Shown one piece after another: positions 1 to 64,000 of a stretch of DNA of 64,000 nt. The stretch is from Dictyostelium discoideum (taxonomy: Eukaryota), in contig CM000150.2 of the NCBI GenBank assembly GCA_000004695.1, positions 256,001 to 320,000 of the forward strand. Direction: 5' to 3'. Every line of letters starts with the position of its first letter. The first letter of the stretch is position 1. Both the position numbers and the translations under genes were made by a program. The notes under the pieces are model-generated. The model was not told the DNA's origin. It saw only the letters and a list, made by a program, of their open reading frames with translations, and ran no database searches.

Positions 1-271
1 GATGATGAAATGGTCACTTTCAATTGTACCAATTACACAAATTTTATCAGGAACTAAATTACCAGAAAATATAGATGTTTATCAAGCATCATCATTATGT
101 GCTACTGGTTCAATTTGGACTTATTATGCCACATTAATTTCCCCACAAAATACAGGTACAAGAATGTTAGCAGCTTGTAATGCAGCAATGGCTGCGTGTC
201 ATGGTTATAATATTTATCGTAGAACGAAATGGGAAAAAAGTCAAATTATACCAATCGAAAATAAAAATTAA
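1..271 (+). CDS. Mitochondrial pyruvate carrier (MPC2-like), 3' partial; the CDS continues upstream of the window and the stop is at 269-271
   Basis: Translation MMKWSLSIVPITQ...SIWTYYATLISPQN...YNIYRR aligns with the MPC2 core (IMKWGLV...GFIWSRYSLVIIPKNW...RIWRY). The ORF is open to the window start. Confidence 0.75.
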   Translation, partial: MMKWSLSIVPITQILSGTKLPENIDVYQASSLCATGSIWTYYATLISPQNTGTRMLAACNAAMAACHGYNIYRRTKWEKSQIIPIENKN

Positions 272-534
272 TTAAATGTAAAAAAAAATAAAAATAAAAA
301 ATAAAATTAAATAACAATAAATAGCGAAAAGTTGTAATTTAAACAATATTATTCTCCTCAAAATAAAATAAAATAATATATTTATTCTCAAAATAATCCA
401 ACATATATTGATTAGAATAGTGGATATTCATTTTTCATAATTCTATCACTTTTAAGTGTGTTAAGACAGTGTATATATATTTACAATTGAAAGAGAAAGA
501 GAGAGAGAGAAGTTTATTTTAATTTAATTTTTAT

Positions 535-1366
535 TTATAATCTTCTTTTCTCTTTTTTAACAGTTTTTTTCTTTTCTTCATCTCTTTTTTGTTTTTCTAA
601 AGCTTCTTTATCACGCTGAACTTTTTTTTGATGTTCAATCTTTGATTTCTCTCTTTTTGCTTTCTCTTCATCAGCGATTCTCTTTGCATTTAAATTTTCA
701 CCTAAACCAGATTCAATCTTATTATCTTCAATCTTTTTCTTTTCAATATGATCAGATAAAATAATATCACCATTTTCATCAACATCTTCTTCATCATACC
801 CATATTTTGATAATAATGCATCTCTTTTCTTTTGTTCTTCTCTTGACATTTTATGATATGGACTATTTTTTTATTTTAAAATCAAAGCAAAAAAAAAAAA
901 ATATGATAAGATATATATATTAGTTTTTTTTTATTTTTTTATTTAAAAAATATCTTGTATTTTATTTATATATCTTGTTTTTTATTTTTATTTTTTATTT
1001 TTTTTTGTTTTTTGTTTTTACATACTTTTCATATTTTTCTTCTTCATTAATTTCAGATTGAGTTGTTTCTTTAATTTTTAATTCTTGTTCTAATTTTAAA
1101 TTTGTTAATTTTAATTTATTTTCAGTTTCTTTATCATCGATAATCTCTTTATGTCTAATTAACATTTCATTACAAAATGATGTTGAATCTTTTTCAGTTA
1201 ATGATTCAAGAAATTCACTAATTGATTCTTTTTTTTCATCATCATTAGATGATGAATCTGAAATAATACCAAATATATATTCAACAACCATTGATGAATC
1301 ATCAGTTTCAAATTCCTTTAATGATTTTTCAATATATTCTTTTAATTCTTTTTCTTTTCTACTCAT
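535..1366 (-). CDS. CCDC43-like coiled-coil protein, 2 exons (approx 1366..1018 and 862..535)
   Basis: Exon 1 (MSRKEKELKEYIEK...EYIFGIISDSSS...FLESLTEKDSTSFCNEMLIRH) matches the human CCDC43 N-terminal region (YILGILQEEEE...ILSAFLEEDSLLNICKEIVERW). Exon 2 (MSREEQKKRDALLSKYGYDEEDVDE...EKRRL) matches CCDC43 SEEEKQRKAALLAQYADVTDEEDE plus its basic tail. A gtatgt donor sits near 1020 and an atag acceptor near 863, both on the minus strand. Confidence 0.7.
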
Positions 1367-1509
1367 TCTAAATAAATTTATAATTATAATGTATTATTAT
1401 TTATTTTATTATTATTATTTATTATTATTATTATTTCGTAAAAACAAAAATAAAAAAAAAAAAAAGATATTTTTTGGTGTTTTTGTGTAAATTGGGAAAA
1501 AAATTAAAA

Positions 1510-1557
<48 letters not shown>

Positions 1558-1710
1558 AAAAAACATTGAAAAACATTGAAAAACTAAAAATAATTTTAAA
1601 GGATAAAGTAATTGTTGTTTAAACTAAAAAAAAATAAATAATTGTTTATTCTTTATAAAAAAAAAAAAATAAAAAAAAATATAATATATTATTATTATTA
1701 TTAATTATTA

Positions 1711-2721
1711 TTAATCTCTCCAAGTTACATCAACTTGATCAGTTCTAAAACGTTGAGTTGTAGTTGTTTGAGATAATGGAGTTGTAGTACCATTTTTAAA
1801 AATTAAATAACCAGCCCAAGCAATCATAGCTCCATTATCAATACAATAACGTTCATCAATTGCAAATGATTTACCATTACGTTGAGAGATCATTTGTTGA
1901 ATCATCTCTTGTAAACGTTGATTACAACCAACACCACCAACTGCTAAAACTTCATTTTGACCACAATGTGCCAATGCACGTTCAGCAGTTTCAACCAACA
2001 TTGAAAATAGATGTTCTTGTAAACTATAACATAAATCTTCCACACTATGTTGAGTCTTGTTTTGTTTATTCTTTACCATACCTTCAATTGAGGAAAGTAT
2101 ACCACTGAATGATACATCCATACCTTTGGTTATATATGGTAGCTCTATTAAATTCTTACCTTTCTTTGCCAACTGTTCAATGTTGTAACCTGGTGATGGG
2201 TCATTTGGAATTTGAATTACTCTTGCGAATCTATCCAAACAATTGCCTACTGCAATATCAATGGTTTCGCCAAAGATACGATACTTTTTTAACGAGTATG
2301 AGATCACTTGGGTGTTACCACCACTAACATATAGAATTGTTGGATCAACAGCACCTGTAATTAAACGACCCATCTCTATATGAGCTATACAATGATTGAC
2401 TGCAACGATTGGTCTATCCCAAAGTTGTGATAACATTCTAACTGTAACTGCAACTGATCTCAATGGTGGTCCCATACCTGGTCCTTTTGTATATGCTAAA
2501 CAATCGATATCTGATGGTTTCAATTTCGATTCTTCCAATGATTTCTCAACTAATGATAATATAAATGATCTATGATGTTTGGCTGTATCTTTTGGTAAAA
2601 ATCCTTCTCCTGGTGGTGTTATAAATGTATGTCTAATATTTGATAAAATTGTACCATCATCTTTAACAATACCAATACCTAATTTATTGGCACTACCTTC
2701 AAATCCCATAATATATACCAT
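1711..2721 (-). CDS. osgep: tRNA N6-adenosine threonylcarbamoyltransferase (OSGEP/Kae1 family), single exon
   Basis: 336-aa ORF with strong full-length similarity to Kae1/OSGEP ([19 protein letters not shown]..., [31 protein letters not shown]). Confidence 0.9.
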
Positions 2722-3065
2722 TTTTCAAATTATTTCAATTATTTATTTAATTAATCTTTTAAAAAAAAAATAAAAAAATAAAAAAATAAAAAAACTAAAA
2801 AAAAAAAAAAAGTGAAAATTTTTTCATTTAATCTTTTTGTTTAAAAAAAAAAAAAAATATATTTAAAATAAAAATAAAAATTATTTTTAAAATTTAATAA
2901 ACAATAGAAATAAATGACTTTTTTTTTTTCAATAATGAGAAAAAAAATTTCTTTATTATATTTACAAGATTCTATTAATGATTATCTTTTTGATTTTTTG
3001 ATTTTAATTTTAATTATCTTTTTTTTTTTTTTTTTTTTGATTTTTTTTTTTTTTTTTTTTTTTGT

Positions 3066-4046
3066 TTAAGGAATTTCATTTAATAAATTTAAAATTTCAG
3101 TAAAAGAAGGACGTTTTAAAGGATCTTGATGCCAACAAGCTTGAATTAAATGAGATAATTGATAAGGCCAAGCATTTGGAATTGGTGGACGTAATGATTT
3201 TGTAGTGACAGCCAAAGCCAATTGAACGGAATCCAAACCAGAGTAAGGTAATTCACCAGTTCCCAATTCCCAAAGGATGATACCAAATGCATAGACATCA
3301 ACTTTTTCAGTGTAATCCTCACCCATCAATAACTCTGGAGACATCCAAATTGGGGAACCAATGGATTTTGTCATTTCCGTTGATTTACTCTTTAGTTTTG
3401 ATAGACCGAAATCACAAATCTTGACATTCATATGTTCATCCAATAAAAGATTTAAACTCTTGATGTCACGATGAATGACGCCACTAAGATGAAGGTAATT
3501 CATACCTTGAGCGATTTGAATGGCCAATTTCTTGTAGAGTTGCATATTCATTTTAATCTTTTTAGAGTGTAAAGCGTCATACAATGATCCACCAGGTAAA
3601 TATTCAGTGATAAAACATAGATTTGGTGGTGCAGTACATGCTGCCATCAATAATACTATATTTGGATGTCTTAATCTAGATAGGATGGTCAATTCTTTTC
3701 TAAACTCCTCCAATACTTGATTGTTTACATCCTCATTGATTTTAATTTGTTTAATAGCAACTGAACTTCCTCTCCATAATCCTTTATATACAACTCCAAA
3801 TGTTCCTTCTCCAAGTTTACTTGATATCTTTAACTCTGAAAATGAAATTTCAATATCTGAAAAATATTGTTGTTGTTGTGACGGTGGTTCTACCACGCTA
3901 CCACTATTCTTTAATATATTACCTTGATTATTATATTGATTTGGACTATGATTATTTATTAAATGATTATTTTGATTTTGATTATGATTAAATATATTAT
4001 TTTGATTATTATTATTATTATTATTATTGTGATTATTATTGTTGTG

Positions 4047-4145
<99 letters not shown>

Positions 4146-5816
4146 TTGGTTATTATTTTGATTATTAAATTGTTGTATATTATTTAAAATGTTATTTCCT
4201 AGTGGACTATGATTAACTACATTATTATTATTAAATAAACCAAAACTATTATTAAAATTGCCATCCAATGGACTATTATTATTACTTGTATCTTCAAAAT
4301 AAATAAATGGTTGGTGTTGTGGTTGTGGTTGTGGTTGTGGTTGTTGTTGGTATTGTTGTTGTTGTTGTTGATGATGTTGTTGTTGTTGATATTGTTGCTG
4401 TTGTTGATTATTATTTTGATTATTTTGGTTGTTATTTGTTAATTCATCAATTTCAGATAAGAAAAGATGTTGGGACTCAATTGGTGGTGAGGATTGTAGT
4501 TGTGATGATGGTGGTGGTGGTGGTTTGAAAAGATTTTCAAAGGGTATAATATTTAAACCTATATATTGAACAAATTCATGAAAAGGTAAAGTTGTAAGAG
4601 GTAAAAGAGAGGCATCAGCACCAAATAAAGATAATTTTAAAGTTGAAACTCCACCGGTTTTATTATCTTTAACAGAGTTAAAAACATCTATTATATGACA
4701 TGCTTGTTGTGGTGAAAATTTACGAATATTAATATTTGTAGAACTTGCTCCATTTGCCAAACTACGTAAAATTGGTGGTGTACTAGGTATATTAATATTA
4801 TTGGTATTATTATTATTGGTATTATTATTATTATTAATATTATTAAGATTAGTATTATTAATTATTATTGTTGAACCATTATTTGAACCACCTGAACCAC
4901 TTGTACCATTACCACTACTACCTCCACTTCCACTATTACCACCACCACTACCACTATTACCACCACCACTACCACTACCACTATAGACCATTGATTTTGT
5001 ATAGGAATAAGTTTCAATCATTTGTTTAAGTGTTAATGATAATATCATATTTGGTGATTGAACTTGAGGTAAAGCATTTGGATACAATAAACCCAGTGAA
5101 AATAAAAACTGTGAATTAGGTGATGGTGAAATATCTGGATATAGACCTGTGATATATCGTATCAATTGTTGAAATGATTTTAAATAACCTTTACCTTCAT
5201 CCATTTGTGTGAAATGATGATAACAAAAATAAATCTCTTCCCATCCCATATCTTTAAAACTTCCAACACTAACATCTGATAAACTAAATTCATCAAATGA
5301 ACTATTTCTTTGATGATGTCCACGTATAAAATTCATTTTACTTTGTTGTTGTTGTTGCTGTATTTGTTGTTGTTGTTGTTGTTGTATTTGTTGTTGTTGT
5401 ATTTGTTGTTGTTGTATTTGTTGTTGCTGTATTTGTTGCTGTATTTGTTGTTGTTGTTGTTGTTGGTGTTGTATTTGATGTTGTTGTGGCTGTGGTTGAT
5501 TATTATTTTGAATGATTTGAATTTGTTGTGCTTGTTGATGTTGATGATGAGATATATGCTGTATTATATGATTTTGGTTCATGTTTGGTGATAATCCACC
5601 AAAATGTTGTTGATGAATTTGATGTTGTTGGTGTTGAAAGTTACTTATATTTATATTTATTCCATTATTATTATTACCATTGTTATTATTATTATTGTTA
5701 TTATTATTATTATTATTTAATGCATTACCACCAATTGGTGCTATGACAGGACTTGAATTCCCAAAATAAACATTTGGAACTAAATATTGGTTTTGATAGA
5801 ATCCTCCCCCTTTCAT
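3066..5816 (-). CDS. Serine/threonine (TKL-type) protein kinase with a long N/Q/G-rich low-complexity N-terminal region
   Basis: 916-aa ORF. The C-terminal kinase domain carries GEGTFGVVYKG, AIK, HRDIKSLNLL, DFGLS, SPIWMSPE and DVYAFGIILWEL. The N-terminus has poly-N, poly-Q and (GSG)n tracts. Confidence 0.85.
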
Positions 5817-6136
5817 GTTATTCTGTTTATATGTAAAATGCTCTAAACTTTTACACTTTTCTATTATAATGGGTATTGTAATATTTTTATAATTTTTTTT
5901 TTTTTTTTTCTTTATTTTTCTACTTTTTTTTTTTTTTAAAAAAAAAATAAAAATTAAAAATAAATTAAAATAAAGAAAAAAAAAAAAGAATAACCTAAAA
6001 GAGGAATTTATTATTATACTGTATTATTATTATATTTCCCTTAGGCTAATGAAAAAAAAAGAGAGAGAAAAAAAAAAAAAGAAAAGAGAAAAAAAAAAAA
6101 AAAAAAGTGTTAGTGTCAGTTAAAAAAAAAAAAAAG

Positions 6137-6189
<53 letters not shown>

Positions 6190-6301
6190 TAAGTGATTAA
6201 ATGTTGATGATAATGATAATAATTCTTTTGAAACTTCTGTTATTTATATTGTAATTATAATTCTTTAATTTTACTTTTTTTTTTTTTTTTTTTAATTTTT
6301 T

Positions 6302-6333
<32 letters not shown>

Positions 6334-6679
6334 AAAATATATTTAGAACCATATATTTGAAAAATTTTAAAAAATATATCCTATATATAAATTTATAAAT
6401 TTACAATGCGACTAATATTAAATATATTTATATATTGTAATGATATAGTAAAATAATGTATATGTTTTTTATCTATATATTTTTTTTATTTTTTTTGTTG
6501 GTTTTTTTTTTTTTTTTTTATTTTTTTTTTTAATTTTTATTTTATTTTTTTTTTATTTTTATTTTTTTTATTTTTTTTTTATTATTTTTTTATTTTTTTT
6601 TGAATAAATTGGGACTATTTTAAACACAACTAAAAAAACATTGCAATTTTGTGTGTATGTGAAAATAATATTAGAACCT

Positions 6680-6725
<46 letters not shown>

Positions 6726-6749
6726 AAAAAAAAAAACCAAAATTAATGG

Positions 6750-6782
<33 letters not shown>

Positions 6783-6802
6783 AAAAATTTTAAAAATGAT
6801 TT

Positions 6803-6840
6803 TGACTAGTCCTAGGACCTGAGATCTTGCCGATTTGAGT
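6803..6840. other. Isolated GC-rich island with three adjacent palindromic hexamers (ACTAGT, CCTAGG, AGATCT) inside a 1.4-kb A/T desert
   Basis: gactagtcctaggacctgagatcttgccgatttgag. The surrounding 5.8-7.2 kb is almost pure A/T homopolymer. Confidence 0.4.
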
Positions 6841-6950
6841 TAAATTTTCCTTTATTTTGGATACAAGTTTTTATTTTATTATTTGTCATATTACAAAATT
6901 TTAAATAAAGTTAATTTATTTGTTGCAATCAAATTAAAATAAATTTCATG

Positions 6951-6985
<35 letters not shown>

Positions 6986-7084
6986 TGTGTGTGTGTTAGA
7001 TATAAATATCACACCTATTTATTATTTATTGAAAATAAAAATAAAATAAAAATTTATTCTTAATTATTATATTATTATCCATTG

Positions 7085-7118
<34 letters not shown>

Positions 7119-7216
7119 AAAAGAAAATTATTTATTTTTTATTTTTTATTTTTTTATTTTTTTCTATTTTTATTTTTTATTTTTTTATTTTTTTATTTTT
7201 TTTATTTTTTTTATTT

Positions 7217-9817
7217 TTAAAGATAACCTTCAGATAAAACCAATTTCGTAATAATATCAATAATGATTGAAGAGGAAGTTGAATAAGATGGTTGATCAAT
7301 TTTTTGTTTTAATAAATGATTGAATAAGATTCTGATCTCTTTTAATAATACAATGATTTTACCAGAGGTAGCTTTAAATTTCAGCCATTTATCGAGGGAA
7401 ATGGTTTGATAGGATTTATCGATTTCAATATTACCACCCAAAGAGAATAATAGTAAAGTTAGGGGAGATAGATTTGTAATATGATGAAGGAATAGTTTCG
7501 AAGTTTTAACCTTATCATTGTAGATAATGAAAGGGTAAACCCATTCACCCTCTTTAAAGTTTGTTGATCTTGGATGAATGAAAACTCTTTCCAATGGTTT
7601 TCCAGGACCACAATTTGGAGGTTTAGTGAGTAATAGCAATGATTCCGGAGAGTATTTATTCTTTATAGCACCACTTGCAGTTTGGCTATACTTTGCATCT
7701 GGATAATCGATTCTTGCAATCTTTGGATACATACCAGCACATAATACACTTGTAATGATTTTACTCTTACTTGAATTTGAATTATAAATATAACCAACAA
7801 ATTCATCAATACAATCATTTGAATAATTGTTACCCTTTTGCTGTTGTTGTTGTTGAAGTTTTGCAATTTTCTTTGCAGTTATTGATTGTGGTAAGAAACC
7901 AATCTCTGATAGAATTTCAACAAATTGTAATTTCAAATCTTGAATAGTACGTAGTGTTGGTATTGATAAGTAATTTTCACGACAAAATTGATATTCATTA
8001 CCATCTTGTATTGATTTTCTCCATGAATTATAAGCATTGATAAGAGTTTGATGATCTGATTGATTTGGTGATGAAAATTTATCCATTGGACGTATAGTTT
8101 TATCAGGTGGATTTAAAAATGGTGATTTATAATTTAATGTTGCAGCAATTGTTAAAATTGGATCTAAACATCTAAATATACAACCAAATAATAACATTTT
8201 ACCAATATAAACATCAACTGGTAAACTTGCTAAATGATAACCTAATGGTGTTAATTCTTGTTGCTGTTGTTGATTGATTTTTAAAGCATCAATTGAAATT
8301 AATTCATTAATTGATGATTGAATTTGTTCAGAACTTGGTGGTTCAATTGCACGATTTAAAAAGTCTTGAATGGTTGTATTTTTATTATTTTTTAAGAAAA
8401 GTTTAACATGAAGACAAAGTTGTTGAAGTGAAGTTCTCAATATCTCTGGTGTATCTTGATCTTGAAGTTGTGATTCCATTGATTTAGTGAAAACCTTAAA
8501 ACATAAACCAGAGGAGGTACGACCTGCACGACCAGCTCTTTGACGACATGATGCTTTCGAAGTCCATTCTTCAGACATTACAGAGTTACCAGTGATAGAA
8601 TTAAATGTCATTTGATTGACTCTACCACAATCTACAACGATTTCAACATCTTCAATGGTGATAGAAGTTTCAGCTATATTTGTAGCTATTACAACTTTGA
8701 CCCTACCATTTGGTGCTTTTTCAAATACTTTTTGTTGATCCTTTGGTGATAATGAACTATGTAATGGTACACACCAAATTCTTTGACAAATAGCTTCAGT
8801 AAACGTTGAAATTGGTTTACCTAATCTTGAACATAACTCTAAAATATCCGATAAACCTGGTACAAACACTAATATTGATTTATCTTTTTTTAAAACTCCA
8901 TTAACCAAATGTAAAATCAATGATTCAACAACATCTAAATTAATTCTTTTTTGATCAATACTAATTTTTAATTGATTTAATTTATTATTTAAAATTTCTT
9001 CTTCATCTTCATTTGTATCATTTGTAGTTGTTGTTGTAGTTGTAGTAGTGGTTGTTGTAATTGAATCTTTATAGTTTGGATTATATTTATTAATTAATGG
9101 TAAAACTTCATTAATATAAATATTTTTAACAGGAAAAGTGAAACCAGGAATTGAAAAAATACTATCATCAGTACATTTGAAATAGTTTGCAATTTGTTTA
9201 GCATTTAAAGTTGCAGACATTAAAATGATTTTCAAATCTTTACGTTTTGAAATGATTTCTCGTAAAATGATTAATAAAAAGTCATTATCAGTTGAACGTT
9301 CGTGAACTTCATCAATGATGATATGTGATAGATCAGAGATGTTTGATACATCCAATATTCTTCTTAATAGAATACCGGTGGTACAAAACAATAGTCTGGT
9401 GGATTGCGACCTCTTTGATTCATTTCTAATTTGGTAACCAACCAAACCTCCAATTGAGTTCTCAACAGTACCACAATTCCATTCATAGGAAACTCTCTCT
9501 GCCACACCAATAGCTGAGATTCTTCTAGGTTGTGTACAAACTATATTACACTCTGATCCTTTCTCTTGGGAAATGAATGATTCTAAAATGTATTGAGGAA
9601 TTTGAGTACTCTTACCACAACCAGTCTCTGCTGTAATAACAACGACTTGATTCTCTTGTAAACATTTTAAAAATTCTTTCTTTCTCTTAAAAACTGGTAA
9701 TGATTCTCTCTTTTTAATCACACCTTTATCAACTTTAATTAATCTATCATATTCATTCTTTAATTCTTTATTAATTTTTAATTTTTCTTTTTCATTTAAT
9801 ACTTTTTTATAATTATA

Positions 9818-9874
<57 letters not shown>

Positions 9875-10426
9875 TTGTTGTTTTTGTACTTTATTATTAT
9901 TCTTTAAAGTTTCAATATTATTTGAATTATTATTATTATTATTTGAATTATTCGTATTATTATCAATTATAATTGGAGTATTAAGTGGTTTTAATTTATT
10001 TGATAAAATATTTGAAATATTTTGATCCAACCAAGATATTATATTAAAAATCATTGGATTACCAATTGATGATTGTAATTCATTTAAAATTGAACGAATA
10101 ACTATTTGATTTGTAATTGGTGTTGATTTTGCTGATGAAAAAGTTATAATTGGTAATTGAAATGGATAAGTAATTAATGATGTTGGTAAATAGATATTAC
10201 ATTTAAATGATGATGATGGTGATTGACCATTATAAATAATATGTTGATTATTTGAACTAAATTCAATTTCATTATTCATATAAATCGATTGTAATGCTAA
10301 TATTTCATTTTCAATAATTTCTTTACTTTGTTCTTTAATGTCATCATCATTTGTAAATTGATTATTATTGTTATTATTTTCATTTAATTTAAATAAATTT
10401 AAATAAACTTTAAAGAATACTATTAA

Positions 10427-10470
<44 letters not shown>

Positions 10471-11299
10471 TGATATCATTATAAATTGATTTTGTATTAT
10501 TTATAAGTTTTATAGTATCTCTTGGTAAAATGGCTAAATTTTCAAATTCACTTTTAGTTTTATTATAGATTGGTTTATTTGGTTCAATTAAAAGTGAAGG
10601 TAATGGTGATTGATTGATATCAATCTTATCAATACCAATTGTTTTTGGTCTAAAATGTTCTGGTAATTGTGAATTTGATACATTTAAACATAACCATTCA
10701 ATTATACCATGAATATTATTATGATCACAAACATTTACCAATGCTAATAAAATATCTTCCTTTTTAAATCCCAATTCAACCAATGTTGATAAAATAATCT
10801 CTTTTTCTTTTTCATCCAATTGTTTTCTTTCTTCATATGTTGATGTTGATGCTATATCACTACTACTACTACTAACATCATTTTGACATAACTCCAATAC
10901 TAGGGAATGTACAATTCTCATTGCTTCTTCAGACATATGAATTTGTGGTATCATTTGAGTATGAGTTCTAACTGGTTCCGCATTTTCAGCTTCAAATTTT
11001 AATTGTTGTTCTAAAAGTAGACGTTGCTTTTCTTCCTCTTGTTTTGATTCTTGATCTAATTGCATCCAAAAGGGTGTATATTCTGGTGGGAATAATTTAT
11101 AAATAGTTGTATTACCACATAAACTAAAGAGTGCTACCAATGCTGTATATGATTTCGCCTCTTGTGTAGTATCGTATATTGTCGTCGTTATATATTCTTT
11201 CTCGGTGATTTGTTTCTTTTTACCTTCAAATTTTAATATAACCTTAAATTTATGTTTACCTGGTTTACTCTTTACTTCTATATAATTTGGTCTATCCAT
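7217..11299 (-). CDS. DEAH-box ATP-dependent RNA helicase, DHX57/DHX36-like, with UBA-like and RWD-like N-terminal domains
   Basis: 1360-aa ORF. Helicase motifs are GCGKSTQ, DEVHERS, SATL and a QRAGRAGR-like block, followed by an HA2/OB C-terminus. There is a UBA-like segment (LGFKKEDILLALVNV...IIEWLCL) and an RWD-like segment (ILALQSIYMNNEIEF). Poly-D and poly-N insertions are present. Confidence 0.88.
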
Positions 11300-11402
11300 T
11301 TGATTCTTTTGACAATATTCATTCTTTTTTTTTTTTTTTTTTTTCAGTTAATAACTTACAAAAAAATAAGGGAAAAAAGAGAGAATAATGATATTAATAT
11401 AT

Positions 11403-11660
11403 TCAACTTACTAAATATTGAACAGGTTGTTTACCTGTCCATCTTGGTTTCTCTGGTGCCAATGGTAAACCAGTTGTTGGTGCCACTACTGAATCTTTTA
11501 CTCCACTAACCTTTCCACCCTTTTTATCTGATGTTGGTGGTACTGGTGCACTTGTCTCTTTTTTTCCTCCTTTTCCGCCTTTATCAGGAGTTGGTGCTGG
11601 TGCACTTTTACCACCTTTACCTGTTGGAGGTGGGGGTGTTGGTGTTGATCCTTTTGCCAT
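11403..11660 (-). CDS. Hypothetical small Pro/Gly/Lys-rich protein (85 aa)
   Basis: ORF MAKGSTPTPPPPTGKGGK... uses Dictyostelium-like codons (cca, ggt) and is markedly GC-richer than its flanks. It lies immediately upstream of the helicase start. I see no homolog. Confidence 0.3.
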   Translation of the reverse strand: MAKGSTPTPPPPTGKGGKSAPAPTPDKGGKGGKKETSAPVPPTSDKKGGKVSGVKDSVVAPTTGLPLAPEKPRWTGKQPVQYLVS

Positions 11661-12065
11661 CTATCTATCTATCTCCTATCTCTACTTATTAACTATTAGG
11701 AAAAATAATAAAGTAGTTCAAAAAAAAAAAAATGAAAAAAAAAATAAAAAAAATAATTCAATTTTGCGAAAAAGCAAAAAATTTTCATTTTTTTCCTTTT
11801 ATTTTTTTATTTTTTTTTTTTAAATTATCATTTAATTTATTTTTATATTTTTTTATATGAATTTAGTATATATATAGATAAATAGAGGACTCAAAAATAC
11901 AAAATGAAATAAAATATAAAAAAAAATGAATGTAAAATTCAATTTTTTTTTTTTTTTTTTCTCTTAAATTAAAAAGTAAATTTTAAAAATCAGGTTCAAT
12001 GGCATTATATAATGTTAAAGCAGTATCAAGATATGAAGATTTAGAGAATGTAAATTCAAAATTTA

Positions 12066-12108
12066 AGAAAAAGAAAAAGAAAAAGAAAAAGAAAAAGAAA
12101 AAGAAAAG
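12066..12108. repeat. (GAAAAA)n microsatellite
   Basis: Direct reading: aagaaaaagaaaaagaaaaag... Confidence 0.8.
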
Positions 12109-12182
12109 AAGAAGTGAAAAACTTGAAAAAACTTATTATAGAAAGAGTACAGCAACTCATATATAGGGAATAAACGAAATTT

Positions 12183-12322
12183 ATGATAATATGATAACGA
12201 ATCAATATTTAGACAATCTGTCAAAAGATTTGATAAGGATTTATTCAAATATTATATTATATTTGAATAAATCCTTATCAAATCTTTAAATAGATTGTCT
12301 AAATATTGATTCATTATCATAT
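12183..12322. repeat. Imperfect inverted repeat (about 65-bp arms, center near 12258) capable of forming a long hairpin
   Basis: Arm 1 is tgataacgaatcaatatttagacaatctgtcaaaagatttgataaggatttattcaaatat. Arm 2 is atatttgaataaatccttatcaaatctttaaatagattgtctaaatattgattcattatcatat. Arm 2 is the reverse complement of arm 1 apart from a few mismatches. Confidence 0.7.
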
Positions 12323-12904
12323 AATCAGCTTTGGATAAATTAAGATCAATGATATAATCAATTATTTCAAAATATTATAAAGATGAAAATGATTAATCAT
12401 TCGATGTATAAATATTGTTCCAATGTCACTGGTGGGAATTCAGATCAATCATTTCAACTAATTATACAAATCGTACCATTAATAATGTTACTCGCCCAAT
12501 TAGAACACTCAAAGAGTGTGTAAATCAAACACTTAAAGAGAACGACTTACAAAGAAAATTCAAAGATTAGCTATCACAGGTACTTCACTCTTACTTGGCT
12601 CATGAGGGTCACGGCACCTTTTAATAATAATAAAAAAAAAAATTCAATTTAAAATTATAGATAATAATAATAATTAAAATCAACTAATACCAATTTAAAT
12701 TTGTAGGACATCTTCATGGTACAAAACAAGTCAAATTTCAAAAAAAAAAAAAAAAAAAAAAAAAAACTAAAATAAAACAAATATCAAAATAAATATAATA
12801 AATGGGATTATTTAATTTATTTTTTTATTTTTAAAAAATCATTTAAAAATGTATCACACTATATTTTGAAATTTCACAATTATTTTGATATATATTAGTA
12901 GTTG

Positions 12905-13010
12905 GTAGTGATGATGGTGATGGTGGTGATGGTGGTGATGATGGTGATGGTGGTGATGATGATAGTGGCTGTAGTTGTGGTGGTGATGGTAGTGGTGGTG
13001 GCGGTAATTG
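12905..13010. repeat. (GGTGAT)n / (CATCAC)n microsatellite
   Basis: ggtgatggtggtgatggtggtgatgatggtgat...; it produces spurious poly-His/poly-V ORFs on both strands. Confidence 0.8.
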
Positions 13011-13689
13011 TTGTTAGTTTTGTCCACTACTTGAAGCCTCAATATTATCATTTTTTAATAAATATCAAATTATATTTTTATTATGGCCAGATTCTTTTTT
13101 ATTATTTTATGAAAACTTAATAATAAAATGTTATTTATTATTTATTAATAATTGATATTAGTTTGTTATAAATCTTAATTTTATTTATCCAGCAATTTTT
13201 TTTTTTTTTTTTTTTTTTTTATTCTTTACTTGATAAGAAAGGTATGTTTCATTTGAAAAAACAATAATATCTTTTTTAAAAATAAAAAAAATAATCATTA
13301 ATCAAATAACTAACTTTATATTTATTTTAAATTATTTATACATAATATCTTTACAAAATACTTTTAAAAAAAGAAATTAAAAATAAAAATGCAATTAATA
13401 TTTTTTATTTATTCTTTTTTAAAAATTATTTAAAAATGATTCTATGTATATAATTAAAATTTATCTCTTCAATATAAAAATAATCCAATACAAATTATTT
13501 TTATTTATCTCTAATAATATTATTAAATACGATAAAAAAGAATGACTGTATTTAATCCACAAACAATGACCCTCCATTTTATTTAGGCATTTAATTAGAT
13601 AAACAAAAATATTTAAAAAAAAAAAAAAAAAAATTAGATAGATATTTTCTAAGATAAGATAATCTCAAATAATGATAAATGATTTATTA

Positions 13690-14976
13690 TTATTTTTTGT
13701 CAAGTTCCCTATTATCCCTAACTAATCTGAAACAATTACTATCTTCTGGATCAAATTCAATAAGACCAGCTATTTTTAGGATTTGAATTGATTCTTGTGG
13801 TGAAACACCTTCTGTTAGTTCCAATGATTTGTCTTTACTTGAAATATATGATACTGGATTTGTTGAAAAACGATGCAATACTTGTTGTAAAACATATTTA
13901 AAAGTTTCTTTTCTTAATTCATAGTTTTCAATAGATTGAGTTCTTCTTTTCTTTTCTAAAATTTCTTCACTTTCATCCTCATTACTTTCATCATTTTCAC
14001 TTTCATTTTCATTTTCATTTTCATTTTCATTTTCATTTTCATTTTCATTTTCATTTTCAGTTTCACACTCACTTTCACTTTCTTTTTCATTTTCATTTTC
14101 ATTTTTATTTTCATTTTCAATTTCATTTTCATTTTCAATTTCATTTTCAATTTCATTTTCAATTTCATTTTCATTTTCAATTTCATTTTCATTTATTTCC
14201 TCGTACTCCAAATCATAAAGATAATTTTTATCAATAGTTTCATCTTCATATTCATCATCATCTTCTTGTTTTTTTTTTTTTTTATCTTTTTTTTTATCTT
14301 TTTCTTTATCTTCCTCATCCTTACGAATAAGAAGACGATCAAAATGTTTTTCAATTATTTCTGTTATTAATAATTGATTATTTTTTATGTTATCATTTAG
14401 TGAATCAACTCCTTTAATTTCATGTTCCAATTCTTGAGGAATTTCCGATAATGGATCGATTCTATATTTAATAATTTTACAAATTGTTTCACTTTCATTC
14501 AATAGTATAGTTTGTTCAATTAATTTATTTTTTTTATTTTCAAGTTCTTGCTTTAAAAAATCAAAATACATTTTTAATTGCTCTACTGATAAAACTAAAT
14601 CTGCTTCTAATCTAGTTTTAGCATCATCAAGATTAGCTATATTTTCAAATGATTCTTCTTGAGTTTCTTCTTTTAATTTCCGAATTTCATCTTTTAAAAT
14701 TTTATTTTGATTTTCTGATATTCTAATTCCCTAATAAACACAATAAATTCTAATTAGAATTTAAATAATAATAAATAATATAAATAATAATAATAATAAA
14801 TAATAAATAATAATTACTATTGGTTTATTTTTTTGAGAGTTTAAGTTTTTTTTATGTTTTGATAGTAATACTCGATTTTGATTTCTTACTGAGTTCAATT
14901 TATCACTAAGTTCATCTAAACTAGCATTTTTTAAAAACGATATATCTTGATCTTTGTTGATTAATGATTTTTCCAT
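13690..14976 (-). CDS. Uncharacterized coiled-coil protein with an acidic (ENEI/ENEN)n repeat, 2 exons (approx 14976..14822 and 14733..13690)
   Basis: Exon 1 reads MEKSLINKDQDISFLKNASLDELSDKLNSVRNQ...NKPI followed by a gtaatt donor. Exon 2 begins after a ttattag acceptor with GIRISENQNKILKDEIRKLKEE and continues in frame into the 293-aa ORF, ending in a globular C-terminus (ILKIAGLIEFDPEDSNCFRLV). The (gaaaat)n repeat codes the acidic NE-rich repeat. Confidence 0.6.
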
Positions 14977-15373
14977 TTAAAAAAAATTTTGTTGAGAACA
15001 ACAAAAAAAAAAAAAAATAATAAAAATTTTTTCATTTTTTTATTTTTTTTTGAAGACGATAAAAATAAACATTATTAATAATTTTCTTATTTTCACCATT
15101 GTTCCAAACAAACAAAAAAAAAAAAAAAAATAATGATAATAATAAAATAAAAATTAAATTGGTGAAAATAAGCTATTGATATTCAGATATTTAAATATTT
15201 TAGTTTTGTTTTTTTTTTTTTTAAAATTTTTTTTTTTTCTTTTTTTTTTTTTTCTTTTTTTTTTTATTCTTTAATCACTAAAAAAAAAGTGATTTTAATT
15301 AAACAAATCTTTTTTCATTTCCCATCTTTTTTTTTTTTTAATCTATCTATCTATCCATTTTTTTTTTTTTTTT

Positions 15374-16197
15374 TTAATGTTTTGAAGAAGTTGATAAAAA
15401 TGAGGTTAAACCAGCACCTAAAGAAATTGAGATGATATAATTATAAACTAATGGAACATTTTTGAAAATGATGAATGAAAAGATTGAAACGCAAATTAAG
15501 AAAACAGCATTATTATACATGATGGATGCTGCGATAGCTTCGTGTGAAGTGACGAGGGCTTGAACTTCTTTTTGTGCTGCTGCGAATTTCTTTTTATCAC
15601 CAACTTTATTCTTTGATGCAATTGAGATATGTTCTCTGCTGGCTGATAATCTATTTATTTATTTATTTATTTATTATTATTATTATTATTAAATTTAGTT
15701 AATAATTTGTAATGGATGAAAATTAACAAAATTAAAATTAAAATTAAAAAAAAAAAAAACTTACTTTAATCTCTTCATTCTGTAAATGTTATTGTAGGCA
15801 AAAGTGAGAACAATTGCGGCGAAAAGGGTAACTGAACCATAAATAATCATATGATCATCAATTGACATGAAAAAGATGGCATGATATAAATCTATATATT
15901 TGAATTATTAAAAATGTTAGTTTTTAATTCTTTATTTTCATCATTATTTTCTTTTTTTTTTTATTTATATTTGTAAAAAAAAAAAAAGAAAACAGTGTAA
16001 TTAAACACCAACAAAGTTTTTATTTTTTTTTTTTTTATTTTTTTTTTTTTATAAAAAAAAATAAAGAAATATTAAATTGATTACTTACAAACTGGGACTA
16101 AAGCTACAATTAAAGAGTTGATGAAATAAACAATACGTTGTTCAATTGAAACGTCATTTTCGTGACGGAAAGCTGAGAATTCATCTACTTCGGCCAT
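15374..16197 (-). CDS. ssr3: Translocon-associated protein subunit gamma (TRAP-gamma/SSR3), 3 exons (approx 16197..16090, 15890..15780, 15660..15374)
   Basis: Spliced translation MAEVDEFSAFRHEND...NSLIVALVPV | ...HAIFFMSIDDHMIIYGSVTLFAAIVLTFAYNNIYRMKRLK | ...SIMYNNAVFLICVSIFSFIIFKNVPLVYNYIISISLGAGLTSFLSTSSKH aligns with the human SSR3 C-terminus ([52 protein letters not shown]). Both donors are gtaagt. Confidence 0.8.
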
Positions 16198-16281
16198 TTT
16201 GTTATTAAATGTTTATAAAAATATAATAATATGGGTAATAAAAAAATGAAAAATTAATTTTAAAAATTTGTGATCATGCTG

Positions 16282-16326
<45 letters not shown>

Positions 16327-16778
16327 AAATTTTTTATTTTTTTGAACAAAAAAAAAAGTCACACATACTCTTTTTTTAAAAAAAGTCATAACATTGTCAA
16401 ACCCCTTTTTTTTTTAAAAAAAAAAAAAAAAAAAAATTTAAAAAATTTTAAAAGGTTTATTATTTTTTTTTTTTTTTTACCATTTCAATAGTTATAATTA
16501 CAAAATTAAGATAAATTAAAAAGTTTGGTATGTACGATTTATCCTTTTTAATAGCTATTTTTTTTTTTTTTTTTTTTTTAATAAATTTATTTTTTTAATT
16601 TTTTTTTTTTTGGAACTTTCAACTAATTTCCCTCCTTTTTTTTTTTTTTTTTTATTTTTCGGAATTATTACTTTTTTTTTTTGTTTTTTTATTTTTATTT
16701 TTATTTTTATTTTTATTTTTTTTATTTTATAAATTTCTAACAAACAATTCACACACACACACACACACCATAATAAAT

Positions 16779-17967
16779 ATGTCAACTAAAAAATCAAAAA
16801 CTACAACTACTACAACTACTTCAACACCATCAATTGAAAAACCAACAGAAGCACCATCAAAAAAGAAACCATCAGCAACAACTAAAAAATCTAAAACCAC
16901 CACAAATGAAAAGCAACCAATAGAATCAATATGTTTTTACAAAGTATTAGGTGTTGAAAAGACAGCAACTGATTCAGAATTAAAAAAAGCATACTATAAA
17001 AAAGCAAGAGAAGTACATCCAGATAAAAACAATGGTCCAGAGGCAAAAGAAGAATTTCAAAAACTTGGAAGAATTTATTCAATTTTAAAAGAACCATCAT
17101 CTAGAAAATTTTATGATAAACATGGTGATGTTGAAGAGTATTTATTTCATTTTTTATAATTAAATTTATTATTATTATATTATCATCACTAACTTTGAAT
17201 TTAAAAAATATATATATATATATAAATAATAAAATAGTACTGGTTTAGGTGGATTAAAAGGTGAAGATTTATATAATGCATGGATGGAACAATATAATAT
17301 TGTTAGAGTTAGTGAAGAGAGAATAAAAGAATTCTTTAAACAACAAGATATGCAAAAGAAATCAAGTGGTAAACAAGTTAGTAAAGATGAAGAAGATGAT
17401 TTAATAGATTTTTATAATAGACAAAGAGGTGATATGAAAAAGTATGTTGTTTCTTTTTTTTTTTCTCTCTTTTTTTCTATTTATAGAATTTCTTTTTTTA
17501 ACACAAAATTTTTTTTTTTTTTTTTTTAATGATCATTAAAAATTTAAAGTATTAAAGAATATGTTATTGGATGTGAAAATAAAAAAGATGTTGAAAGAAT
17601 GTGTGATCATATTAAATTTTTAATTTCAAAGAAAAAAGTTAAAAGTTATCCAATATTCTTTACAAGTGGATCATTTTCATCTAAAAAATCAATTGACGAA
17701 GCAATGGTTGATCAAGCTGATGAAAAACCTGAAGAAGGTGAAGGTGAAGAAATTGTTGAAGAAGATGAAGATGATGAAGATGAAAGTGAAGAAGATGACG
17801 ATAGTGAAGAAGAGGAAGAGGAGGAGGAGGAAGAAGAAGAGGAACCAGTAAAAGTTTTACCAAAGAAAAGAGTTATTACAAAAAAAGTTGTAAAAACACC
17901 AATTTTAAAAAAACAGAAACCAACAATTATTAAAAAAACTGCAAAGAAAACTGCATCAAAAAAATAA
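16779..17967 (+). CDS. DnaJ homolog subfamily C member 9 (DNAJC9)-like J-domain protein, 3 exons (16779..17137, 17238..17441, 17550..17967)
   Basis: The J domain is FYKVLGVEKTATDSELKKAYYKKAREVHPDKN...KHGDVE. Exon 2 (YNAWMEQYNIVRVSEERIKEFFKQ...DFYNRQRGDMK) and exon 3 (IKEYVIGCENKKDVERMCDHIKFLI, then an acidic and basic tail) parallel human DNAJC9 ([24 protein letters not shown]...DFKGDMDQIMESVLC). Splice phases check out: gtattt and gtatgt donors, aaatag and ttaaag acceptors. Confidence 0.8.
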
Positions 17968-18123
17968 AATTAATAAACATTGATTTTTTTTAAATATATA
18001 ATAGTAGCACACTGTTAATTTTTATTTATTTAAAAATTTTTTTTTTCTTTTTTTTCTTATAAATTTTTAATTTCTTCTTTTCTTTTTCTTTATTATATCC
18101 ATTACTTTTTTTTTTTTTATAAT

Positions 18124-19255
18124 TTATTTTTTTGATAATTTAATCATTTCTAATTCAGCTTCAGATTGTTTACCAGCTAAAATGTTTGGATATTTTTCAA
18201 GATTTTGAGGATTATTGAATGGTTCTAAGAGGGTAAGATTTTTATCAGAAGCAACATGACCAAAGAGAGTTGAAGAGATACGCCATAATGATTTACCTTC
18301 ATCTTTTGATTTTTCCATAACTTTTAAGGTATCTTCAGTGACTACGACTTCATGGAAACCTGCTAAAATATCACCACCAGTGATCCATTCTAATTGTTTA
18401 CCAGCTTGTAAGAGTAAACAACCATTTGGAACTTTAACTGGAACACGAGTACCATCACGAAGCCAAATGTATAAACCTGGATAACGACTCTTACCGTGAA
18501 TAGTCAATAAATTGAAATCGTAGTGGAAACCTGCGAAAATTTGATCCAAATTACCAAATCTCTTTAAATCAGAACCGGTTGGTGCTAATAAATGTGGGCC
18601 GTTCTTCATCAAGTTGGTGATTGAATCCTTTGGTAAATTATAACCAGTGGCAATCATCTCAGAGACGGTCTCAATTGATGACAACATTAATGAACCCCAT
18701 GAGTCCATAACATTTTGCCATTCCGGGAATGCTTTTGGAATGACTGGGGCACAATTTAATTCTGGAAATTTAGTATCCTCTGGACGATCACCAATTCTCC
18801 AAAAGAATCTCCATTTTGGATCGGCTCCTTTTGGTGCATGTGCTGCATATTGTGGTAATAATTTAGTGATAACTTCACTATGATCTCTTGGTTCCTCTGT
18901 AAATTCTGGTGTGGCTCCTAATTGATAACTCCATTCTGGATGAACATCTTTCATTAATTCCTCAGTTGGTTGTTCATAATATTTTTCCATCATATCTAAA
19001 AATCTAATTTTAAAATAAATAATAAATAATATTAATATTTTTTTTTTTTTTTTTTTTATTTTTTATTAATAAATTTTTTTAAAAAATAATTACAAACCTT
19101 GAATTATCTTCCTCATTGACTTTTGGATGTTTAATAACTAAACAAGATGTTTCTTGTAAAGTTTTAACTAATTTTTTACAATCTTCCAATGCTTCAGCAC
19201 TGGTTGGATCAGCAAGAAATCTAGAAACATCAATGACGACTGGACCACTTTCCAT
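18124..19255 (-). CDS. 2-oxoglutarate/Fe(II)-dependent (isopenicillin-N-synthase-like) oxygenase family protein, 2 exons (19255..19098 and 19003..18124)
   Basis: Exon 1 (MESGPVVIDVSRFLADPTSAEALEDCKKLVKTLQETSCLVIKHPKVNEEDNS) looks like a DIOX_N-type N-terminus. The 289-aa exon 2 ORF carries HYDFNLLTIHGKSRYPGLYIW...GDILAGFHEVV, which resembles a 2OG-oxygenase core. The splice phase was verified: gtttgt donor, attag acceptor. Confidence 0.7.
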
Positions 19256-19777
19256 CTTTATTTTTATATATTTGCGTTGTTGTAATATTAGCTAAAGAGC
19301 TGTTTAAAATAAAAAAAAAAAAAAAAAATTAAAAAATTAAAAAAAAATAAAAAATAAAAAAAAAAATAAAAAAAAATAAAAAATAAAAAAAAAACTTTTA
19401 AAAAAACGAAAGCAAAAAAGAAAATCTAAAGCTCCATTTAGAATTTTCAAACATTATTCAAAAACACGTGTAACATTTTACTTTCCATTAATTTGATTTA
19501 AATTGATGATGATACTCAATTTTTTTTTTAAATTTTGGCTAAAATCAATATTCTAAAAAATATCTTTCTATTATTAATTTTTTTTTTTTTAACAAAAAAA
19601 AAAAAAAAAAAAAAAAAATAATAATAATAAAAATAAAAAATATTGGATTTTATTAAAAAAAAAAAAAAAAAAAAAAAAAAGAATTTTTATTATTATTATT
19701 TCAAATAATACAAAAAAAATTAATTTTTGTTATTGTTGGAAATAAAATAAAAAAAAAAAATCTTTTATTTGCAGATC

Positions 19778-19818
<41 letters not shown>

Positions 19819-20183
19819 GAATTTTTTTTTTTATTTTTCTTTAAAAATGATACCACAACAAACAAGAGATTAATCTCATTGTAGTTTTTTTTTTTTTTGT
19901 TTGTTGTATATGTTTTTATTTGTAATAGTAGAAATATTAATACTTATAAATTTACATAATCAAAAATTAAATATCTCTTTTAAATTTATCTTTAAAGTTT
20001 GTTATTGATAAATAAAGGCAGAGATGAACATTTTTATTTTTTAACCAAAATAAAAACCAGAAAAAAAAAAAAATTATAATTAAAATAAAAAAATAAAAAT
20101 AAAAAAAAATAAAAATAAATGGAGATAAAAAAAATATAACATTATTGTTTTTATGATATAGATATATCATACAATATTATTTT

Positions 20184-20214
<31 letters not shown>

Positions 20215-20694
20215 TTTTTTATTTTTTATTTTTTATTTTTTTTTTTAAATATCTAGATATTTTTATTTCTTTTTTTTTGAATTTTATTTTTTTTCTTTTT
20301 TTATTTTCTTGTTTATATGTTTTTGTTTTAATTATTTTATTTTATTTTTTTTAATTTAATTTTTTTTTATTTTCTTTATTTTTATTTTTTTTTTTTAAGC
20401 AATATATGTTAACAAACAGAAATAGAAATAAACAATTTATAATTTTTTTTTGGTTTTAGTGATGTGTGCCCCAAATTTTTACGTTTTTCTTATAAAAATG
20501 AGGTGTGGTGGTTAGAAATTTGAGATGATTTTTTTTTTTTGTAAATTTTTTTTTTTTTTTTTTTTTTTTTCTCAATTTTTTTTTTTTTTCTTTTCTTTTC
20601 TTTAATATTCTTTTTTTTTTTTTTTAATTTTTTTTTTTTTTATTACTTTCTTCTTTTAATTGATATTTATTATCACTAAATCTAAATTTGAAAA

Positions 20695-21327
20695 ATGGGT
20701 GTAGAAGATCAACCACAAACTCAACCACAAACTCAACCACAACAACAACCACAAATGGGATATCAACCACAAATGGGATACCAACCACAAGCACAAATGG
20801 GATACCAACCACAAGCAGCACCAATGGGTTACCCACAACAACCAATTTATCAACAACAACCACAAATGGGATATCAACCACCAATGGGATATCAACCACA
20901 AGTTGGATACCAACAACAACCACCACAACCAGTTTACCAAACTTATTGTCATGATGATCATCAACCATTACTTCATGCAAATGTAGTTGTTACAACAACT
21001 CAACCAACCGTTATTCGTAAATCAAATTCAAATGAAGAGACAGCAGCTGTTATTGTTTTCATTATTGGTTTCTTCTTTTCAATCGTTTGGCTCGGTGGTT
21101 TCTTCTTTATTAAATCAAAATCAAAGACTGCTCGTACATTTGGTATCCTTTCAGTTGTTTTCTTCTTCCTTGTCCTTGTAATTGTTGTTATTGTTGTATC
21201 TGTAACTGTGACCGCTGCCGAGAAAATAGCAGAGGAAAATAAAGACTACTATTATTCGACATCGACTGGTTATTACTCAACCACTGGTTATTATTCTACC
21301 ACCACAAGTTACACAACTTACTATTAA
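20695..21327 (+). CDS. Hypothetical membrane protein with an N-terminal Q/P-rich (MGYQPQ)n repeat and two predicted TM helices
   Basis: 210-aa ORF. It has repeated QPQMGYQPQ units, then hydrophobic segments (AAVIVFIIGFFFSIVWLGGFFFI and FGILSVVFFFLVLVIVVIVVSV), then a Y/S/T-rich tail. Codon usage is Dictyostelium-like. Confidence 0.55.
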   Translation: MGVEDQPQTQPQTQPQQQPQMGYQPQMGYQPQAQMGYQPQAAPMGYPQQPIYQQQPQMGYQPPMGYQPQVGYQQQPPQPVYQTYCHDDHQPLLHANVVVTTTQPTVIRKSNSNEETAAVIVFIIGFFFSIVWLGGFFFIKSKSKTARTFGILSVVFFFLVLVIVVIVVSVTVTAAEKIAEENKDYYYSTSTGYYSTTGYYSTTTSYTTYY

Positions 21328-21485
21328 TAATAAAATTCAATAACTTGTTACCATAAACTCTTTTTTTTTTTTTTTTTAATTATCAATTAATGATTAATAA
21401 TAATAATAAAAAAAAAAAAAACAAAAAGAGTTCACTATTAAAATGTACTTTTAACAAAATATATACCTTTTTATTTTTTATTTGT

Positions 21486-21562
21486 TTATTATTATTTCAA
21501 GAACGCCAATACCGATTTTTTTTTATTTATTATTATTTCAAGAACGCCAATACCAATTTTTT
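21486..21562. repeat. Tandem duplication of an approx 39-bp unit (tttattattatttcaagaacgccaatacc[g/a]atttttttt)
   Basis: Two near-identical adjacent copies read directly, in the 3' intergenic region between the 20695 gene and the proteasome gene. Confidence 0.75.
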
Positions 21563-21654
21563 TTTTTTAAAAAATAATATGATAATATATATGTATATAG
21601 TATTTTAATTTTTTTTTTTTTTTTATTTATTTTTTTATTTATTTATTGAAAAAT

Positions 21655-22789
21655 TTACATATTGGCATCTTCTAAAGATTGTTTAGCATAAGCTTCAGCT
21701 TCATCGTGTAATTCTTTTGGAACGATTTGGTGAACATTGTTTGTTTCTGTTGAAATCCAACCTAATTCTAATTCAAAATCTTTATCTTTAACTTCATCAT
21801 GAACAGAGTAAATACTATAAAAAAAAAAAAAAAAAAAAAAAAAATAATAATAATAAAAATAATTAAATTAGTAATTTGAAATCATAAAATAAAATCAAAA
21901 AAATATTATAATAATTATTAAAACTATTATAATTATTAATTATTATTTACATTCTTGAAACTTCTTTAATTGCTTCACGACAAGTCATTTCTGAAAATTT
22001 AATCTTTTCTAATTCATTCTTTGCAGCTTGTTTACCTTTACCAAGTGAAGCACCGAAATAACCAACACAAGAACCAGATGGTTCAACTAAAAAGAGTTGT
22101 GGACCATATTGATCAATACCAGTGATTGCAATTGAACAACCAAATGGTCTAACACTACCATATAATGTATGCATATGATTGTATGATGCAATTCTTTGTG
22201 ATAATACTTTAATTGGAATTGGTTGACCATAGGTTGATTTATAATTTTTTGCTTCACTTCTAGCACGTGTAATCAATTGTCTTGCATCTGCTAAAAATCC
22301 TGCAATTGCCTAAAATTTAACCATCATTATCAAATTATCAATGATTATTATTTTATTGAATTATCATTTATTTGAGTTTTTAATAAATAAAAAAATACAT
22401 ATATATATTAGTATACATTTTTGTTTTTATTTATTTATTTTTAAAAAAAAAATTATACTTACAACACCAACATGAGTGTCAATATGATGAACTCTACGAT
22501 TTGAACCTGAACATAACATTTTTGATGGGACTAATTTCTCAACACCTAAAACAACACCATCTTTTGCTTTAATTGCGACGAGTGTACCACTATTTTCAAC
22601 GGCTTTATTTGCATAATCTACTTGAAATAATTTACCATCTGGTGAATATGTTGATACATATAAATCATACTTTTTTTTTTTTTTTAATTGGTTAATAATT
22701 TTATCTTTTGATTTTTCATTTCCTTTTTTTTATTATTGTTATTATTATTATTTTTGTTTTATACCTACACCTGATCCTACACTAGACAT
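21655..22789 (-). CDS. psmA3: Proteasome subunit alpha type-3 (PSMA3), 4 exons (22789..22769, 22669..22463, 22309..21951, 21814..21655)
   Basis: Spliced translation MSSVGSG|[47 protein letters not shown]...IDTHVGV|[20 protein letters not shown]...[12 protein letters not shown]|[53 protein letters not shown] is collinear with human PSMA3 ([20 protein letters not shown]...; [22 protein letters not shown]). Donors are gtaggt, gtaagt and gtaaat; splice phases were verified. Confidence 0.88.
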
Positions 22790-23414
22790 TTTATATTGTT
22801 ATATATAAATATTTATGAAAAAAAAAAAAAAAATAAAATAATAGGAAAATATATTAAAAATAAAAAAAAAAAAAAAAAAAAAAAAAATGAAATTTGTTGT
22901 TCACAAAAAAAAAATTAAAAAAATTTAAAAAAAAAAAATTAAAAAAAAAAATAAAAAAAAAATAAAAATAAAAATTAATTTAATGGAGTGTGATGATCAA
23001 TTTTTTAATTTAATTGAGTGAAATTATCACTTTTATTTTTTTTTATTTTTTTATTTTTTTTTTAATTTAAATAATTGAGATTAAAAAAAAGGATAATTTG
23101 AAATACGTTTTAATAGTTCCTAAATTATCTGTATCTTCCAAATTAAACAAATAAATAAATAAAAAATAAATAATTATCCACTAAATAACATTTCCATTTT
23201 ATTATTAAAAAAAAAAAAAAAAAAATTTGAATATTGAATTTGTCAATATAAAAAAAAAAAAATAATAACCCTTTAAACTAACAAAAACGATATCTCAAAG
23301 AAATCCTGATTTATTTTTGGTCTAATAATATCTTTTTTTTTTTTTTTTTTTTTTTTTATTTTGTGTATTTGATCCATTGTTTATCTTGGCACTTAAATAA
23401 AAATTAAATATATG

Positions 23415-23470
<56 letters not shown>

Positions 23471-23559
23471 ATTATTTGACCCATAAATATAGGGTAGATA
23501 TAGATAATTTCGAAAACTACAATTATAATATTAATTTTATTAGGATAAAAGTAATAAGT

Positions 23560-23599
<40 letters not shown>

Positions 23600-23608
<9 letters not shown>

Positions 23609-24611
23609 ATAAAAAATGATTAAAATTAAATTTGAGATTAATAAATAAATATTTAAAGATAATTTGAAAGAATTATTGATATTTTCAATTCCAGGATAAT
23701 TTGGATAAGAAGAATTTGGTGGAGCAGAAAAACCAGAGTCTTGACAAGGATAGAAATAGAGTGGACAAGTGAATTGGATATTACCAATTTTAACGGATTT
23801 ACCATCAGTATCACAAGTGACCCAAACAGTATTAACTTGAACTTGAAGATTTTGACCATCACAACGTGTTGGCCAACATACCATATTACTATTTGAGGTA
23901 GTTGTATCTGTGTATTCGAAACATCTACTATCTTCACCATACTTTTCAGAGATTTGAGTATTGGCCGATGCTTGGTTCGAAGCATCTACACAATATTGAT
24001 TGGATGGAATATCATAGAATGGGCAACCATCAGCAATGATGTCACCATAGGTATGAGAATCATTAAAGTGTCGATAGGCAACCAATATATCGGATGATGA
24101 TATCTTTACATTGCATACACCTTTACCAACACGAGTTGGACTGCAATATCTTTTTGAGGAATCTTGACAAAAGTAACCTGGTAAATTCCAACTCTTTTCA
24201 TTACAATCATCTAACCAATCACAACCTAATCCTTTACCCCACATCAATGGTTCAGCCAATGATGAATTAATATCAAACCAACCACTATCTTGTAATAATG
24301 CCAATGTTAAATTAGTAATTGGAAAAACTGGTGAAACATAACCCAACATATACTCTTCACCAGCTGTTCTTTTCTCCCAATGACTACCAACAGTTCCAGC
24401 TGCACCATAATCTTCCAATAATTCAAAAATTGATCCATTTCTTCGACAATTATAATGTGATTCTACAAAACTTTTAACTGCTGGTGTATTAACTGCTGGT
24501 CTTTCATAAATCCATGTTGCACCTTTTGGTGTTGTACCTGATGTTGTTTGATTTGCTCCTGGTTCAGCTATTTTTTTTTTTAAAAAAAAATAAAATAATA
24601 ATTAATATATG

Positions 24612-24642
<31 letters not shown>

Positions 24643-25837
24643 AAAAATAATTTTAAAACTTACTTCCAGTATAATAATAACCATTACCATTATATCTATT
24701 TTTAAAAGTTTTAAAGAAAGTATTTGAAAAACCTAAACCATGAGTCATTTCATGAATACCAACACGAATATATTCATTAAAAATAAAATCACTTGGTGGT
24801 GTTGATGAAACAAATGGTAAAAAATATTTTGGTGCAAAATTAATTGTTGCTGCTAATGGTCTTTCTCCCCAATTAAATACACATGGTGATGAATAAGCAA
24901 TCGTTGCTTATTATTATTAATTATTATTATTAATTATTATTATTATTATTTTAAAAAATAATTTTAGTATATTTATTATTTTTTTATTTATTTTATTTTA
25001 TTTTATTATTTTTTTTTACTTACAAGAAGCTCTAATTGGTCTTGAAGTTACAAAAACAACCATATCAGCATTTGGAATACCAGTATTAATATATGTATTA
25101 TTAATTACATATCTAAAATCACAAGTTGGACCTCTATCATGATTTAATTTTAAATTTGTAGTATATCTATCAACCAAGATCATTTCACCAAGAATATCTT
25201 GAATACTTGTGATAATATCTTTACTAATTAAATTGGCAACTTTATCACCAAGTAAATCATTTGCAGTGCAAGTGTAATTACATGGATAATAAGCACCTGA
25301 TGATACACATGCTGGTGCTACATATGAGGTTGGTGCAGCTCCAAGTAAAATAGTTTGACCAACATAATAACATGCACCTGTATCTTTTTGATTGTAAAGA
25401 TATGTTGTATCAAAATAAAATCTTAATGGTTTTCTTGGAGTTGCTGAACTTGCTTTTAATCGATAATTTGTATCCAAAAGTTTCATTCTCTCTGCATGTA
25501 AAAAATCATTTACCTCTTTATCAGTTGGTGGAACAATGATATTCTCTGCAACTTGATCATGAATACAATCATATCCTGGTAAATGTTGATGTCCATCCTT
25601 TATTATAAATCCATTCTCATCAATTCCATCAATAATTTTTGGTTGTTTTTCATTGATTGCTAATTTTTTAAAACCTTGAAAAAATCCATTATTATTATCA
25701 TTATTGGTTGATGAAAATTCCCTTTCAATCATCTGTTTATACCTATTGTTAATTATTTTCTTTAGTGATTTACCATCACTTTTGGATATTAATGATATAA
25801 TAAAAAATATCAAAAATATTTTAAAAATTGATTTCAT
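23600..25837 (-). CDS. Leishmanolysin-like (GP63/invadolysin, M8 family) zinc metallopeptidase with signal peptide, 3 exons (25837..25024, 24906..24664, 24567..23600)
   Basis: Exon 1 opens with a signal peptide, MKSIFKIFLIFFIISLISKS. Exon 2 holds the HEXXH zinc motif in IHEMTHGLGF. Exon 3 is Cys-rich (GCDWLDDC..., CSPTRVGKGVC...). Both donors are gtaagt and the splice phases were verified. The apparent stop at 25013 lies inside intron 1. Confidence 0.85.
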
Positions 25838-27370
25838 TTTATTTATTTATTTTTGATTAAAAAAAAAAAAAAAAAAACTATTAAAAAAAAAAAAAAAAAA
25901 AAAAAAATATTTTGTGATTGGAAAAAAAAAAAAAAAAGCAGGAGCGTATTTTATGAGAAAAATAAATATTAATTAAAAAAAAATATTTTTTTTGTGTAAG
26001 TGATTGTGATTAAAAAAAAAAAAATATATGAAAATAAAAAAAAAAAAAAAAAAAAAAAAAAGTTTTAACTGAAAATTTTTGCGAAAGCTGGTAGGAAGGT
26101 TAAAAAAAGATCATCTGATTTTATAACCCTTGTTTACGTTTCATTTTACTGACTCTAATTATAATTTTATTTTATTTTGTTTTTTTTTCATTTTTTATTT
26201 GATTATAATTATTTTTCTAGATATTTGATAATGTCTATTACAAAAAAAAAAAAAAAAAAAAAAAAAAAACCACACACATCTTCCAAACCTAAACACACCA
26301 CAAAACCCCCAAATTAAATGCAAATATTATGGCAACGAAAAATGATAATTAAAAAAAAAAAAAAGTTTGTTTTCTTTAAAAGTCCCTCATAATATTGATT
26401 GTAAAATTATCAAATCAATTAGAGTTTATTATTATTCACTAAATTCAATAAAATAAATTAATTTTCAAATAAAAAAAAAAAAACATATGTGTAAGCCTTA
26501 CAAATGATTTATATTGAAAGAGAGAAAAAAAATAAAATATTATTCATTTTTAAAGATTATGTGAACTAGTTATGAAACCATTTTTATTTTATATTTTTAT
26601 ACTTTTACTTATTTTACAAATTTACAATTTAAGAGAATGGTTTGAAAATAATAATAAAAGTTTTTTTTTTTTTTTTTTTTATTTAAAAATTAAATTAAAA
26701 AAAGAAAAACATATCCCGGGTGATAAGTTTAATTATTGTTTTTTTATAAAATGTAAATATTAACACACCCCCCCAATTATTTATATTTATTTTAAATTAT
26801 ATTATTTTAATTTTTTTAATTATTTTTTTTTTTTTTTTTTAATTATTTTTATTTTTATTTTTAGAAGGGGGGTTGTGATTAAAATGTATAAATATACATA
26901 GTTAATATATCTTATAGACTCTTTATCATCTACCAATCTTTTTTTTACTTACTTAATCACCACAAAAAAAAAAAACAAAAAAAAAAAAAAAATAAAATAA
27001 AACAAAATTACACCTCTAATCAATTTTTTTTAACTACTCTCTTTTGTGACAGAGATATAAATTTTTTTTTTTTTTTTTTTAATTTATCCTTTTATTTATA
27101 TTAATATAAAAAAGAGAATGAATGTTTTTTTGATTAAGTAGGAAGAAAAGATATTAATGTTATAAAATTTATTTATTTATATATTTTTTTTTTTTATAAT
27201 TTTATTTTATTTATTTATTTATTTATTTTTTTTTTTTAAAAAAGGTTCAGTGTAAATAGTAATTTTATTATTATTTTTTTGTAATTGTTTTTTTTAATTG
27301 GATTTAATTTTTATATAGGGGAATAAATTTTTGTCCCTAATTTAATTTAAATACCAATATATATATATTT

Positions 27371-27416
<46 letters not shown>

Positions 27417-27494
27417 AAAATAAAATAATTATTTATTAGTTAATAAAAATATTTAATAATAATAATAATAATAATTAAAAATATTTAAAATAAA

Positions 27495-30152
27495 ATGATA
27501 AATTTTTTTAAAAAGAAAAATAAAAATTCAGGTGGGAGTACAAATAGTTCTAGTAATACAACACCATCATCGTCATTCTTTTCTTCTTCTTCAAATACTT
27601 CATCAACATCAACAAACAATAAATTATTTACATCAATTTCATCACCACAAATTATAAATAATAATAATAATAATAATAACAATAATAATAATTATAATAA
27701 TAATTTAAATAATAATTTAAATAACCCTCCTCCTCCGCCACCATATCAATTAAATAAAAATAAAATAAATAATCAAATTAATAGTAGTAGTGAAAATAAT
27801 ATAGTTAATTCACAAAGTTGTAATTTAGTAAATAGTAAAAGTAATAATACTTCATCATCAGGTAAGTCGATATCATCAGCAACATCAAGTTCTATATCAG
27901 GAGATGGTGGTGATGCAAATGGTTACAATATAAATACAGTTTCATCAAGAGGCTCAACATCATCACCTATTCAATTAATTCATCCAAATTTAGATTCTCC
28001 AAATGTAGGTGGCGGAGGAGGTGGTGGTAATAAATCAAGGATTAGAATATTTGGTAAAAATTTATCACCATCAACATCCTCATCAAAAGATAGTGGAAGT
28101 GGGTATGCTGGTGGTGTTGGTATTTTATCAGAAAAAGATATATTTCCAAATGGTGTTAAAAGGCAATTAAAAGGTGTAATGTTATTAGGTGAAGGTAATG
28201 ATGACGTTTTAATAAGAGCAAGAACTTATATAAATCAACAAGGTGAATTACATTTTACAAATGAAGATTTAGCACAATACATGTTTCCATTTGATTATGA
28301 TGAGGATTCACAGGTACCAATTCAATTGAAAATTCCAAAAATCGTACCAATGTCAAAACATGGTTTAGATAGTGACAGTGGTTCATCATCAGATGATGAA
28401 GGTAATAATTACCACCATGGTGGTATCAATAGATTCAATCATTTAAATAATAAAAACTTTTCAAATAAAACTTTATTAAAAGCAAGATCTTGTCTTTCAA
28501 ATTGGGTACCTGATTCACCATTAATCTCATCCTACAGATATCAATCTGAATCTTCAAATCTTGGTCCAATTAAACATAGTCAAATTATAAATAATAATAA
28601 AGATTTTAAAGAATTTGCAATAGAATCACCAAATTCAACTCTTAGTACAACTGATTTATTATCCAATCAATTACAACAACAATTACAACAACAACCACAA
28701 CATAATTATAAAAATGAAGAAGATAATGAAGAATCTATTAAATTTGAAAATCAAGAAAATGTTAAAACTGAAGATATTGAGAAAATAGATAAAATTAGAG
28801 TTAGTTTTGGAGAGAATGAAACTTTTGATGATATTTCTGACGTTGGTTTTTCACCAATTCCTGATAATAATATTATTAAAATAAATAAAAGTAATGAAAG
28901 TAATAAAAGTAATAATGGTTGTGGTAGTGGTAGTGGTAGTGGTAGCAATCTTTTTTCAATTCAATCACCTTCACTTAGAAATGGTTTTACAATTAGTGAA
29001 AATCTTAATAACCAATCACCAAAACAAACTACAATTCAGAGTATAGTTTCAACAACAACTACAACAACCACAACAACCACAAGTACAGCTGGCACAAATA
29101 ATAGTAATACAACCAATAATAGTATAAAACCACCAGCAACTCAATTTAGTATTTATGATTTTGTAAAACCACAATCACAACCAGAATTAAGTGGTAATAA
29201 AAAACAATCATACCATCAAAAGATACTATTTACATCATCACCAGCAGCTAATTCAATATCTCAAAATATTTCACCAATGATAACTCCAATATCTTCACCA
29301 ATCGCTCCAATTTTAAAAAATAGAAATAATTTTAATAATATGGGTAATGGAAATAAAATTTCAAAATTATTAATATCTGAAAATAATAATAATTCACAAA
29401 ATGTTACACCAAAATTGAAATCATTTAAAAATAAATTGGATAGTGAATTATTACAATCATTAGAAGCATTAATTGATTCACCACAAAATGTATCAAACTC
29501 TAATATTGATAATTGTTTTGGTACTGATTCTCCTAGATTATTATTATTGTTAGAAGAACAAAGACAACAAGAGCAAATATTGAAATTAAAAGAACAAGAA
29601 AACTTTAAAAAACAACATCAACAACTTTTAGAAAAAGTCTCAAGTGGTTTAGAAACCCTAAGAATTTCAATTCAAGATTTAAAATTTTTAGATTTAATAA
29701 ATGAATTTAATTTAAATGATCATCAAAATATAATTGAATTTCAAAAAAATAAAATTGAACAACAACAACAACAACAACAATTACAACAACAAAATAATGA
29801 AATTTTACAACAACAACAACAAATTGTCAATACAAATATTAACAATGAAGAAATCATTGATAAAGATGAAAAGGAATTGGATACAAATGATGTATCATCA
29901 TTATCTTCACTTTTATTATCACCTTCTTCTTCATCAACTTTATTATTTTCACCATGTAGTTCAAATTCAAATCTTATTGAAGATCATCCATTTGATATTT
30001 ATTCTCCACCTTTATCTTTATCAACCACTAAACAACAACAACAACAACAATTAATTTCAACAAAATCACAATCAATCACTATTGAAAAAAATAATTCAAC
30101 CCATCATTTATTTAATAATAGTTTTATTAATTTAATAAATAATCAACAATAG
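27495..30152 (+). CDS. Hypothetical Ser/Asn/Gln-rich low-complexity protein (885 aa)
   Basis: An uninterrupted 2.66-kb ORF in a roughly 78% AT genome. A small more complex segment reads VKRQLKGVMLLGEGNDDVLIRARTYINQQGELHFTNEDLAQYMFPFDYDED. I recognise no domain. Confidence 0.6.
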   Translation: MINFFKKKNKNSGGSTNSSSNTTPSSSFFSSSSNTSSTSTNNKLFTSISSPQIINNNNNNNNNNNNYNNNLNNNLNNPPPPPPYQLNKNKINNQINSSSENNIVNSQSCNLVNSKSNNTSSSGKSISSATSSSISGDGGDANGYNINTVSSRGSTSSPIQLIHPNLDSPNVGGGGGGGNKSRIRIFGKNLSPSTSSSKDSGSGYAGGVGILSEKDIFPNGVKRQLKGVMLLGEGNDDVLIRARTYINQQGELHFTNEDLAQYMFPFDYDEDSQVPIQLKIPKIVPMSKHGLDSDSGSSSDDEGNNYHHGGINRFNHLNNKNFSNKTLLKARSCLSNWVPDSPLISSYRYQSESSNLGPIKHSQIINNNKDFKEFAIESPNSTLSTTDLLSNQLQQQLQQQPQHNYKNEEDNEESIKFENQENVKTEDIEKIDKIRVSFGENETFDDISDVGFSPIPDNNIIKINKSNESNKSNNGCGSGSGSGSNLFSIQSPSLRNGFTISENLNNQSPKQTTIQSIVSTTTTTTTTTTSTAGTNNSNTTNNSIKPPATQFSIYDFVKPQSQPELSGNKKQSYHQKILFTSSPAANSISQNISPMITPISSPIAPILKNRNNFNNMGNGNKISKLLISENNNNSQNVTPKLKSFKNKLDSELLQSLEALIDSPQNVSNSNIDNCFGTDSPRLLLLLEEQRQQEQILKLKEQENFKKQHQQLLEKVSSGLETLRISIQDLKFLDLINEFNLNDHQNIIEFQKNKIEQQQQQQQLQQQNNEILQQQQQIVNTNINNEEIIDKDEKELDTNDVSSLSSLLLSPSSSSTLLFSPCSSNSNLIEDHPFDIYSPPLSLSTTKQQQQQQLISTKSQSITIEKNNSTHHLFNNSFINLINNQQ

Positions 30153-30361
30153 CAAAAACAAATAAAATATCTATAAACTAACAAGCCCCCGAGGAAAAAT
30201 AAAAAAAAAAAAAGTAATAATAAAATGTAATAATGAAATTTATTTATTGGAAAACTTTTATTATTTTATTGTTTTATACCTTTTTTTTTATTTTATTTAT
30301 TATTTATTTATTTTTTGTTTTTTTTTTTTTTTGTTTTTTTTTTTTGTTGTTTTTATTTTTT

Positions 30362-31251
30362 TTAAAATGGTTGTTGTAATTCATCTTGAAAGAATTTAAT
30401 TGAACCTTCAAAAACTGTTACAGAAGGACAACTAACAAAAACTTTATCATCTTCTTCTCTCCATTCAACTTCTAAAATACCACCATCCATTTGAACATTT
30501 GCTTTTCTATTATTTTTACCACGTAAAACCCCACTAACCAAAGCGGCAGCAGCACCAGTTCCACAAGAATTTGTTACACCAATACCCCGTTGCCAAACTC
30601 TAACACGTAGTGAATCTCTAGTTTTCACTTGTACGAATTCAACATTTGTCTTTTGTGGAAATATTGGATGTGATTCAATAACTTTACCATAGTAATCCAT
30701 TGGAAATTCATCAACATTCTCCAAATGTAATACACAATGAGGATTACCCATTGAAACTAATGTTGAATTAATAAAATGACCACCACATTGAATTACTTTA
30801 CTATATTCATTATATGATGAATTGGTTGATAATAATACTCTACCAAATGAATTTGATAAATCATTATTATTATTAATATTAATAATATTATTATTTAATT
30901 TAAAGATTGGACATTGTTGAAAAATATTTGAGTCGATTTGAAATTGATTTATATTTGGATGTTGAAAATTACCACCACTACTACCACCATGATGATCAGA
31001 TGTTTTCAAAACTAATGGATTACCTAAACTAACTTTACTCCAAAGTGTTTTTGCATTATTTAATGGATGTTGAGGAATGGTCATACATTGTTGTATACCT
31101 GCTATCGTATAAATACTAATACTTCTAGATTCAAATAAAAGATAAGGTGTTTGATTTAATGTTTTTAATCTATTTCTTGAAAAAAATGGTTTTAAATCTT
31201 CATTATGATGTGGTTCTTGATTATTATTATTATTATTATTATTATTATTTA

Positions 31252-31339
<88 letters not shown>

Positions 31340-31906
31340 TTGTTCAATTTCAATATTATTATTTTGATTATTTTGATTGTTTTGATTGTTTTGACTGTTT
31401 GTTCGATAAGATTTTAAATTATAATCTACAATATATTTGCAAACGCAAGAAACACCAGTTGTACAATTTTCAGCAATACTACCATCAGAATTAAAAATTA
31501 AAAGTTGAAAGTCAGTTTCATTCAATTTATCATTTGGAGGTGGTGTTAATACCAGTGTATTATCAGCACCAACGCCTTGTTCTCTATCACATAATCTTTG
31601 AGCAATGTTTTGTAATACTTGAATTGATGGTCTAAATGATGAATTATTATATTCTACCCTAAGATTATCAATATGAAATATAATAAAATCTTGACCACGT
31701 ACATGCATCTTACAAAATTTTAATATGACCGATGATAACAATAATTCATTTTGTTGTTGTTGTTGTTGATATTGTTGTTCTTGTTCTTGTTGTTTTTGAT
31801 AAAAAATTTGTCGATTCAAATTATTTTGTTGTTTTTGTTGTTGTTGTGTTGGAATTTGTGATGATGATAAAAATGAATTATGAAATGGGCATTTAGTTAT
31901 ATCCAT
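30362..31906 (-). CDS. Diaminopimelate epimerase (DapF)-fold protein with both catalytic cysteines, interrupted by poly-N/poly-Q insertions
   Basis: KFCKMHVRGQDFIIFH matches E. coli DapF FSKMHGLGNDFMVVD. LCDREQGVGADNTLVLTPPPN...FQLLIFNSDGSIAENCTTGVSCVCKYI matches LADRHLGVGFDQLLVVEPP...[42 protein letters not shown]...PIFPQKTNVEFVQVKTRDSLRVRVWQRGIGVTNSCGTGAAAA...GGILEVEW matches [16 protein letters not shown]...[42 protein letters not shown]...GGRLDIAW. Both active-site Cys positions are kept. Confidence 0.8.
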
Positions 31907-32151
31907 TATCTCCTATATATATTAATTGATTTTTTGATTTTTTTGATTTTTTTGATTTTTCGATTTTTTTTGATTTTATTAATTTTATTTGTGTGTATGT
32001 TTTTAGATTTTTAAGGTAATGATAACGATTTTATTATCGTTTACTTCCCTCTAAAATTTTCATACTATTCACAATAATATATTAGCGCCCATTAAAAAGA
32101 AAAAAAAAAAAAAATTAAAAAAAAAAAAAAAACAAAAAAAAATTAAAAAAA

Positions 32152-32182
<31 letters not shown>

Positions 32183-32483
32183 TCGGGATTTATCTAGAAA
32201 AAAAAAAATAAAAAAAAATAAATATCTTTTTTTGGTGGTAATCAAATATTTATTCTATGAAAATAATTATTTTATAATCTTTTAAAAAATATTAAAAAAA
32301 AAAAAAATTTTATAAAGATTATAATTATTATAAATAATTAGTTAAAAGAATAATAGTAATAATAGTAATAATATTAAAAATAAAAAAAAAAAAAATTGAA
32401 AAAAAATTAAAATTTATAAATATATATTTTTAATGTTTTTTTTTATTATTATTAATTATTTATTATTTATTATTTATTATTTA

Positions 32484-33107
32484 TTATTCTTTTATAATTC
32501 TACCATGAATATCGGTTTTAATATTCTTTTTTAATAATTCTCTACGAATTAAGAGATCTGGAACTTCATTAAAAAAGTAATTTTCAGCATCAATATCATA
32601 TTGACGATACATGTAGTCATCGTAATTCTCTTTGAAATTTGGTAAACTATAAACGAAAGAAGAGCCAATGTAACCACCAATACCAGCGAATAAACAAATT
32701 GCAAATGTTTTAATTGGTTTAATTGGATTGGTTTTCGCAATACTGTTGCCAATTAAAGCACCAGCTATACCACCAGTGAAACCTGCTCTCCATATCAATT
32801 GCTTTGGAGTGACTGTATATCCATATCGATTATAAACGCATTTCATCTTATCATCAGTCGTAAGATCTGCTTTAAGAATTGGTGGATTTTCAAGTAAATC
32901 TACCATTCTCTCTTTTTTCTCCTCCATCATTCTATTCTTTTCCTCTTGTAATAAAAATCTATTCTTTTTCTCTAATCTCTTTACAGTTTTTCTCTCTTCT
33001 TCTTCTTTAGTTCTTGGTTGCTGTTTATCTTGATTCTTTTGATGATTTTTTCCTTCTTCTTTATTTTTTGATTTAATTTGTTCATTTTCTATATTTTTAT
33101 TTGTTGG

Positions 33108-33147
<40 letters not shown>

Positions 33148-33302
33148 GCTGTTGTTGCTGCTGTTGCTGTTGCTGTTGCTTCTGTTTTTTTATTATTTTC
33201 ATCTATATTTTTATTATCTGTATTTTTATTATTATTATTTGATGATCTTCTCCATGGAAGCCATGAAGATGATGACGATGACGATTCTTTATTTTCTGTC
33301 AT
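32484..33302 (-). CDS. Hypothetical membrane protein: basic/coiled-coil N-terminus with poly-T run, C-terminal glycine-zipper transmembrane region
   Basis: 272-aa ORF. The TM-like region is AGFTGGIAGALIGNSIAKTNPIKPIKTFAICLFAGIGGYIGSSFVY. An upstream poly-T run is coded by (aca)n. I cannot assign a family; it could be a Tim17, Mic10 or Romo1-like glycine zipper. Confidence 0.5.
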
Positions 33303-33881
33303 TATATATATTTATTTATAAAAAAAAAAAAAAAAAAAAATGATTTCGAAAAAAAAAAAATAAAAAAATAAAAAAATAAAAATTAAAAAAAAAATAAAAA
33401 TAAAAAATTTTTTTTTTGAAATGAAAAAACTAAACAAAACATTTGTTCGTGGCAAATTATTTTTTTGATTGAACAATTAAATCATTTTTTATATTTTTTT
33501 ATAAATTTATTTTATTTTCTTATTTTTCAAAAAAATAAAAGATAAAAATAAATTTTTAAAAATGTTTAGATTAATAATTTTTTTAATTTTGAAATGAAAT
33601 AAAAAGAAAAAACTTTGTTAAAAAAAAAAATAAATAATAATAAAGTAATTAATTTTTATGGTATTAAACCAATTTTTTTTATGATAATAATAACCCCAAA
33701 ATGGAATTAAATAAAAATCACACTCAAATAATATATATACTTAAAGTATTAGATAGTATTTATTTTATTTTTTATTTTTTTTAATTTTCAGAATTTAAAT
33801 TTCATTTTTTTTTTTTTTTAATTTTTTTGATTTTAAAACAAATTTCATTTTTTTTTTTTTTTTTTTTGTTTATTTTTAAAA

Positions 33882-35134
33882 ATGGATAGACTATTAACAA
33901 TTTCTAACCATATTGGTAAAAATATTAGACAATTTTCAACATCAACAGAAGTAATGTATTTTAAAAAATATTAAATTTTTTTTCTTTTTTTTTTTTATTT
34001 AATAATAATAAATAATAAATAATTAATAATTAATAATTAATAATAAAAAAAAAAAAGGAAGTTTTATTTGAAAAAAAAGGAAAATGTTTAAAAGTTTTAT
34101 TAAATAGACCAAAAGCATTAAATGCATTGAATCCAAATATGGTTAAAATTTTAACACCAAAATATTTAGAGATGAAAACAAAGAAAGATGGTGAAGGAGT
34201 TATTGTAATGAAAGGAGCAGGTGAGAAAGCATTTTGTGCAGGTGGTGATATTAGAGCAATTTACGATTATAAACAATTGAATGAGGAACAAAAATCAAAA
34301 ACCAATGATATTGGTGACTTATTCTTTCGTGAAGAGTACATTTTAAATAATTTAATTGGTACTAATCCAATAGCACAAGTTTCAATCTACAATGGATTTG
34401 CAATGGGTGGTGGTATTGGTTTGTCAGTACACGGCAAATTCAGAGTGGCCACAGAGAATACAGTATTCGCAATGCCAGAGACCGGCATCGGTTTCTTTTG
34501 CGACGTCGGTGGCTCCTACTTCCTCCCAAGATTGCCAAATAACTATGGCATGTATCTAGCACTCACCGGCAGCAAACTAAAGGGTAACAATGTTTACCTA
34601 GCCGGCGTTGCCACTCATTTCGTTAGCAATGAGCATATTCAAGCTTTGGAAAAGGAGATAGAGGAATGCGAGAATCCAACCTCCCAAACCATCAATTCCA
34701 TCCTCACCAAGTACCATGACAAGTCTAAATCCACATCCAATGAATACAATGATAATTTGGGTGATATTGAAAGAATCTTTGGTAAAAACTCTGTCAAAGA
34801 AATCTTTGAACAATTAGAGTTGTTGGAAAATAGTGAATGGGCAAAACAAACTTTAAAAACCTTGAAATCAGTTTCACCCTCCTCTTTAATGGTAGTATTC
34901 GAACAAATGAAACAAGGTGCTAAATTACCATCTTTAGCTAAATGTTTGGAAATGGAATTCCGTATCTCTCAACATTTCCTTGAAAAACCAGATTTCTTTG
35001 AAGGTGTAAGAGCTTTGTTAGTTGATAAAGATAAAAATCCAAAATGGTTACCACCATCAATTGATCAAATCGATCAAACTCTTGTAAACTCTTATTTTAA
35101 ACCTTTATCAAATAATAAGGAATTAAAATTTTAA
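33882..35134 (+). CDS. 3-hydroxyisobutyryl-CoA hydrolase (HIBCH, enoyl-CoA hydratase/crotonase family), 2 exons (33882..33950 and 34058..35134)
   Basis: Exon 1 (MDRLLTISNHIGKNIRQFSTSTE) looks like a mitochondrial presequence and ends at a gtaatg donor. Exon 2 begins with EVLFEKKGKCLKVLLNRPKALNALN. It contains the crotonase core (GAGEKAFCAGGDIRA, GFAMGGGIGLSVHGKFRVATENTVFAMPETGIGFFCDVGGSYFL) and a HIBCH-type C-terminus. The splice phase was verified. Confidence 0.88.
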
Positions 35135-35420
35135 AAATAAAATAAAAAAAATAAAAAAATAAAAAAAATAAAAAATTAATAAGATTTTATTTCAATATAT
35201 TTTCATAACTTATTAAATAAAATTAAATAAGTAAAAAAAATAAAAAATAAAATAATATTAATAACAAAAAAAAAAAAAAAAATAATAATCTAAAAAATAA
35301 TAACTAAAAAAAAAAAAAAAAAAAGATTAATATTAAAAATAATTTTTTATAACACTGTTTGAATTTAATCAAGATTATTAAATTTTTATTAAAAGGCAAT
35401 CAATCGCCATTATAGAATTC

Positions 35421-35466
<46 letters not shown>

Positions 35467-35770
35467 GGTTTTTTCTGGATTCGGATCTGTCGTTCTTTTA
35501 AAAAAAAAAAAATTAAAAATTAAAAAAATATATTAATTAGATGGTCATATGAATGAAAAAAAGGTTGTGTTTCACCCATAAAAAAAATGAAAAAAAAATA
35601 AAAAAAATAAAAAAAAAAAAAATAAAAAAAATATTTTTTCCTTTTTTTTTTTTTTTTTTTTTATTAATTTACCACCTTTTCAAAAAAAAAAAAAAATTAT
35701 ATATAAAAAAAAAAGAGATTATATATATATATTTATATATATAATAAATTAAATATATATAGTACACAAA

Positions 35771-35946
35771 ATGTCAAAAAATGAAGAAAGACAGATAAGA
35801 GAATTATTAAAATTACCAGAAAATTTAAAATGTATGGATTGTCCACAAGGTTCTGTTTATGCATGTTTGGATTTGGCCACTTTTGTTTGTCAATCATGTA
35901 GTGGTATTCAGTATGTAAACCATTAAAATTATATATAATAATAATA

Positions 35947-35999
<53 letters not shown>

Positions 36000-37144
36000 T
36001 TTATGAAATAATTTCCTAATATAATTGTTTTTTTTAATTTAAAAATATAGTTCAAATTTTGGTAGAAGAGTAAAGTCTGTCTCTATGGGTACTTTTAAAC
36101 CAGAAGAAGTCTCAAAATTAAAAGCTGGTGGTAATAAGGTATTTATTTATTTATTTTTTTTTTAAAATATATATATATAAACCAATTGATATTGATATAT
36201 ATATATTAATATTAATATTAATAGGCAGCAAGAGCTTATTGGTTAGCAAGATGGAGACCATCAGATTTTCCAGAGCCATCAGAAGGAGATCAAACTAGAA
36301 TTAGACAATTCATTGATTTAAAATATAATAAAAGACAATGGGTAGATAATGGTGCACCAAAAGTTGAACCATTATCAAATATTTTAGGAAGTGATATACC
36401 ACCAATTCAAGTTTATTCTAACAACAACAACAATAATAGCCAACCACATTCTCAAAATAGTACACCAACTACTGGCCGTCAAGCTAGTTCTAATAGTTTA
36501 TGGGATTCACCACCTGCTTCAAACAGAAAACTTTCAACAACACCACCATCAACCGTAAATAGTAATAATCCAACTCCTTCAAAACAAAATAGTACTTTAA
36601 TTGATTTAAATGATATATTTTCACAACCAACACAACCATCATATCAACAACAACAACAACAACCACAACAATCTTTTGCTATGATGAATAATGGGTATAA
36701 TGGTATGAATAATGGTATGAATAATGGTATGAATAATGGTATGATGATGAATAATGGTATGAATCAATATGGTCAACAACCACAACAACAATTACAAGTT
36801 GGGGATAATCATTCATGGAATAATTCTGGCAATACAAGTTGGCAACAATCAGTAAATCAATGGGGTACCCCAAATAATAGTATTCCATTACAACAACAAC
36901 AACAACAATACAATATGATGGGATATCAACAACAACAACAACAACCACAACAACAACCACAAATGAACAATGGTTATCAACAACCACAACTTTATAATAA
37001 TATGATGAGTAGTAATAGTAGTAACTACTCACCACCTCCATTTAATCAACCAAATAATCAATATAATGCAAATCAAATCTTTGGTGGTGATTGGGGAAAT
37101 TCAAACACCTCACAAATGCAACCTCAACCTCAACAACAACAACT

Positions 37145-37187
<43 letters not shown>

Positions 37188-37820
37188 ATTAATCCATTCG
37201 CATCAAGTAATAGTGGTAGTGTTGGAAAAGCTAATAGTGGAAGTATAGGTAGTAGTAATAATAATCAATTTGGTGCATTACAACCACAACCATATAATAG
37301 TGGTGGTAATATAAACTCATTTGGAAGTCAACCACAACAACAACCACAACAACAACAACAAAATTCACCATTCGCAAGTTTATCACCATTTTCTAATAAT
37401 AATACAACCAGTAATAATAATAATACCAACAGTGGAAGTGTAACAAAACCCAATCCATTTGAATCAACATTTAATACATCATCAACATCAGTTTCTTCTC
37501 CTCCTGCAACTGCAAATTCTAATCCATTTTCAAATCCTTTTGGTAATAATGGTAATACTACAAGTAGTAATATGATTAATAGTGGGAATGGAAAGATTAA
37601 TAGTTTTAATAATAATAATAACAATAGTTTTAATTACAATAACAATACATCAAGTAATAATAATAATAACAATAATAATAATAATAACAATAATAATAAT
37701 GGTGCATTTAGTAATGACGATTTTTTCTCTCAACTCCAAGCACCAAAACAACAACAACCACCACAACAACAAACTTCAACACCATTTGGTGATTATAGTG
37801 GAAGTGGTAGTTTCTTTTAA
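35771..37820 (+). CDS. ArfGAP-domain protein with long Q/N/FG-like low-complexity C-terminus (AGFG/Hrb-like), 3 exons (35771..35910, 36051..36138, 36225..37820)
   Basis: The ArfGAP zinc finger is split across exons: NLKCMDCPQGSVYACLDLATFVCQSCSGI|HSNFGRRVKSVSMGTFKPEEVSKLKAGGNK|AARAYWLARWRPSDFPEP...IRQFIDLKYNKRQW. Donors are gtatgt and gtattt, acceptors atatag and aatag. The C-terminal 500 aa are rich in Q, N and NPF/FG-like motifs. Confidence 0.85.
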
Positions 37821-37845
37821 ACAATAAATCACTCAATAAAACAAA

Positions 37846-37898
<53 letters not shown>

Positions 37899-38047
37899 CA
37901 ATAGTATTTATAATTTAAAAAACAATTAATAAAACAAGAAGAAAAAAAAAAAAAAAAAGGAAAAAGGATCTATGTGCATGAATTTTCACATATATTTTTT
38001 TTCTTTCTTTTTTTTTTTTTTTTTTTTGATGTATTTTTATTTAAATT

Positions 38048-38735
38048 TTATTTTGAGTATTTGTAACTATCCATATTATTATTTTGACTTGTTTTATTAT
38101 TTTGATTTGTTTGATTATTTTGATTTGTTTGATTATTTTGATTTGTTTGATTATTTTGAACAAAATTATTAAAATTATTATTTTGTTTTTTATTTTGATT
38201 TTTAAAAGATTTGGAAATGGTTGGAAATTTTGGCATCATTTCAATGGATTGAGGAAATGGATTTTCATAAAAGAAAGGATGTTTTATAGCATCAGAAGCA
38301 GTAATTCTTTTTGTTGGATCATAAGTTAGTAATTGATTTAAAAGGTCAAAAGCAGTATCAGATATTGTTGGTACTAATTCTCTAAGATTATTATATGGTT
38401 GATGAGGAATATTATTTAATCGTTTAAAGTTTGGTAATGATGAAAATCCTGGCCAAATTTGTTCATTTGGTTCACCCAATAAATTAAATATACGCATAAT
38501 TTGATCCACTTCATTATTACCAGTAATTAATGGTCTACCAATTAATAATTCACCAAATATACTACCAATTGACCATAAATCAACTGCTGTTGAATATTTT
38601 TGACAACCTAATAATAGTTCAGGTGAACGATACCATAATGTTACCATACATGGAGTAATTGATTCAATTGGGTATCCAAATTTTCTTGCTAATCCAAAAT
38701 CTGCTAATTTTAAATTACCATTATTTCCATATAAT

Positions 38736-38787
<52 letters not shown>

Positions 38788-39439
38788 AAAAAAAAAAAAA
38801 AACTAAATTAATATAGAATAAATTTAAATAAAATAAATAAAAGATACATTACACTACATTTTAAATCTCTATGAATTATCCAATGGGAATGTAAATATTC
38901 TACAGCTCTTAATAATTGAAGTAAAAAACATTTAATTTCTGATAGTTTGAATGGTTTATTTATATTATCGATTAGTGATGCAACATCATGTTCTAAATAT
39001 TCAAAAACTAAATATATTTTATCACCAGTAGATCCAATTACAACTTCTAATAATGAAACTATATTTGGATGTTTTATTTCTTTTAAAATTTGAATTTCTC
39101 TTAAAGAAGTCTTTTTTTTTTTAAAAAATAAATGAGAAAAAGTTTTAAATAAATAAAAAAAAAAAAAATAATAATGAGAGTAATAAAAATGTTTAACTTA
39201 CCAATGGTATTCCATCTTTATCTTGTTGACCAATTTTAACTTTTTTCAAAGCTACTATCCTCCCTGTTTCCTTATCTCTTCCTTTGGCTTTTTTAAAAAA
39301 AGTTAGAATTTTATTTCTTTAAAATTGATATGAATGTATGAATAAAAATCAAAAGATTTGTATGTTTCAACTTACAAACAATACCATACGTTCCTTCCCC
39401 AATACTATCTAATTTCTCAAAAGATAAAACAGATCGCAT
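38048..39439 (-). CDS. Cyclin-dependent kinase, PITSLRE/PISSLRE-type (CDK11/CDK10-like), 4 exons (39439..39376, 39287..39205, 39110..38853, 38740..38048)
   Basis: Spliced translation MRSVLSFEKLDSIGEGTYGIV|S KGRDKETGRIVALKKVKIGQQDKDGIPL|TSLREIQILKEIKHPNIVSLLEVV...HRDLKCS|NLLYGNNGNLKLADFGLARKFG...MVTLWYRSPELLLG...KRITASDAIKHPFF, followed by an N/Q tail. The PLTSLRE motif is a variant of PITSLRE. Donors are gtaagt, gtaagt and gtaatg; splice phases were verified. Confidence 0.85.
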
Positions 39440-39522
39440 TTGGTGAGGAGTAGAAAAAAAAAAAAAATAAAAAAAAATAAAAAATAAAAAAATTTTAATT
39501 TTGCAGGCACACAAAGCCTGTA

Positions 39523-39555
<33 letters not shown>

Positions 39556-41164
39556 AATTATTTATCATTCTTTTATTGTAATTGTTTTTTTATTTTGAGG
39601 AACAACTAGAGGGAATATATATATATAAATAAATAATTTTTTTAAAAAAAAAATAAAATTGGTTTGATTGGTTTATTTTTTATTTTTTATTTTTTTTATT
39701 TTTTTTTTTTTTTATGCCAAGTTTGGGTTATTAAAATAAATTTAAATTAATAAAAAAAAAAGTGACGTTTTAGGAAGGAGTTTATCATTTTACACTTTAT
39801 GATATTGAAATTAAAATTTATTATTATTATTATTATTTTTAATATTTATATAATTTTTTAATAATAAATTTTTATATCTTAAAATAAATCTTGTTTCGAG
39901 TTATTCTTTTTTTTTTTTTTTATTATTATTTTTAAAATTACAATTTTATTATTTTACTAAATAGAAAAAAAGTATAAATTAATTTAACAGATTTTTTAAA
40001 AAAATTTGTAGCCATATTTCTTGCCTTTTCAAATCTGACGATGTATTAATTTAAAAAATAATTTGATATTATTTTTTTTTTTTTTTTTACACAAACATAT
40101 ATCTTTTCCAATTACAATATTAACAATCGAACCACAGCAAAAAGGAAATTAGAAAAAACAGCAAATAAAGATTTAATCATTGAAAAATATCTTATCATCA
40201 ATACTTCAATGAAAAACTAATATCTTTTTCTTAAATTACCAAAGTTTACTTCTAATTCAATTCCTCTTTTTAGGGAAAATTAAAGTGAGATAAAAAGATA
40301 GACAAATGATAAAAAAAAAAAACTAAAAAAAAAAAAAAAAAATTTTTTGTGTATATCTTCTTTTTTAATTTTTCAAAAGATCACATATGTGTTTGATACA
40401 ATTTTAAAAATTGTAATGTAAATATTTTTTAAAGAAATCTTTTTCTTTTGGTCCATTAATAAATTTCCATTATAAACAAAAAAAAAAAAAAAAAAAAAAA
40501 AGGAATTAGATATATTACAAATTTTACGAAAAAAAAAGGTTATTTTGGGATGATTTATTTTTTTTTTATTTTATTAATAATTTTTTTTTTTTTTATTTGT
40601 ATTTTTTAATTTTCTGAAAAGTTTTAATAAATCTAAAAGGGTAAAAGGAAAAAGTTTTTTAAATCTAACTTTTTTTTTTTTTTTTTTTCCAATTTACAAT
40701 TTAAAATTTTATTTATTTTTTTTAATTATTTTTTTTATTTTTTTATTTTTTTATTTGAAAAAAAAAGTTTAAATAACAATTTAACCCATTTTATTTTTAG
40801 AAAATAATAACCATACCTGTCCCATTGAACTTGCTCAACCCATTACTTTGATAGAAAAAAAAAAAAAAAAAATTTTATAAAAAAAAAAAAAAATAAAAAT
40901 CGTTTTGTTTAAACCATCTTTGCAATAATTTTGAAATTGATTGTGAGAAAATTCACAAACTTTCAAGTAATAGTGTTAACAAAAACCATATGATCAATCA
41001 TATTATAGTAATGACTAATTTTAACTTTTAAAAAAAAAAAAATAAAAAAAAAACAAAATTAAATAATAGTATAACTTTAAAAATAATAAAAAAAAAAAAA
41101 ATAACAATAATAAAAACAAAATAGTGTTTAGTGTTTCTGGGTGTAAACAATTGATATAAATAAA

Positions 41165-41195
<31 letters not shown>

Positions 41196-41764
41196 CTTTT
41201 TTTCTGATATTAATTATTTGTGTGGGCTTGGGAGTGAGGGTTTAAAAATAAGGTTCAATTAACGAATATGAGATAGAGGGTGATTGTACAAACATAAGAA
41301 AAAAAAAAAAAAAATAAAATAAAATAATAAAAAAAAAATAATAAAAAAAAAAAAAATCAAAATCTTAATTAATTTTGAATTAATGTGTGGTGTCGCAATA
41401 AGGTTAACCACTAAAAGTATGAACACATTAAAATTAATATGAAGAATGAAAATAAAATAAAAAAAATGAAAATGAATAAAAAAAAAAAATTTTGAAAAAA
41501 AAAAAAAATGATATATCTGTGAAAATCTCACAAAATTCTTTCTGTGGTAATGGGGTACATTTGCACAATTTTGAAATCACCACTAATTTCAACATAAATT
41601 ATTTTATTTTTATTATTATTATTTTTTTTTTTTATTTTATTTTGCTCACAAAATCCCTTTAAAAATTAAAAAATCACTCAATTACACACATACACACACA
41701 CAACACCTAATTTTAATACCATTTTTAAAATAATAGAAAAAAAAAAAAAAAAAACAAAAAATAA

Positions 41765-41795
<31 letters not shown>

Positions 41796-42338
41796 TTAAA
41801 TAATAAAAAAAAAATTATAAAAACCTTTTTTTTATTTTTTTATTTCATTTTTTAAAAAATATTTTTTCTCTCAATCTTGTTTGATCACTAATCAATCAAA
41901 AACAATTATTTAAATAAAAAAAAAAAATTGAATTTTTTTATTTTTATATTATTTATTTGTAATATTACTATCAGTACCATTATTTGTATTATTATTATTT
42001 AATTATCATCTCTTTCTTATAATTTATTTAATCATATTTTTATTTATCGTTGTTATAACTTAACTTATCCACATTTTTATTTTTACACAAAAAACAAAAA
42101 AAAAAAAAAAAAAAAAATTTTATTTATTTATTTATTTATTTATTTATTAATTAATTAACCACAAATTAATAATCATTTTTTTTTTAACACCCATTCAACG
42201 AAATAAAAATAATAAAAATAATAAAAATAATAAAAATAATATTACAAAAAAAAAAAAAAAAATAATAATAATTTTATTATAAATTAAACTATATAAATCA
42301 CACTTTACCCCATTAAAAATAACGTCAGGTTTGTGTAG

Positions 42339-42379
<41 letters not shown>

Positions 42380-42526
42380 AAATAAAATATAAAAAAAAAA
42401 AAAATAAAAATAATTGTAATAATTTATAATATTAATAAAATAAAAAAAAAATAAAATTAAAAAAACTAAAATAACTTGTAGTATATAAATTTAAATTAAA
42501 TTATAAAAAAAAAATAAAAAATAAAA

Positions 42527-44350
42527 ATGAATAAAAAAATTATAATTTTAATTTATTTAATTTTTATTAAATCGATTGTTGGACAAAATCCAGTTTGGAT
42601 TGGTGGTAGTGGTTGTAATTTATTTACAGATTCATCATGTTGGAGTCCATCAACAAGCCCATTAACAACTGATATAGTTACAATGGGAGTTGATTCTACA
42701 CAAACTGTTGTCGATGGTGATATAACCATTACAACATTGATAAATAATAATTTAACATTGGGAGGTGTTGAAATGAGTTCAACTATTTCTTTGGAAATTA
42801 TAGATACATCATTAATTGTGAGTGGAGCATTTTCCATGGCCACAAATTCAAGATTAAGTTTAAGTCTATCCGATTCCTATGCAAACTCATTGGTTAGTGG
42901 AAGTGCAACTAGAAATGCTGTAAATGTTTTAATGAATTTACAAAGTATGCAAACTTTAATGGTTGGCTCAAGTTTTACAATGACTGGAAATTCCGTATTG
43001 GATGTCAATCGTTCCATCTCAACAATTAATGGTGTTTTCACAATGAATGATGACACTTCATTATTTATGTACTCTAAACAAAATGGTGATTCAAAATTCA
43101 CCGTTGGCAATAGTGTTCTCAATGATGCTTCATCATTAAATTTCCAAGGTCAATCATTTATTTTTTTCAACCAAACTAATTTACCATCTGGTTTAGTATT
43201 GAATGATCAAAGTAAAATAGTTGCCATTGATGCTGATAATGTTAAAATATCTGGTGTTGTTACATTGAATGATCAATCGAGTATTCAATTAACTTCATCA
43301 CGTTTATATTTGGATAGTTTAGTAACTGCTACCACAAGTTCAATCCTTGTAAACAATTCAACACTTTCAATACTTCAATCTATACCAACCACTTTCTCTC
43401 CAGCATCTGCCGTTTTCAAAGGTTCAGTATTTACAATTAAATCAAATTGTACAATTCAATCACCAATTACAATGATTGATTCTGTTTATTCCTTTAATCA
43501 AAGCCATACTCTTGCAAGTCAATTCACAGGTTCCAATGTTTACATGATTATGGACGCAGCCATATTGAATGCAGGCAACTATTACGATTGTAGTGGTTGT
43601 AGTTTATCAATGAGAAATTCAATTGCCAACTTTGATTCATATGAAAACCAAGGTGATTTAATTTTGTCATCAAGTAAATTAAATAGTAATGCTCCAATTA
43701 CATCAAACACTGGTTCTATCTTTGGTTACTATGGTGAATTGAATCAAGCCCTCACTGTTGAATCTGGTTCATTGGGTGTTTACAATGAAAAGACAAGACT
43801 CTTTGTAAATGGTAATGTCATTGTTGAATCTGGTGCTAAAATTCAATTCTATCTTTCATCACCATTAGATTTCAGTTGGTTGAATACAAGTGGTTCATTG
43901 GATGTTCAATCTGGTACAATCATTGAAATCTATGTTTACATTGAAATTTTAAATAATGGTTCAATGGAAGTCATTAAAACTTCGAATGGTTTCGTTACTC
44001 CATTGTCAACCGATAATGTTAAATTATATACTTACGATCCAGATAATGATGTTATCACTGATTTTTCAACTACTGGTGGTTGTGAATACTCAATTTCAAT
44101 TACAAATACATCAGTATTGGTTCACACTGATTATGCTTGTCAACAAGCAATAATTACACTTGGAACTGATGGTATCTCTAAAGGTTCATTAGCTGGTATC
44201 TCTGTTAGTATGGTTGCTTTGGCTTGTTTCGTTTCATTAGGTGTTTGGTGGAAAACTTCAAAAAAGAATGATCAAAGAAATGATTCTCAAGTTTTAACAA
44301 ATTTCTCTCAAAATAAATCTGATGATATCGATGTTGAAAGAAAATTATAA
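42527..44350 (+). CDS. Hypothetical type I membrane (glyco)protein: signal peptide, Ser/Thr/Asn-rich ectodomain, single C-terminal TM helix and short charged tail
   Basis: 607-aa ORF. The N-terminus MNKKIIILIYLIFIKSIVGQ is a signal peptide. There are many N-x-S/T sites. The C-terminus has a TM segment (GISVSMVALACFVSLGVWW) followed by KTSKKNDQRND. Confidence 0.65.
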   Translation: MNKKIIILIYLIFIKSIVGQNPVWIGGSGCNLFTDSSCWSPSTSPLTTDIVTMGVDSTQTVVDGDITITTLINNNLTLGGVEMSSTISLEIIDTSLIVSGAFSMATNSRLSLSLSDSYANSLVSGSATRNAVNVLMNLQSMQTLMVGSSFTMTGNSVLDVNRSISTINGVFTMNDDTSLFMYSKQNGDSKFTVGNSVLNDASSLNFQGQSFIFFNQTNLPSGLVLNDQSKIVAIDADNVKISGVVTLNDQSSIQLTSSRLYLDSLVTATTSSILVNNSTLSILQSIPTTFSPASAVFKGSVFTIKSNCTIQSPITMIDSVYSFNQSHTLASQFTGSNVYMIMDAAILNAGNYYDCSGCSLSMRNSIANFDSYENQGDLILSSSKLNSNAPITSNTGSIFGYYGELNQALTVESGSLGVYNEKTRLFVNGNVIVESGAKIQFYLSSPLDFSWLNTSGSLDVQSGTIIEIYVYIEILNNGSMEVIKTSNGFVTPLSTDNVKLYTYDPDNDVITDFSTTGGCEYSISITNTSVLVHTDYACQQAIITLGTDGISKGSLAGISVSMVALACFVSLGVWWKTSKKNDQRNDSQVLTNFSQNKSDDIDVERKL

Positions 44351-44607
44351 AATCAAAAAAAAAAAAAAAAAATTAAAATTTAAATAATAATTTAAATACA
44401 GAATTATTAAAAAAAAAAAAAAAAAAAAGAAAATTAAACAATTAAATTAATAAAAAAAAAAAAAACATGTAATTTTATTTATTTATAAAAAATTATTTTT
44501 TATTGTTTTTTATTTATTATATCATTATTATTATTATTATTATTATTGTTATTATTTTAAAATTTAATTTAAATCTTTATTAATTATTGTTTTTATAAAT
44601 TTGTATT

Positions 44608-47232
44608 TTAATCCCAACCATCATCCCAACCATCAGATTTGGAAGCAGTTACAATTGTTTTCTTTTCAACAGTTTTTTTAATATTTGAAGTGGTTGTAGA
44701 AGGAACTTGAATTTCATCATTACCCCAACCATCATCGTCACCCCAACCATCTGAATTATTATTTTTATTGTTATTATTTTTATTCACTATATTACTTGAA
44801 GAAGAAGAAGTATCTTCTTCATCAAAAGAGTATTTTGGTTTATTTTTAGATACTAAAGACATTGGTTTGTTATCTAATTTATTTGATGTTGAAGAAGAAG
44901 ATGATGATGTTGAAGATGGTTTTGGAGTGAGTCTTGGTAAATCTTCTTTATATTTACTATAATCTTCTTCTTGATAGTCTTCATCGTCATCATCATCATC
45001 ATCATTGTCTTCAACCTTATATTTTGAAGATTTTGATGGTGTATTAGTAGTTGTTTGTTTCTTTGGTGGTTCTTGATAATCATTATCACCCCAACCATCA
45101 TGTATAACTTTAGTTGGTTGTTTATTTTGTAATGATTTATTATTTTGATTATTATTTTGATTATTATTTTGATTATTATTTTGATTATTATTTTGATTAT
45201 TATTTTGATTAATTGGTGGAGATTTATAACCATTATTATTATTTTGGTTAATTGGTGGAGTATTAGTATTATTATTATTATTTGTTGCAGTAATTGGAGA
45301 ATTTTCACCACTATAAAGTTTTTTAGTAATTCCAACAGCCCAACCTAACATTGAGTCTTGTGAATTTTGATTTGGATCATTTGGATTTGTATTTAAAGTT
45401 GAACCATTTTGTTGTTGTTGTTGTGGTGATGATGGTAAAATTGAATCAACATTCTTTTCAATTTTTTGTAAAAACATATTTATAGCGGTGAAAGCAGAAG
45501 TTCTAATTGATTTTTCAGGTGAGATTAGCATTCTTGAAACCTCTGGTATGACACGAGTTGCTAATTCCTCTAAACTATAGTTTGATATTGTAAACATGAA
45601 AGCTTGAATAGCAGCATTTTGAGAAGGAACGAAAGGATCCTTCAAGGCAGTTGAAAAGGCGGGTATTAAAACTCGTTTCTTTGTTGCCTCATTCATGTAT
45701 TCGGTTATTCTACCCAAACAAATGGTAGTGTTACATCTGACACCAGCTTGTTGATCTTTTTGAAGTGCAGCGAAATATTTCAAAAGAATGATCATTGTTT
45801 TCTCTTGTAACTTTGGTGCAAATAGTAACATTGATTTAATGGTTAACTCTTTCAAAGTTGGATTATCATTGAAACCATTGACAACATGTGGAAATATTTG
45901 ATCATTAATAGTGGCCTCATTCAAATGTTGGATATAATGTTCTAAATTCTCCAATAGATTAATACGCAATGCTCTATCATCACATGCAAACCATTTAACA
46001 ACACTTGGTACAATTCTACTATTATACTCCTCTGTTGATAAATTTGATCCAATCTTTAACAAAGTACTTAATAATCTTGGATTGACTGGTCCCAAATCAA
46101 ATGCTGTAACTAAATGTGGTAAAATTTTAAATTTACAAATATTAATTGGTATTTTTTCAATATGTTGATCTAATTTTCTAAATAAATAAAAAATAAAAAT
46201 ATATTAGTATTTTCATGAAAAAAATAATAACTTTTATTAATAAAATAATAATTACTTAAAAAATTGTTCTTTTTCAAAAGTATCTTTTAATGTTATATTT
46301 TCAAGGAAAACTAAAGTTTCAACAAAAACATTTTGAAAATATGGTGATTCTAAAAACTTTTGAGGATTTAATCTTGATTCAGTTTTAACAGCAAATGATT
46401 TTTGATAGGCTTGATGTAATTGTTTTGGTATTTGATCTAAATTCTTTATATCTTCTGCCTTTGTCATTGTACCATTATAACATTCATACATTAAACAACC
46501 TAACATCCAAGAATCGATACTATACGATGGTGATTGTTGAATTTGTTGCCATTGTGATTTCATTATCTCTGGTGATTTATATTTATTTGGTATTAAATCA
46601 TTATGATTCCTTAATATACTATTATTTATATCCTTTACATCCGATACGAAATCCAATCCACCAATTTGCCAATCACCACCTTTATTAACAAATATACTAC
46701 TACTTTGAATATTACCATGTGTTAAATTACATTTATTATTTAAAAATGATAATCCTTCCTGAAAAAAAAAAAAAAAAAAAATTAAGTTAAAATATAAGTT
46801 AATAAATAAACATAATATGCTTATATGTTTATATGTTTATAATTGAATATACATTACAGTTACTTGATATAAACCCCATGAAATTGCATTTTCAAAATTT
46901 CTAATATCTTCTAAAAGTTCATCTAATAGTTGAATAGGTTCTGTAACAATGTAAATATTAGTTTCAGTTTCTAAACCATCTAAATACTTTAAAACATTTG
47001 GATGACGAGTAGTTTTTGCACGTTTGAAACCATTCTTTGCAACTTCTAATTTTGATGGGTTCTTTTTAATATCGAAACTAAATATTGATACTGCACTTCC
47101 ATCTTCTTTCTTTGTACCTGAATGTAATGTCCAAATTGATTTCCCAACATATCCTGTCACAATCGGTCCTATATTATATGGGAATGATTGTGATGCTGTT
47201 AAGTTTTGTCCCATTAATTTAAATATATACAT
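44608..47232 (-). CDS. SCY1-like protein (SCYL1/NTKL-type pseudokinase with HEAT repeats), 3 exons (47232..46858, 46758..46256, 46177..44608)
   Basis: Exon 1 is MYIFKLMGQNL...SIWTLHSGTKKEDGSAVSIFSFD...RHPNVLKYLDGLETE...AISWGLYQVT. Exon 2 (EGLSFLNNKCNLTHGNIQSSSIFVNKGGDWQIGGLDFVSD...QFF) parallels human SCYL1 [46 protein letters not shown]...EKQKFFQEL. Exon 3 holds the HEAT region and an N/Q-rich C-terminus with a repeated DGWGDD motif. Donors are gtaatg and gtaatt. Confidence 0.85.
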
Positions 47233-47270
47233 TTTTTTTTATTTGAAATTGTTTGATCGATTTTAACAAT

Positions 47271-47306
<36 letters not shown>

Positions 47307-47381
47307 AATGTAATAAATAAAAAAAAAAGGATGGAGCAAAATTAAAATGTATTAAAAAAACACCTTGCAAAATTTTTGAAA

Positions 47382-47439
<58 letters not shown>

Positions 47440-47781
47440 CAATTAACCTGTTATTTATATTGAAATTTATTTTTAATTAAAAAAAATTTATAATTGTTTA
47501 AATTAATTTTTGCCTGATTTATTACTAATTTATTATTTTATTATTATCATTTATTTATTTCTTTGAAAACTTAGGATTGGAAACTTAGTTTCAGAATTAT
47601 TCTTCACCAAATATTAAATAAAAACCATTACAAAAAAAAATAAAAAATTAAAATAAAAAATCCTTTTTAATGATTTTTAGATTATTATTATTTGTTTTTT
47701 TTTTTTTTTTAATTAAAAATTCACTTTTTTATTTTTTTTTTTTTTATTTTTTTTATTATTTTTATAATTTCATTACGATTT

Positions 47782-48036
47782 TTGTTTTTCAAAAATTATT
47801 ACACAAAGATGAACGACAACAATGACAACAACAACAATAACAAAAATATAGATAATGTGGATGATGATAATGATGATAATGATAAAGGAAAATATAAAGG
47901 AAATGAATTTTCAATATTAGAAAAAAGTTTAAATAAATTATTAAATAACGTAGAGACTTTTAAAAATTATAATAATCAAATGATTGAATCAAATAATAAA
48001 ACAGTGGATTTTGTTCATTCAAGATTCAATAAATAA
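47782..48036 (+). CDS. Hypothetical small acidic protein (about 75-84 aa); the likely start is the ATG at 47809
   Basis: ORF MNDNNDNNNNNKNIDNVDDDNDDNDKGKYKGNEFSILEKSLNKLLNNVETFKNYNNQMIESNNKTVDFVHSRFNK. It is divergently oriented to SCYL1, consistent with a shared promoter. No homolog recognised. Confidence 0.35.
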   Translation: MFFKNYYTKMNDNNDNNNNNKNIDNVDDDNDDNDKGKYKGNEFSILEKSLNKLLNNVETFKNYNNQMIESNNKTVDFVHSRFNK

Positions 48037-48448
48037 TTTTTTTTTTTTTTTCATTTACTTGATTTTTATTAATTTTAAGAATATAAAAATAAAAATAAAA
48101 ATAAAAATAAAAATAAAAATAGAAATAGAAATAAAATTTATTTTTAAAAGTAATAAAGTAAGTTTCATTTGTTAATAATTTTATTTTTATTTTTTATTTT
48201 TTCATTCTTCCTAAAAATTCCAAAAATATTAATGTTAATTCTTAATTTGTAATAATTGTAGAAAGTTTGGTTCAGAAGAGGGGTGTAATAATAAAAAATT
48301 GAAATTTATAATCAATCAATCGATCAAAACATTTCATTATCAAATAAATAATCAATTTCACACCCATACACACACTTACACACACATGAATATAATACAA
48401 ATTAATAAATGGTTACTTTAATTATATTTTTAATTAGATTATTTTTAA

Positions 48449-48745
48449 TTAGATTATTTTATTGAGATTATATAAATTTTTAATTTTATAAAATATGTTT
48501 AAATCACCAACATTTTCCGGTAACTGATAGTTTGAATCATTTAAATAATTTGATAATATAGATCTTGTAATTTTCCCACCCATTGGTATTGGTAGTTCAA
48601 GAATAATTATAATTTTACTTAAAAAAGTAGATGGATTAAAATCATTTGAAATTATAAAATTAATTTCATTTTTTAATTGATCTATTTCAATATGATGATC
48701 ACCAGCATTTTTTAAAACCAATAATGCAACTAATTGATTTAAATT
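48449..48745 (-). pseudogene. Truncated copy of the C-terminal about 95 codons of the adjacent acetyl-CoA-synthetase-like genes
   Basis: Translation ...QLVALLVLKNAGDHHIEIDQLKNEINFIISNDFNPSTFLSKIIIILELPIPMGGKITRSILSNYLNDSNYQLPENVGDLNIFYKIKNLYNLNKII is near-identical to the C-terminus of the 51708..53784 gene. Similarity ends abruptly upstream and there are no N-terminal exons. Confidence 0.7.
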
Positions 48746-48918
48746 GGATGTAAAAATTTCAGCATCAAAGTGAAAAGTAATTTTATGGGGCTGGTCGCTT
48801 CTTTTTTTTTCACATTAAATACAAAATTCCAAAAAATTGATTATTATATATAGATTAATAAAAGGTTACTTTAATTTTATTTTTTTATTTTTAATTAAAT
48901 TATTTTATTAAGATATTA

Positions 48919-50988
48919 TTATTGTTTACATAAATTCTTGATGTTATAAAATAATTTCAAATCACCAATATTTTCAGGTAATTGATAATTTGAATTATTT
49001 ATAAATTTTGATATGACAGATCTTATAATTTTCCCATTAATTGATATTGGTAATTCAGGAATAATTATAATTTTACTTAAAGAAGTAGATGGATTAAAAT
49101 CATTTGAAATTATTAAATTAATTTCATTTTTTAGATGATTCATATCAATATGATGATGATCATCAGCATTTTTTAAAACCAATAATGCAACTAATTGATT
49201 TAAATTTTCAAGAGCAAATGAACAACATTCTAAAACTAATGGATGTTTTAAAATTGAACTTTCAATTTTATTTAATATAATTGATTTTCCATCATTTAAA
49301 GTTAATTGATCTTCTATTCTTGAAATTACACTAAAATATCCATTATTATCTTTAAATCCTAAATCACCAGAATTATAATAACCTTTATATTTGCTAAACA
49401 ATTGTTTAAATTTTTCATCTTTTTTATAAAATGTAGTTGCAAAACTTGGTGGCATTGGTAATTTAAATGAAATTTCACCAATTTCATTTTCACTTAATTC
49501 TTTACCATCTACAGGTGATAGTATTACTGGTTTTATGAAAACCGCAGGTACACCACAAGCAGAATATGGGATATTGGGATGACCATAGCCTAAAATATAT
49601 GTTATTCCAATTTCAGTTTGACCATATCCTCTTGAACATTTTACTTTAATTTTATTTTCAATGTAATCTGATAATGATGGATCAGTAGGTTCCCCTCCAA
49701 AACATAATACCCTTAAATTTGATAAATTATATTTTGATTTCAAATTCTCAGCATTAGGATCAGTATTAATTTGGCGTTTAATTTTTCTTGGACATACAAA
49801 AGATATTGAAATTTTATGTTTTTCCAATGTATTCCAAAAGTTTGTTTCACCAATCTCACCTAAAACAATTGTTTGACCATTTGATAAATATCCATATAGA
49901 AAACCATGAAATAATAAACCACCAATTTTATAATGAGAATGGAATCTTAGAACTAGGTTTTTTATAATCATTGTACTATAATTGTATTTTAAACAAACTA
50001 TTGAACCATTACTTCTAACAATTGATTTTGCAATTCCTGTTGTTCCACTTGTATGAAGAATATATAATGGGTGATTTGAATCTACTGGTACATATTCATA
50101 AAATGGTTTCTGTTGATTTTCTTTGATTTTATTAATTTCATTATCCCAATTTAAACAATTTGGAATTGGTTTAATGTTTTGAATGAATTTTAAATCAGAT
50201 TCATTAAAATTTCTATCATGATTTCTAAAATCAGTAATTACATGATTTGGTTTAAATTTTGATATTTCAATTGCATTTTTTAAATTTGTTGTAAACTCTA
50301 CAACTGTATCATTAATAATAGTAAAATTTGATGATAATATTAATTTAGGTGTTATTTCTTCAATTATACCGACCAATGTATTTATACTATAGCTATCATA
50401 TATTACACAATGAGTTGCACCAATACGAGCGCATGATAACATTGCAATAATTGGTTCTAATGTTGGTGCCATACAAATTAAAACATTGTCATCTTTTGTA
50501 ATATTTAAATTTAAAAGTACTCTTGAAAATTCACATACTTTTTCAAATAGTTGATTATAAGTCAATTCTATTGTTTTTTTTAAATATGGACATTCATAAA
50601 TTATTGCCACTTGATCCCTTTTTAATGGATTATTAACATTTATATCCAAAACATTATAACATGAATTAAATTTACCTCCTTGGAACCAATCAGGATAAAT
50701 TTCATCACCACTGTAGACTTTATCATAAATTTTATCCCTTTTTTTTTTTTTTATTACATTTTATAATTATTTATATATTTATAAAAATATTTTAAAAATT
50801 ATAATAAAAAAAATTAATATTACATATATTAAAAAAACTATCACGAAATTATTTAAACAATTTAAAAAAAAAGTAATAGTTTACCAATAAATATTTTTTT
50901 TTGCAACTTCATCCCAAAATTCATTTGGTTTATTATTTGCATAATTACTATCATTTTTATAATTAAATGGGTCACTTAATTTATACAT
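48919..50988 (-). CDS. Acetyl-CoA synthetase-like AMP-binding enzyme (acyl/acetate-CoA ligase family), copy A, 2 exons (50988..50885 and 50737..48919)
   Basis: Exon 1 is MYKLSDPFNYKNDSNYANNKPNEFWDEVAKKNIYW, ending at a gtaaac donor. Exon 2 begins DKIYDKVYSGDEIYPDWFQGGKFNSCYNVLDINVNNPLKRDQVAIIYE..., which fits the ACS N-terminus (FWGE...W...Y.DG.LN...CLDRH). The AMP-binding motifs are YTSGTTGIAKS and GYGQTE. The splice phase was verified. Confidence 0.8.
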
Positions 50989-51061
50989 ATATGAATTATT
51001 TATTTGTAAGCAAATATAATATTAATATTAATAATTAAAAAAAAAAAAAAAGATTAAATAA

Positions 51062-51117
<56 letters not shown>

Positions 51118-51299
51118 AAAATAAAAAAAAACCACCTTTGTTTTTGTATTTTAAAAGTGTTGTGGGATGATAAAAATTTAAACAGTTTATTATGTTTATG
51201 TTAAGAAAAAATCATCTTGGGTGTTAAAGTTTAAAAAAAAATATAGAATATTGATTTGATAAATTTATTTTGTTGGTTCAAATAAAATTTGTTTATATT

Positions 51300-51530
51300 T
51301 TGGTGTGTGGGTGTGCGAGTGTTCAAATTATAATAAAACTACACCATACTAACATTTTAATTTGATTAAAAAATTTAGTTGTCTTTAGTCTTTTTTTATT
51401 AAAGTATCATTCAGACCTAATTATAATTTATATTTAATAAAAAATAATAAAATTAATATTTTTGTATAATAATATAAAAATAATTATGATTTACTTAAAA
51501 ATATGAAGATTTAAAAAATATATTTGATAT
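51300..51530. repeat. Flank repeat copy 1 of the ACS-like tandem duplication unit (non-coding)
   Basis: gttcaaattataataaaactacaccatactaacattttaatttgattaaaaaatttagttgtctttagtctttttttattaaagtatcattcagacc... recurs with about 85% identity at 54340..54545. Confidence 0.7.
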
Positions 51531-51707
51531 TTGAAATAGTAGATAAAAAAAATAATTTTAGTTTTCTTAAATTTAAAAAAATAAAAATAAAAAAATAAAA
51601 AAAATAAAAATAAAAAATTAATCACCCATGAATATAATATAAATTAATAAAATGTTACTTTAATTGTATTTTTATTTTTAATTTAATTAAATTATTTTAT
51701 TGAGAGA

Positions 51708-53602
51708 TTATTGTTTAAATAAATTTTTAATTTTATAAAATATGTTTAAATCACCAACATTTTCAGGTAATTGATAGTTTGAATCATTTAAATAATTTGA
51801 TAATATAGATCTTGTAATTTTCCCACCCATTGATATTGGTAATTCAGGAATAATTATAATTTTACTTAAAAATGTAGATGGATTAAAATCATTTGAAATT
51901 ATAAAATTAATTTCATTATTTAATTGGTTCATATCAATATGATGATGATCATCAGCATTTTTTAAAACCAATAAAGCAACCAATTGATTTAATTTTTCAA
52001 AACCAAATGAACAACATTCTAAAACTAATGGATGTTTTAAAATTGAATCTTCAATTTTATTTAAAATAATTGATCTTCCATCACTAAAATTTAATTGATC
52101 TTCTAATCTTGAAACCACACTAAAACATCCGTTCTTATCTTTAAATCCTAAATCACCAGAATTATAATAACCTTTATATTTGCTAAACAATTGTTTGAAT
52201 CTATCATCATTTTTATAAAATGTAGCTGCAAAACTTGGTGGCATTGGTAATTTAAATGAAACTTCACCAATTTCATTCTCATTTAATTCTTTACCATCTA
52301 CAGGTGATAATATTACTGGTTTTATGAAAACTGCAGGTAGACCACAAGCAGAATATGGGATTTTGATATGGCCATAGCCTAAAATTAATGTTATTCCACT
52401 TTCACTTTGACCATATCCTCTTGAACATTTTACTCCAATTTTATTTTCAATGTATTCTGAAATTGGTTCTTCAGTAACTTCCCCTCCAAAACATAGCACT
52501 TTTAAATTTGATAAATTAAAATTTGATTTTAAATTCTCAGCATTAGGATCATATTTAATAAGGTTTCTAATTGTTTTAGGCCATGCAAAAGACATTGAAA
52601 TTTTATGTTTTTCCAATGTATTCCAAAATTTTGTTACACCACTCTCACTTAAAACAAATGTTTGACCAAATGATAAAAATCCATATAGAAAACTGTGAAA
52701 TGTTAAACCACCAACTTTATGATGTGCAAGGAATCTGAGAACTACATCTTTTATCATCATTGCACTATAATGATATTTTAAACAAACTAGTGAACTATTA
52801 CTTCTAACAATTGATTTTGGTTTTGCTGTTGTTCCACTTGTATAAATAATATATAATGGATGATTTGAATCTACTGGTACATATTCATAAAATGGTTTCT
52901 GTTGATTTTCTTTGATTTTATTAATTTCACTATCCCAATTTAAAGAATTTGGAATTGGTTTAATACTTTCAATTAAATTAAAATCAGATTCTTTAAAAGT
53001 TGAATCATAACTTCTAAAATGAATAATTACATGATTTGGTTTAAATTTTGATATTTCAATTGCATTTTTTAAATTTGTTGGTAACTCTACGATTGTATCA
53101 TTGACAATAGTAAAACTTGATGATAATATTAGTTTAGGTGTAATTGATTCAATTCTATCAACCAATGTATTTACACCATAATTATCATATATTACACAAT
53201 GAGTTGCACCAATACGAGCGCATGATAACATTGCAATAATTGGTTCTAATGTTGTGGCCATATAAATTAAAACATTATCATCTTTTGTAATATTTAAATT
53301 TAAAAGTACTCTTGAAAATTCACATACTTTTTCAAATAGTTGATTATAAGTTAATTCAATTGTTTTATTTAAATATGGACATTCATAAATTATTGCCACT
53401 TGATCCCTTTTTAATGGATTATTAACATTTATATCCAAAACATTAAAACATGAATTGAATTTACCACCTTGGAACCAATCAGGATAAATTTCATCACCAC
53501 TGTAGACTTTATCATAAATTTTATCCCTTTTTTTAAAATATATATGAAGTGTAAAAAAAAAAAAGGTAAAATTAGCATGTATTAAAAAATTATCCAAAAC
53601 AA

Positions 53603-53636
<34 letters not shown>

Positions 53637-53784
53637 TAAAAAGAAAAAAAAAAATAAAAAAAATAAAGGTTAAGATTTACCAATAAATATATTTCTTTGC
53701 AACTTCATCCCAAAATTCATTTGGTTTATCATTTGCAAAATTACTATCATTTTCATAATTAAATGGGTCACTTAATATATACAT
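51708..53784 (-). CDS. Acetyl-CoA synthetase-like AMP-binding enzyme, copy B (tandem paralog of copy A), 2 exons (53784..53681 and 53526..51708)
   Basis: Exon 1 is MYILSDPFNYENDSNFANDKPNEFWDEVAKKYIYW, ending at a gtaaat donor. Exon 2 begins DKIYDKVYSGDEIYPDWFQGGKFNSCFNVLDINVNNPLKRDQ... and is about 85% identical to copy A across 600 aa. Motifs are YTSGTTAKPKS and GYGQSE. Confidence 0.8.
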
Positions 53785-54339
53785 TTTATTGAATTATTTA
53801 TTTATAATAAAAACAATAATAATAAAAAGTTTTAATAATTAAAATAAAAACTTTTGTTTGTAAATAAAAAAAAAAAAAAAAAAAAAAAACACCCAATGTT
53901 TTTGTTAAAAGTTGATTTTAAAATGCATAAAAAAAATTGATTTGTAATAATAAAAAAAAAAAAAATTAATTTGAGATAATAAAAAAAAAAATTAATTTGT
54001 AGTAATAAAAAAAAAAATTAATTTGTAATAATAAAAAAAAAAAAAATTAACTTTTGAAATTTTCTTTTTTTTTTTAACACGTTTAAGGGGCTTCCCAAAA
54101 CAAAAAATCAAATTAATTAAATTTTTTTAAAAAATGATATTATTAAATTAGGGTTGTGAAGAAAAAAATTTTAATTGGTGTAAAATATTTCAATTTAAAC
54201 AAAGGTTTCCTTGTTTTTTAAGTAAATATTAATTATTAATTTACTAATTGATTTTTATTTTTTTTTTTTTTTATTTTTTTTTTTAATTAAACATAGAAAT
54301 GATTTTTTTGGTTTTTAAAAATAAATAAAAATTTGTATA

Positions 54340-54545
54340 TATTTGGGTGTTCAAACAATAATAAAAAACCAATCACACCATATAAACATTTTGATCTGGT
54401 TAAAAAATTTAGTTTCTTTTAGTCTTTTTTATGAAAGTAACATTCAGACTTCATTAATTATATTTAATAAAAAAATAAAATTAAATTTTATTTTTGGATA
54501 ATCTAAAAATAAATATAATTTACAAAAATGAAGATCTAAAAATTA
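54340..54545. repeat. Flank repeat copy 2 of the ACS-like duplication unit
   Basis: gttcaaacaataataaaaaaccaatcacaccatataaacattttgatctggttaaaaaatttagtttcttttagtcttttttatgaaagtaacattcagac... matches 51300..51530. Confidence 0.7.
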
Positions 54546-54568
54546 AAATTTTAACCAATCCCAAAGAG

Positions 54569-54600
<32 letters not shown>

Positions 54601-55254
54601 AGCAGTTGATTATTTGGTTTTGAGAATGATAAATTAGATTTTGATATTTGAAATAATTGGTAAAAAAAAAAAAAAAAAAAATTAATTTGACCATTCTTAA
54701 ATTTTGAAAAAAAAAAACAAAAATTAAAAAAATAAAACTATTTTTTTTTTTTTCAAAATTAATTACCTCTGAAAACCACAAATTATTTCATATTTTAAAA
54801 AATTATTCGGGGATGAATATAAAATTTTAGTTAATTTTTTCCAGAAATTTAATAATTTTTTATCTAAAATCCTCTTTATTTTCCAATACAAAAGATTTAA
54901 ATTGATATATATAGAAAAAAAAATAAAAAAAATAATTAAAAAATAATTAAAAAATCCAAAAAAAAAAAAAAAATAAACGAAATGGGAAATTAAGATCTTT
55001 AAAGGGGGTTCGTTCAAAAATAAAAAAAAAATAAAAAAAAAATAAAAAAAAATAAAAAAAAAAAAATAAAAAAATAAAAAAAAAATAAAAAATTAATATC
55101 ATTCCGGGATTACCCTTTGATTCTTTTATTCCACCTCACTTTTATTTATCTTCAATATTAAAATTTAAATTTTCTTTTTTTTTTTTTTTAAATACTAAAC
55201 ACATATAAAAAAAACTATAATATAAATATTACATATATTACATATAAATATACA

Positions 55255-56670
<1,416 letters not shown>

Positions 56671-56720
56671 ATTACCCAACAACAACAACAACAAATATAT
56701 TTTCATTCACAAATACAATA

Positions 56721-56762
<42 letters not shown>

Positions 56763-56791
56763 ATCACCTATAAAAATACACGCATAAATAT

Positions 56792-56824
<33 letters not shown>

Positions 56825-57114
56825 AAACAAATACAAATATTTAATTAAATATAAATAATTTCAATAGGAAAAATTATTTTTTAAATTTTAATAAAAAAAA
56901 TACTTTGGTGTAAAGTGATAGATCTCTTTACTTTTTTTTTTTTTTTTTTTTTTTTCTTTAAATTAATTAAATCTAATAATAAAAGAGAATTAAATAATAA
57001 ATAAAAGGGGTTTTAAATGTTTTTTTTTGTATTTTTTTTTTTAATTTTTTTTTTAATTTTTTGTATTTTTTTTTTTAAATTTTTTTTTTTTTTTTTTTAT
57101 TTCTTTGATTATTT

Positions 57115-57774
57115 TTAAAAATCACTTTTAAAAGATTTTTCTCTTTTTAATTGAGGAATTCCAACATTTAAATTATTATTAACACTACCACTAACGGTAC
57201 TTGAGTTATCTTTTAATTCAGAAGATTTTACTTCAAAGAATGTGACCAAATGTTTAATACTTGGAGATTTAACCATTGCAGGTGGATTATGAGAGGAGGA
57301 GGAGAAAACTGATGGAATTGGGGCACGAGATAAAACTGGTTTTTTTGATAGTGAAGATGAACCAGAATTTAAAGTTGAATTTCTTCCTGCACTACCACCA
57401 CCACCATTTATAATATTAATTTGTCTTCTTGGATAACTTGGTGAAACTGGATGTTGTTCATTACTAGAGTTATCACTTAATTTATTATTATTATTATTTT
57501 GATTTTGATTTTCATCAGTTGACAATCTTGATTTTTGTTTTTGTGTGATTTGATAATTTAATGACATTGCATCAGTTAAACTTTGATCAGATATTGATCT
57601 ATTAATACCATTATTATTATTATCATCATCAATTGGTTCAATTATTACTGTTGGTATTGATTCTAATTTCTCATTAACATCTAATTTTGCTGATGAAATA
57701 ATTGGTGTAACTTGAGTTGATGAATTATTTTGTTCTTTTTCTAAATTTGCTTGTGGTTGTTGTTCTACAATTGG

Positions 57775-57811
<37 letters not shown>

Positions 57812-59489
57812 GGTTGTGGTTGTTGTACAGATTGTAATGATTGATCATTCATTAAATTAATACTTGAAGTACTATTATTATTTAAATTTGATGAACTATT
57901 ATTATTACTATTATTATTACTATTATTATTACTACTACTATCAATTGATTGAATATCATCAAGAGTATTTGTTTCATTTTCAGAATCTTCATAAGAGGAA
58001 TCTGAATTTTTATCAAAATCTAAATCCAATGATGGTCTAAAATTAGTTGGTAATTCTAAATCACCTGGAATAATGTATGGACTATTATTATAACTACTAT
58101 TATTGGCACTATTGTTACAATCATCTTCAAATGAGTGTTCAACTTGTTGTTTTGATTTCTTTTTCTTTTCTTTTTTACTCTTTACTTTTTTACCTATATC
58201 TTTACCTTTTTCACCTAAATTTGACATTGCTTTTTTAACACTCTTATAAATTGAATTACCACTTGATTTCAATGATCTTTTACCATCATCTATATTAAAT
58301 TGTGGTGGTACTTGTTGTTGTGATTGATCATCAGTAGTAGTAGTGGCAGTAGTGGTATTGGTTGTTGTTGTTGTAACTGATTGTAAATAAGGTGATACAT
58401 TTGGTGATGTTGTTGAAGAGTTTGTTGATTGTTGTTGTTGTTGTTGTTGATTACCTTCTAATGATGATGATGATGAAATATTCATTGTTAATTCACCAGT
58501 TAATGAATTGAATTTTGGTGATGATGATTTATCTTTAATTGATGATGAACCAGATCTTAATTTTCTTGATAATTTCTCAAATGAAAATGATGATGATGAA
58601 CCATTTTCTGAACCTTCATTATCATTGTCACCACCGAGATAACGTGGTGTATTTGGTAATGAAAGTACTTCAGCACCACTATTTGGATTACTATCTCCAC
58701 CATCGGTAATTCCATTACTTCCTGTTAATGAATTTTTTCTTTCAGTTTCTGCTGATTTTAAATCTGAAAATAATTTTTTAAAACTCATTGATTTTGTATT
58801 AATTTTATGTGGTACTGGTGATTTTTGAATATCAGATGATGATGATGTTTGTAATGGTGATGCTGGTTGTTGTGTTTGTTGTGTTTGTTGTTGTGATTGT
58901 TGTTGTGATTGTGGCGATTGTGGTGGTGGTTGGAAAATAGCTTCACTACCATCTGAATTTATAGAATCTGTTGATTTTCTATACTGTTTAAACTTTTCAT
59001 TAAAAAACTTTTTAAATCTTAAATTACCACTAGCACCACTACCACCATTAGCATTACCATGTGGTACACCCATAATACTATCACTTAAACCACCAGCACG
59101 AGCATTCATTTCTTTTTCTTCTTTTAAATCATTTGTTTTACTCCACATCTCATCCAATACACAACCTAATGTCTTTTGAAAAGATGCAATTGATGATGGA
59201 TTTGTCCATTTTATTCTTGATAAAACTGCACGAGTTTTATGTAAAACTGGTATATAATCCTCTTGACATGTTCCTTCTCTTTCCCAAATTTCATCAAATA
59301 ATTCAAATGAAATACAAAATAACTCTTCAAACCAATCATCTTGATCAAATATAATTTCATATAAATTTTCATCTTCTATATACAATTCAAAAATTAAATT
59401 TGTTAATGTAAAACCAACTCTTGAAAATGAATAATATGAATCATCTTCATTTTCAACATTATTATTATTATTATTTTCAACATTGTCAC

Positions 59490-59565
<76 letters not shown>

Positions 59566-60757
59566 TTCATCATTATTATTACTATTATTATTATTATTTA
59601 TATTAATTTCTTTAAATTTTTTAATTTGAGCTTTTAAAATTTCATCATAAATTCTAAAATAACGTGCACAAAAATAAATCATATTTCTAATACCTAATAA
59701 ACCAGTTGATTGTAATTCTAAATGTAAATCATCAGTTTCAAAACCAAGTAATTTCATTTTCTCTTCATTTGTAGTTGGTGAATCACCACCATTATTTGGA
59801 AATGACATTTTACATAATCTATTTAAAAACGATAAAACATTTTGTCTATCTAAAAATATTGATGTTTGTTTTGATGCTTTTATACCATTAATTTTATGTT
59901 TTTGATAATGTAATAATTCTAATCTAACATTTGGATTAACACTTTTTACAAATGTCTAAATAAACAATAATAAAAAATAATTAATAATAAATAATTAATA
60001 ATTAATAATAATTAAATAGTAAAAAAAGATTAATCTATACCTTTATAACTTCATTTACACCTTGAGAACTTAAAACCTGTCTATATCTTTCAAAATCAAA
60101 ATAGGATGGAGCAGAACTTAACATATGATTTATAAATGATAAACAACCTGCAACTAATTTATCATGATCTTCTGCAGTATTATTATTATTATTATTATTA
60201 TTATTGCTATTATTATTAGGATTGGTTGAAATTAAATTTGGAGAAGAAATTGGTTTTTCAAGTATATGAATATAAAAATTCTTTTTATATTGGTGTGAAA
60301 TTGCATTAATTGCTTTATCCAAAATATTAAACATTAAAGATGGTTTACCAGTAATATTATTATTATTTCCTTGTAAAATTGGTGAAGATTGAGTCGAAGA
60401 GGATGGTGTTGTACTTGATGATGATGATGGTGATGATGATTGATTAATTGATGTTGACGAATTGTTATGAATTGTTGATGGATATGGAGATGGTTGAAAT
60501 GGAATTTCAACAGATGGATTAATTGGTGAGAATGTATTGGTTGTTAACATTTGAGTTAACAAATTAAATAATGATGCTTGTCTATTACAATATACAAATG
60601 ATATAACGGTTTGAGTTGATAATGTCAATAATTCGGTATTTACATTTTTATTTTCAGATTCAATAACTTCATTTTGTTGTTGAATTACATTCGATAATGA
60701 TAAACTTGGTACACTTGATGTTAAATCAATCATTGTCAATGTATCTTGAGTTTCCAT
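57115..60757 (-). CDS. ELMO-domain-containing protein with extensive poly-N/Q/S low complexity, 2 exons (60757..60041 and 59955..57115)
   Basis: Exon 1 is a 239-codon ORF ending ...ERYRQVLSSQGVNEVIK at a gtatag donor. Exon 2 begins TFVKSVNPNVRLELLHYQKHK... and continues in frame into the 897-aa ORF. That ORF contains an ELMO-like block (FTLTNLIFELYIEDENLYEIIFDQDDWFEELFCISFELFDEIWEREGTCQEDYIPVLHKTRAVLSRIKW). The rest of exon 2 is S/N/Q-rich. The splice phase was verified. Confidence 0.7.
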
Positions 60758-61388
60758 TTTTATTTTTTTTGTTTTTTTTTTTTTTAATAATTTACAAATT
60801 ATTTTTTTTTTTTATGAAAAATAAATAATAAAAAAAAAATTATATTTTAAAGATATATATGATTTAAAAATATTTATTTTTATATATAATGTTACAAATA
60901 ATGGTTTTTGTTTTTACAAATGAATAAAATAACCAATGTTTTTTAATTTTTTTTTTTTTTTAAGGTTTTTTTTTTTTTATTTTTTTTTCAATGTAAATTT
61001 TGATTTGTGTGTGTGCACAAGGTTGTTATAATAAAATGTAGTGCGAAAAAATATCTGACTTTTTTGACAAGATTATTATAAAATTTTTTTTTTTTTAAAA
61101 AAAATTTGGATAACTGCTTAATTCTTTTTTTTTTTTTTTTTAAATTCCAAACCGACAAAAAAAAAAAAAATTAAAAAAAATTAAAAAAAAATAAAAAAAA
61201 TAAAAAAAATAAGACAAGAATAATTTTTTTATATAATAAACACTGATTAGAAATGTAATTTTTTTTTTTATTTCAAAAATAAAAACAAAACAAATCATTT
61301 TCAAATAAATCACATTTTTTTAACCATGGTGTTATAAATAAATTTTTTTTAAAAAAAAAAAAAAAAAACAAAAATAAAAACAACCCAC

Positions 61389-61396
61389 ACCCACAA
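61389..61396 (+). promoter_or_regulatory. DUSE-like motif ACCCACAA (Dictyostelium upstream sequence element consensus [A/T]CCCA[C/T]AA), candidate ncRNA promoter
   Basis: Exact match to the consensus in acaacccacacccacaaactc. It lies in an AT-rich intergenic region and a C-box-like TGATGA (61467..61473) follows about 70 nt downstream. Small ncRNA genes in Dictyostelium carry DUSE about 60 nt upstream of the transcription start. Confidence 0.35.
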
Positions 61397-61559
61397 ACTC
61401 TTGAACTTAAAATAACCCATTCCAAAATTTTTTCAAGCACATTTATTTTATATCGAATCAAAACAAATGATGACGACAAATTATGATTTAAAATTAAATC
61501 ATTTATTTGAATTTTGATTGTTGTTGTGGTTATTAATAATTATGTTGGAATAATCAGTT

Positions 61560-61568
61560 TGTTCTAAA

Positions 61569-61667
<99 letters not shown>

Positions 61668-61668
61668 T
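61560..61668. repeat. (ATT)n microsatellite, about 35 units
   Basis: Direct reading: attattattatt... Confidence 0.9.
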
Positions 61669-62319
61669 TATTTTTATTTTATTTTTTTTAAAAAAATTTG
61701 AAAAAAAGAACATTAAATTATAGTTGGGTGTCCAAAAACTATAATAATAATAATATATATATTTATTATCTATTTGTTTTTTTTCTTATTTCTATGTAAA
61801 AAAATTGAATAAAACAAGTTTACTGACATATAATTATTTATAGTTTTCGGACATTTTTTTTAGAGTTTTTTATTTTTTAATTTCAATTTTTTTTTTTATT
61901 ATTTTATTTTTAAAAGTTACTTCTTTCAATTGGAATTAGCTTTTAAACTATATATCTAATTTTTATTAATTTAAATATTATCAAAAATTATTATATTTTT
62001 TTAAGGTGGATATTTGAAAATTTATTATCATTCTTTATGGGATTTTTTTGATCAAAATAAAATCTCCACAACCCATGAAAACTTTCTTTTTTTTATGATT
62101 TTTTTTTTGTTTTTTTTTTTGTTTTTTTTGTGTTTTTTTTTTTTGTTTTTTTTTTTTTTTTGATTTTTACTACAGCCATAAGAAAATAAAAAAAAGGAAA
62201 GAGAAGAAATATTATTTTGGAAAATTTTTAAAAATAAATATTTATTTAATGAAATATTTAAAAAGAGAAGTTTTCGTCTTGGTTGTTATTCATATTATGA
62301 ATGTAATAAGGTTGATTGG

Positions 62320-63879
62320 ATGATTGACAACGGTTTTTTAAATTTACTTTATTATAAAATCGATAGGGATGATAAGAATTTAATAATTGATGAAAAAACT
62401 ATTTTTAAAAAATTTCAAAATGATAATAATTCAATCTTTTCAAAATTATTTAAAAATTATCCAAATTTGATTAACCTAGTTTCAGAAATGATTGAAAATA
62501 ATAATTTACAAGCATTCAAAGTAATAGTTTATGAATATAATTATATACCAACTGAATCAAATTTACTATTTTCAATTAGATGTGGTTCATTTTTAATTTC
62601 AGATTTCATCATGATTGAATCAAAGGATCATGTAAAGATTACAAATGAATTAAAAGATAAAATATGGGAAAATTCAATTGGTTATCAAGCAATAAAATGT
62701 TTAAATCTCATAAAGACTGATCATAATGAATTACATGTTAAAAAATGTAAATACTTCATTGAAAATTATTTAAATGATCAATATAAAACTTTACCAAAAC
62801 CAATCGGTATTGATTTAAAATATGTGGTTCCAGATAAATATGAAGTATTTGGTGGGAGGGACAATGTAAAATCTCTAAAAATATATGATTGTTTTAAAAA
62901 AATTTTCAATATGTCAATTTATGAAAAACCATTGGGATTTATTTTAAATTGTTGTTCAATTGTATCAAGCATTTTAAATTTACAAAGTGAACCATTCAAT
63001 TCTCAACATGTTGAAAGAAAAGAAAGACCATCATTTATTTTAGCAAATGAAGAAATAAATGAAATGGTATTCACAAGTACCCAATTATCAACAATTATTG
63101 GTGAATGTGATTCTAATGATGATCGTATTAAAAAGTTATTTATAATGGTGGTTTATTTACTGATGATTCACCATCAGGTTTAAATTATAATTTTTTAGGA
63201 TTGAAATATTTTAAAGAATTGGAATGTAATTCAAGAGCATTTAATCCAATCCATTTTGCAAACTATGATGGTAAATCAATTTATGATTATAGAATACTTC
63301 AAACTCCATTCAGGTATTGCAAAAATGATAGAAATGGTGAATCAATAATTGAATACATTAAAAAAATCATTGGATGATATAAATGATAAATCAATTGATA
63401 TTACAAATAAATTTCCAATTGATAAATTATTAGAAACTTGTTTCAGACATAATAATTTAAAATTATTAGAGTTGGTTTATAATAGCTTATCAAAAAATAA
63501 TAACTTTACATTTTCAATTCATACATTTACAAGAATTGAATCAATTAAAATTTTTGATTTCATTTTTAATAAAATTAAAACTGAACAAAAGAAAATTGAA
63601 TCATTTCAATATATATATAGAAATTATCAATTAGTAAATCACTTTAAAGAGAATTATTCAAATTATTATTATCAAGCATTCTCGGGAATATCTTCAAATT
63701 TTTTGCCTATTAATTATAATGATTCAATTAAGTTTTTAATTGAAAATTGGAGAGATTTTAATTTTGATCCAATTGAAATTAAGAGACATTTATTATACCA
63801 TTTTTGTATTATAAATCCAACTAAAATTAATGAATTGAATAAAATCGAAGAATCCAATATTCCCTATAGTATTTTTTAA
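62320..63879 (+). CDS. Hypothetical protein(s): two consecutive ORFs (62320..63183 and 63349..63879), possibly one gene joined through small exons between 63200 and 63350
   Basis: 287-aa and 176-aa ORFs rich in N/K/I/F but of non-repetitive composition. Candidate splice signals lie between them: gtttaa...ttttag|GATTGAAATATTTTAAAG..., then ..CCATTCAG|gtattg. No homolog recognised. Confidence 0.45.
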
Positions 63880-64000
63880 ATTATATTTTAAATTTTAGAC
63901 ATAATGAATTTATTAATGGTACTATACAAAATATATCATCACAGGAATTATTTATGGTTTCATATTTAAGAGGTCAACTAAAAGAATTCTTGGAAAATGG

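Follow-up and report, generated by a model that had tools for sequence, protein, structure and literature searches.

A conserved dictyostelid paralog of diaminopimelate epimerase with its cysteine pair intact and its reacting-centre residues altered

Introduction

The roles of the residues through which diaminopimelate (DAP) epimerase, DapF (EC 5.1.1.7), contacts its substrate are set out in PMC8225329 and PMC12039745. Asn11 is a ligand of the reacting α-amino group (PMC8225329), and Glu208 bonds the amino groups of the substrate (PMC8225329, PMC5296763, PMC12039745). Residue numbers here are those of the H. influenzae enzyme, for which a sequence 100% identical to PDB 1gqz was used. In the C. 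glutamicum enzyme (CgDapF), activity is abolished by the alanine mutations N15A, N85A and E212A (PMC5296763), which affect the equivalents of N11, N75 and E208; the mutational evidence on the contact residues consists of such alanine substitutions in CgDapF only. The DapF references used for comparison were those from H. influenzae (1gqz and 2gke), Anabaena (9mro), A. thaliana (3ejx) and C. glutamicum (5m47).

Several DapF homologs have acquired a new substrate: the histidine racemases HisR/CntK (PMC11602996), the 2,4-diaminobutyrate racemase PddB (PMC8225329), and the O-ureidoserine racemase DcsC (PDB 7vdy). In PddB, the equivalents of the distal ligands N64, N157, N190 and R209 are replaced, while N11, G74, N75 and E208 are kept (PMC8225329). 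The binding model of HisR likewise retains the residues equivalent to N11, G74/N75 and E208 (PMC11602996).

DapF and LysA, the DAP decarboxylase, are also carried by other lysine-auxotrophic eukaryotes, such as trypanosomatids (for example, Herpetomonas muscarum) and the phagotrophic Paulinella ovalis-like cells. DAP can replace lysine in trypanosomatids (PMC3846528), and the Paulinella DapF gene contains introns (PMC3322482). As regards DapF or DAP metabolism in Dictyostelium, the literature searched yielded a single relevant entry, a line of microarray data reading 'DDB0190752 diaminopimelate epimerase', in which the paralog is unspecified.

Results

Gene layout and coding sequence

The window, that is, the whole 64-kb stretch of Dictyostelium DNA analysed, contains an ORF starting with ATG exactly where the first-pass annotation had placed a DapF homolog (Table 1). 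The protein starts with MDITKCPFHN, as does its D. citrinum ortholog, and the D. purpureum start is similar. In the AlphaFold2 (AF2) model, residues 1–16 of the N-terminal extension are disordered and residues 21–56 form a helix. Within the first core block lie the GxGND loop and the counterpart of N64, as well as the first catalytic helix. In the central block, the segments TIAG and VSLGNP correspond to TLAG and V(D)MGxP of DapF. The C-terminal block is the best-conserved portion of the protein among its orthologs.

The poly-N/Q insertions had been described as coded by (AAT)n and (CAA)n, and both repeats were found: (ATT)51 of the plus strand, at 31220–31372, reads as (AAT)n on the coding strand, and (TTG)16, at 31751–31798, reads as (CAA)n. 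Two plus-strand ORFs (31147–31494 and 31205–31417) were discarded as artefacts of the (AAT)n tract read on the opposite strand.

Table 1. Coordinates of the clade-A gene and its features in the window
Feature	Position	Strand	Remarks
Complete single-exon CDS, clade-A DapF-like protein	30362..31906	-	514 codons + TAA
N-terminal extension, aa 1–57	31736..31906	-	Q-rich; without counterpart in bacterial DapF
First conserved core block, aa 58–165	31412..31735	-	DapF residues ~1–90; pLDDT >90
Gln72 codon CAA	31691..31693	-	Asn11 position
Catalytic loop C148-T-T-G-V-S-C154	31445..31465	-	Canonical: C73-G-N-G-x-R-C
Insert 1, aa 166–235	31202..31411	-	N/Q-rich low-complexity, (AAT)n-coded; disordered in model
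Central core block, aa 236–307	30986..31201	-	β-strands; confidently modelled, HMMs without alignment there
Insert 2, aa 308–352	30851..30985	-	Length varies among orthologs; disordered in model
C-terminal core block, aa 353–514	30365..30850	-	DapF residues ~140–274
Asn388 (= Asn157)	30743..30745	-	Distal-carboxylate ligand, MGNPH motif, kept
Gln439 codon CAA	30590..30592	-	Glu208 position; W-Q-R-G vs W-E-R-G
Cys448 codon TGT (= Cys217)	30563..30565	-	Second catalytic cysteine, directly before modelled helix 449–461

Family membership and fold

The similarity of the 514-residue product to the DapF family exceeds chance by a wide margin. Pfam DAP_epimerase (PF01678) matches with an E-value of 9.8e-42 and 142.3 bits (cutoff 34.7), both half-domains being found in two stretches, and the NCBIfam DapF equivalog TIGR00652 scores 182.4 bits (cutoff 114.65). 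In the PDB, DapF chains match by sequence at E-values of 4e-51 to 1e-32, the best being cyanobacterial and plant DapFs; no HisR/CntK chain is among the PDB sequence matches at E ≤ 1. The bifunctional DapF/glutamate racemase model of the Chlamydia type (NF038284) was rejected, with 73.3 bits for a cutoff of 350.

The AF2 model of the 514-residue protein has a pLDDT of 80.6, with 313 residues at 90 or above, and the predicted structure has the two-domain pseudo-symmetric fold of DapF according to Foldseek. The top 26 Foldseek matches are all DapF chains save two chains of DcsC (7vdy). The best is Anabaena DapF 9mro (E = 1.9e-28, target TM 0.88), and the closest are substrate-bound DapFs. The affinity to PhzF and proline racemase-like enzymes raised in the first-pass annotation did not hold: PhzF (PF02567) and proline racemase/hydroxyproline epimerase (PF05544) structures match at ~1e-10 to 1e-12, that is around 1e-11, versus 1e-28 for DapF, and neither Pfam model matches the protein at E ≤ 1.

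Active-site residues

Both catalytic cysteines are present and aligned. Cys148, in E-N-C-T-T-G, corresponds to Cys73, and Cys448, in S-C-G-T-G-A, to Cys217; helices 149–161 and 449–461 of the AF2 model begin right after them. The cysteines and the helix N-termini are kept in every clade-A ortholog (the clade of the window gene, see below), in all dictyostelid groups. The four ligands of the distal carboxylate, at the L-centre, are also intact: Asn139 (N64), Asn388 (N157), Asn421 (N190) and Arg440 (R209).

The residues around the reacting centre are changed. In the protein, these are Q72 (N11), T149 (G74), T150 (N75), S153 (R78) and Q439 (E208). CTTG had been taken as a match to CGNG; this is right for the cysteine, but the Gly-Asn pair that comes next, which canonical DapFs keep without variation (381 and 382 of 383), is changed, so that CTTG is a departure. 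Among the 383 non-amoebozoan homologs, R78 and R209 are found in all 383, N75 in 382 and G74 in 381, and position 11 is Asn in 381, the remaining two being alignment gaps. Glu208 is Glu in 383 of 383, as well as in all clade-B and Clastostelium sequences, and is replaced by Gln in all clade-A orthologs that cover the site. Dictyostelium proper has acquired the further changes N11Q, G74T, N75T and R78S. In the basal clade-A members (Synstelium, Acytostelium), E208Q is the sole departure at the contact residues. The reacting-centre changes build up stepwise within clade A.

Across the genomes of 185,579 prokaryotic species, only three DapF-family genes were found to carry the Q208 motif. Both full-length bacterial ones have lost N157 too and have the appearance of divergent paralogs. 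No functional clue was found near one of these bacterial variants (L018), the neighbours being housekeeping genes (CCA-adding enzyme, phosphoglucomutase, methyltransferases).

Three dictyostelid paralogs

The gene is not the only DapF homolog of the amoeba: the Dictyostelium genome has three paralogs, which fall into clades A (the window gene), B1 and B2. Clade-A orthologs, among them a compact one of 348 aa, were found in all dictyostelid groups. So were those of B1 (for example, D. discoideum P0305 and P. violaceum KAF2070568.1), which are canonical at all 11 contact sites and are located elsewhere in Dictyostelium genomes, alongside clade A in the same genomes. B2, exemplified by DDB_G0270030 of D. 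discoideum AX4, was found in Dictyostelium only and has N157 changed to V or G. All three classes exceed the TIGR00652 and PF01678 cutoffs, hence the profile test does not discriminate function, and the curated equivalog models give an identical label to all three.

For the same species pairs, conservation is 84.5% for A, 73.8% for B1 and 59.5% for B2. Clade A is the most constrained paralog, yet its Glu208 is replaced. The window protein is 29–34% identical to clade-B and Clastostelium sequences over 271 core columns. A common insertion of about 10 residues is found between N11 and R36 in A, B and Clastostelium. They also have in common an insertion site that follows the first catalytic helix. 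Insertions peculiar to clade B (N157–N190 and C217–GG) are absent from clade A.

Native origin and selection

The gene is native to dictyostelids, and purifying selection on it is strong. Its flanks are AT-rich, its base composition is that of dictyostelids and it carries the (AAT)n/(CAA)n codon repeats; its synteny is kept in D. citrinum and D. purpureum, and the dN/dS of the core is 0.026 and 0.107. The view of a Dictyostelium-adapted gene rather than a contaminant was therefore upheld.

In a neighbour-joining (NJ) tree, clades A and B and Clastostelium recurvatum (EP01113_P005580) form a single amoebozoan clade with bootstrap values of 72–84%, separate from the single plant DapF sampled and from all prokaryotic sequences in the tree. 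Within it, A is placed as sister to B plus Clastostelium, a position that may be a long-branch artefact. The bacterial sister groups of this clade have less than 15% support. The nearest non-amoebozoan relatives are prokaryotic, with 30–44% identity. Nitrospirota sequences have high profile scores, yet they do not group with the amoebozoan clade.

Discussion

Clade A is, on balance, probably a still-catalytic epimerase of the DapF family with a remodelled reacting-centre pocket, B1 acting as the housekeeping DAP epimerase. Judging from the residues kept, it would use Cys148 and Cys448 for a cofactor-independent, two-base proton exchange at the α-carbon of an amino acid, and its substrate would carry a second carboxylate at about the length of DAP. 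As the pocket has lost its only acidic residue and the Cys73 loop is remodelled, the substrate or the kinetics are probably unlike those of canonical DapF. A candidate fit would be a compound that lacks one of the ammonium groups of DAP, such as N-acylated peptidoglycan DAP or a mono-amino dicarboxylate. Dictyostelids feed on bacteria with DAP-rich walls, and a DAP-like compound from such prey is the putative substrate. Since the protein is one of three copies and its substrate-binding residues are altered, it probably has a related but non-identical job on bacterial cell-wall amino acids. An alternative function had been proposed in the first-pass annotation because of the fold; an altered function is indeed plausible, but the argument for it comes from the lost invariant contacts and not from the fold.

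Dictyostelium requires lysine (bioRxiv 10.1101/227983), in agreement with the auxotrophy initially assumed, and LysA was placed in Dictyostelium and Polysphondylium by the tree of one paper (PMC3846528). The reported LysA makes a terminal salvage route from DAP to lysine a live alternative. Clade A could accordingly be an ordinary DAP epimerase (EC 5.1.1.7) that tolerates Gln208 and the altered loop, with paralogs differing only in expression, localisation or kinetics, and which together with LysA turns LL- and meso-DAP of eaten bacteria into lysine. This is possible but rather doubtful. The protein exceeds the curated cutoff for DapF, its top structural matches are substrate-bound DapFs, and it has kept the cysteine pair and all four distal-carboxylate ligands. 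The basal members of clade A retain N11, G74, N75 and R78, a few bacterial DapF-family genes have Q208, and the precedents of LysA and of DAP used for lysine (PMC3846528) are equally applicable. The replacement of Glu by Gln is shape-conservative, so that hydrogen bonds to the amino groups could still form; the contacts of positions 74–75 are made by backbone NH groups and are independent of side chains; and the fully kept distal site suggests that DAP itself may have remained the substrate. However, E208 is universal in the non-amoebozoan homologs and the CgDapF mutant E212A is inactive (PMC5296763), and the bacterial Q208 genes, lacking N157 as well, resemble divergent paralogs. The reacting centre has moreover changed stepwise while the remaining protein was more constrained than B1. 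The canonical B1 coexists in the same genomes, so there is no requirement for A to retain DAP epimerase activity, and LL-/meso-DAP interconversion feeding the reported LysA is more plausibly performed by B1. No LysA or other dap gene was found beside the window gene or beside B1; the neighbours are unrelated eukaryotic genes.

The residues lost include the equivalents of those needed for turnover in CgDapF (N11, N75 and E208), and the distal recognition sub-site is retained. A non-catalytic protein binding DAP or muropeptides, for example a sensor of bacterial wall fragments, would account for this pattern, and the long disordered inserts and the N-terminal extension could mediate interactions. 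It is nevertheless improbable: every clade-A ortholog, in all dictyostelid groups, has kept the catalytic cysteine pair along with the helix N-termini by which the two residues are tuned, and a protein that only binds would have no need of them. Still less probable, and already contradicted, is a recent horizontal acquisition, a bacterial contamination or a plastid-type DapF of a complete DAP pathway to lysine. The nearest non-amoebozoan relatives are prokaryotic and the best PDB matches cyanobacterial and plant, as such an origin would have it. Against this stand a base composition, codon repeats and flanks of dictyostelid character, the synteny in two other species, the orthologs in all dictyostelid groups, the insertion common to A, B and Clastostelium, and an amoebozoan clade into which neither the plant nor any of the sampled prokaryotic sequences falls; lysine is also essential for the organism (bioRxiv 10.1101/227983). 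The bacterial acquisition envisaged at first, if meant as recent, is not compatible with the age of the amoebozoan clade, which includes Clastostelium.

If clade A is a catalytic epimerase with a remodelled pocket, a wider proposal may be ventured, with considerable reserve. Clade A might represent a type of cofactor-independent epimerase that has so far gone unrecognised in bacterivorous amoebae. With the sole acidic residue of its pocket gone, it would act on a DAP derivative of peptidoglycan origin that has one free amine fewer (γ-D-Glu-meso-DAP, the tripeptide stem or N-acyl-DAP would be candidates); alternatively, the substrate would be a mono-amino dicarboxylate. B1, B2, LysA and clade A would then make up a small eukaryotic set of enzymes that convert the amino acids of bacterial walls to usable L-amino acids. 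The three-gene family and the reported LysA suggest that cell-wall amino-acid salvage is part of predator nutrition in amoebae. For the DapF active site, clade A serves as a natural experiment: either the 'DapF' annotation conceals a new substrate specificity, as it did for HisR and DcsC, or DAP epimerisation can proceed without Glu208.

Like the trypanosomatids and the Paulinella cells, the dictyostelids are bacterivorous or symbiont-associated eukaryotes that have kept a terminal enzyme of the DAP pathway, apparently without the remaining pathway. The genes of the former differ in being single-copy and traced to specific donors (Bacteroidetes, α-cyanobacteria), and there is no report of active-site divergence or of a family of paralogs among them. 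With canonical DapF, the window protein shares the two-domain fold (TM 0.77–0.88), the cysteine pair, the distal ligands and G218/T219. It differs by Gln in place of E208 and of N11, Thr-Thr in place of G74-N75 and Ser in place of R78, by its 57-residue N-terminal extension and two long disordered inserts, and by its Dictyostelium host, which lacks de novo lysine synthesis. DcsC, HisR/CntK and PddB apply the DapF fold and two-cysteine mechanism to other amino acids, in organisms or pathways where the role is not DAP epimerisation, and are annotated 'DapF' by tools. In sequence score to the window protein, DcsC (7vdy) stands at 8.8e-25, behind the true DapFs. With its distal site kept and its reacting-centre residues changed, clade A is the reverse of PddB.

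Sequence and genomic context of the DapF-like gene

The window gene is an open reading frame (ORF) of 514 codons without interruption. Its product gives two matches to Pfam DAP_epimerase (9.8e-42) and scores 182.4 bits with NCBIfam TIGR00652, the curated DapF equivalog, for which the cutoff is 114.65. Among the PDB sequences, it matches solved DapF chains from Anabaena (9mro, 4e-51), Arabidopsis (3ejx, 6e-46) and E. coli (~1e-39). Active-site residues are numbered after the H. influenzae DapF sequence, which is 100% identical to PDB 1gqz; Cys148 and Cys448 of the window protein align with the catalytic Cys73 and Cys217. The first-pass annotation of the ORF as a DapF homolog with intact cysteines is borne out by these matches and by the alignment, and the inserts coded by (AAT)n and (CAA)n that it described are seen on the coding strand. 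Public annotation already contains the gene and its "DapF" label (UniProt and NCBI names, one microarray entry). Two ORFs on the plus strand were rejected as genes, as their poly-Tyr and poly-Ile runs are the (AAT)n tract read in reverse.

The flanks, with their long runs of T and of A, are extremely AT-rich; within the ORF, and likewise within neighbouring genes, the GC content rises to 0.25–0.30. The surroundings are eukaryotic, with genes for a leishmanolysin, an ECH_2 hydrolase and a HEAT-repeat protein. The local order is the same in D. citrinum (Peptidase_M8, a gene of ~900 codons, the DapF-like gene, a gene of ~260 codons, ECH_2), and both immediate neighbours are kept in D. purpureum. 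Orthologs, which define clade A, are also found in Tieghemostelium lacteum, Polysphondylium violaceum, Synstelium polycarpum, Acytostelium subglobosum, Heterostelium album and one EukProt genome. Over the folded core, dN/dS (Nei-Gojobori) is 0.026 with D. citrinum (dS 0.27) and 0.107 with D. purpureum, where dS is about 1.3 and saturated. The eukaryotic neighbours, the synteny, the orthologs and the low core dN/dS exclude contamination, recent transfer and pseudogene decay; a retained bacterial acquisition, as previously proposed, thus does not hold as a recent event.

The two immediate neighbours are rich in low-complexity sequence, and a Pfam search of both proteins returned no match; genes of similar size occupy their places in D. 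citrinum and D. purpureum. The two Peptidase_M8 ORFs are presumably exons of one intron-split gene, since the syntenic gene of D. citrinum encodes at least 682 residues. The ECH_2 ORF (4e-115) is typical of the 3-hydroxyisobutyryl-CoA hydrolase type; as it begins at TTG, its true start, or else a first exon, is probably located further upstream. In the H. album clade-A model (P0008), the N-terminal half gives no DapF alignment and looks mis-predicted.

Features of the window and of related loci and proteins
Feature	Location	Strand	Remark
DapF-like ORF	30362-31906	-	514 aa
Q-rich N-terminal extension	31736-31846	-	aa 21-57
Rejected ORF	31147-31494	+	
Rejected ORF	31205-31417	+	
Leishmanolysin, C-terminal part	23600-24418	-	Peptidase_M8
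Leishmanolysin, N-terminal part	25016-25837	-	Peptidase_M8
Immediate neighbour	27495-30152	+	885 aa
Immediate neighbour	32484-33302	-	272 aa
ECH_2 ORF	34127-35134	+	
D. purpureum clade-A locus	L002:6001-7500		continuous 499-codon ORF; annotation excises in-frame 60-nt "intron"
PALP (PF00291) gene, D. discoideum assembly	L003:17940-19149	+	324 aa; PLP-dependent family; ~7 kb from B1
Q208 DapF-family gene	L018:85-924	+	motif scan
Q208 DapF-family gene	L006:~2-730	+	motif scan
Q208 DapF-family gene	L019:~5-226	+	motif scan
B2 proteins	P0308-P0310, P0312, P0313, P0315		P0312 is D. discoideum AX4 DDB_G0270030

Predicted structure

An AlphaFold2 model of the window protein, built from a 66-sequence alignment, has a mean pLDDT of 80.6 and a pTM of 0.77, with 313 residues at 90 or above. 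Only residues 1–16, the poly-N tract (194–230) and a second insert (308–352) are disordered. Helices 149–161 and 449–461 start directly past Cys148 and Cys448. In a Foldseek search of the PDB, DapF structures came first (9mro, E 1.9e-28, target-normalised TM 0.88), and the repurposed homolog DcsC (7vdy) was placed among them. Proline racemases, hydroxyproline enzymes, PhzF and PrpF reached only ~1e-10 to 1e-12, so that the PhzF and proline-racemase alternatives put forward earlier do not apply.

The Q-rich N-terminal extension is modelled as one long helix with pLDDT up to ~90, which could be a genuine coiled segment or an artefact of modelling poly-Q. The N-terminus itself, MDITKCPFHN, is conserved in D. 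citrinum and, with little change, in D. purpureum.

Remodelling of the reacting centre

In DapF, the reacting amino group is held by Asn11 and Glu208, with Gln44 or water, and the reacting carboxylate by the backbone of Gly74, Asn75, Gly218 and Ser/Thr219 and the side chain of Asn75. The distal carboxylate is bound by Asn64, Asn157, Asn190 and Arg209, and the distal amino group by Glu208 and the carbonyl of Arg209; replacing each corresponding C. glutamicum residue by Ala nearly abolishes activity (PMC8225329, PMC5296763, PMC12039745). Among 383 non-amoebozoan DapF homologs, Glu208, Arg78, Arg209, Asn190 and Cys217 are invariant (383/383 each), and Asn64 (382), Asn75 (382), Gly74 (381) and Asn11 (381, with two alignment gaps) nearly so. 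The window protein has Gln at 208 and 11, Thr-Thr at 74–75 and Ser at 78; it retains Asn64, Asn157, Asn190, Arg209, both cysteines, Gly218 and Thr219.

These changes follow an order on the dictyostelid tree. All clade-A sequences covering the site have E208Q; those of Synstelium and Acytostelium otherwise retain C-G-N-G and Asn11. The loop is C-A-N-G in Tieghemostelium, P. violaceum and one EukProt species, and C-(T/S)-T-G together with Gln11 occurs within clade A only in the window protein, D. citrinum and D. purpureum. Conservation reaches 93% or more across prokaryotes and the sampled plant in 51 alignment columns; eight of these are altered in clade A, most of them in the GxGND loop, in the first catalytic loop, at position 208 and at the residue preceding Cys217.

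The back-translated motif Q-R-G-x-G-x-T-x-x-C-G-T-G was scanned in 185,579 prokaryotic species, with one genome each. Only three of the 21 matches lie in DapF-family genes, from two Firmicutes MAGs and one Planctomycetes MAG fragment. As the two full-length genes are only 30–36% identical to clade A, the bacterial substitution is, judged by sequence, of independent origin. Asn157 is also missing from both, which points to divergent paralogs rather than to housekeeping DapFs. The gene context of L018, searched for a functional clue, gave none, the neighbours being housekeeping genes. A GC-rich bacterial DapF-like protein of 500 residues from an ENA metagenome contig (P0262) has the C-S-T-G loop of D. 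purpureum clade A and retains Glu208; its C-terminal extension of ~200 residues reads as a candidate GNAT-type acetyltransferase.

A family of three paralogs

A profile of the dictyostelid clade-A orthologs was run against a set of 1.84 billion representative proteins. The best matches after the orthologs were a transcript of Clastostelium recurvatum, an amoebozoan outside the dictyostelids, together with a second DapF-like protein each from A. subglobosum and P. violaceum. The latter, used as query, revealed two further groups. B1 is present in all dictyostelid groups (D. discoideum, D. citrinum, D. firmibasis, D. dimigraforme, D. purpureum, Cavenderia fasciculata and H. album among them), at a locus unrelated to that of the window gene in one D. 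discoideum assembly. B1 and the Clastostelium protein have the canonical residue at each of the eleven contact positions; the sole apparent departure is R209N in the T. lacteum sequence. B2 is restricted to Dictyostelium proper. With its distal-carboxylate ligand Asn157 replaced by Val or Gly and its GNPH motif altered, B2 is a further candidate for a changed specificity. Two B2 entries labelled D. discoideum share only 87% identity over core columns. Conservation over the same species pairs is highest for clade A (84.5%), followed by B1 (73.8%) and B2 (59.5%). All classes pass the TIGR00652 cutoff, so automated annotation calls all of them "diaminopimelate epimerase". No description of the three-paralog family or of the clade-wide E208Q remodelling was found in the literature searched.

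Neighbour-joining trees were built from 271–272 trimmed columns with 200 bootstraps, for 129 sequences and for 146 sequences including the closest bacterial matches to Clastostelium, the latter with two distance corrections. Support was 100% for clade A, 100% for clade B, 96.5–100% for B with Clastostelium and 72–84% for all amoebozoan sequences together. All prokaryotes and the one plant DapF sampled (Cuscuta) fell outside; no bacterial sister of the amoebozoan clade exceeded 15% support in either tree. No other eukaryote was among the best matches listed to the Clastostelium protein. Clades A, B and Clastostelium have in common an insertion of ~10 residues between Asn11 and Arg36: the spacing is 35 in A, mostly 34–36 in B and 39 in Clastostelium, against 24 (24–28) in prokaryotes and 25 in the plant. 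They also have a common insertion site past the first catalytic helix. These indels support the amoebozoan grouping independently. Insertions of clade B between N157 and N190 and between C217 and GG are absent from clade A. The simplest history would be one ancient entry, or inheritance, before Dictyostelia and Clastostelium, with an early A/B and a later B1/B2 duplication; the place of A outside B and Clastostelium may be an artefact of neighbour-joining on a long-branched clade.

Possible functions

Lysine is essential for Dictyostelium (bioRxiv 10.1101/227983, with reference to Marin 1976 and Franke & Kessin 1977), in agreement with the auxotrophy assumed in the first-pass annotation. LysA (DAP decarboxylase) has been reported in Dictyostelium and Polysphondylium and groups with trypanosomatid enzymes; regular trypanosomatids have DAP decarboxylase activity and can replace lysine by DAP, and one trypanosomatid species has both DapF and LysA (PMC3846528). 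A phagotrophic Paulinella likewise has an intron-bearing DapF (PMC3322482). Given the lysine requirement, the reported LysA and these precedents, salvage of DAP from prey in two steps, from LL-DAP through meso-DAP to lysine, would be a reasonable role for a canonical amoebozoan DapF.

The window protein is native and constrained, with a DapF fold in which the cysteine pair and the distal recognition site are intact and the pocket at the reacting centre is remodelled, and it coexists with a canonical paralog. The earlier interpretation stands in part: an altered function is plausible from the remodelled centre, without the PhzF or proline-racemase affinity or the recent transfer. Catalysis would still proceed by two-base proton transfer at an alpha-carbon, on a substrate with a second carboxylate at a DAP-like distance. 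Retention of Arg209 and neutralisation of Glu208 would give the pocket one extra net positive charge, favouring a ligand with one ammonium fewer than DAP; one may speculate on N-acylated DAP, as found in peptidoglycan stem fragments, or on a dicarboxylate with a single amino group. The main alternative is an ordinary DAP epimerase that tolerates Gln208, with which the conserved distal site and the near-canonical basal members of clade A are consistent; it is the less likely reading, but a serious contender. A role in binding without catalysis is improbable, given the universal retention of both cysteines.

A changed substrate would have parallels, as repurposed homologs illustrate that "DapF by sequence" can conceal another substrate (PMC11602996, PMC8225329). 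In PddB and in the model of HisR, for which residues are reported, the changes lie in the half of the pocket opposite to that altered in clade A.

Follow-up and report, generated by a model that had tools for sequence, protein, structure and literature searches.

Two intact members of the dictyostelid asl gene family, aslM and aslN, lie head to tail on the minus strand of chromosome 1 of Dictyostelium discoideum AX4, within the 64,000-nucleotide stretch of DNA analysed here (hereafter, the window). Both genes had been annotated before: they are exactly identical to named members of the dictyBase asl family (aslA to aslN, 'putative acetyl-CoA synthetase'), and the names used below are the dictyBase names given in the supplement of PMC6198379. 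The following features were mapped in the window.

51708..53784, minus strand: aslM (copy B, DDB_G0267544), 640 aa, spliced translation 100% identical to XP_647115.1 (P0001); exon 1 53784..53681, intron 53680..53527, exon 2 53526..51708 including the stop codon
48919..50988, minus strand: aslN (copy A, DDB_G0268272), 640 aa, spliced translation exactly that of XP_647114.2 (P0003); exon 1 50988..50885, intron 50884..50738, exon 2 50737..48919 including the stop codon
51633..53889, minus strand: duplicated block, unit B (the gene and its intron, flanked by ~105 bp on the 5' side and ~75 bp on the 3' side)
48845..51084, minus strand: duplicated block, unit A, defined by self-BLAST and collinear with gene 2 of assembly L002 at 90.5%
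54347..54542, minus strand: flank F, copy upstream of aslM
51319..51517, minus strand: flank F, copy lying between the two genes, upstream of aslN
53907..54044, no strand assigned: AT-rich minisatellite of 26 bp in ~5 copies (TRF), upstream of aslM only
48381..48745, minus strand: fragment C, 365 bp, what remains of a third copy at its 3' end (last ~92 codons and ~70 bp of 3' flank)
48746..48863, minus strand: junction of 118 bp between the aslN 3' flank and fragment C
48730..48929, minus strand: hypothetical 200-nt intron joining aslN to fragment C (donor T|GTAAAC in codon 638, acceptor ..TTAG|TTGC)
47633..48380, minus strand: kept downstream flank of the former gene 3, toward scy1, in an 87% alignment to L002 14286..15405

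Taken together, the locus is with high probability a tandem array of the asl family in which aslM and aslN are intact and a third copy survives as a 3' stump. The gene boundaries and the shared two-exon, head-to-tail, minus-strand layout proposed in a sequence-only reading of this DNA hold, the spliced translations being those of the annotated proteins; the protein identity, put there at ~85%, was measured at 81.1%. Exon 1 spans 104 nt in both genes, the intron has the same position and phase, and the open reading frames and splice sites are intact. In a self-BLAST comparison (blastn), unit B (51633-53889) matched unit A (48845-51084) with 87.7% identity over 2273 nt (E=0), and the homology ran through the intron, the UTRs and the upstream non-coding flank, as had been anticipated. 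Such same-strand copies with homology extending past the coding sequence identify a tandem segmental duplication. The duplicated non-coding flank of about 200 bp described earlier was likewise recovered, the two copies of flank F being 81.3% identical over 208 nt (E~1e-37); the copy upstream of aslM had no Rfam and no tRNA match. The two units differ in length in part because the minisatellite is found only in that of aslM. Window 58000..45000 is collinear with GCA_054883475.1, an independent assembly of D. discoideum (99.49%, 6 mismatches), in which the structure is the same, so the arrangement is not an assembly artefact.

To reconstruct the history of the array, we compared AX4 with two divergent assemblies labelled D. 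discoideum (L001 and L002), both of which carry three copies in the same synteny, and with L004, which carries one copy and an inverted partial copy. Gene 3 is disrupted in L001 by three frameshifts, in L002 by a 109-bp internal tandem duplication and in AX4 by a 5' deletion, so that AX4, like GCA_054883475.1, has two copies and a stump. In neighbour-joining trees aslM grouped with the gene 1 copies (g1) and aslN with gene 2 of L002 (L002_g2), each in 200/200 bootstrap replicates, whereas aslM and aslN were sisters in 0/200; the duplication is therefore older than the split from the L001 and L002 lineages. Three copies thus lay head to tail between a thiamine-pyrophosphokinase gene and scy1 in an ancestor of the D. 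discoideum species complex, and a separate event in each lineage later disabled gene 3. The earlier description of the duplication as recent holds only loosely, as the array had been triplicated before AX4 split from lineages that now stand at dS~0.10-0.12. Flank F is kept upstream of gene 1 in L001 (89%) and L002 (85%), and also before the single gene of L004, but, unlike in the AX4 aslM-aslN interval, no copy of it was found in the g1-g2 intergenic regions of L001 and L002. Each unit would originally have borne this ~200-bp flank, and the array itself would have arisen by tandem duplication or unequal crossing-over.

Fragment C belongs to this history as a truncated third copy, as had been proposed. 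Its homology to aslM (89.8% between 48381-48742 and 51623-51992) exceeds that to aslN (84.5%) in self-BLAST, and by tblastn it corresponds to query residues 547-638 at 90%. It begins ~100 bp past the end of the aslN 3' homology and not one full unit downstream, and its original stop codon has been removed by a 7-bp deletion, leaving an open frame at 48729/48721..48449. Together with its downstream flank (window 48745..47633), it is collinear with the gene 3 region of L002 (14286..15405), and the junction stands in place of ~2.2 kb of L002 comprising intergenic DNA and the 5' ~1.85 kb of gene 3. Thus, in the AX4 lineage a ~2.2-kb deletion took the promoter and the first ~545 codons of gene 3. 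The junction gave only its self-match in blastn, and its local alignment to L001 and L002 yielded only low-complexity matches. The assignment of fragment C to gene 3 rests on position, because its sequence alone does not resolve the source copy: in the neighbour-joining tree it fell with the g3 group in 64/200 replicates and with aslM in 33/200.

Alternatively, fragment C could be a third, 3'-terminal exon of aslN, yielding a 730-aa protein in which the last ~90 residues, including motif A10, are doubled. Such a 730-aa model is public (ACTFIT_008308, P0125; MetaClust UPI00004E3B5C) and consists of aslN residues 1-637, F and then the translation of fragment C; moreover, the GTAAAC donor and TTAG acceptor are present, the frame is open over ~95 codons, and fragment C has a low omega in comparison with each of its relatives (0.25-0.30; 8 non-synonymous and 7 synonymous changes). 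However, a low omega over such a small number of changes would be expected after a recent truncation, and the current AX4 RefSeq model of aslN (the version-2 accession XP_647114.2) has 640 aa. In addition, codon 638 of aslM is TTT rather than TGT, so the donor is not a feature of the family, and the same position is occupied in both L001 and L002 by a distinct gene 3 that has a start of its own and was disrupted independently. We therefore regard the exon as improbable and interpret fragment C as the stump of gene 3.

The two intact copies were further compared for selection and expression. Each is under clear purifying selection against its orthologues (omega 0.33-0.36, p 2e-5 to 2e-7, for aslM against g1; omega 0.38, p 1e-7, for aslN against L002_g2), whereas between aslM and aslN omega is 0.73, not significantly below 1 (p=0.09; dS 0.128); residues 141-240 taken separately give 0.95, and residues 301-440 give 1.38. 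The position aligned to Ala357 of Escherichia coli Acs is Trp in aslM and Cys in aslN, and the copies show real divergence at this site and in these two regions. Sub-functionalisation had previously been read from the A3 motif and from N-glycosylation-like sites, neither of which bears it out. The A3 motif of aslN is HTSGTTGIAKS, not YTSGTTGIAKS, and the differences at A3 give no grounds for proposing sub-functionalisation because the positions concerned (G/A, K/I, P/A/S) are variable throughout the family as well as in bacterial PrpE; N-x-S/T sequons are expected in an Asn-rich protein, and inspection of the N-termini by eye revealed no hydrophobic stretch. According to the supplement of PMC6198379, TPM values in cup, stalk and spore are 1-6 for aslM and 1.1-8.4 for aslN, compared with 0.02-0.37 and ~0.02, respectively, in vegetative cells, values that may be blurred by multi-mapping reads, as the paralogues share 90% CDS identity. 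Transcription of both genes is thus weak in the cell types of the fruiting body and nearly absent from growing cells.

The low expression, the loss of gene 3 in three lineages, the aslM-aslN omega values and several degenerate motifs (A3 GIAKS/AKPKS, a one-residue insertion in A8, hinge D517E and A10 PISMGGK/PISINGK) might suggest that aslM, aslN or both are degenerating duplicates without function, or catalytically dead pseudo-enzymes. This appears slightly less probable still than the additional exon, given that both reading frames and their splice sites are intact, that each copy is constrained against its orthologues (p<=2e-5), that all residues needed for adenylation are kept and that both genes are transcribed in development. 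The locus is a case of ordinary gene-family birth and death, in which selection has maintained two intact genes.

Domain searches identified in both proteins AMP-binding (PF00501; 164.4 bits for aslM and 161.5 for aslN, above the gathering score of 29.9) and ACAS_N (PF16177; 47.7 and 54.3 bits, cut-off 27), the latter in agreement with the ACS-type N-terminus noted previously; AMP-binding_C (PF13193, cut-off 24.5) scored 28.2 bits in aslN and 22.8, slightly too low, in aslM. Both align full-length, through A10, to solved ACS and PrpE structures, with full-length matches to PrpE 5gxd and yeast ACS1 at E~1e-67. The ANL core, tested as the A3 T-S-G-T-T, A5 Glu, A7 Asp, A8 Arg and A10 Lys, is kept in both (T264, S265, G266, T268, E417, D500, R515 and K609 in E. 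coli Acs numbering). Judging from these similarities, we infer that aslM and aslN are adenylate-forming enzymes of the ANL superfamily descended from the Acs/PrpE short-chain branch. They would convert ATP and a carboxylic acid into an acyl-adenylate, from which the acyl group would be transferred to a thiol; the likeliest acceptor is CoA, which is only assumed because R191, R526 and R584 are changed to V/I, S and S and F163-G164-G165 to Y-D-N/S. In Acs, Arg191, Arg526 and Arg584 are associated with the binding of CoA and with the conformation in which the thioester forms. W413 and W414 are replaced by Tyr and Gly in every dictyostelid member, and V386 by Gly family-wide. According to PMC10455477, this Trp414 determines the range of acyl groups, and medium-chain synthetases have Gly in its place. 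Acetate or propionate is unlikely as a substrate because the acyl pocket is opened by the replacements of Trp414 and Val386, and aslM and aslN probably activate a larger acid. No enzymology of any asl protein was found in the searchable literature.

The least probable alternative follows the database label and makes aslM and aslN ordinary isozymes of acetyl-CoA or propionyl-CoA synthetase. It is very hard to sustain: although ACAS_N is present, AcsA and PrpE are the best NCBIfam models, PrpE and ACS are the best PDB matches and the C-terminal tail (Y-x-L-P-x-N-V-G-D) resembles that of PrpE, the scores are far below the cut-offs (294 and 277 bits against 724.95 for AcsA TIGR02188; 215-235 and 248-264 bits against 827.4 and 955 for PrpE TIGR02316 and NF007815), WWQTETG has become GYGQ[ST]E with Gly at both Trp414 and Val386, and R526 and R584, kept by bacterial PrpE, are lost.

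The separate, expanded clade suggested earlier was also found, in that aslM and aslN fall within the dictyostelid asl expansion, which includes arrays of about 10 copies on chromosome 2. They share their domain set with the chromosome 2 members around DDB_G0273211-DDB_G0273365 and with aslH (DDB_G0267506), as well as the changes W414G, V386G and G164D with the family as a whole, and the chromosome 2 loci L007 and L008 likewise combine tandem arrays with partial copies or pseudogenes. However, the chromosome 2 members are only 52-57% identical to aslM and aslN, which form a separate, faster-evolving subclade with additional changes (A4 Trp309 to Gly, A10 PKTK to PISM/PISI, K526 to S and the one-residue A8 insertion).

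The closest non-dictyostelid homologues are annotated as PrpE (PrpE/ACSS3; 5gxd), with ~30% identity over the full length, and have in common with aslM and aslN the ACAS_N and AMP-binding domains, together with AMP-binding_C, which in aslM stays under the Pfam cut-off. The tail after A10, Y-x-[IVM]-P-x-T-I-[DE]-D in PrpE, is Y-Q-L-P-E-N-[VI]-G-D in aslM and aslN, with a similar register and a differing sequence. All eight bacterial PrpE sequences compared have both Trp residues and R526, and seven have R584, whereas aslM and aslN have Y/G, S and S at these positions and also differ at V/A386 and F-G-G163-165; such changes, with the low model scores, make propionate an unlikely substrate. AcsA (Salmonella enterica 1pg4/2p2f, yeast 1ry2) has the same fold, two-step ANL chemistry, ACAS_N and adenylation residues, but the acetate-pocket Trp414 within its WWQTETG motif is Gly in aslM and aslN, a medium-chain signature according to PMC10455477. 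Medium-chain acyl-CoA synthetases (Methanosarcina MacsMa, ACSM2A) indeed have Gly at this position and a generic GYGxTE A5 motif, as aslM and aslN do, and MacsMa has Lys at the R526 position, as do the chromosome 2 members. Their match is nevertheless far weaker (E 1e-11 to 1e-20 versus 1e-67 for ACS and PrpE), and Macs enzymes are without an ACAS_N domain. The resemblance concerns a possible way of working, not family membership.

In fatty acyl-AMP ligases (FAALs), a specific insertion blocks CoA-dependent domain alternation and the acyl group is loaded directly onto a carrier protein, as in PKS loading. A FAAL-type role for aslM and aslN is speculative. The Acs-type CoA contacts are lost, and asl genes are adjacent to PKS genes in sister species, two observations that lead in this direction.

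The protein encoded by copy B is identical to the product of the D. discoideum AX4 chromosome-1 gene DDB_G0267544 (aslM; XP_647115.1), and that encoded by copy A to the product of DDB_G0268272 (aslN; XP_647114.2), also on AX4 chromosome 1. In gene-ID order, the two acyl-CoA-synthetase-like genes are flanked by scy1 (DDB_G0267540) and a thiamine pyrophosphokinase gene (DDB_G0267546) (PMC6198379 supplement), and these AX4 neighbours agree with the neighbours found at syntenic loci in other assemblies. Both genes have existing annotations and names, and the phenomenon itself is ordinary. The layout of the array, in a window with a G+C content of ~22%, is as follows:

53784..53681 and 53526..51708, minus strand: aslM, two exons with an intron of 154 nt, 640 aa
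50988..50885 and 50737..48919, minus strand: aslN, two exons with an intron of 147 nt, 640 aa
48381-48745, minus strand: fragment C (365 bp), the 3' end of a third copy, 89.8% identical to the end of aslM and 84.5% to the end of aslN
53907-54044: AT-rich minisatellite, ~5 copies of 26 bp, upstream of aslM and absent upstream of aslN

Comparison of the window with itself yielded a single 2273-nt alignment between the genes (51633-53889 against 48845-51084; 87.7% identity), spanning ~100 bp of the 5' flank, the intron and ~75 bp of the 3' flank. A separate 208-nt match (54347-54542 against 51319-51517; 81.3%) corresponds to the two copies of flank F, a stretch of ~200 bp of duplicated upstream non-coding DNA. 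Collinearity thus extends past the coding regions. The first exon measures 104 nt in both genes and the intron lies at an identical codon position and phase, in agreement with the shared two-exon structure recognized in the sequence-only reading. Furthermore, 13 kb of an independent assembly, GCA_054883475.1, align collinearly (99.49% identity, with only 6 mismatches) and carry aslM, aslN and the fragment in identical order, with equal copy number in both strains compared. The array structure is therefore real, and the tandem array with a truncated third copy described in that reading is borne out, with small numerical corrections: the proteins are 81.1% identical (90.6% for the CDS) rather than ~85%, and the A3 motif of aslN reads HTSGTTGIAKS rather than YTSGTTGIAKS. 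No asl family member beyond aslM, aslN and the fragment was detected in the window by tblastn.

Three tandem copies are present at the syntenic locus in GCA_054859385.1 (L001) and GCA_054859355.1 (L002), both labelled D. discoideum. Copy number differs between AX4 and these two assemblies, and no difference is seen between AX4 and GCA_054883475.1. The single-copy flanks of L001 and L002 are only 87-94% identical to AX4, and the two are therefore divergent lineages; GCA_054883475.1 differs from AX4 by only 0.5%, versus 6-13% for these flanks. This suggests either cryptic species or loose species labels. In a neighbor-joining tree of the gene sequences (200 bootstrap replicates), aslM grouped with both gene-1 orthologues in 200/200 replicates and aslN with gene 2 of L002 in 200/200, whereas aslM and aslN were sisters in 0/200. 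These groupings indicate that the triplication is older than the splits between the AX4, L001 and L002 lineages. Synonymous divergence (dS) is 0.10-0.12 between orthologues and 0.128 between aslM and aslN; it is ~0.5 to D. citrinum and D. dimigraforme, and the triplication is younger than the split from these two species. Gene 2 of L001 (10001-12109) grouped with the gene-3 pair (200/200) and not with the other gene-2 orthologues, which hints at gene conversion, replacement or a more complex history in the L001 lineage.

Because sequence alone could not place fragment C in the tree, it was assigned to gene 3 by position: collinearity runs from the fragment into its downstream flank, matching the 3' end of gene 3 and the sequence beyond it (window 48745..47633 with L002 14286..15405). 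Compared with L002, about 2.2 kb comprising the region between genes 2 and 3 and most of gene 3 has been lost from AX4 and replaced by a 118-bp junction (window 48746-48863), for which neither the window nor any of the other loci compared yielded a match. This junction, between aslN and the fragment, includes a patch (GAAGCGACCAGCCCC) of unusually high G+C content. Gene 3 carries a different lesion in each lineage, namely three frameshifts in L001 (12673-14723), an internal tandem duplication of 109 bp in L002 (~13040-13150) and the deletion in AX4. In a fourth lineage (L004, 5833-6877), one frameshifted copy is accompanied by an inverted partial copy. The array is a case of classic birth-and-death turnover, with the third copy killed in three ways in three lineages. 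The earlier interpretation as tandem duplication was right in outline.

In L001 and L002, only gene 1 is preceded by flank F; in AX4, both aslM and aslN are. Identity between the AX4 copies is 81%, versus 89% between the aslM copy and its L001 orthologue; this greater divergence argues that flank F was probably part of the ancestral unit and would later have been lost between genes 1 and 2 in the other lineage. An RNA gene was considered and rejected, since Rfam returned nothing at E<=1 for 47000-56500 and the window has no tRNA genes. Flank F is most readily interpreted as conserved promoter or other upstream sequence.

The remnant of the third copy also bears on the annotation. A 730-aa model (ACTFIT_008308; MetaClust UPI00004E3B5C) splices aslN from a GTAAAC donor in codon 638 to fragment C; the current AX4 model of aslN comprises 640 aa. 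The intron of the longer model is:

48730-48929, minus strand: putative intron of 200 nt, joining aslN to the fragment part 48449-48729

The 730-aa model in the databases most likely fuses the live gene with a pseudogene stump, as an artefact of the open pseudogene frame. The ratio of nonsynonymous to synonymous divergence (omega) of fragment C is 0.25-0.30, on only 15 substitutions, a value that fits recent truncation and is no proof of present function. The importance of the array beyond annotation hygiene is small; it offers a compact case of lineage-specific enzyme-family birth and death.

Both proteins contain the Pfam domains ACAS_N and AMP-binding; AMP-binding_C scored 28.2 bits in aslN and 22.8 in aslM, just under the cut-off of 24.5. 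The best solved relatives are the PrpE-type structure 5gxd and yeast ACS1, and we regard the fold as settled by these full-length matches (E~1e-67) to solved ACS and PrpE structures. The nearest non-dictyostelid sequences (~30% identity) are annotated as propionyl-CoA synthetases, and the tail following motif A10, Y-Q-L-P-E-N-V-G-D, resembles that of PrpE. However, the scores lie far under the cut-offs of both the AcsA profile (277-294 bits versus 725) and the PrpE profiles (215-264 bits versus 827 and 955), and aslM and aslN are therefore equivalogs of neither.

Residues were numbered on a sequence taken as E. coli Acs, in which the key residues occupy their published positions; its top match, over the full length, is to the Acs chains 2p2f and 1pg3 of S. 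enterica (1464 bits, 1-652 to 1-652). Alignment to this reference showed that the adenylation residues T264, S265, G266, T268, E417, D500, R515 and K609 are all kept, and that W414 and V386 are replaced by Gly across the dictyostelid family, opening the acyl pocket. According to PMC10455477, Trp414 of Acs sets the acyl range and is Gly in medium-chain synthetases; the paper also describes which Acs residues contact CoA or stabilise the thioester-forming conformation. Among the latter, R191 is Val or Ile, R526 and R584 are Ser, and F163-G164-G165 is Y-D-N/S in aslM and aslN. Poor conservation of CoA sites is general in the ANL superfamily, so the absence of the Acs-type contacts is no more than a hint. 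In our reading, aslM and aslN would be active enzymes that form acyl-adenylates from an acid bigger than acetate or propionate, with CoA as the putative acceptor by default. As to the substrate, 'putative acetyl-CoA synthetase' is probably a wrong label, and the whole asl family looks mis-labelled in this respect, the only mildly novel angle here.

Judged against their orthologues, both genes are clearly constrained: omega is 0.33-0.36 for aslM against gene 1 and 0.38 for aslN against gene 2 of L002 (p<=2e-5 against omega=1 in each case). For aslM against aslN, omega is 0.73 (p=0.09) and varies strongly along the protein, from 0.15 at residues 36-140 and 0.95 at 141-240 to 1.38 at 301-440, the last not significantly above 1. 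Over the first ~300 nt of exon 2, the two genes share 96-97% identity. Gene conversion in this region was rejected, since dS (0.105) is as elsewhere and only dN is low; the near-identity thus reflects strong constraint, not recent homogenisation. Polarised with outgroups, 60 differences are derived in aslN and 37 in aslM, with 24 ambiguous. The sub-functionalisation proposed from the sequence alone does not follow from its two arguments: the differing A3 positions vary family-wide and in bacterial PrpE, and N-x-S/T sequons carry no weight in an Asn-rich protein with no signal peptide evident by eye. Better ground for suspecting functional divergence is provided by two pocket or tunnel sites inside the fast-evolving segment 301-440, namely Acs 311 (Thr in aslM, Leu in aslN) and the Ala357 position (Trp and Cys, respectively).

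In three sister species, the genes most closely related to aslM and aslN are arranged head to head with a type I polyketide synthase (PKS) gene of ~2500 aa:

L003, 1-12035: D. citrinum
L005, 1-11994: D. dimigraforme
L006, 1-12216: D. firmibasis

The D. firmibasis PKS has an asl-like gene on both sides, and D. citrinum and D. firmibasis also have a PAP2 gene a short way downstream. For D. discoideum, a PKS link was rejected, the association being confined to the sister species: the window contains no PKS-sized ORF, the AX4-type orthologues of the neighbouring PKS belong to an array of PKS genes only, without an asl gene closer than 10 kb, and the chromosome-2 asl arrays have no PKS neighbour. 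The PKS neighbourhood is therefore a lead rather than evidence of function, and a link to secondary metabolism is possible.

The hit list and the tree place aslM and aslN in a large group-4 dictyostelid expansion, a separate clade. On D. discoideum chromosome 2, ~47 kb contain arrays of about 10 copies in all, accompanied by partial copies. Judging from the name aslN, the family has at least 14 named members; relatives in D. purpureum are far less similar (32-40% identity). Expression of aslM and aslN is 1-8 TPM in cup, stalk and spore and <=0.4 TPM in vegetative cells, and aslH is strongly stalk-enriched (84-146 TPM in stalk, ~0 vegetative) (PMC6198379 supplement). In the body of a second table of this supplement, column headers aside, aslA-1 appears to rise across the columns. 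A text search on the gene IDs, the family description and the asl names returned no relevant paper, mentions being limited to supplementary tables, and the PMC7078664 supplement contained nothing on asl genes. The most far-reaching reading would make the asl proteins dictyostelid-specific, fast-turnover acyl-adenylate formers rather than short-chain CoA ligases, which, with a bigger acyl pocket and an Acs-unlike CoA site, would activate larger acids in late development for secondary metabolism, possibly feeding polyketide synthases, aslM and aslN having diverged in the pantetheine-tunnel and pocket region; as a whole, we consider this unlikely. If the family does serve fruiting-body secondary metabolism, it would be a useful entry to the largely uncharted polyketide chemistry of Dictyostelium.

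On chromosome 1, outside the window and about 19 gene IDs away, aslH (DDB_G0267506) adjoins a PAP2 gene (DDB_G0267500), and by position aslH may correspond to the PKS/PAP2-linked copies of the sister species. Between scy1 and aslM, dictyBase lists DDB_G0267542, which has no description; its expression is essentially zero in all samples (PMC6198379), and it may correspond to fragment C or be a small spurious ORF. The thiamine-pyrophosphokinase gene region contains a long run of ATT/AAT trinucleotides (56003-56105), which reads as poly-Ile in one frame. Near-identical runs occur at ~3960-4190, 9760-9975, 31220-31395, 59458-59605 and 61569-61690 of the window; these are simple repeats of the type usual in Dictyostelium and do not represent shared mobile DNA.
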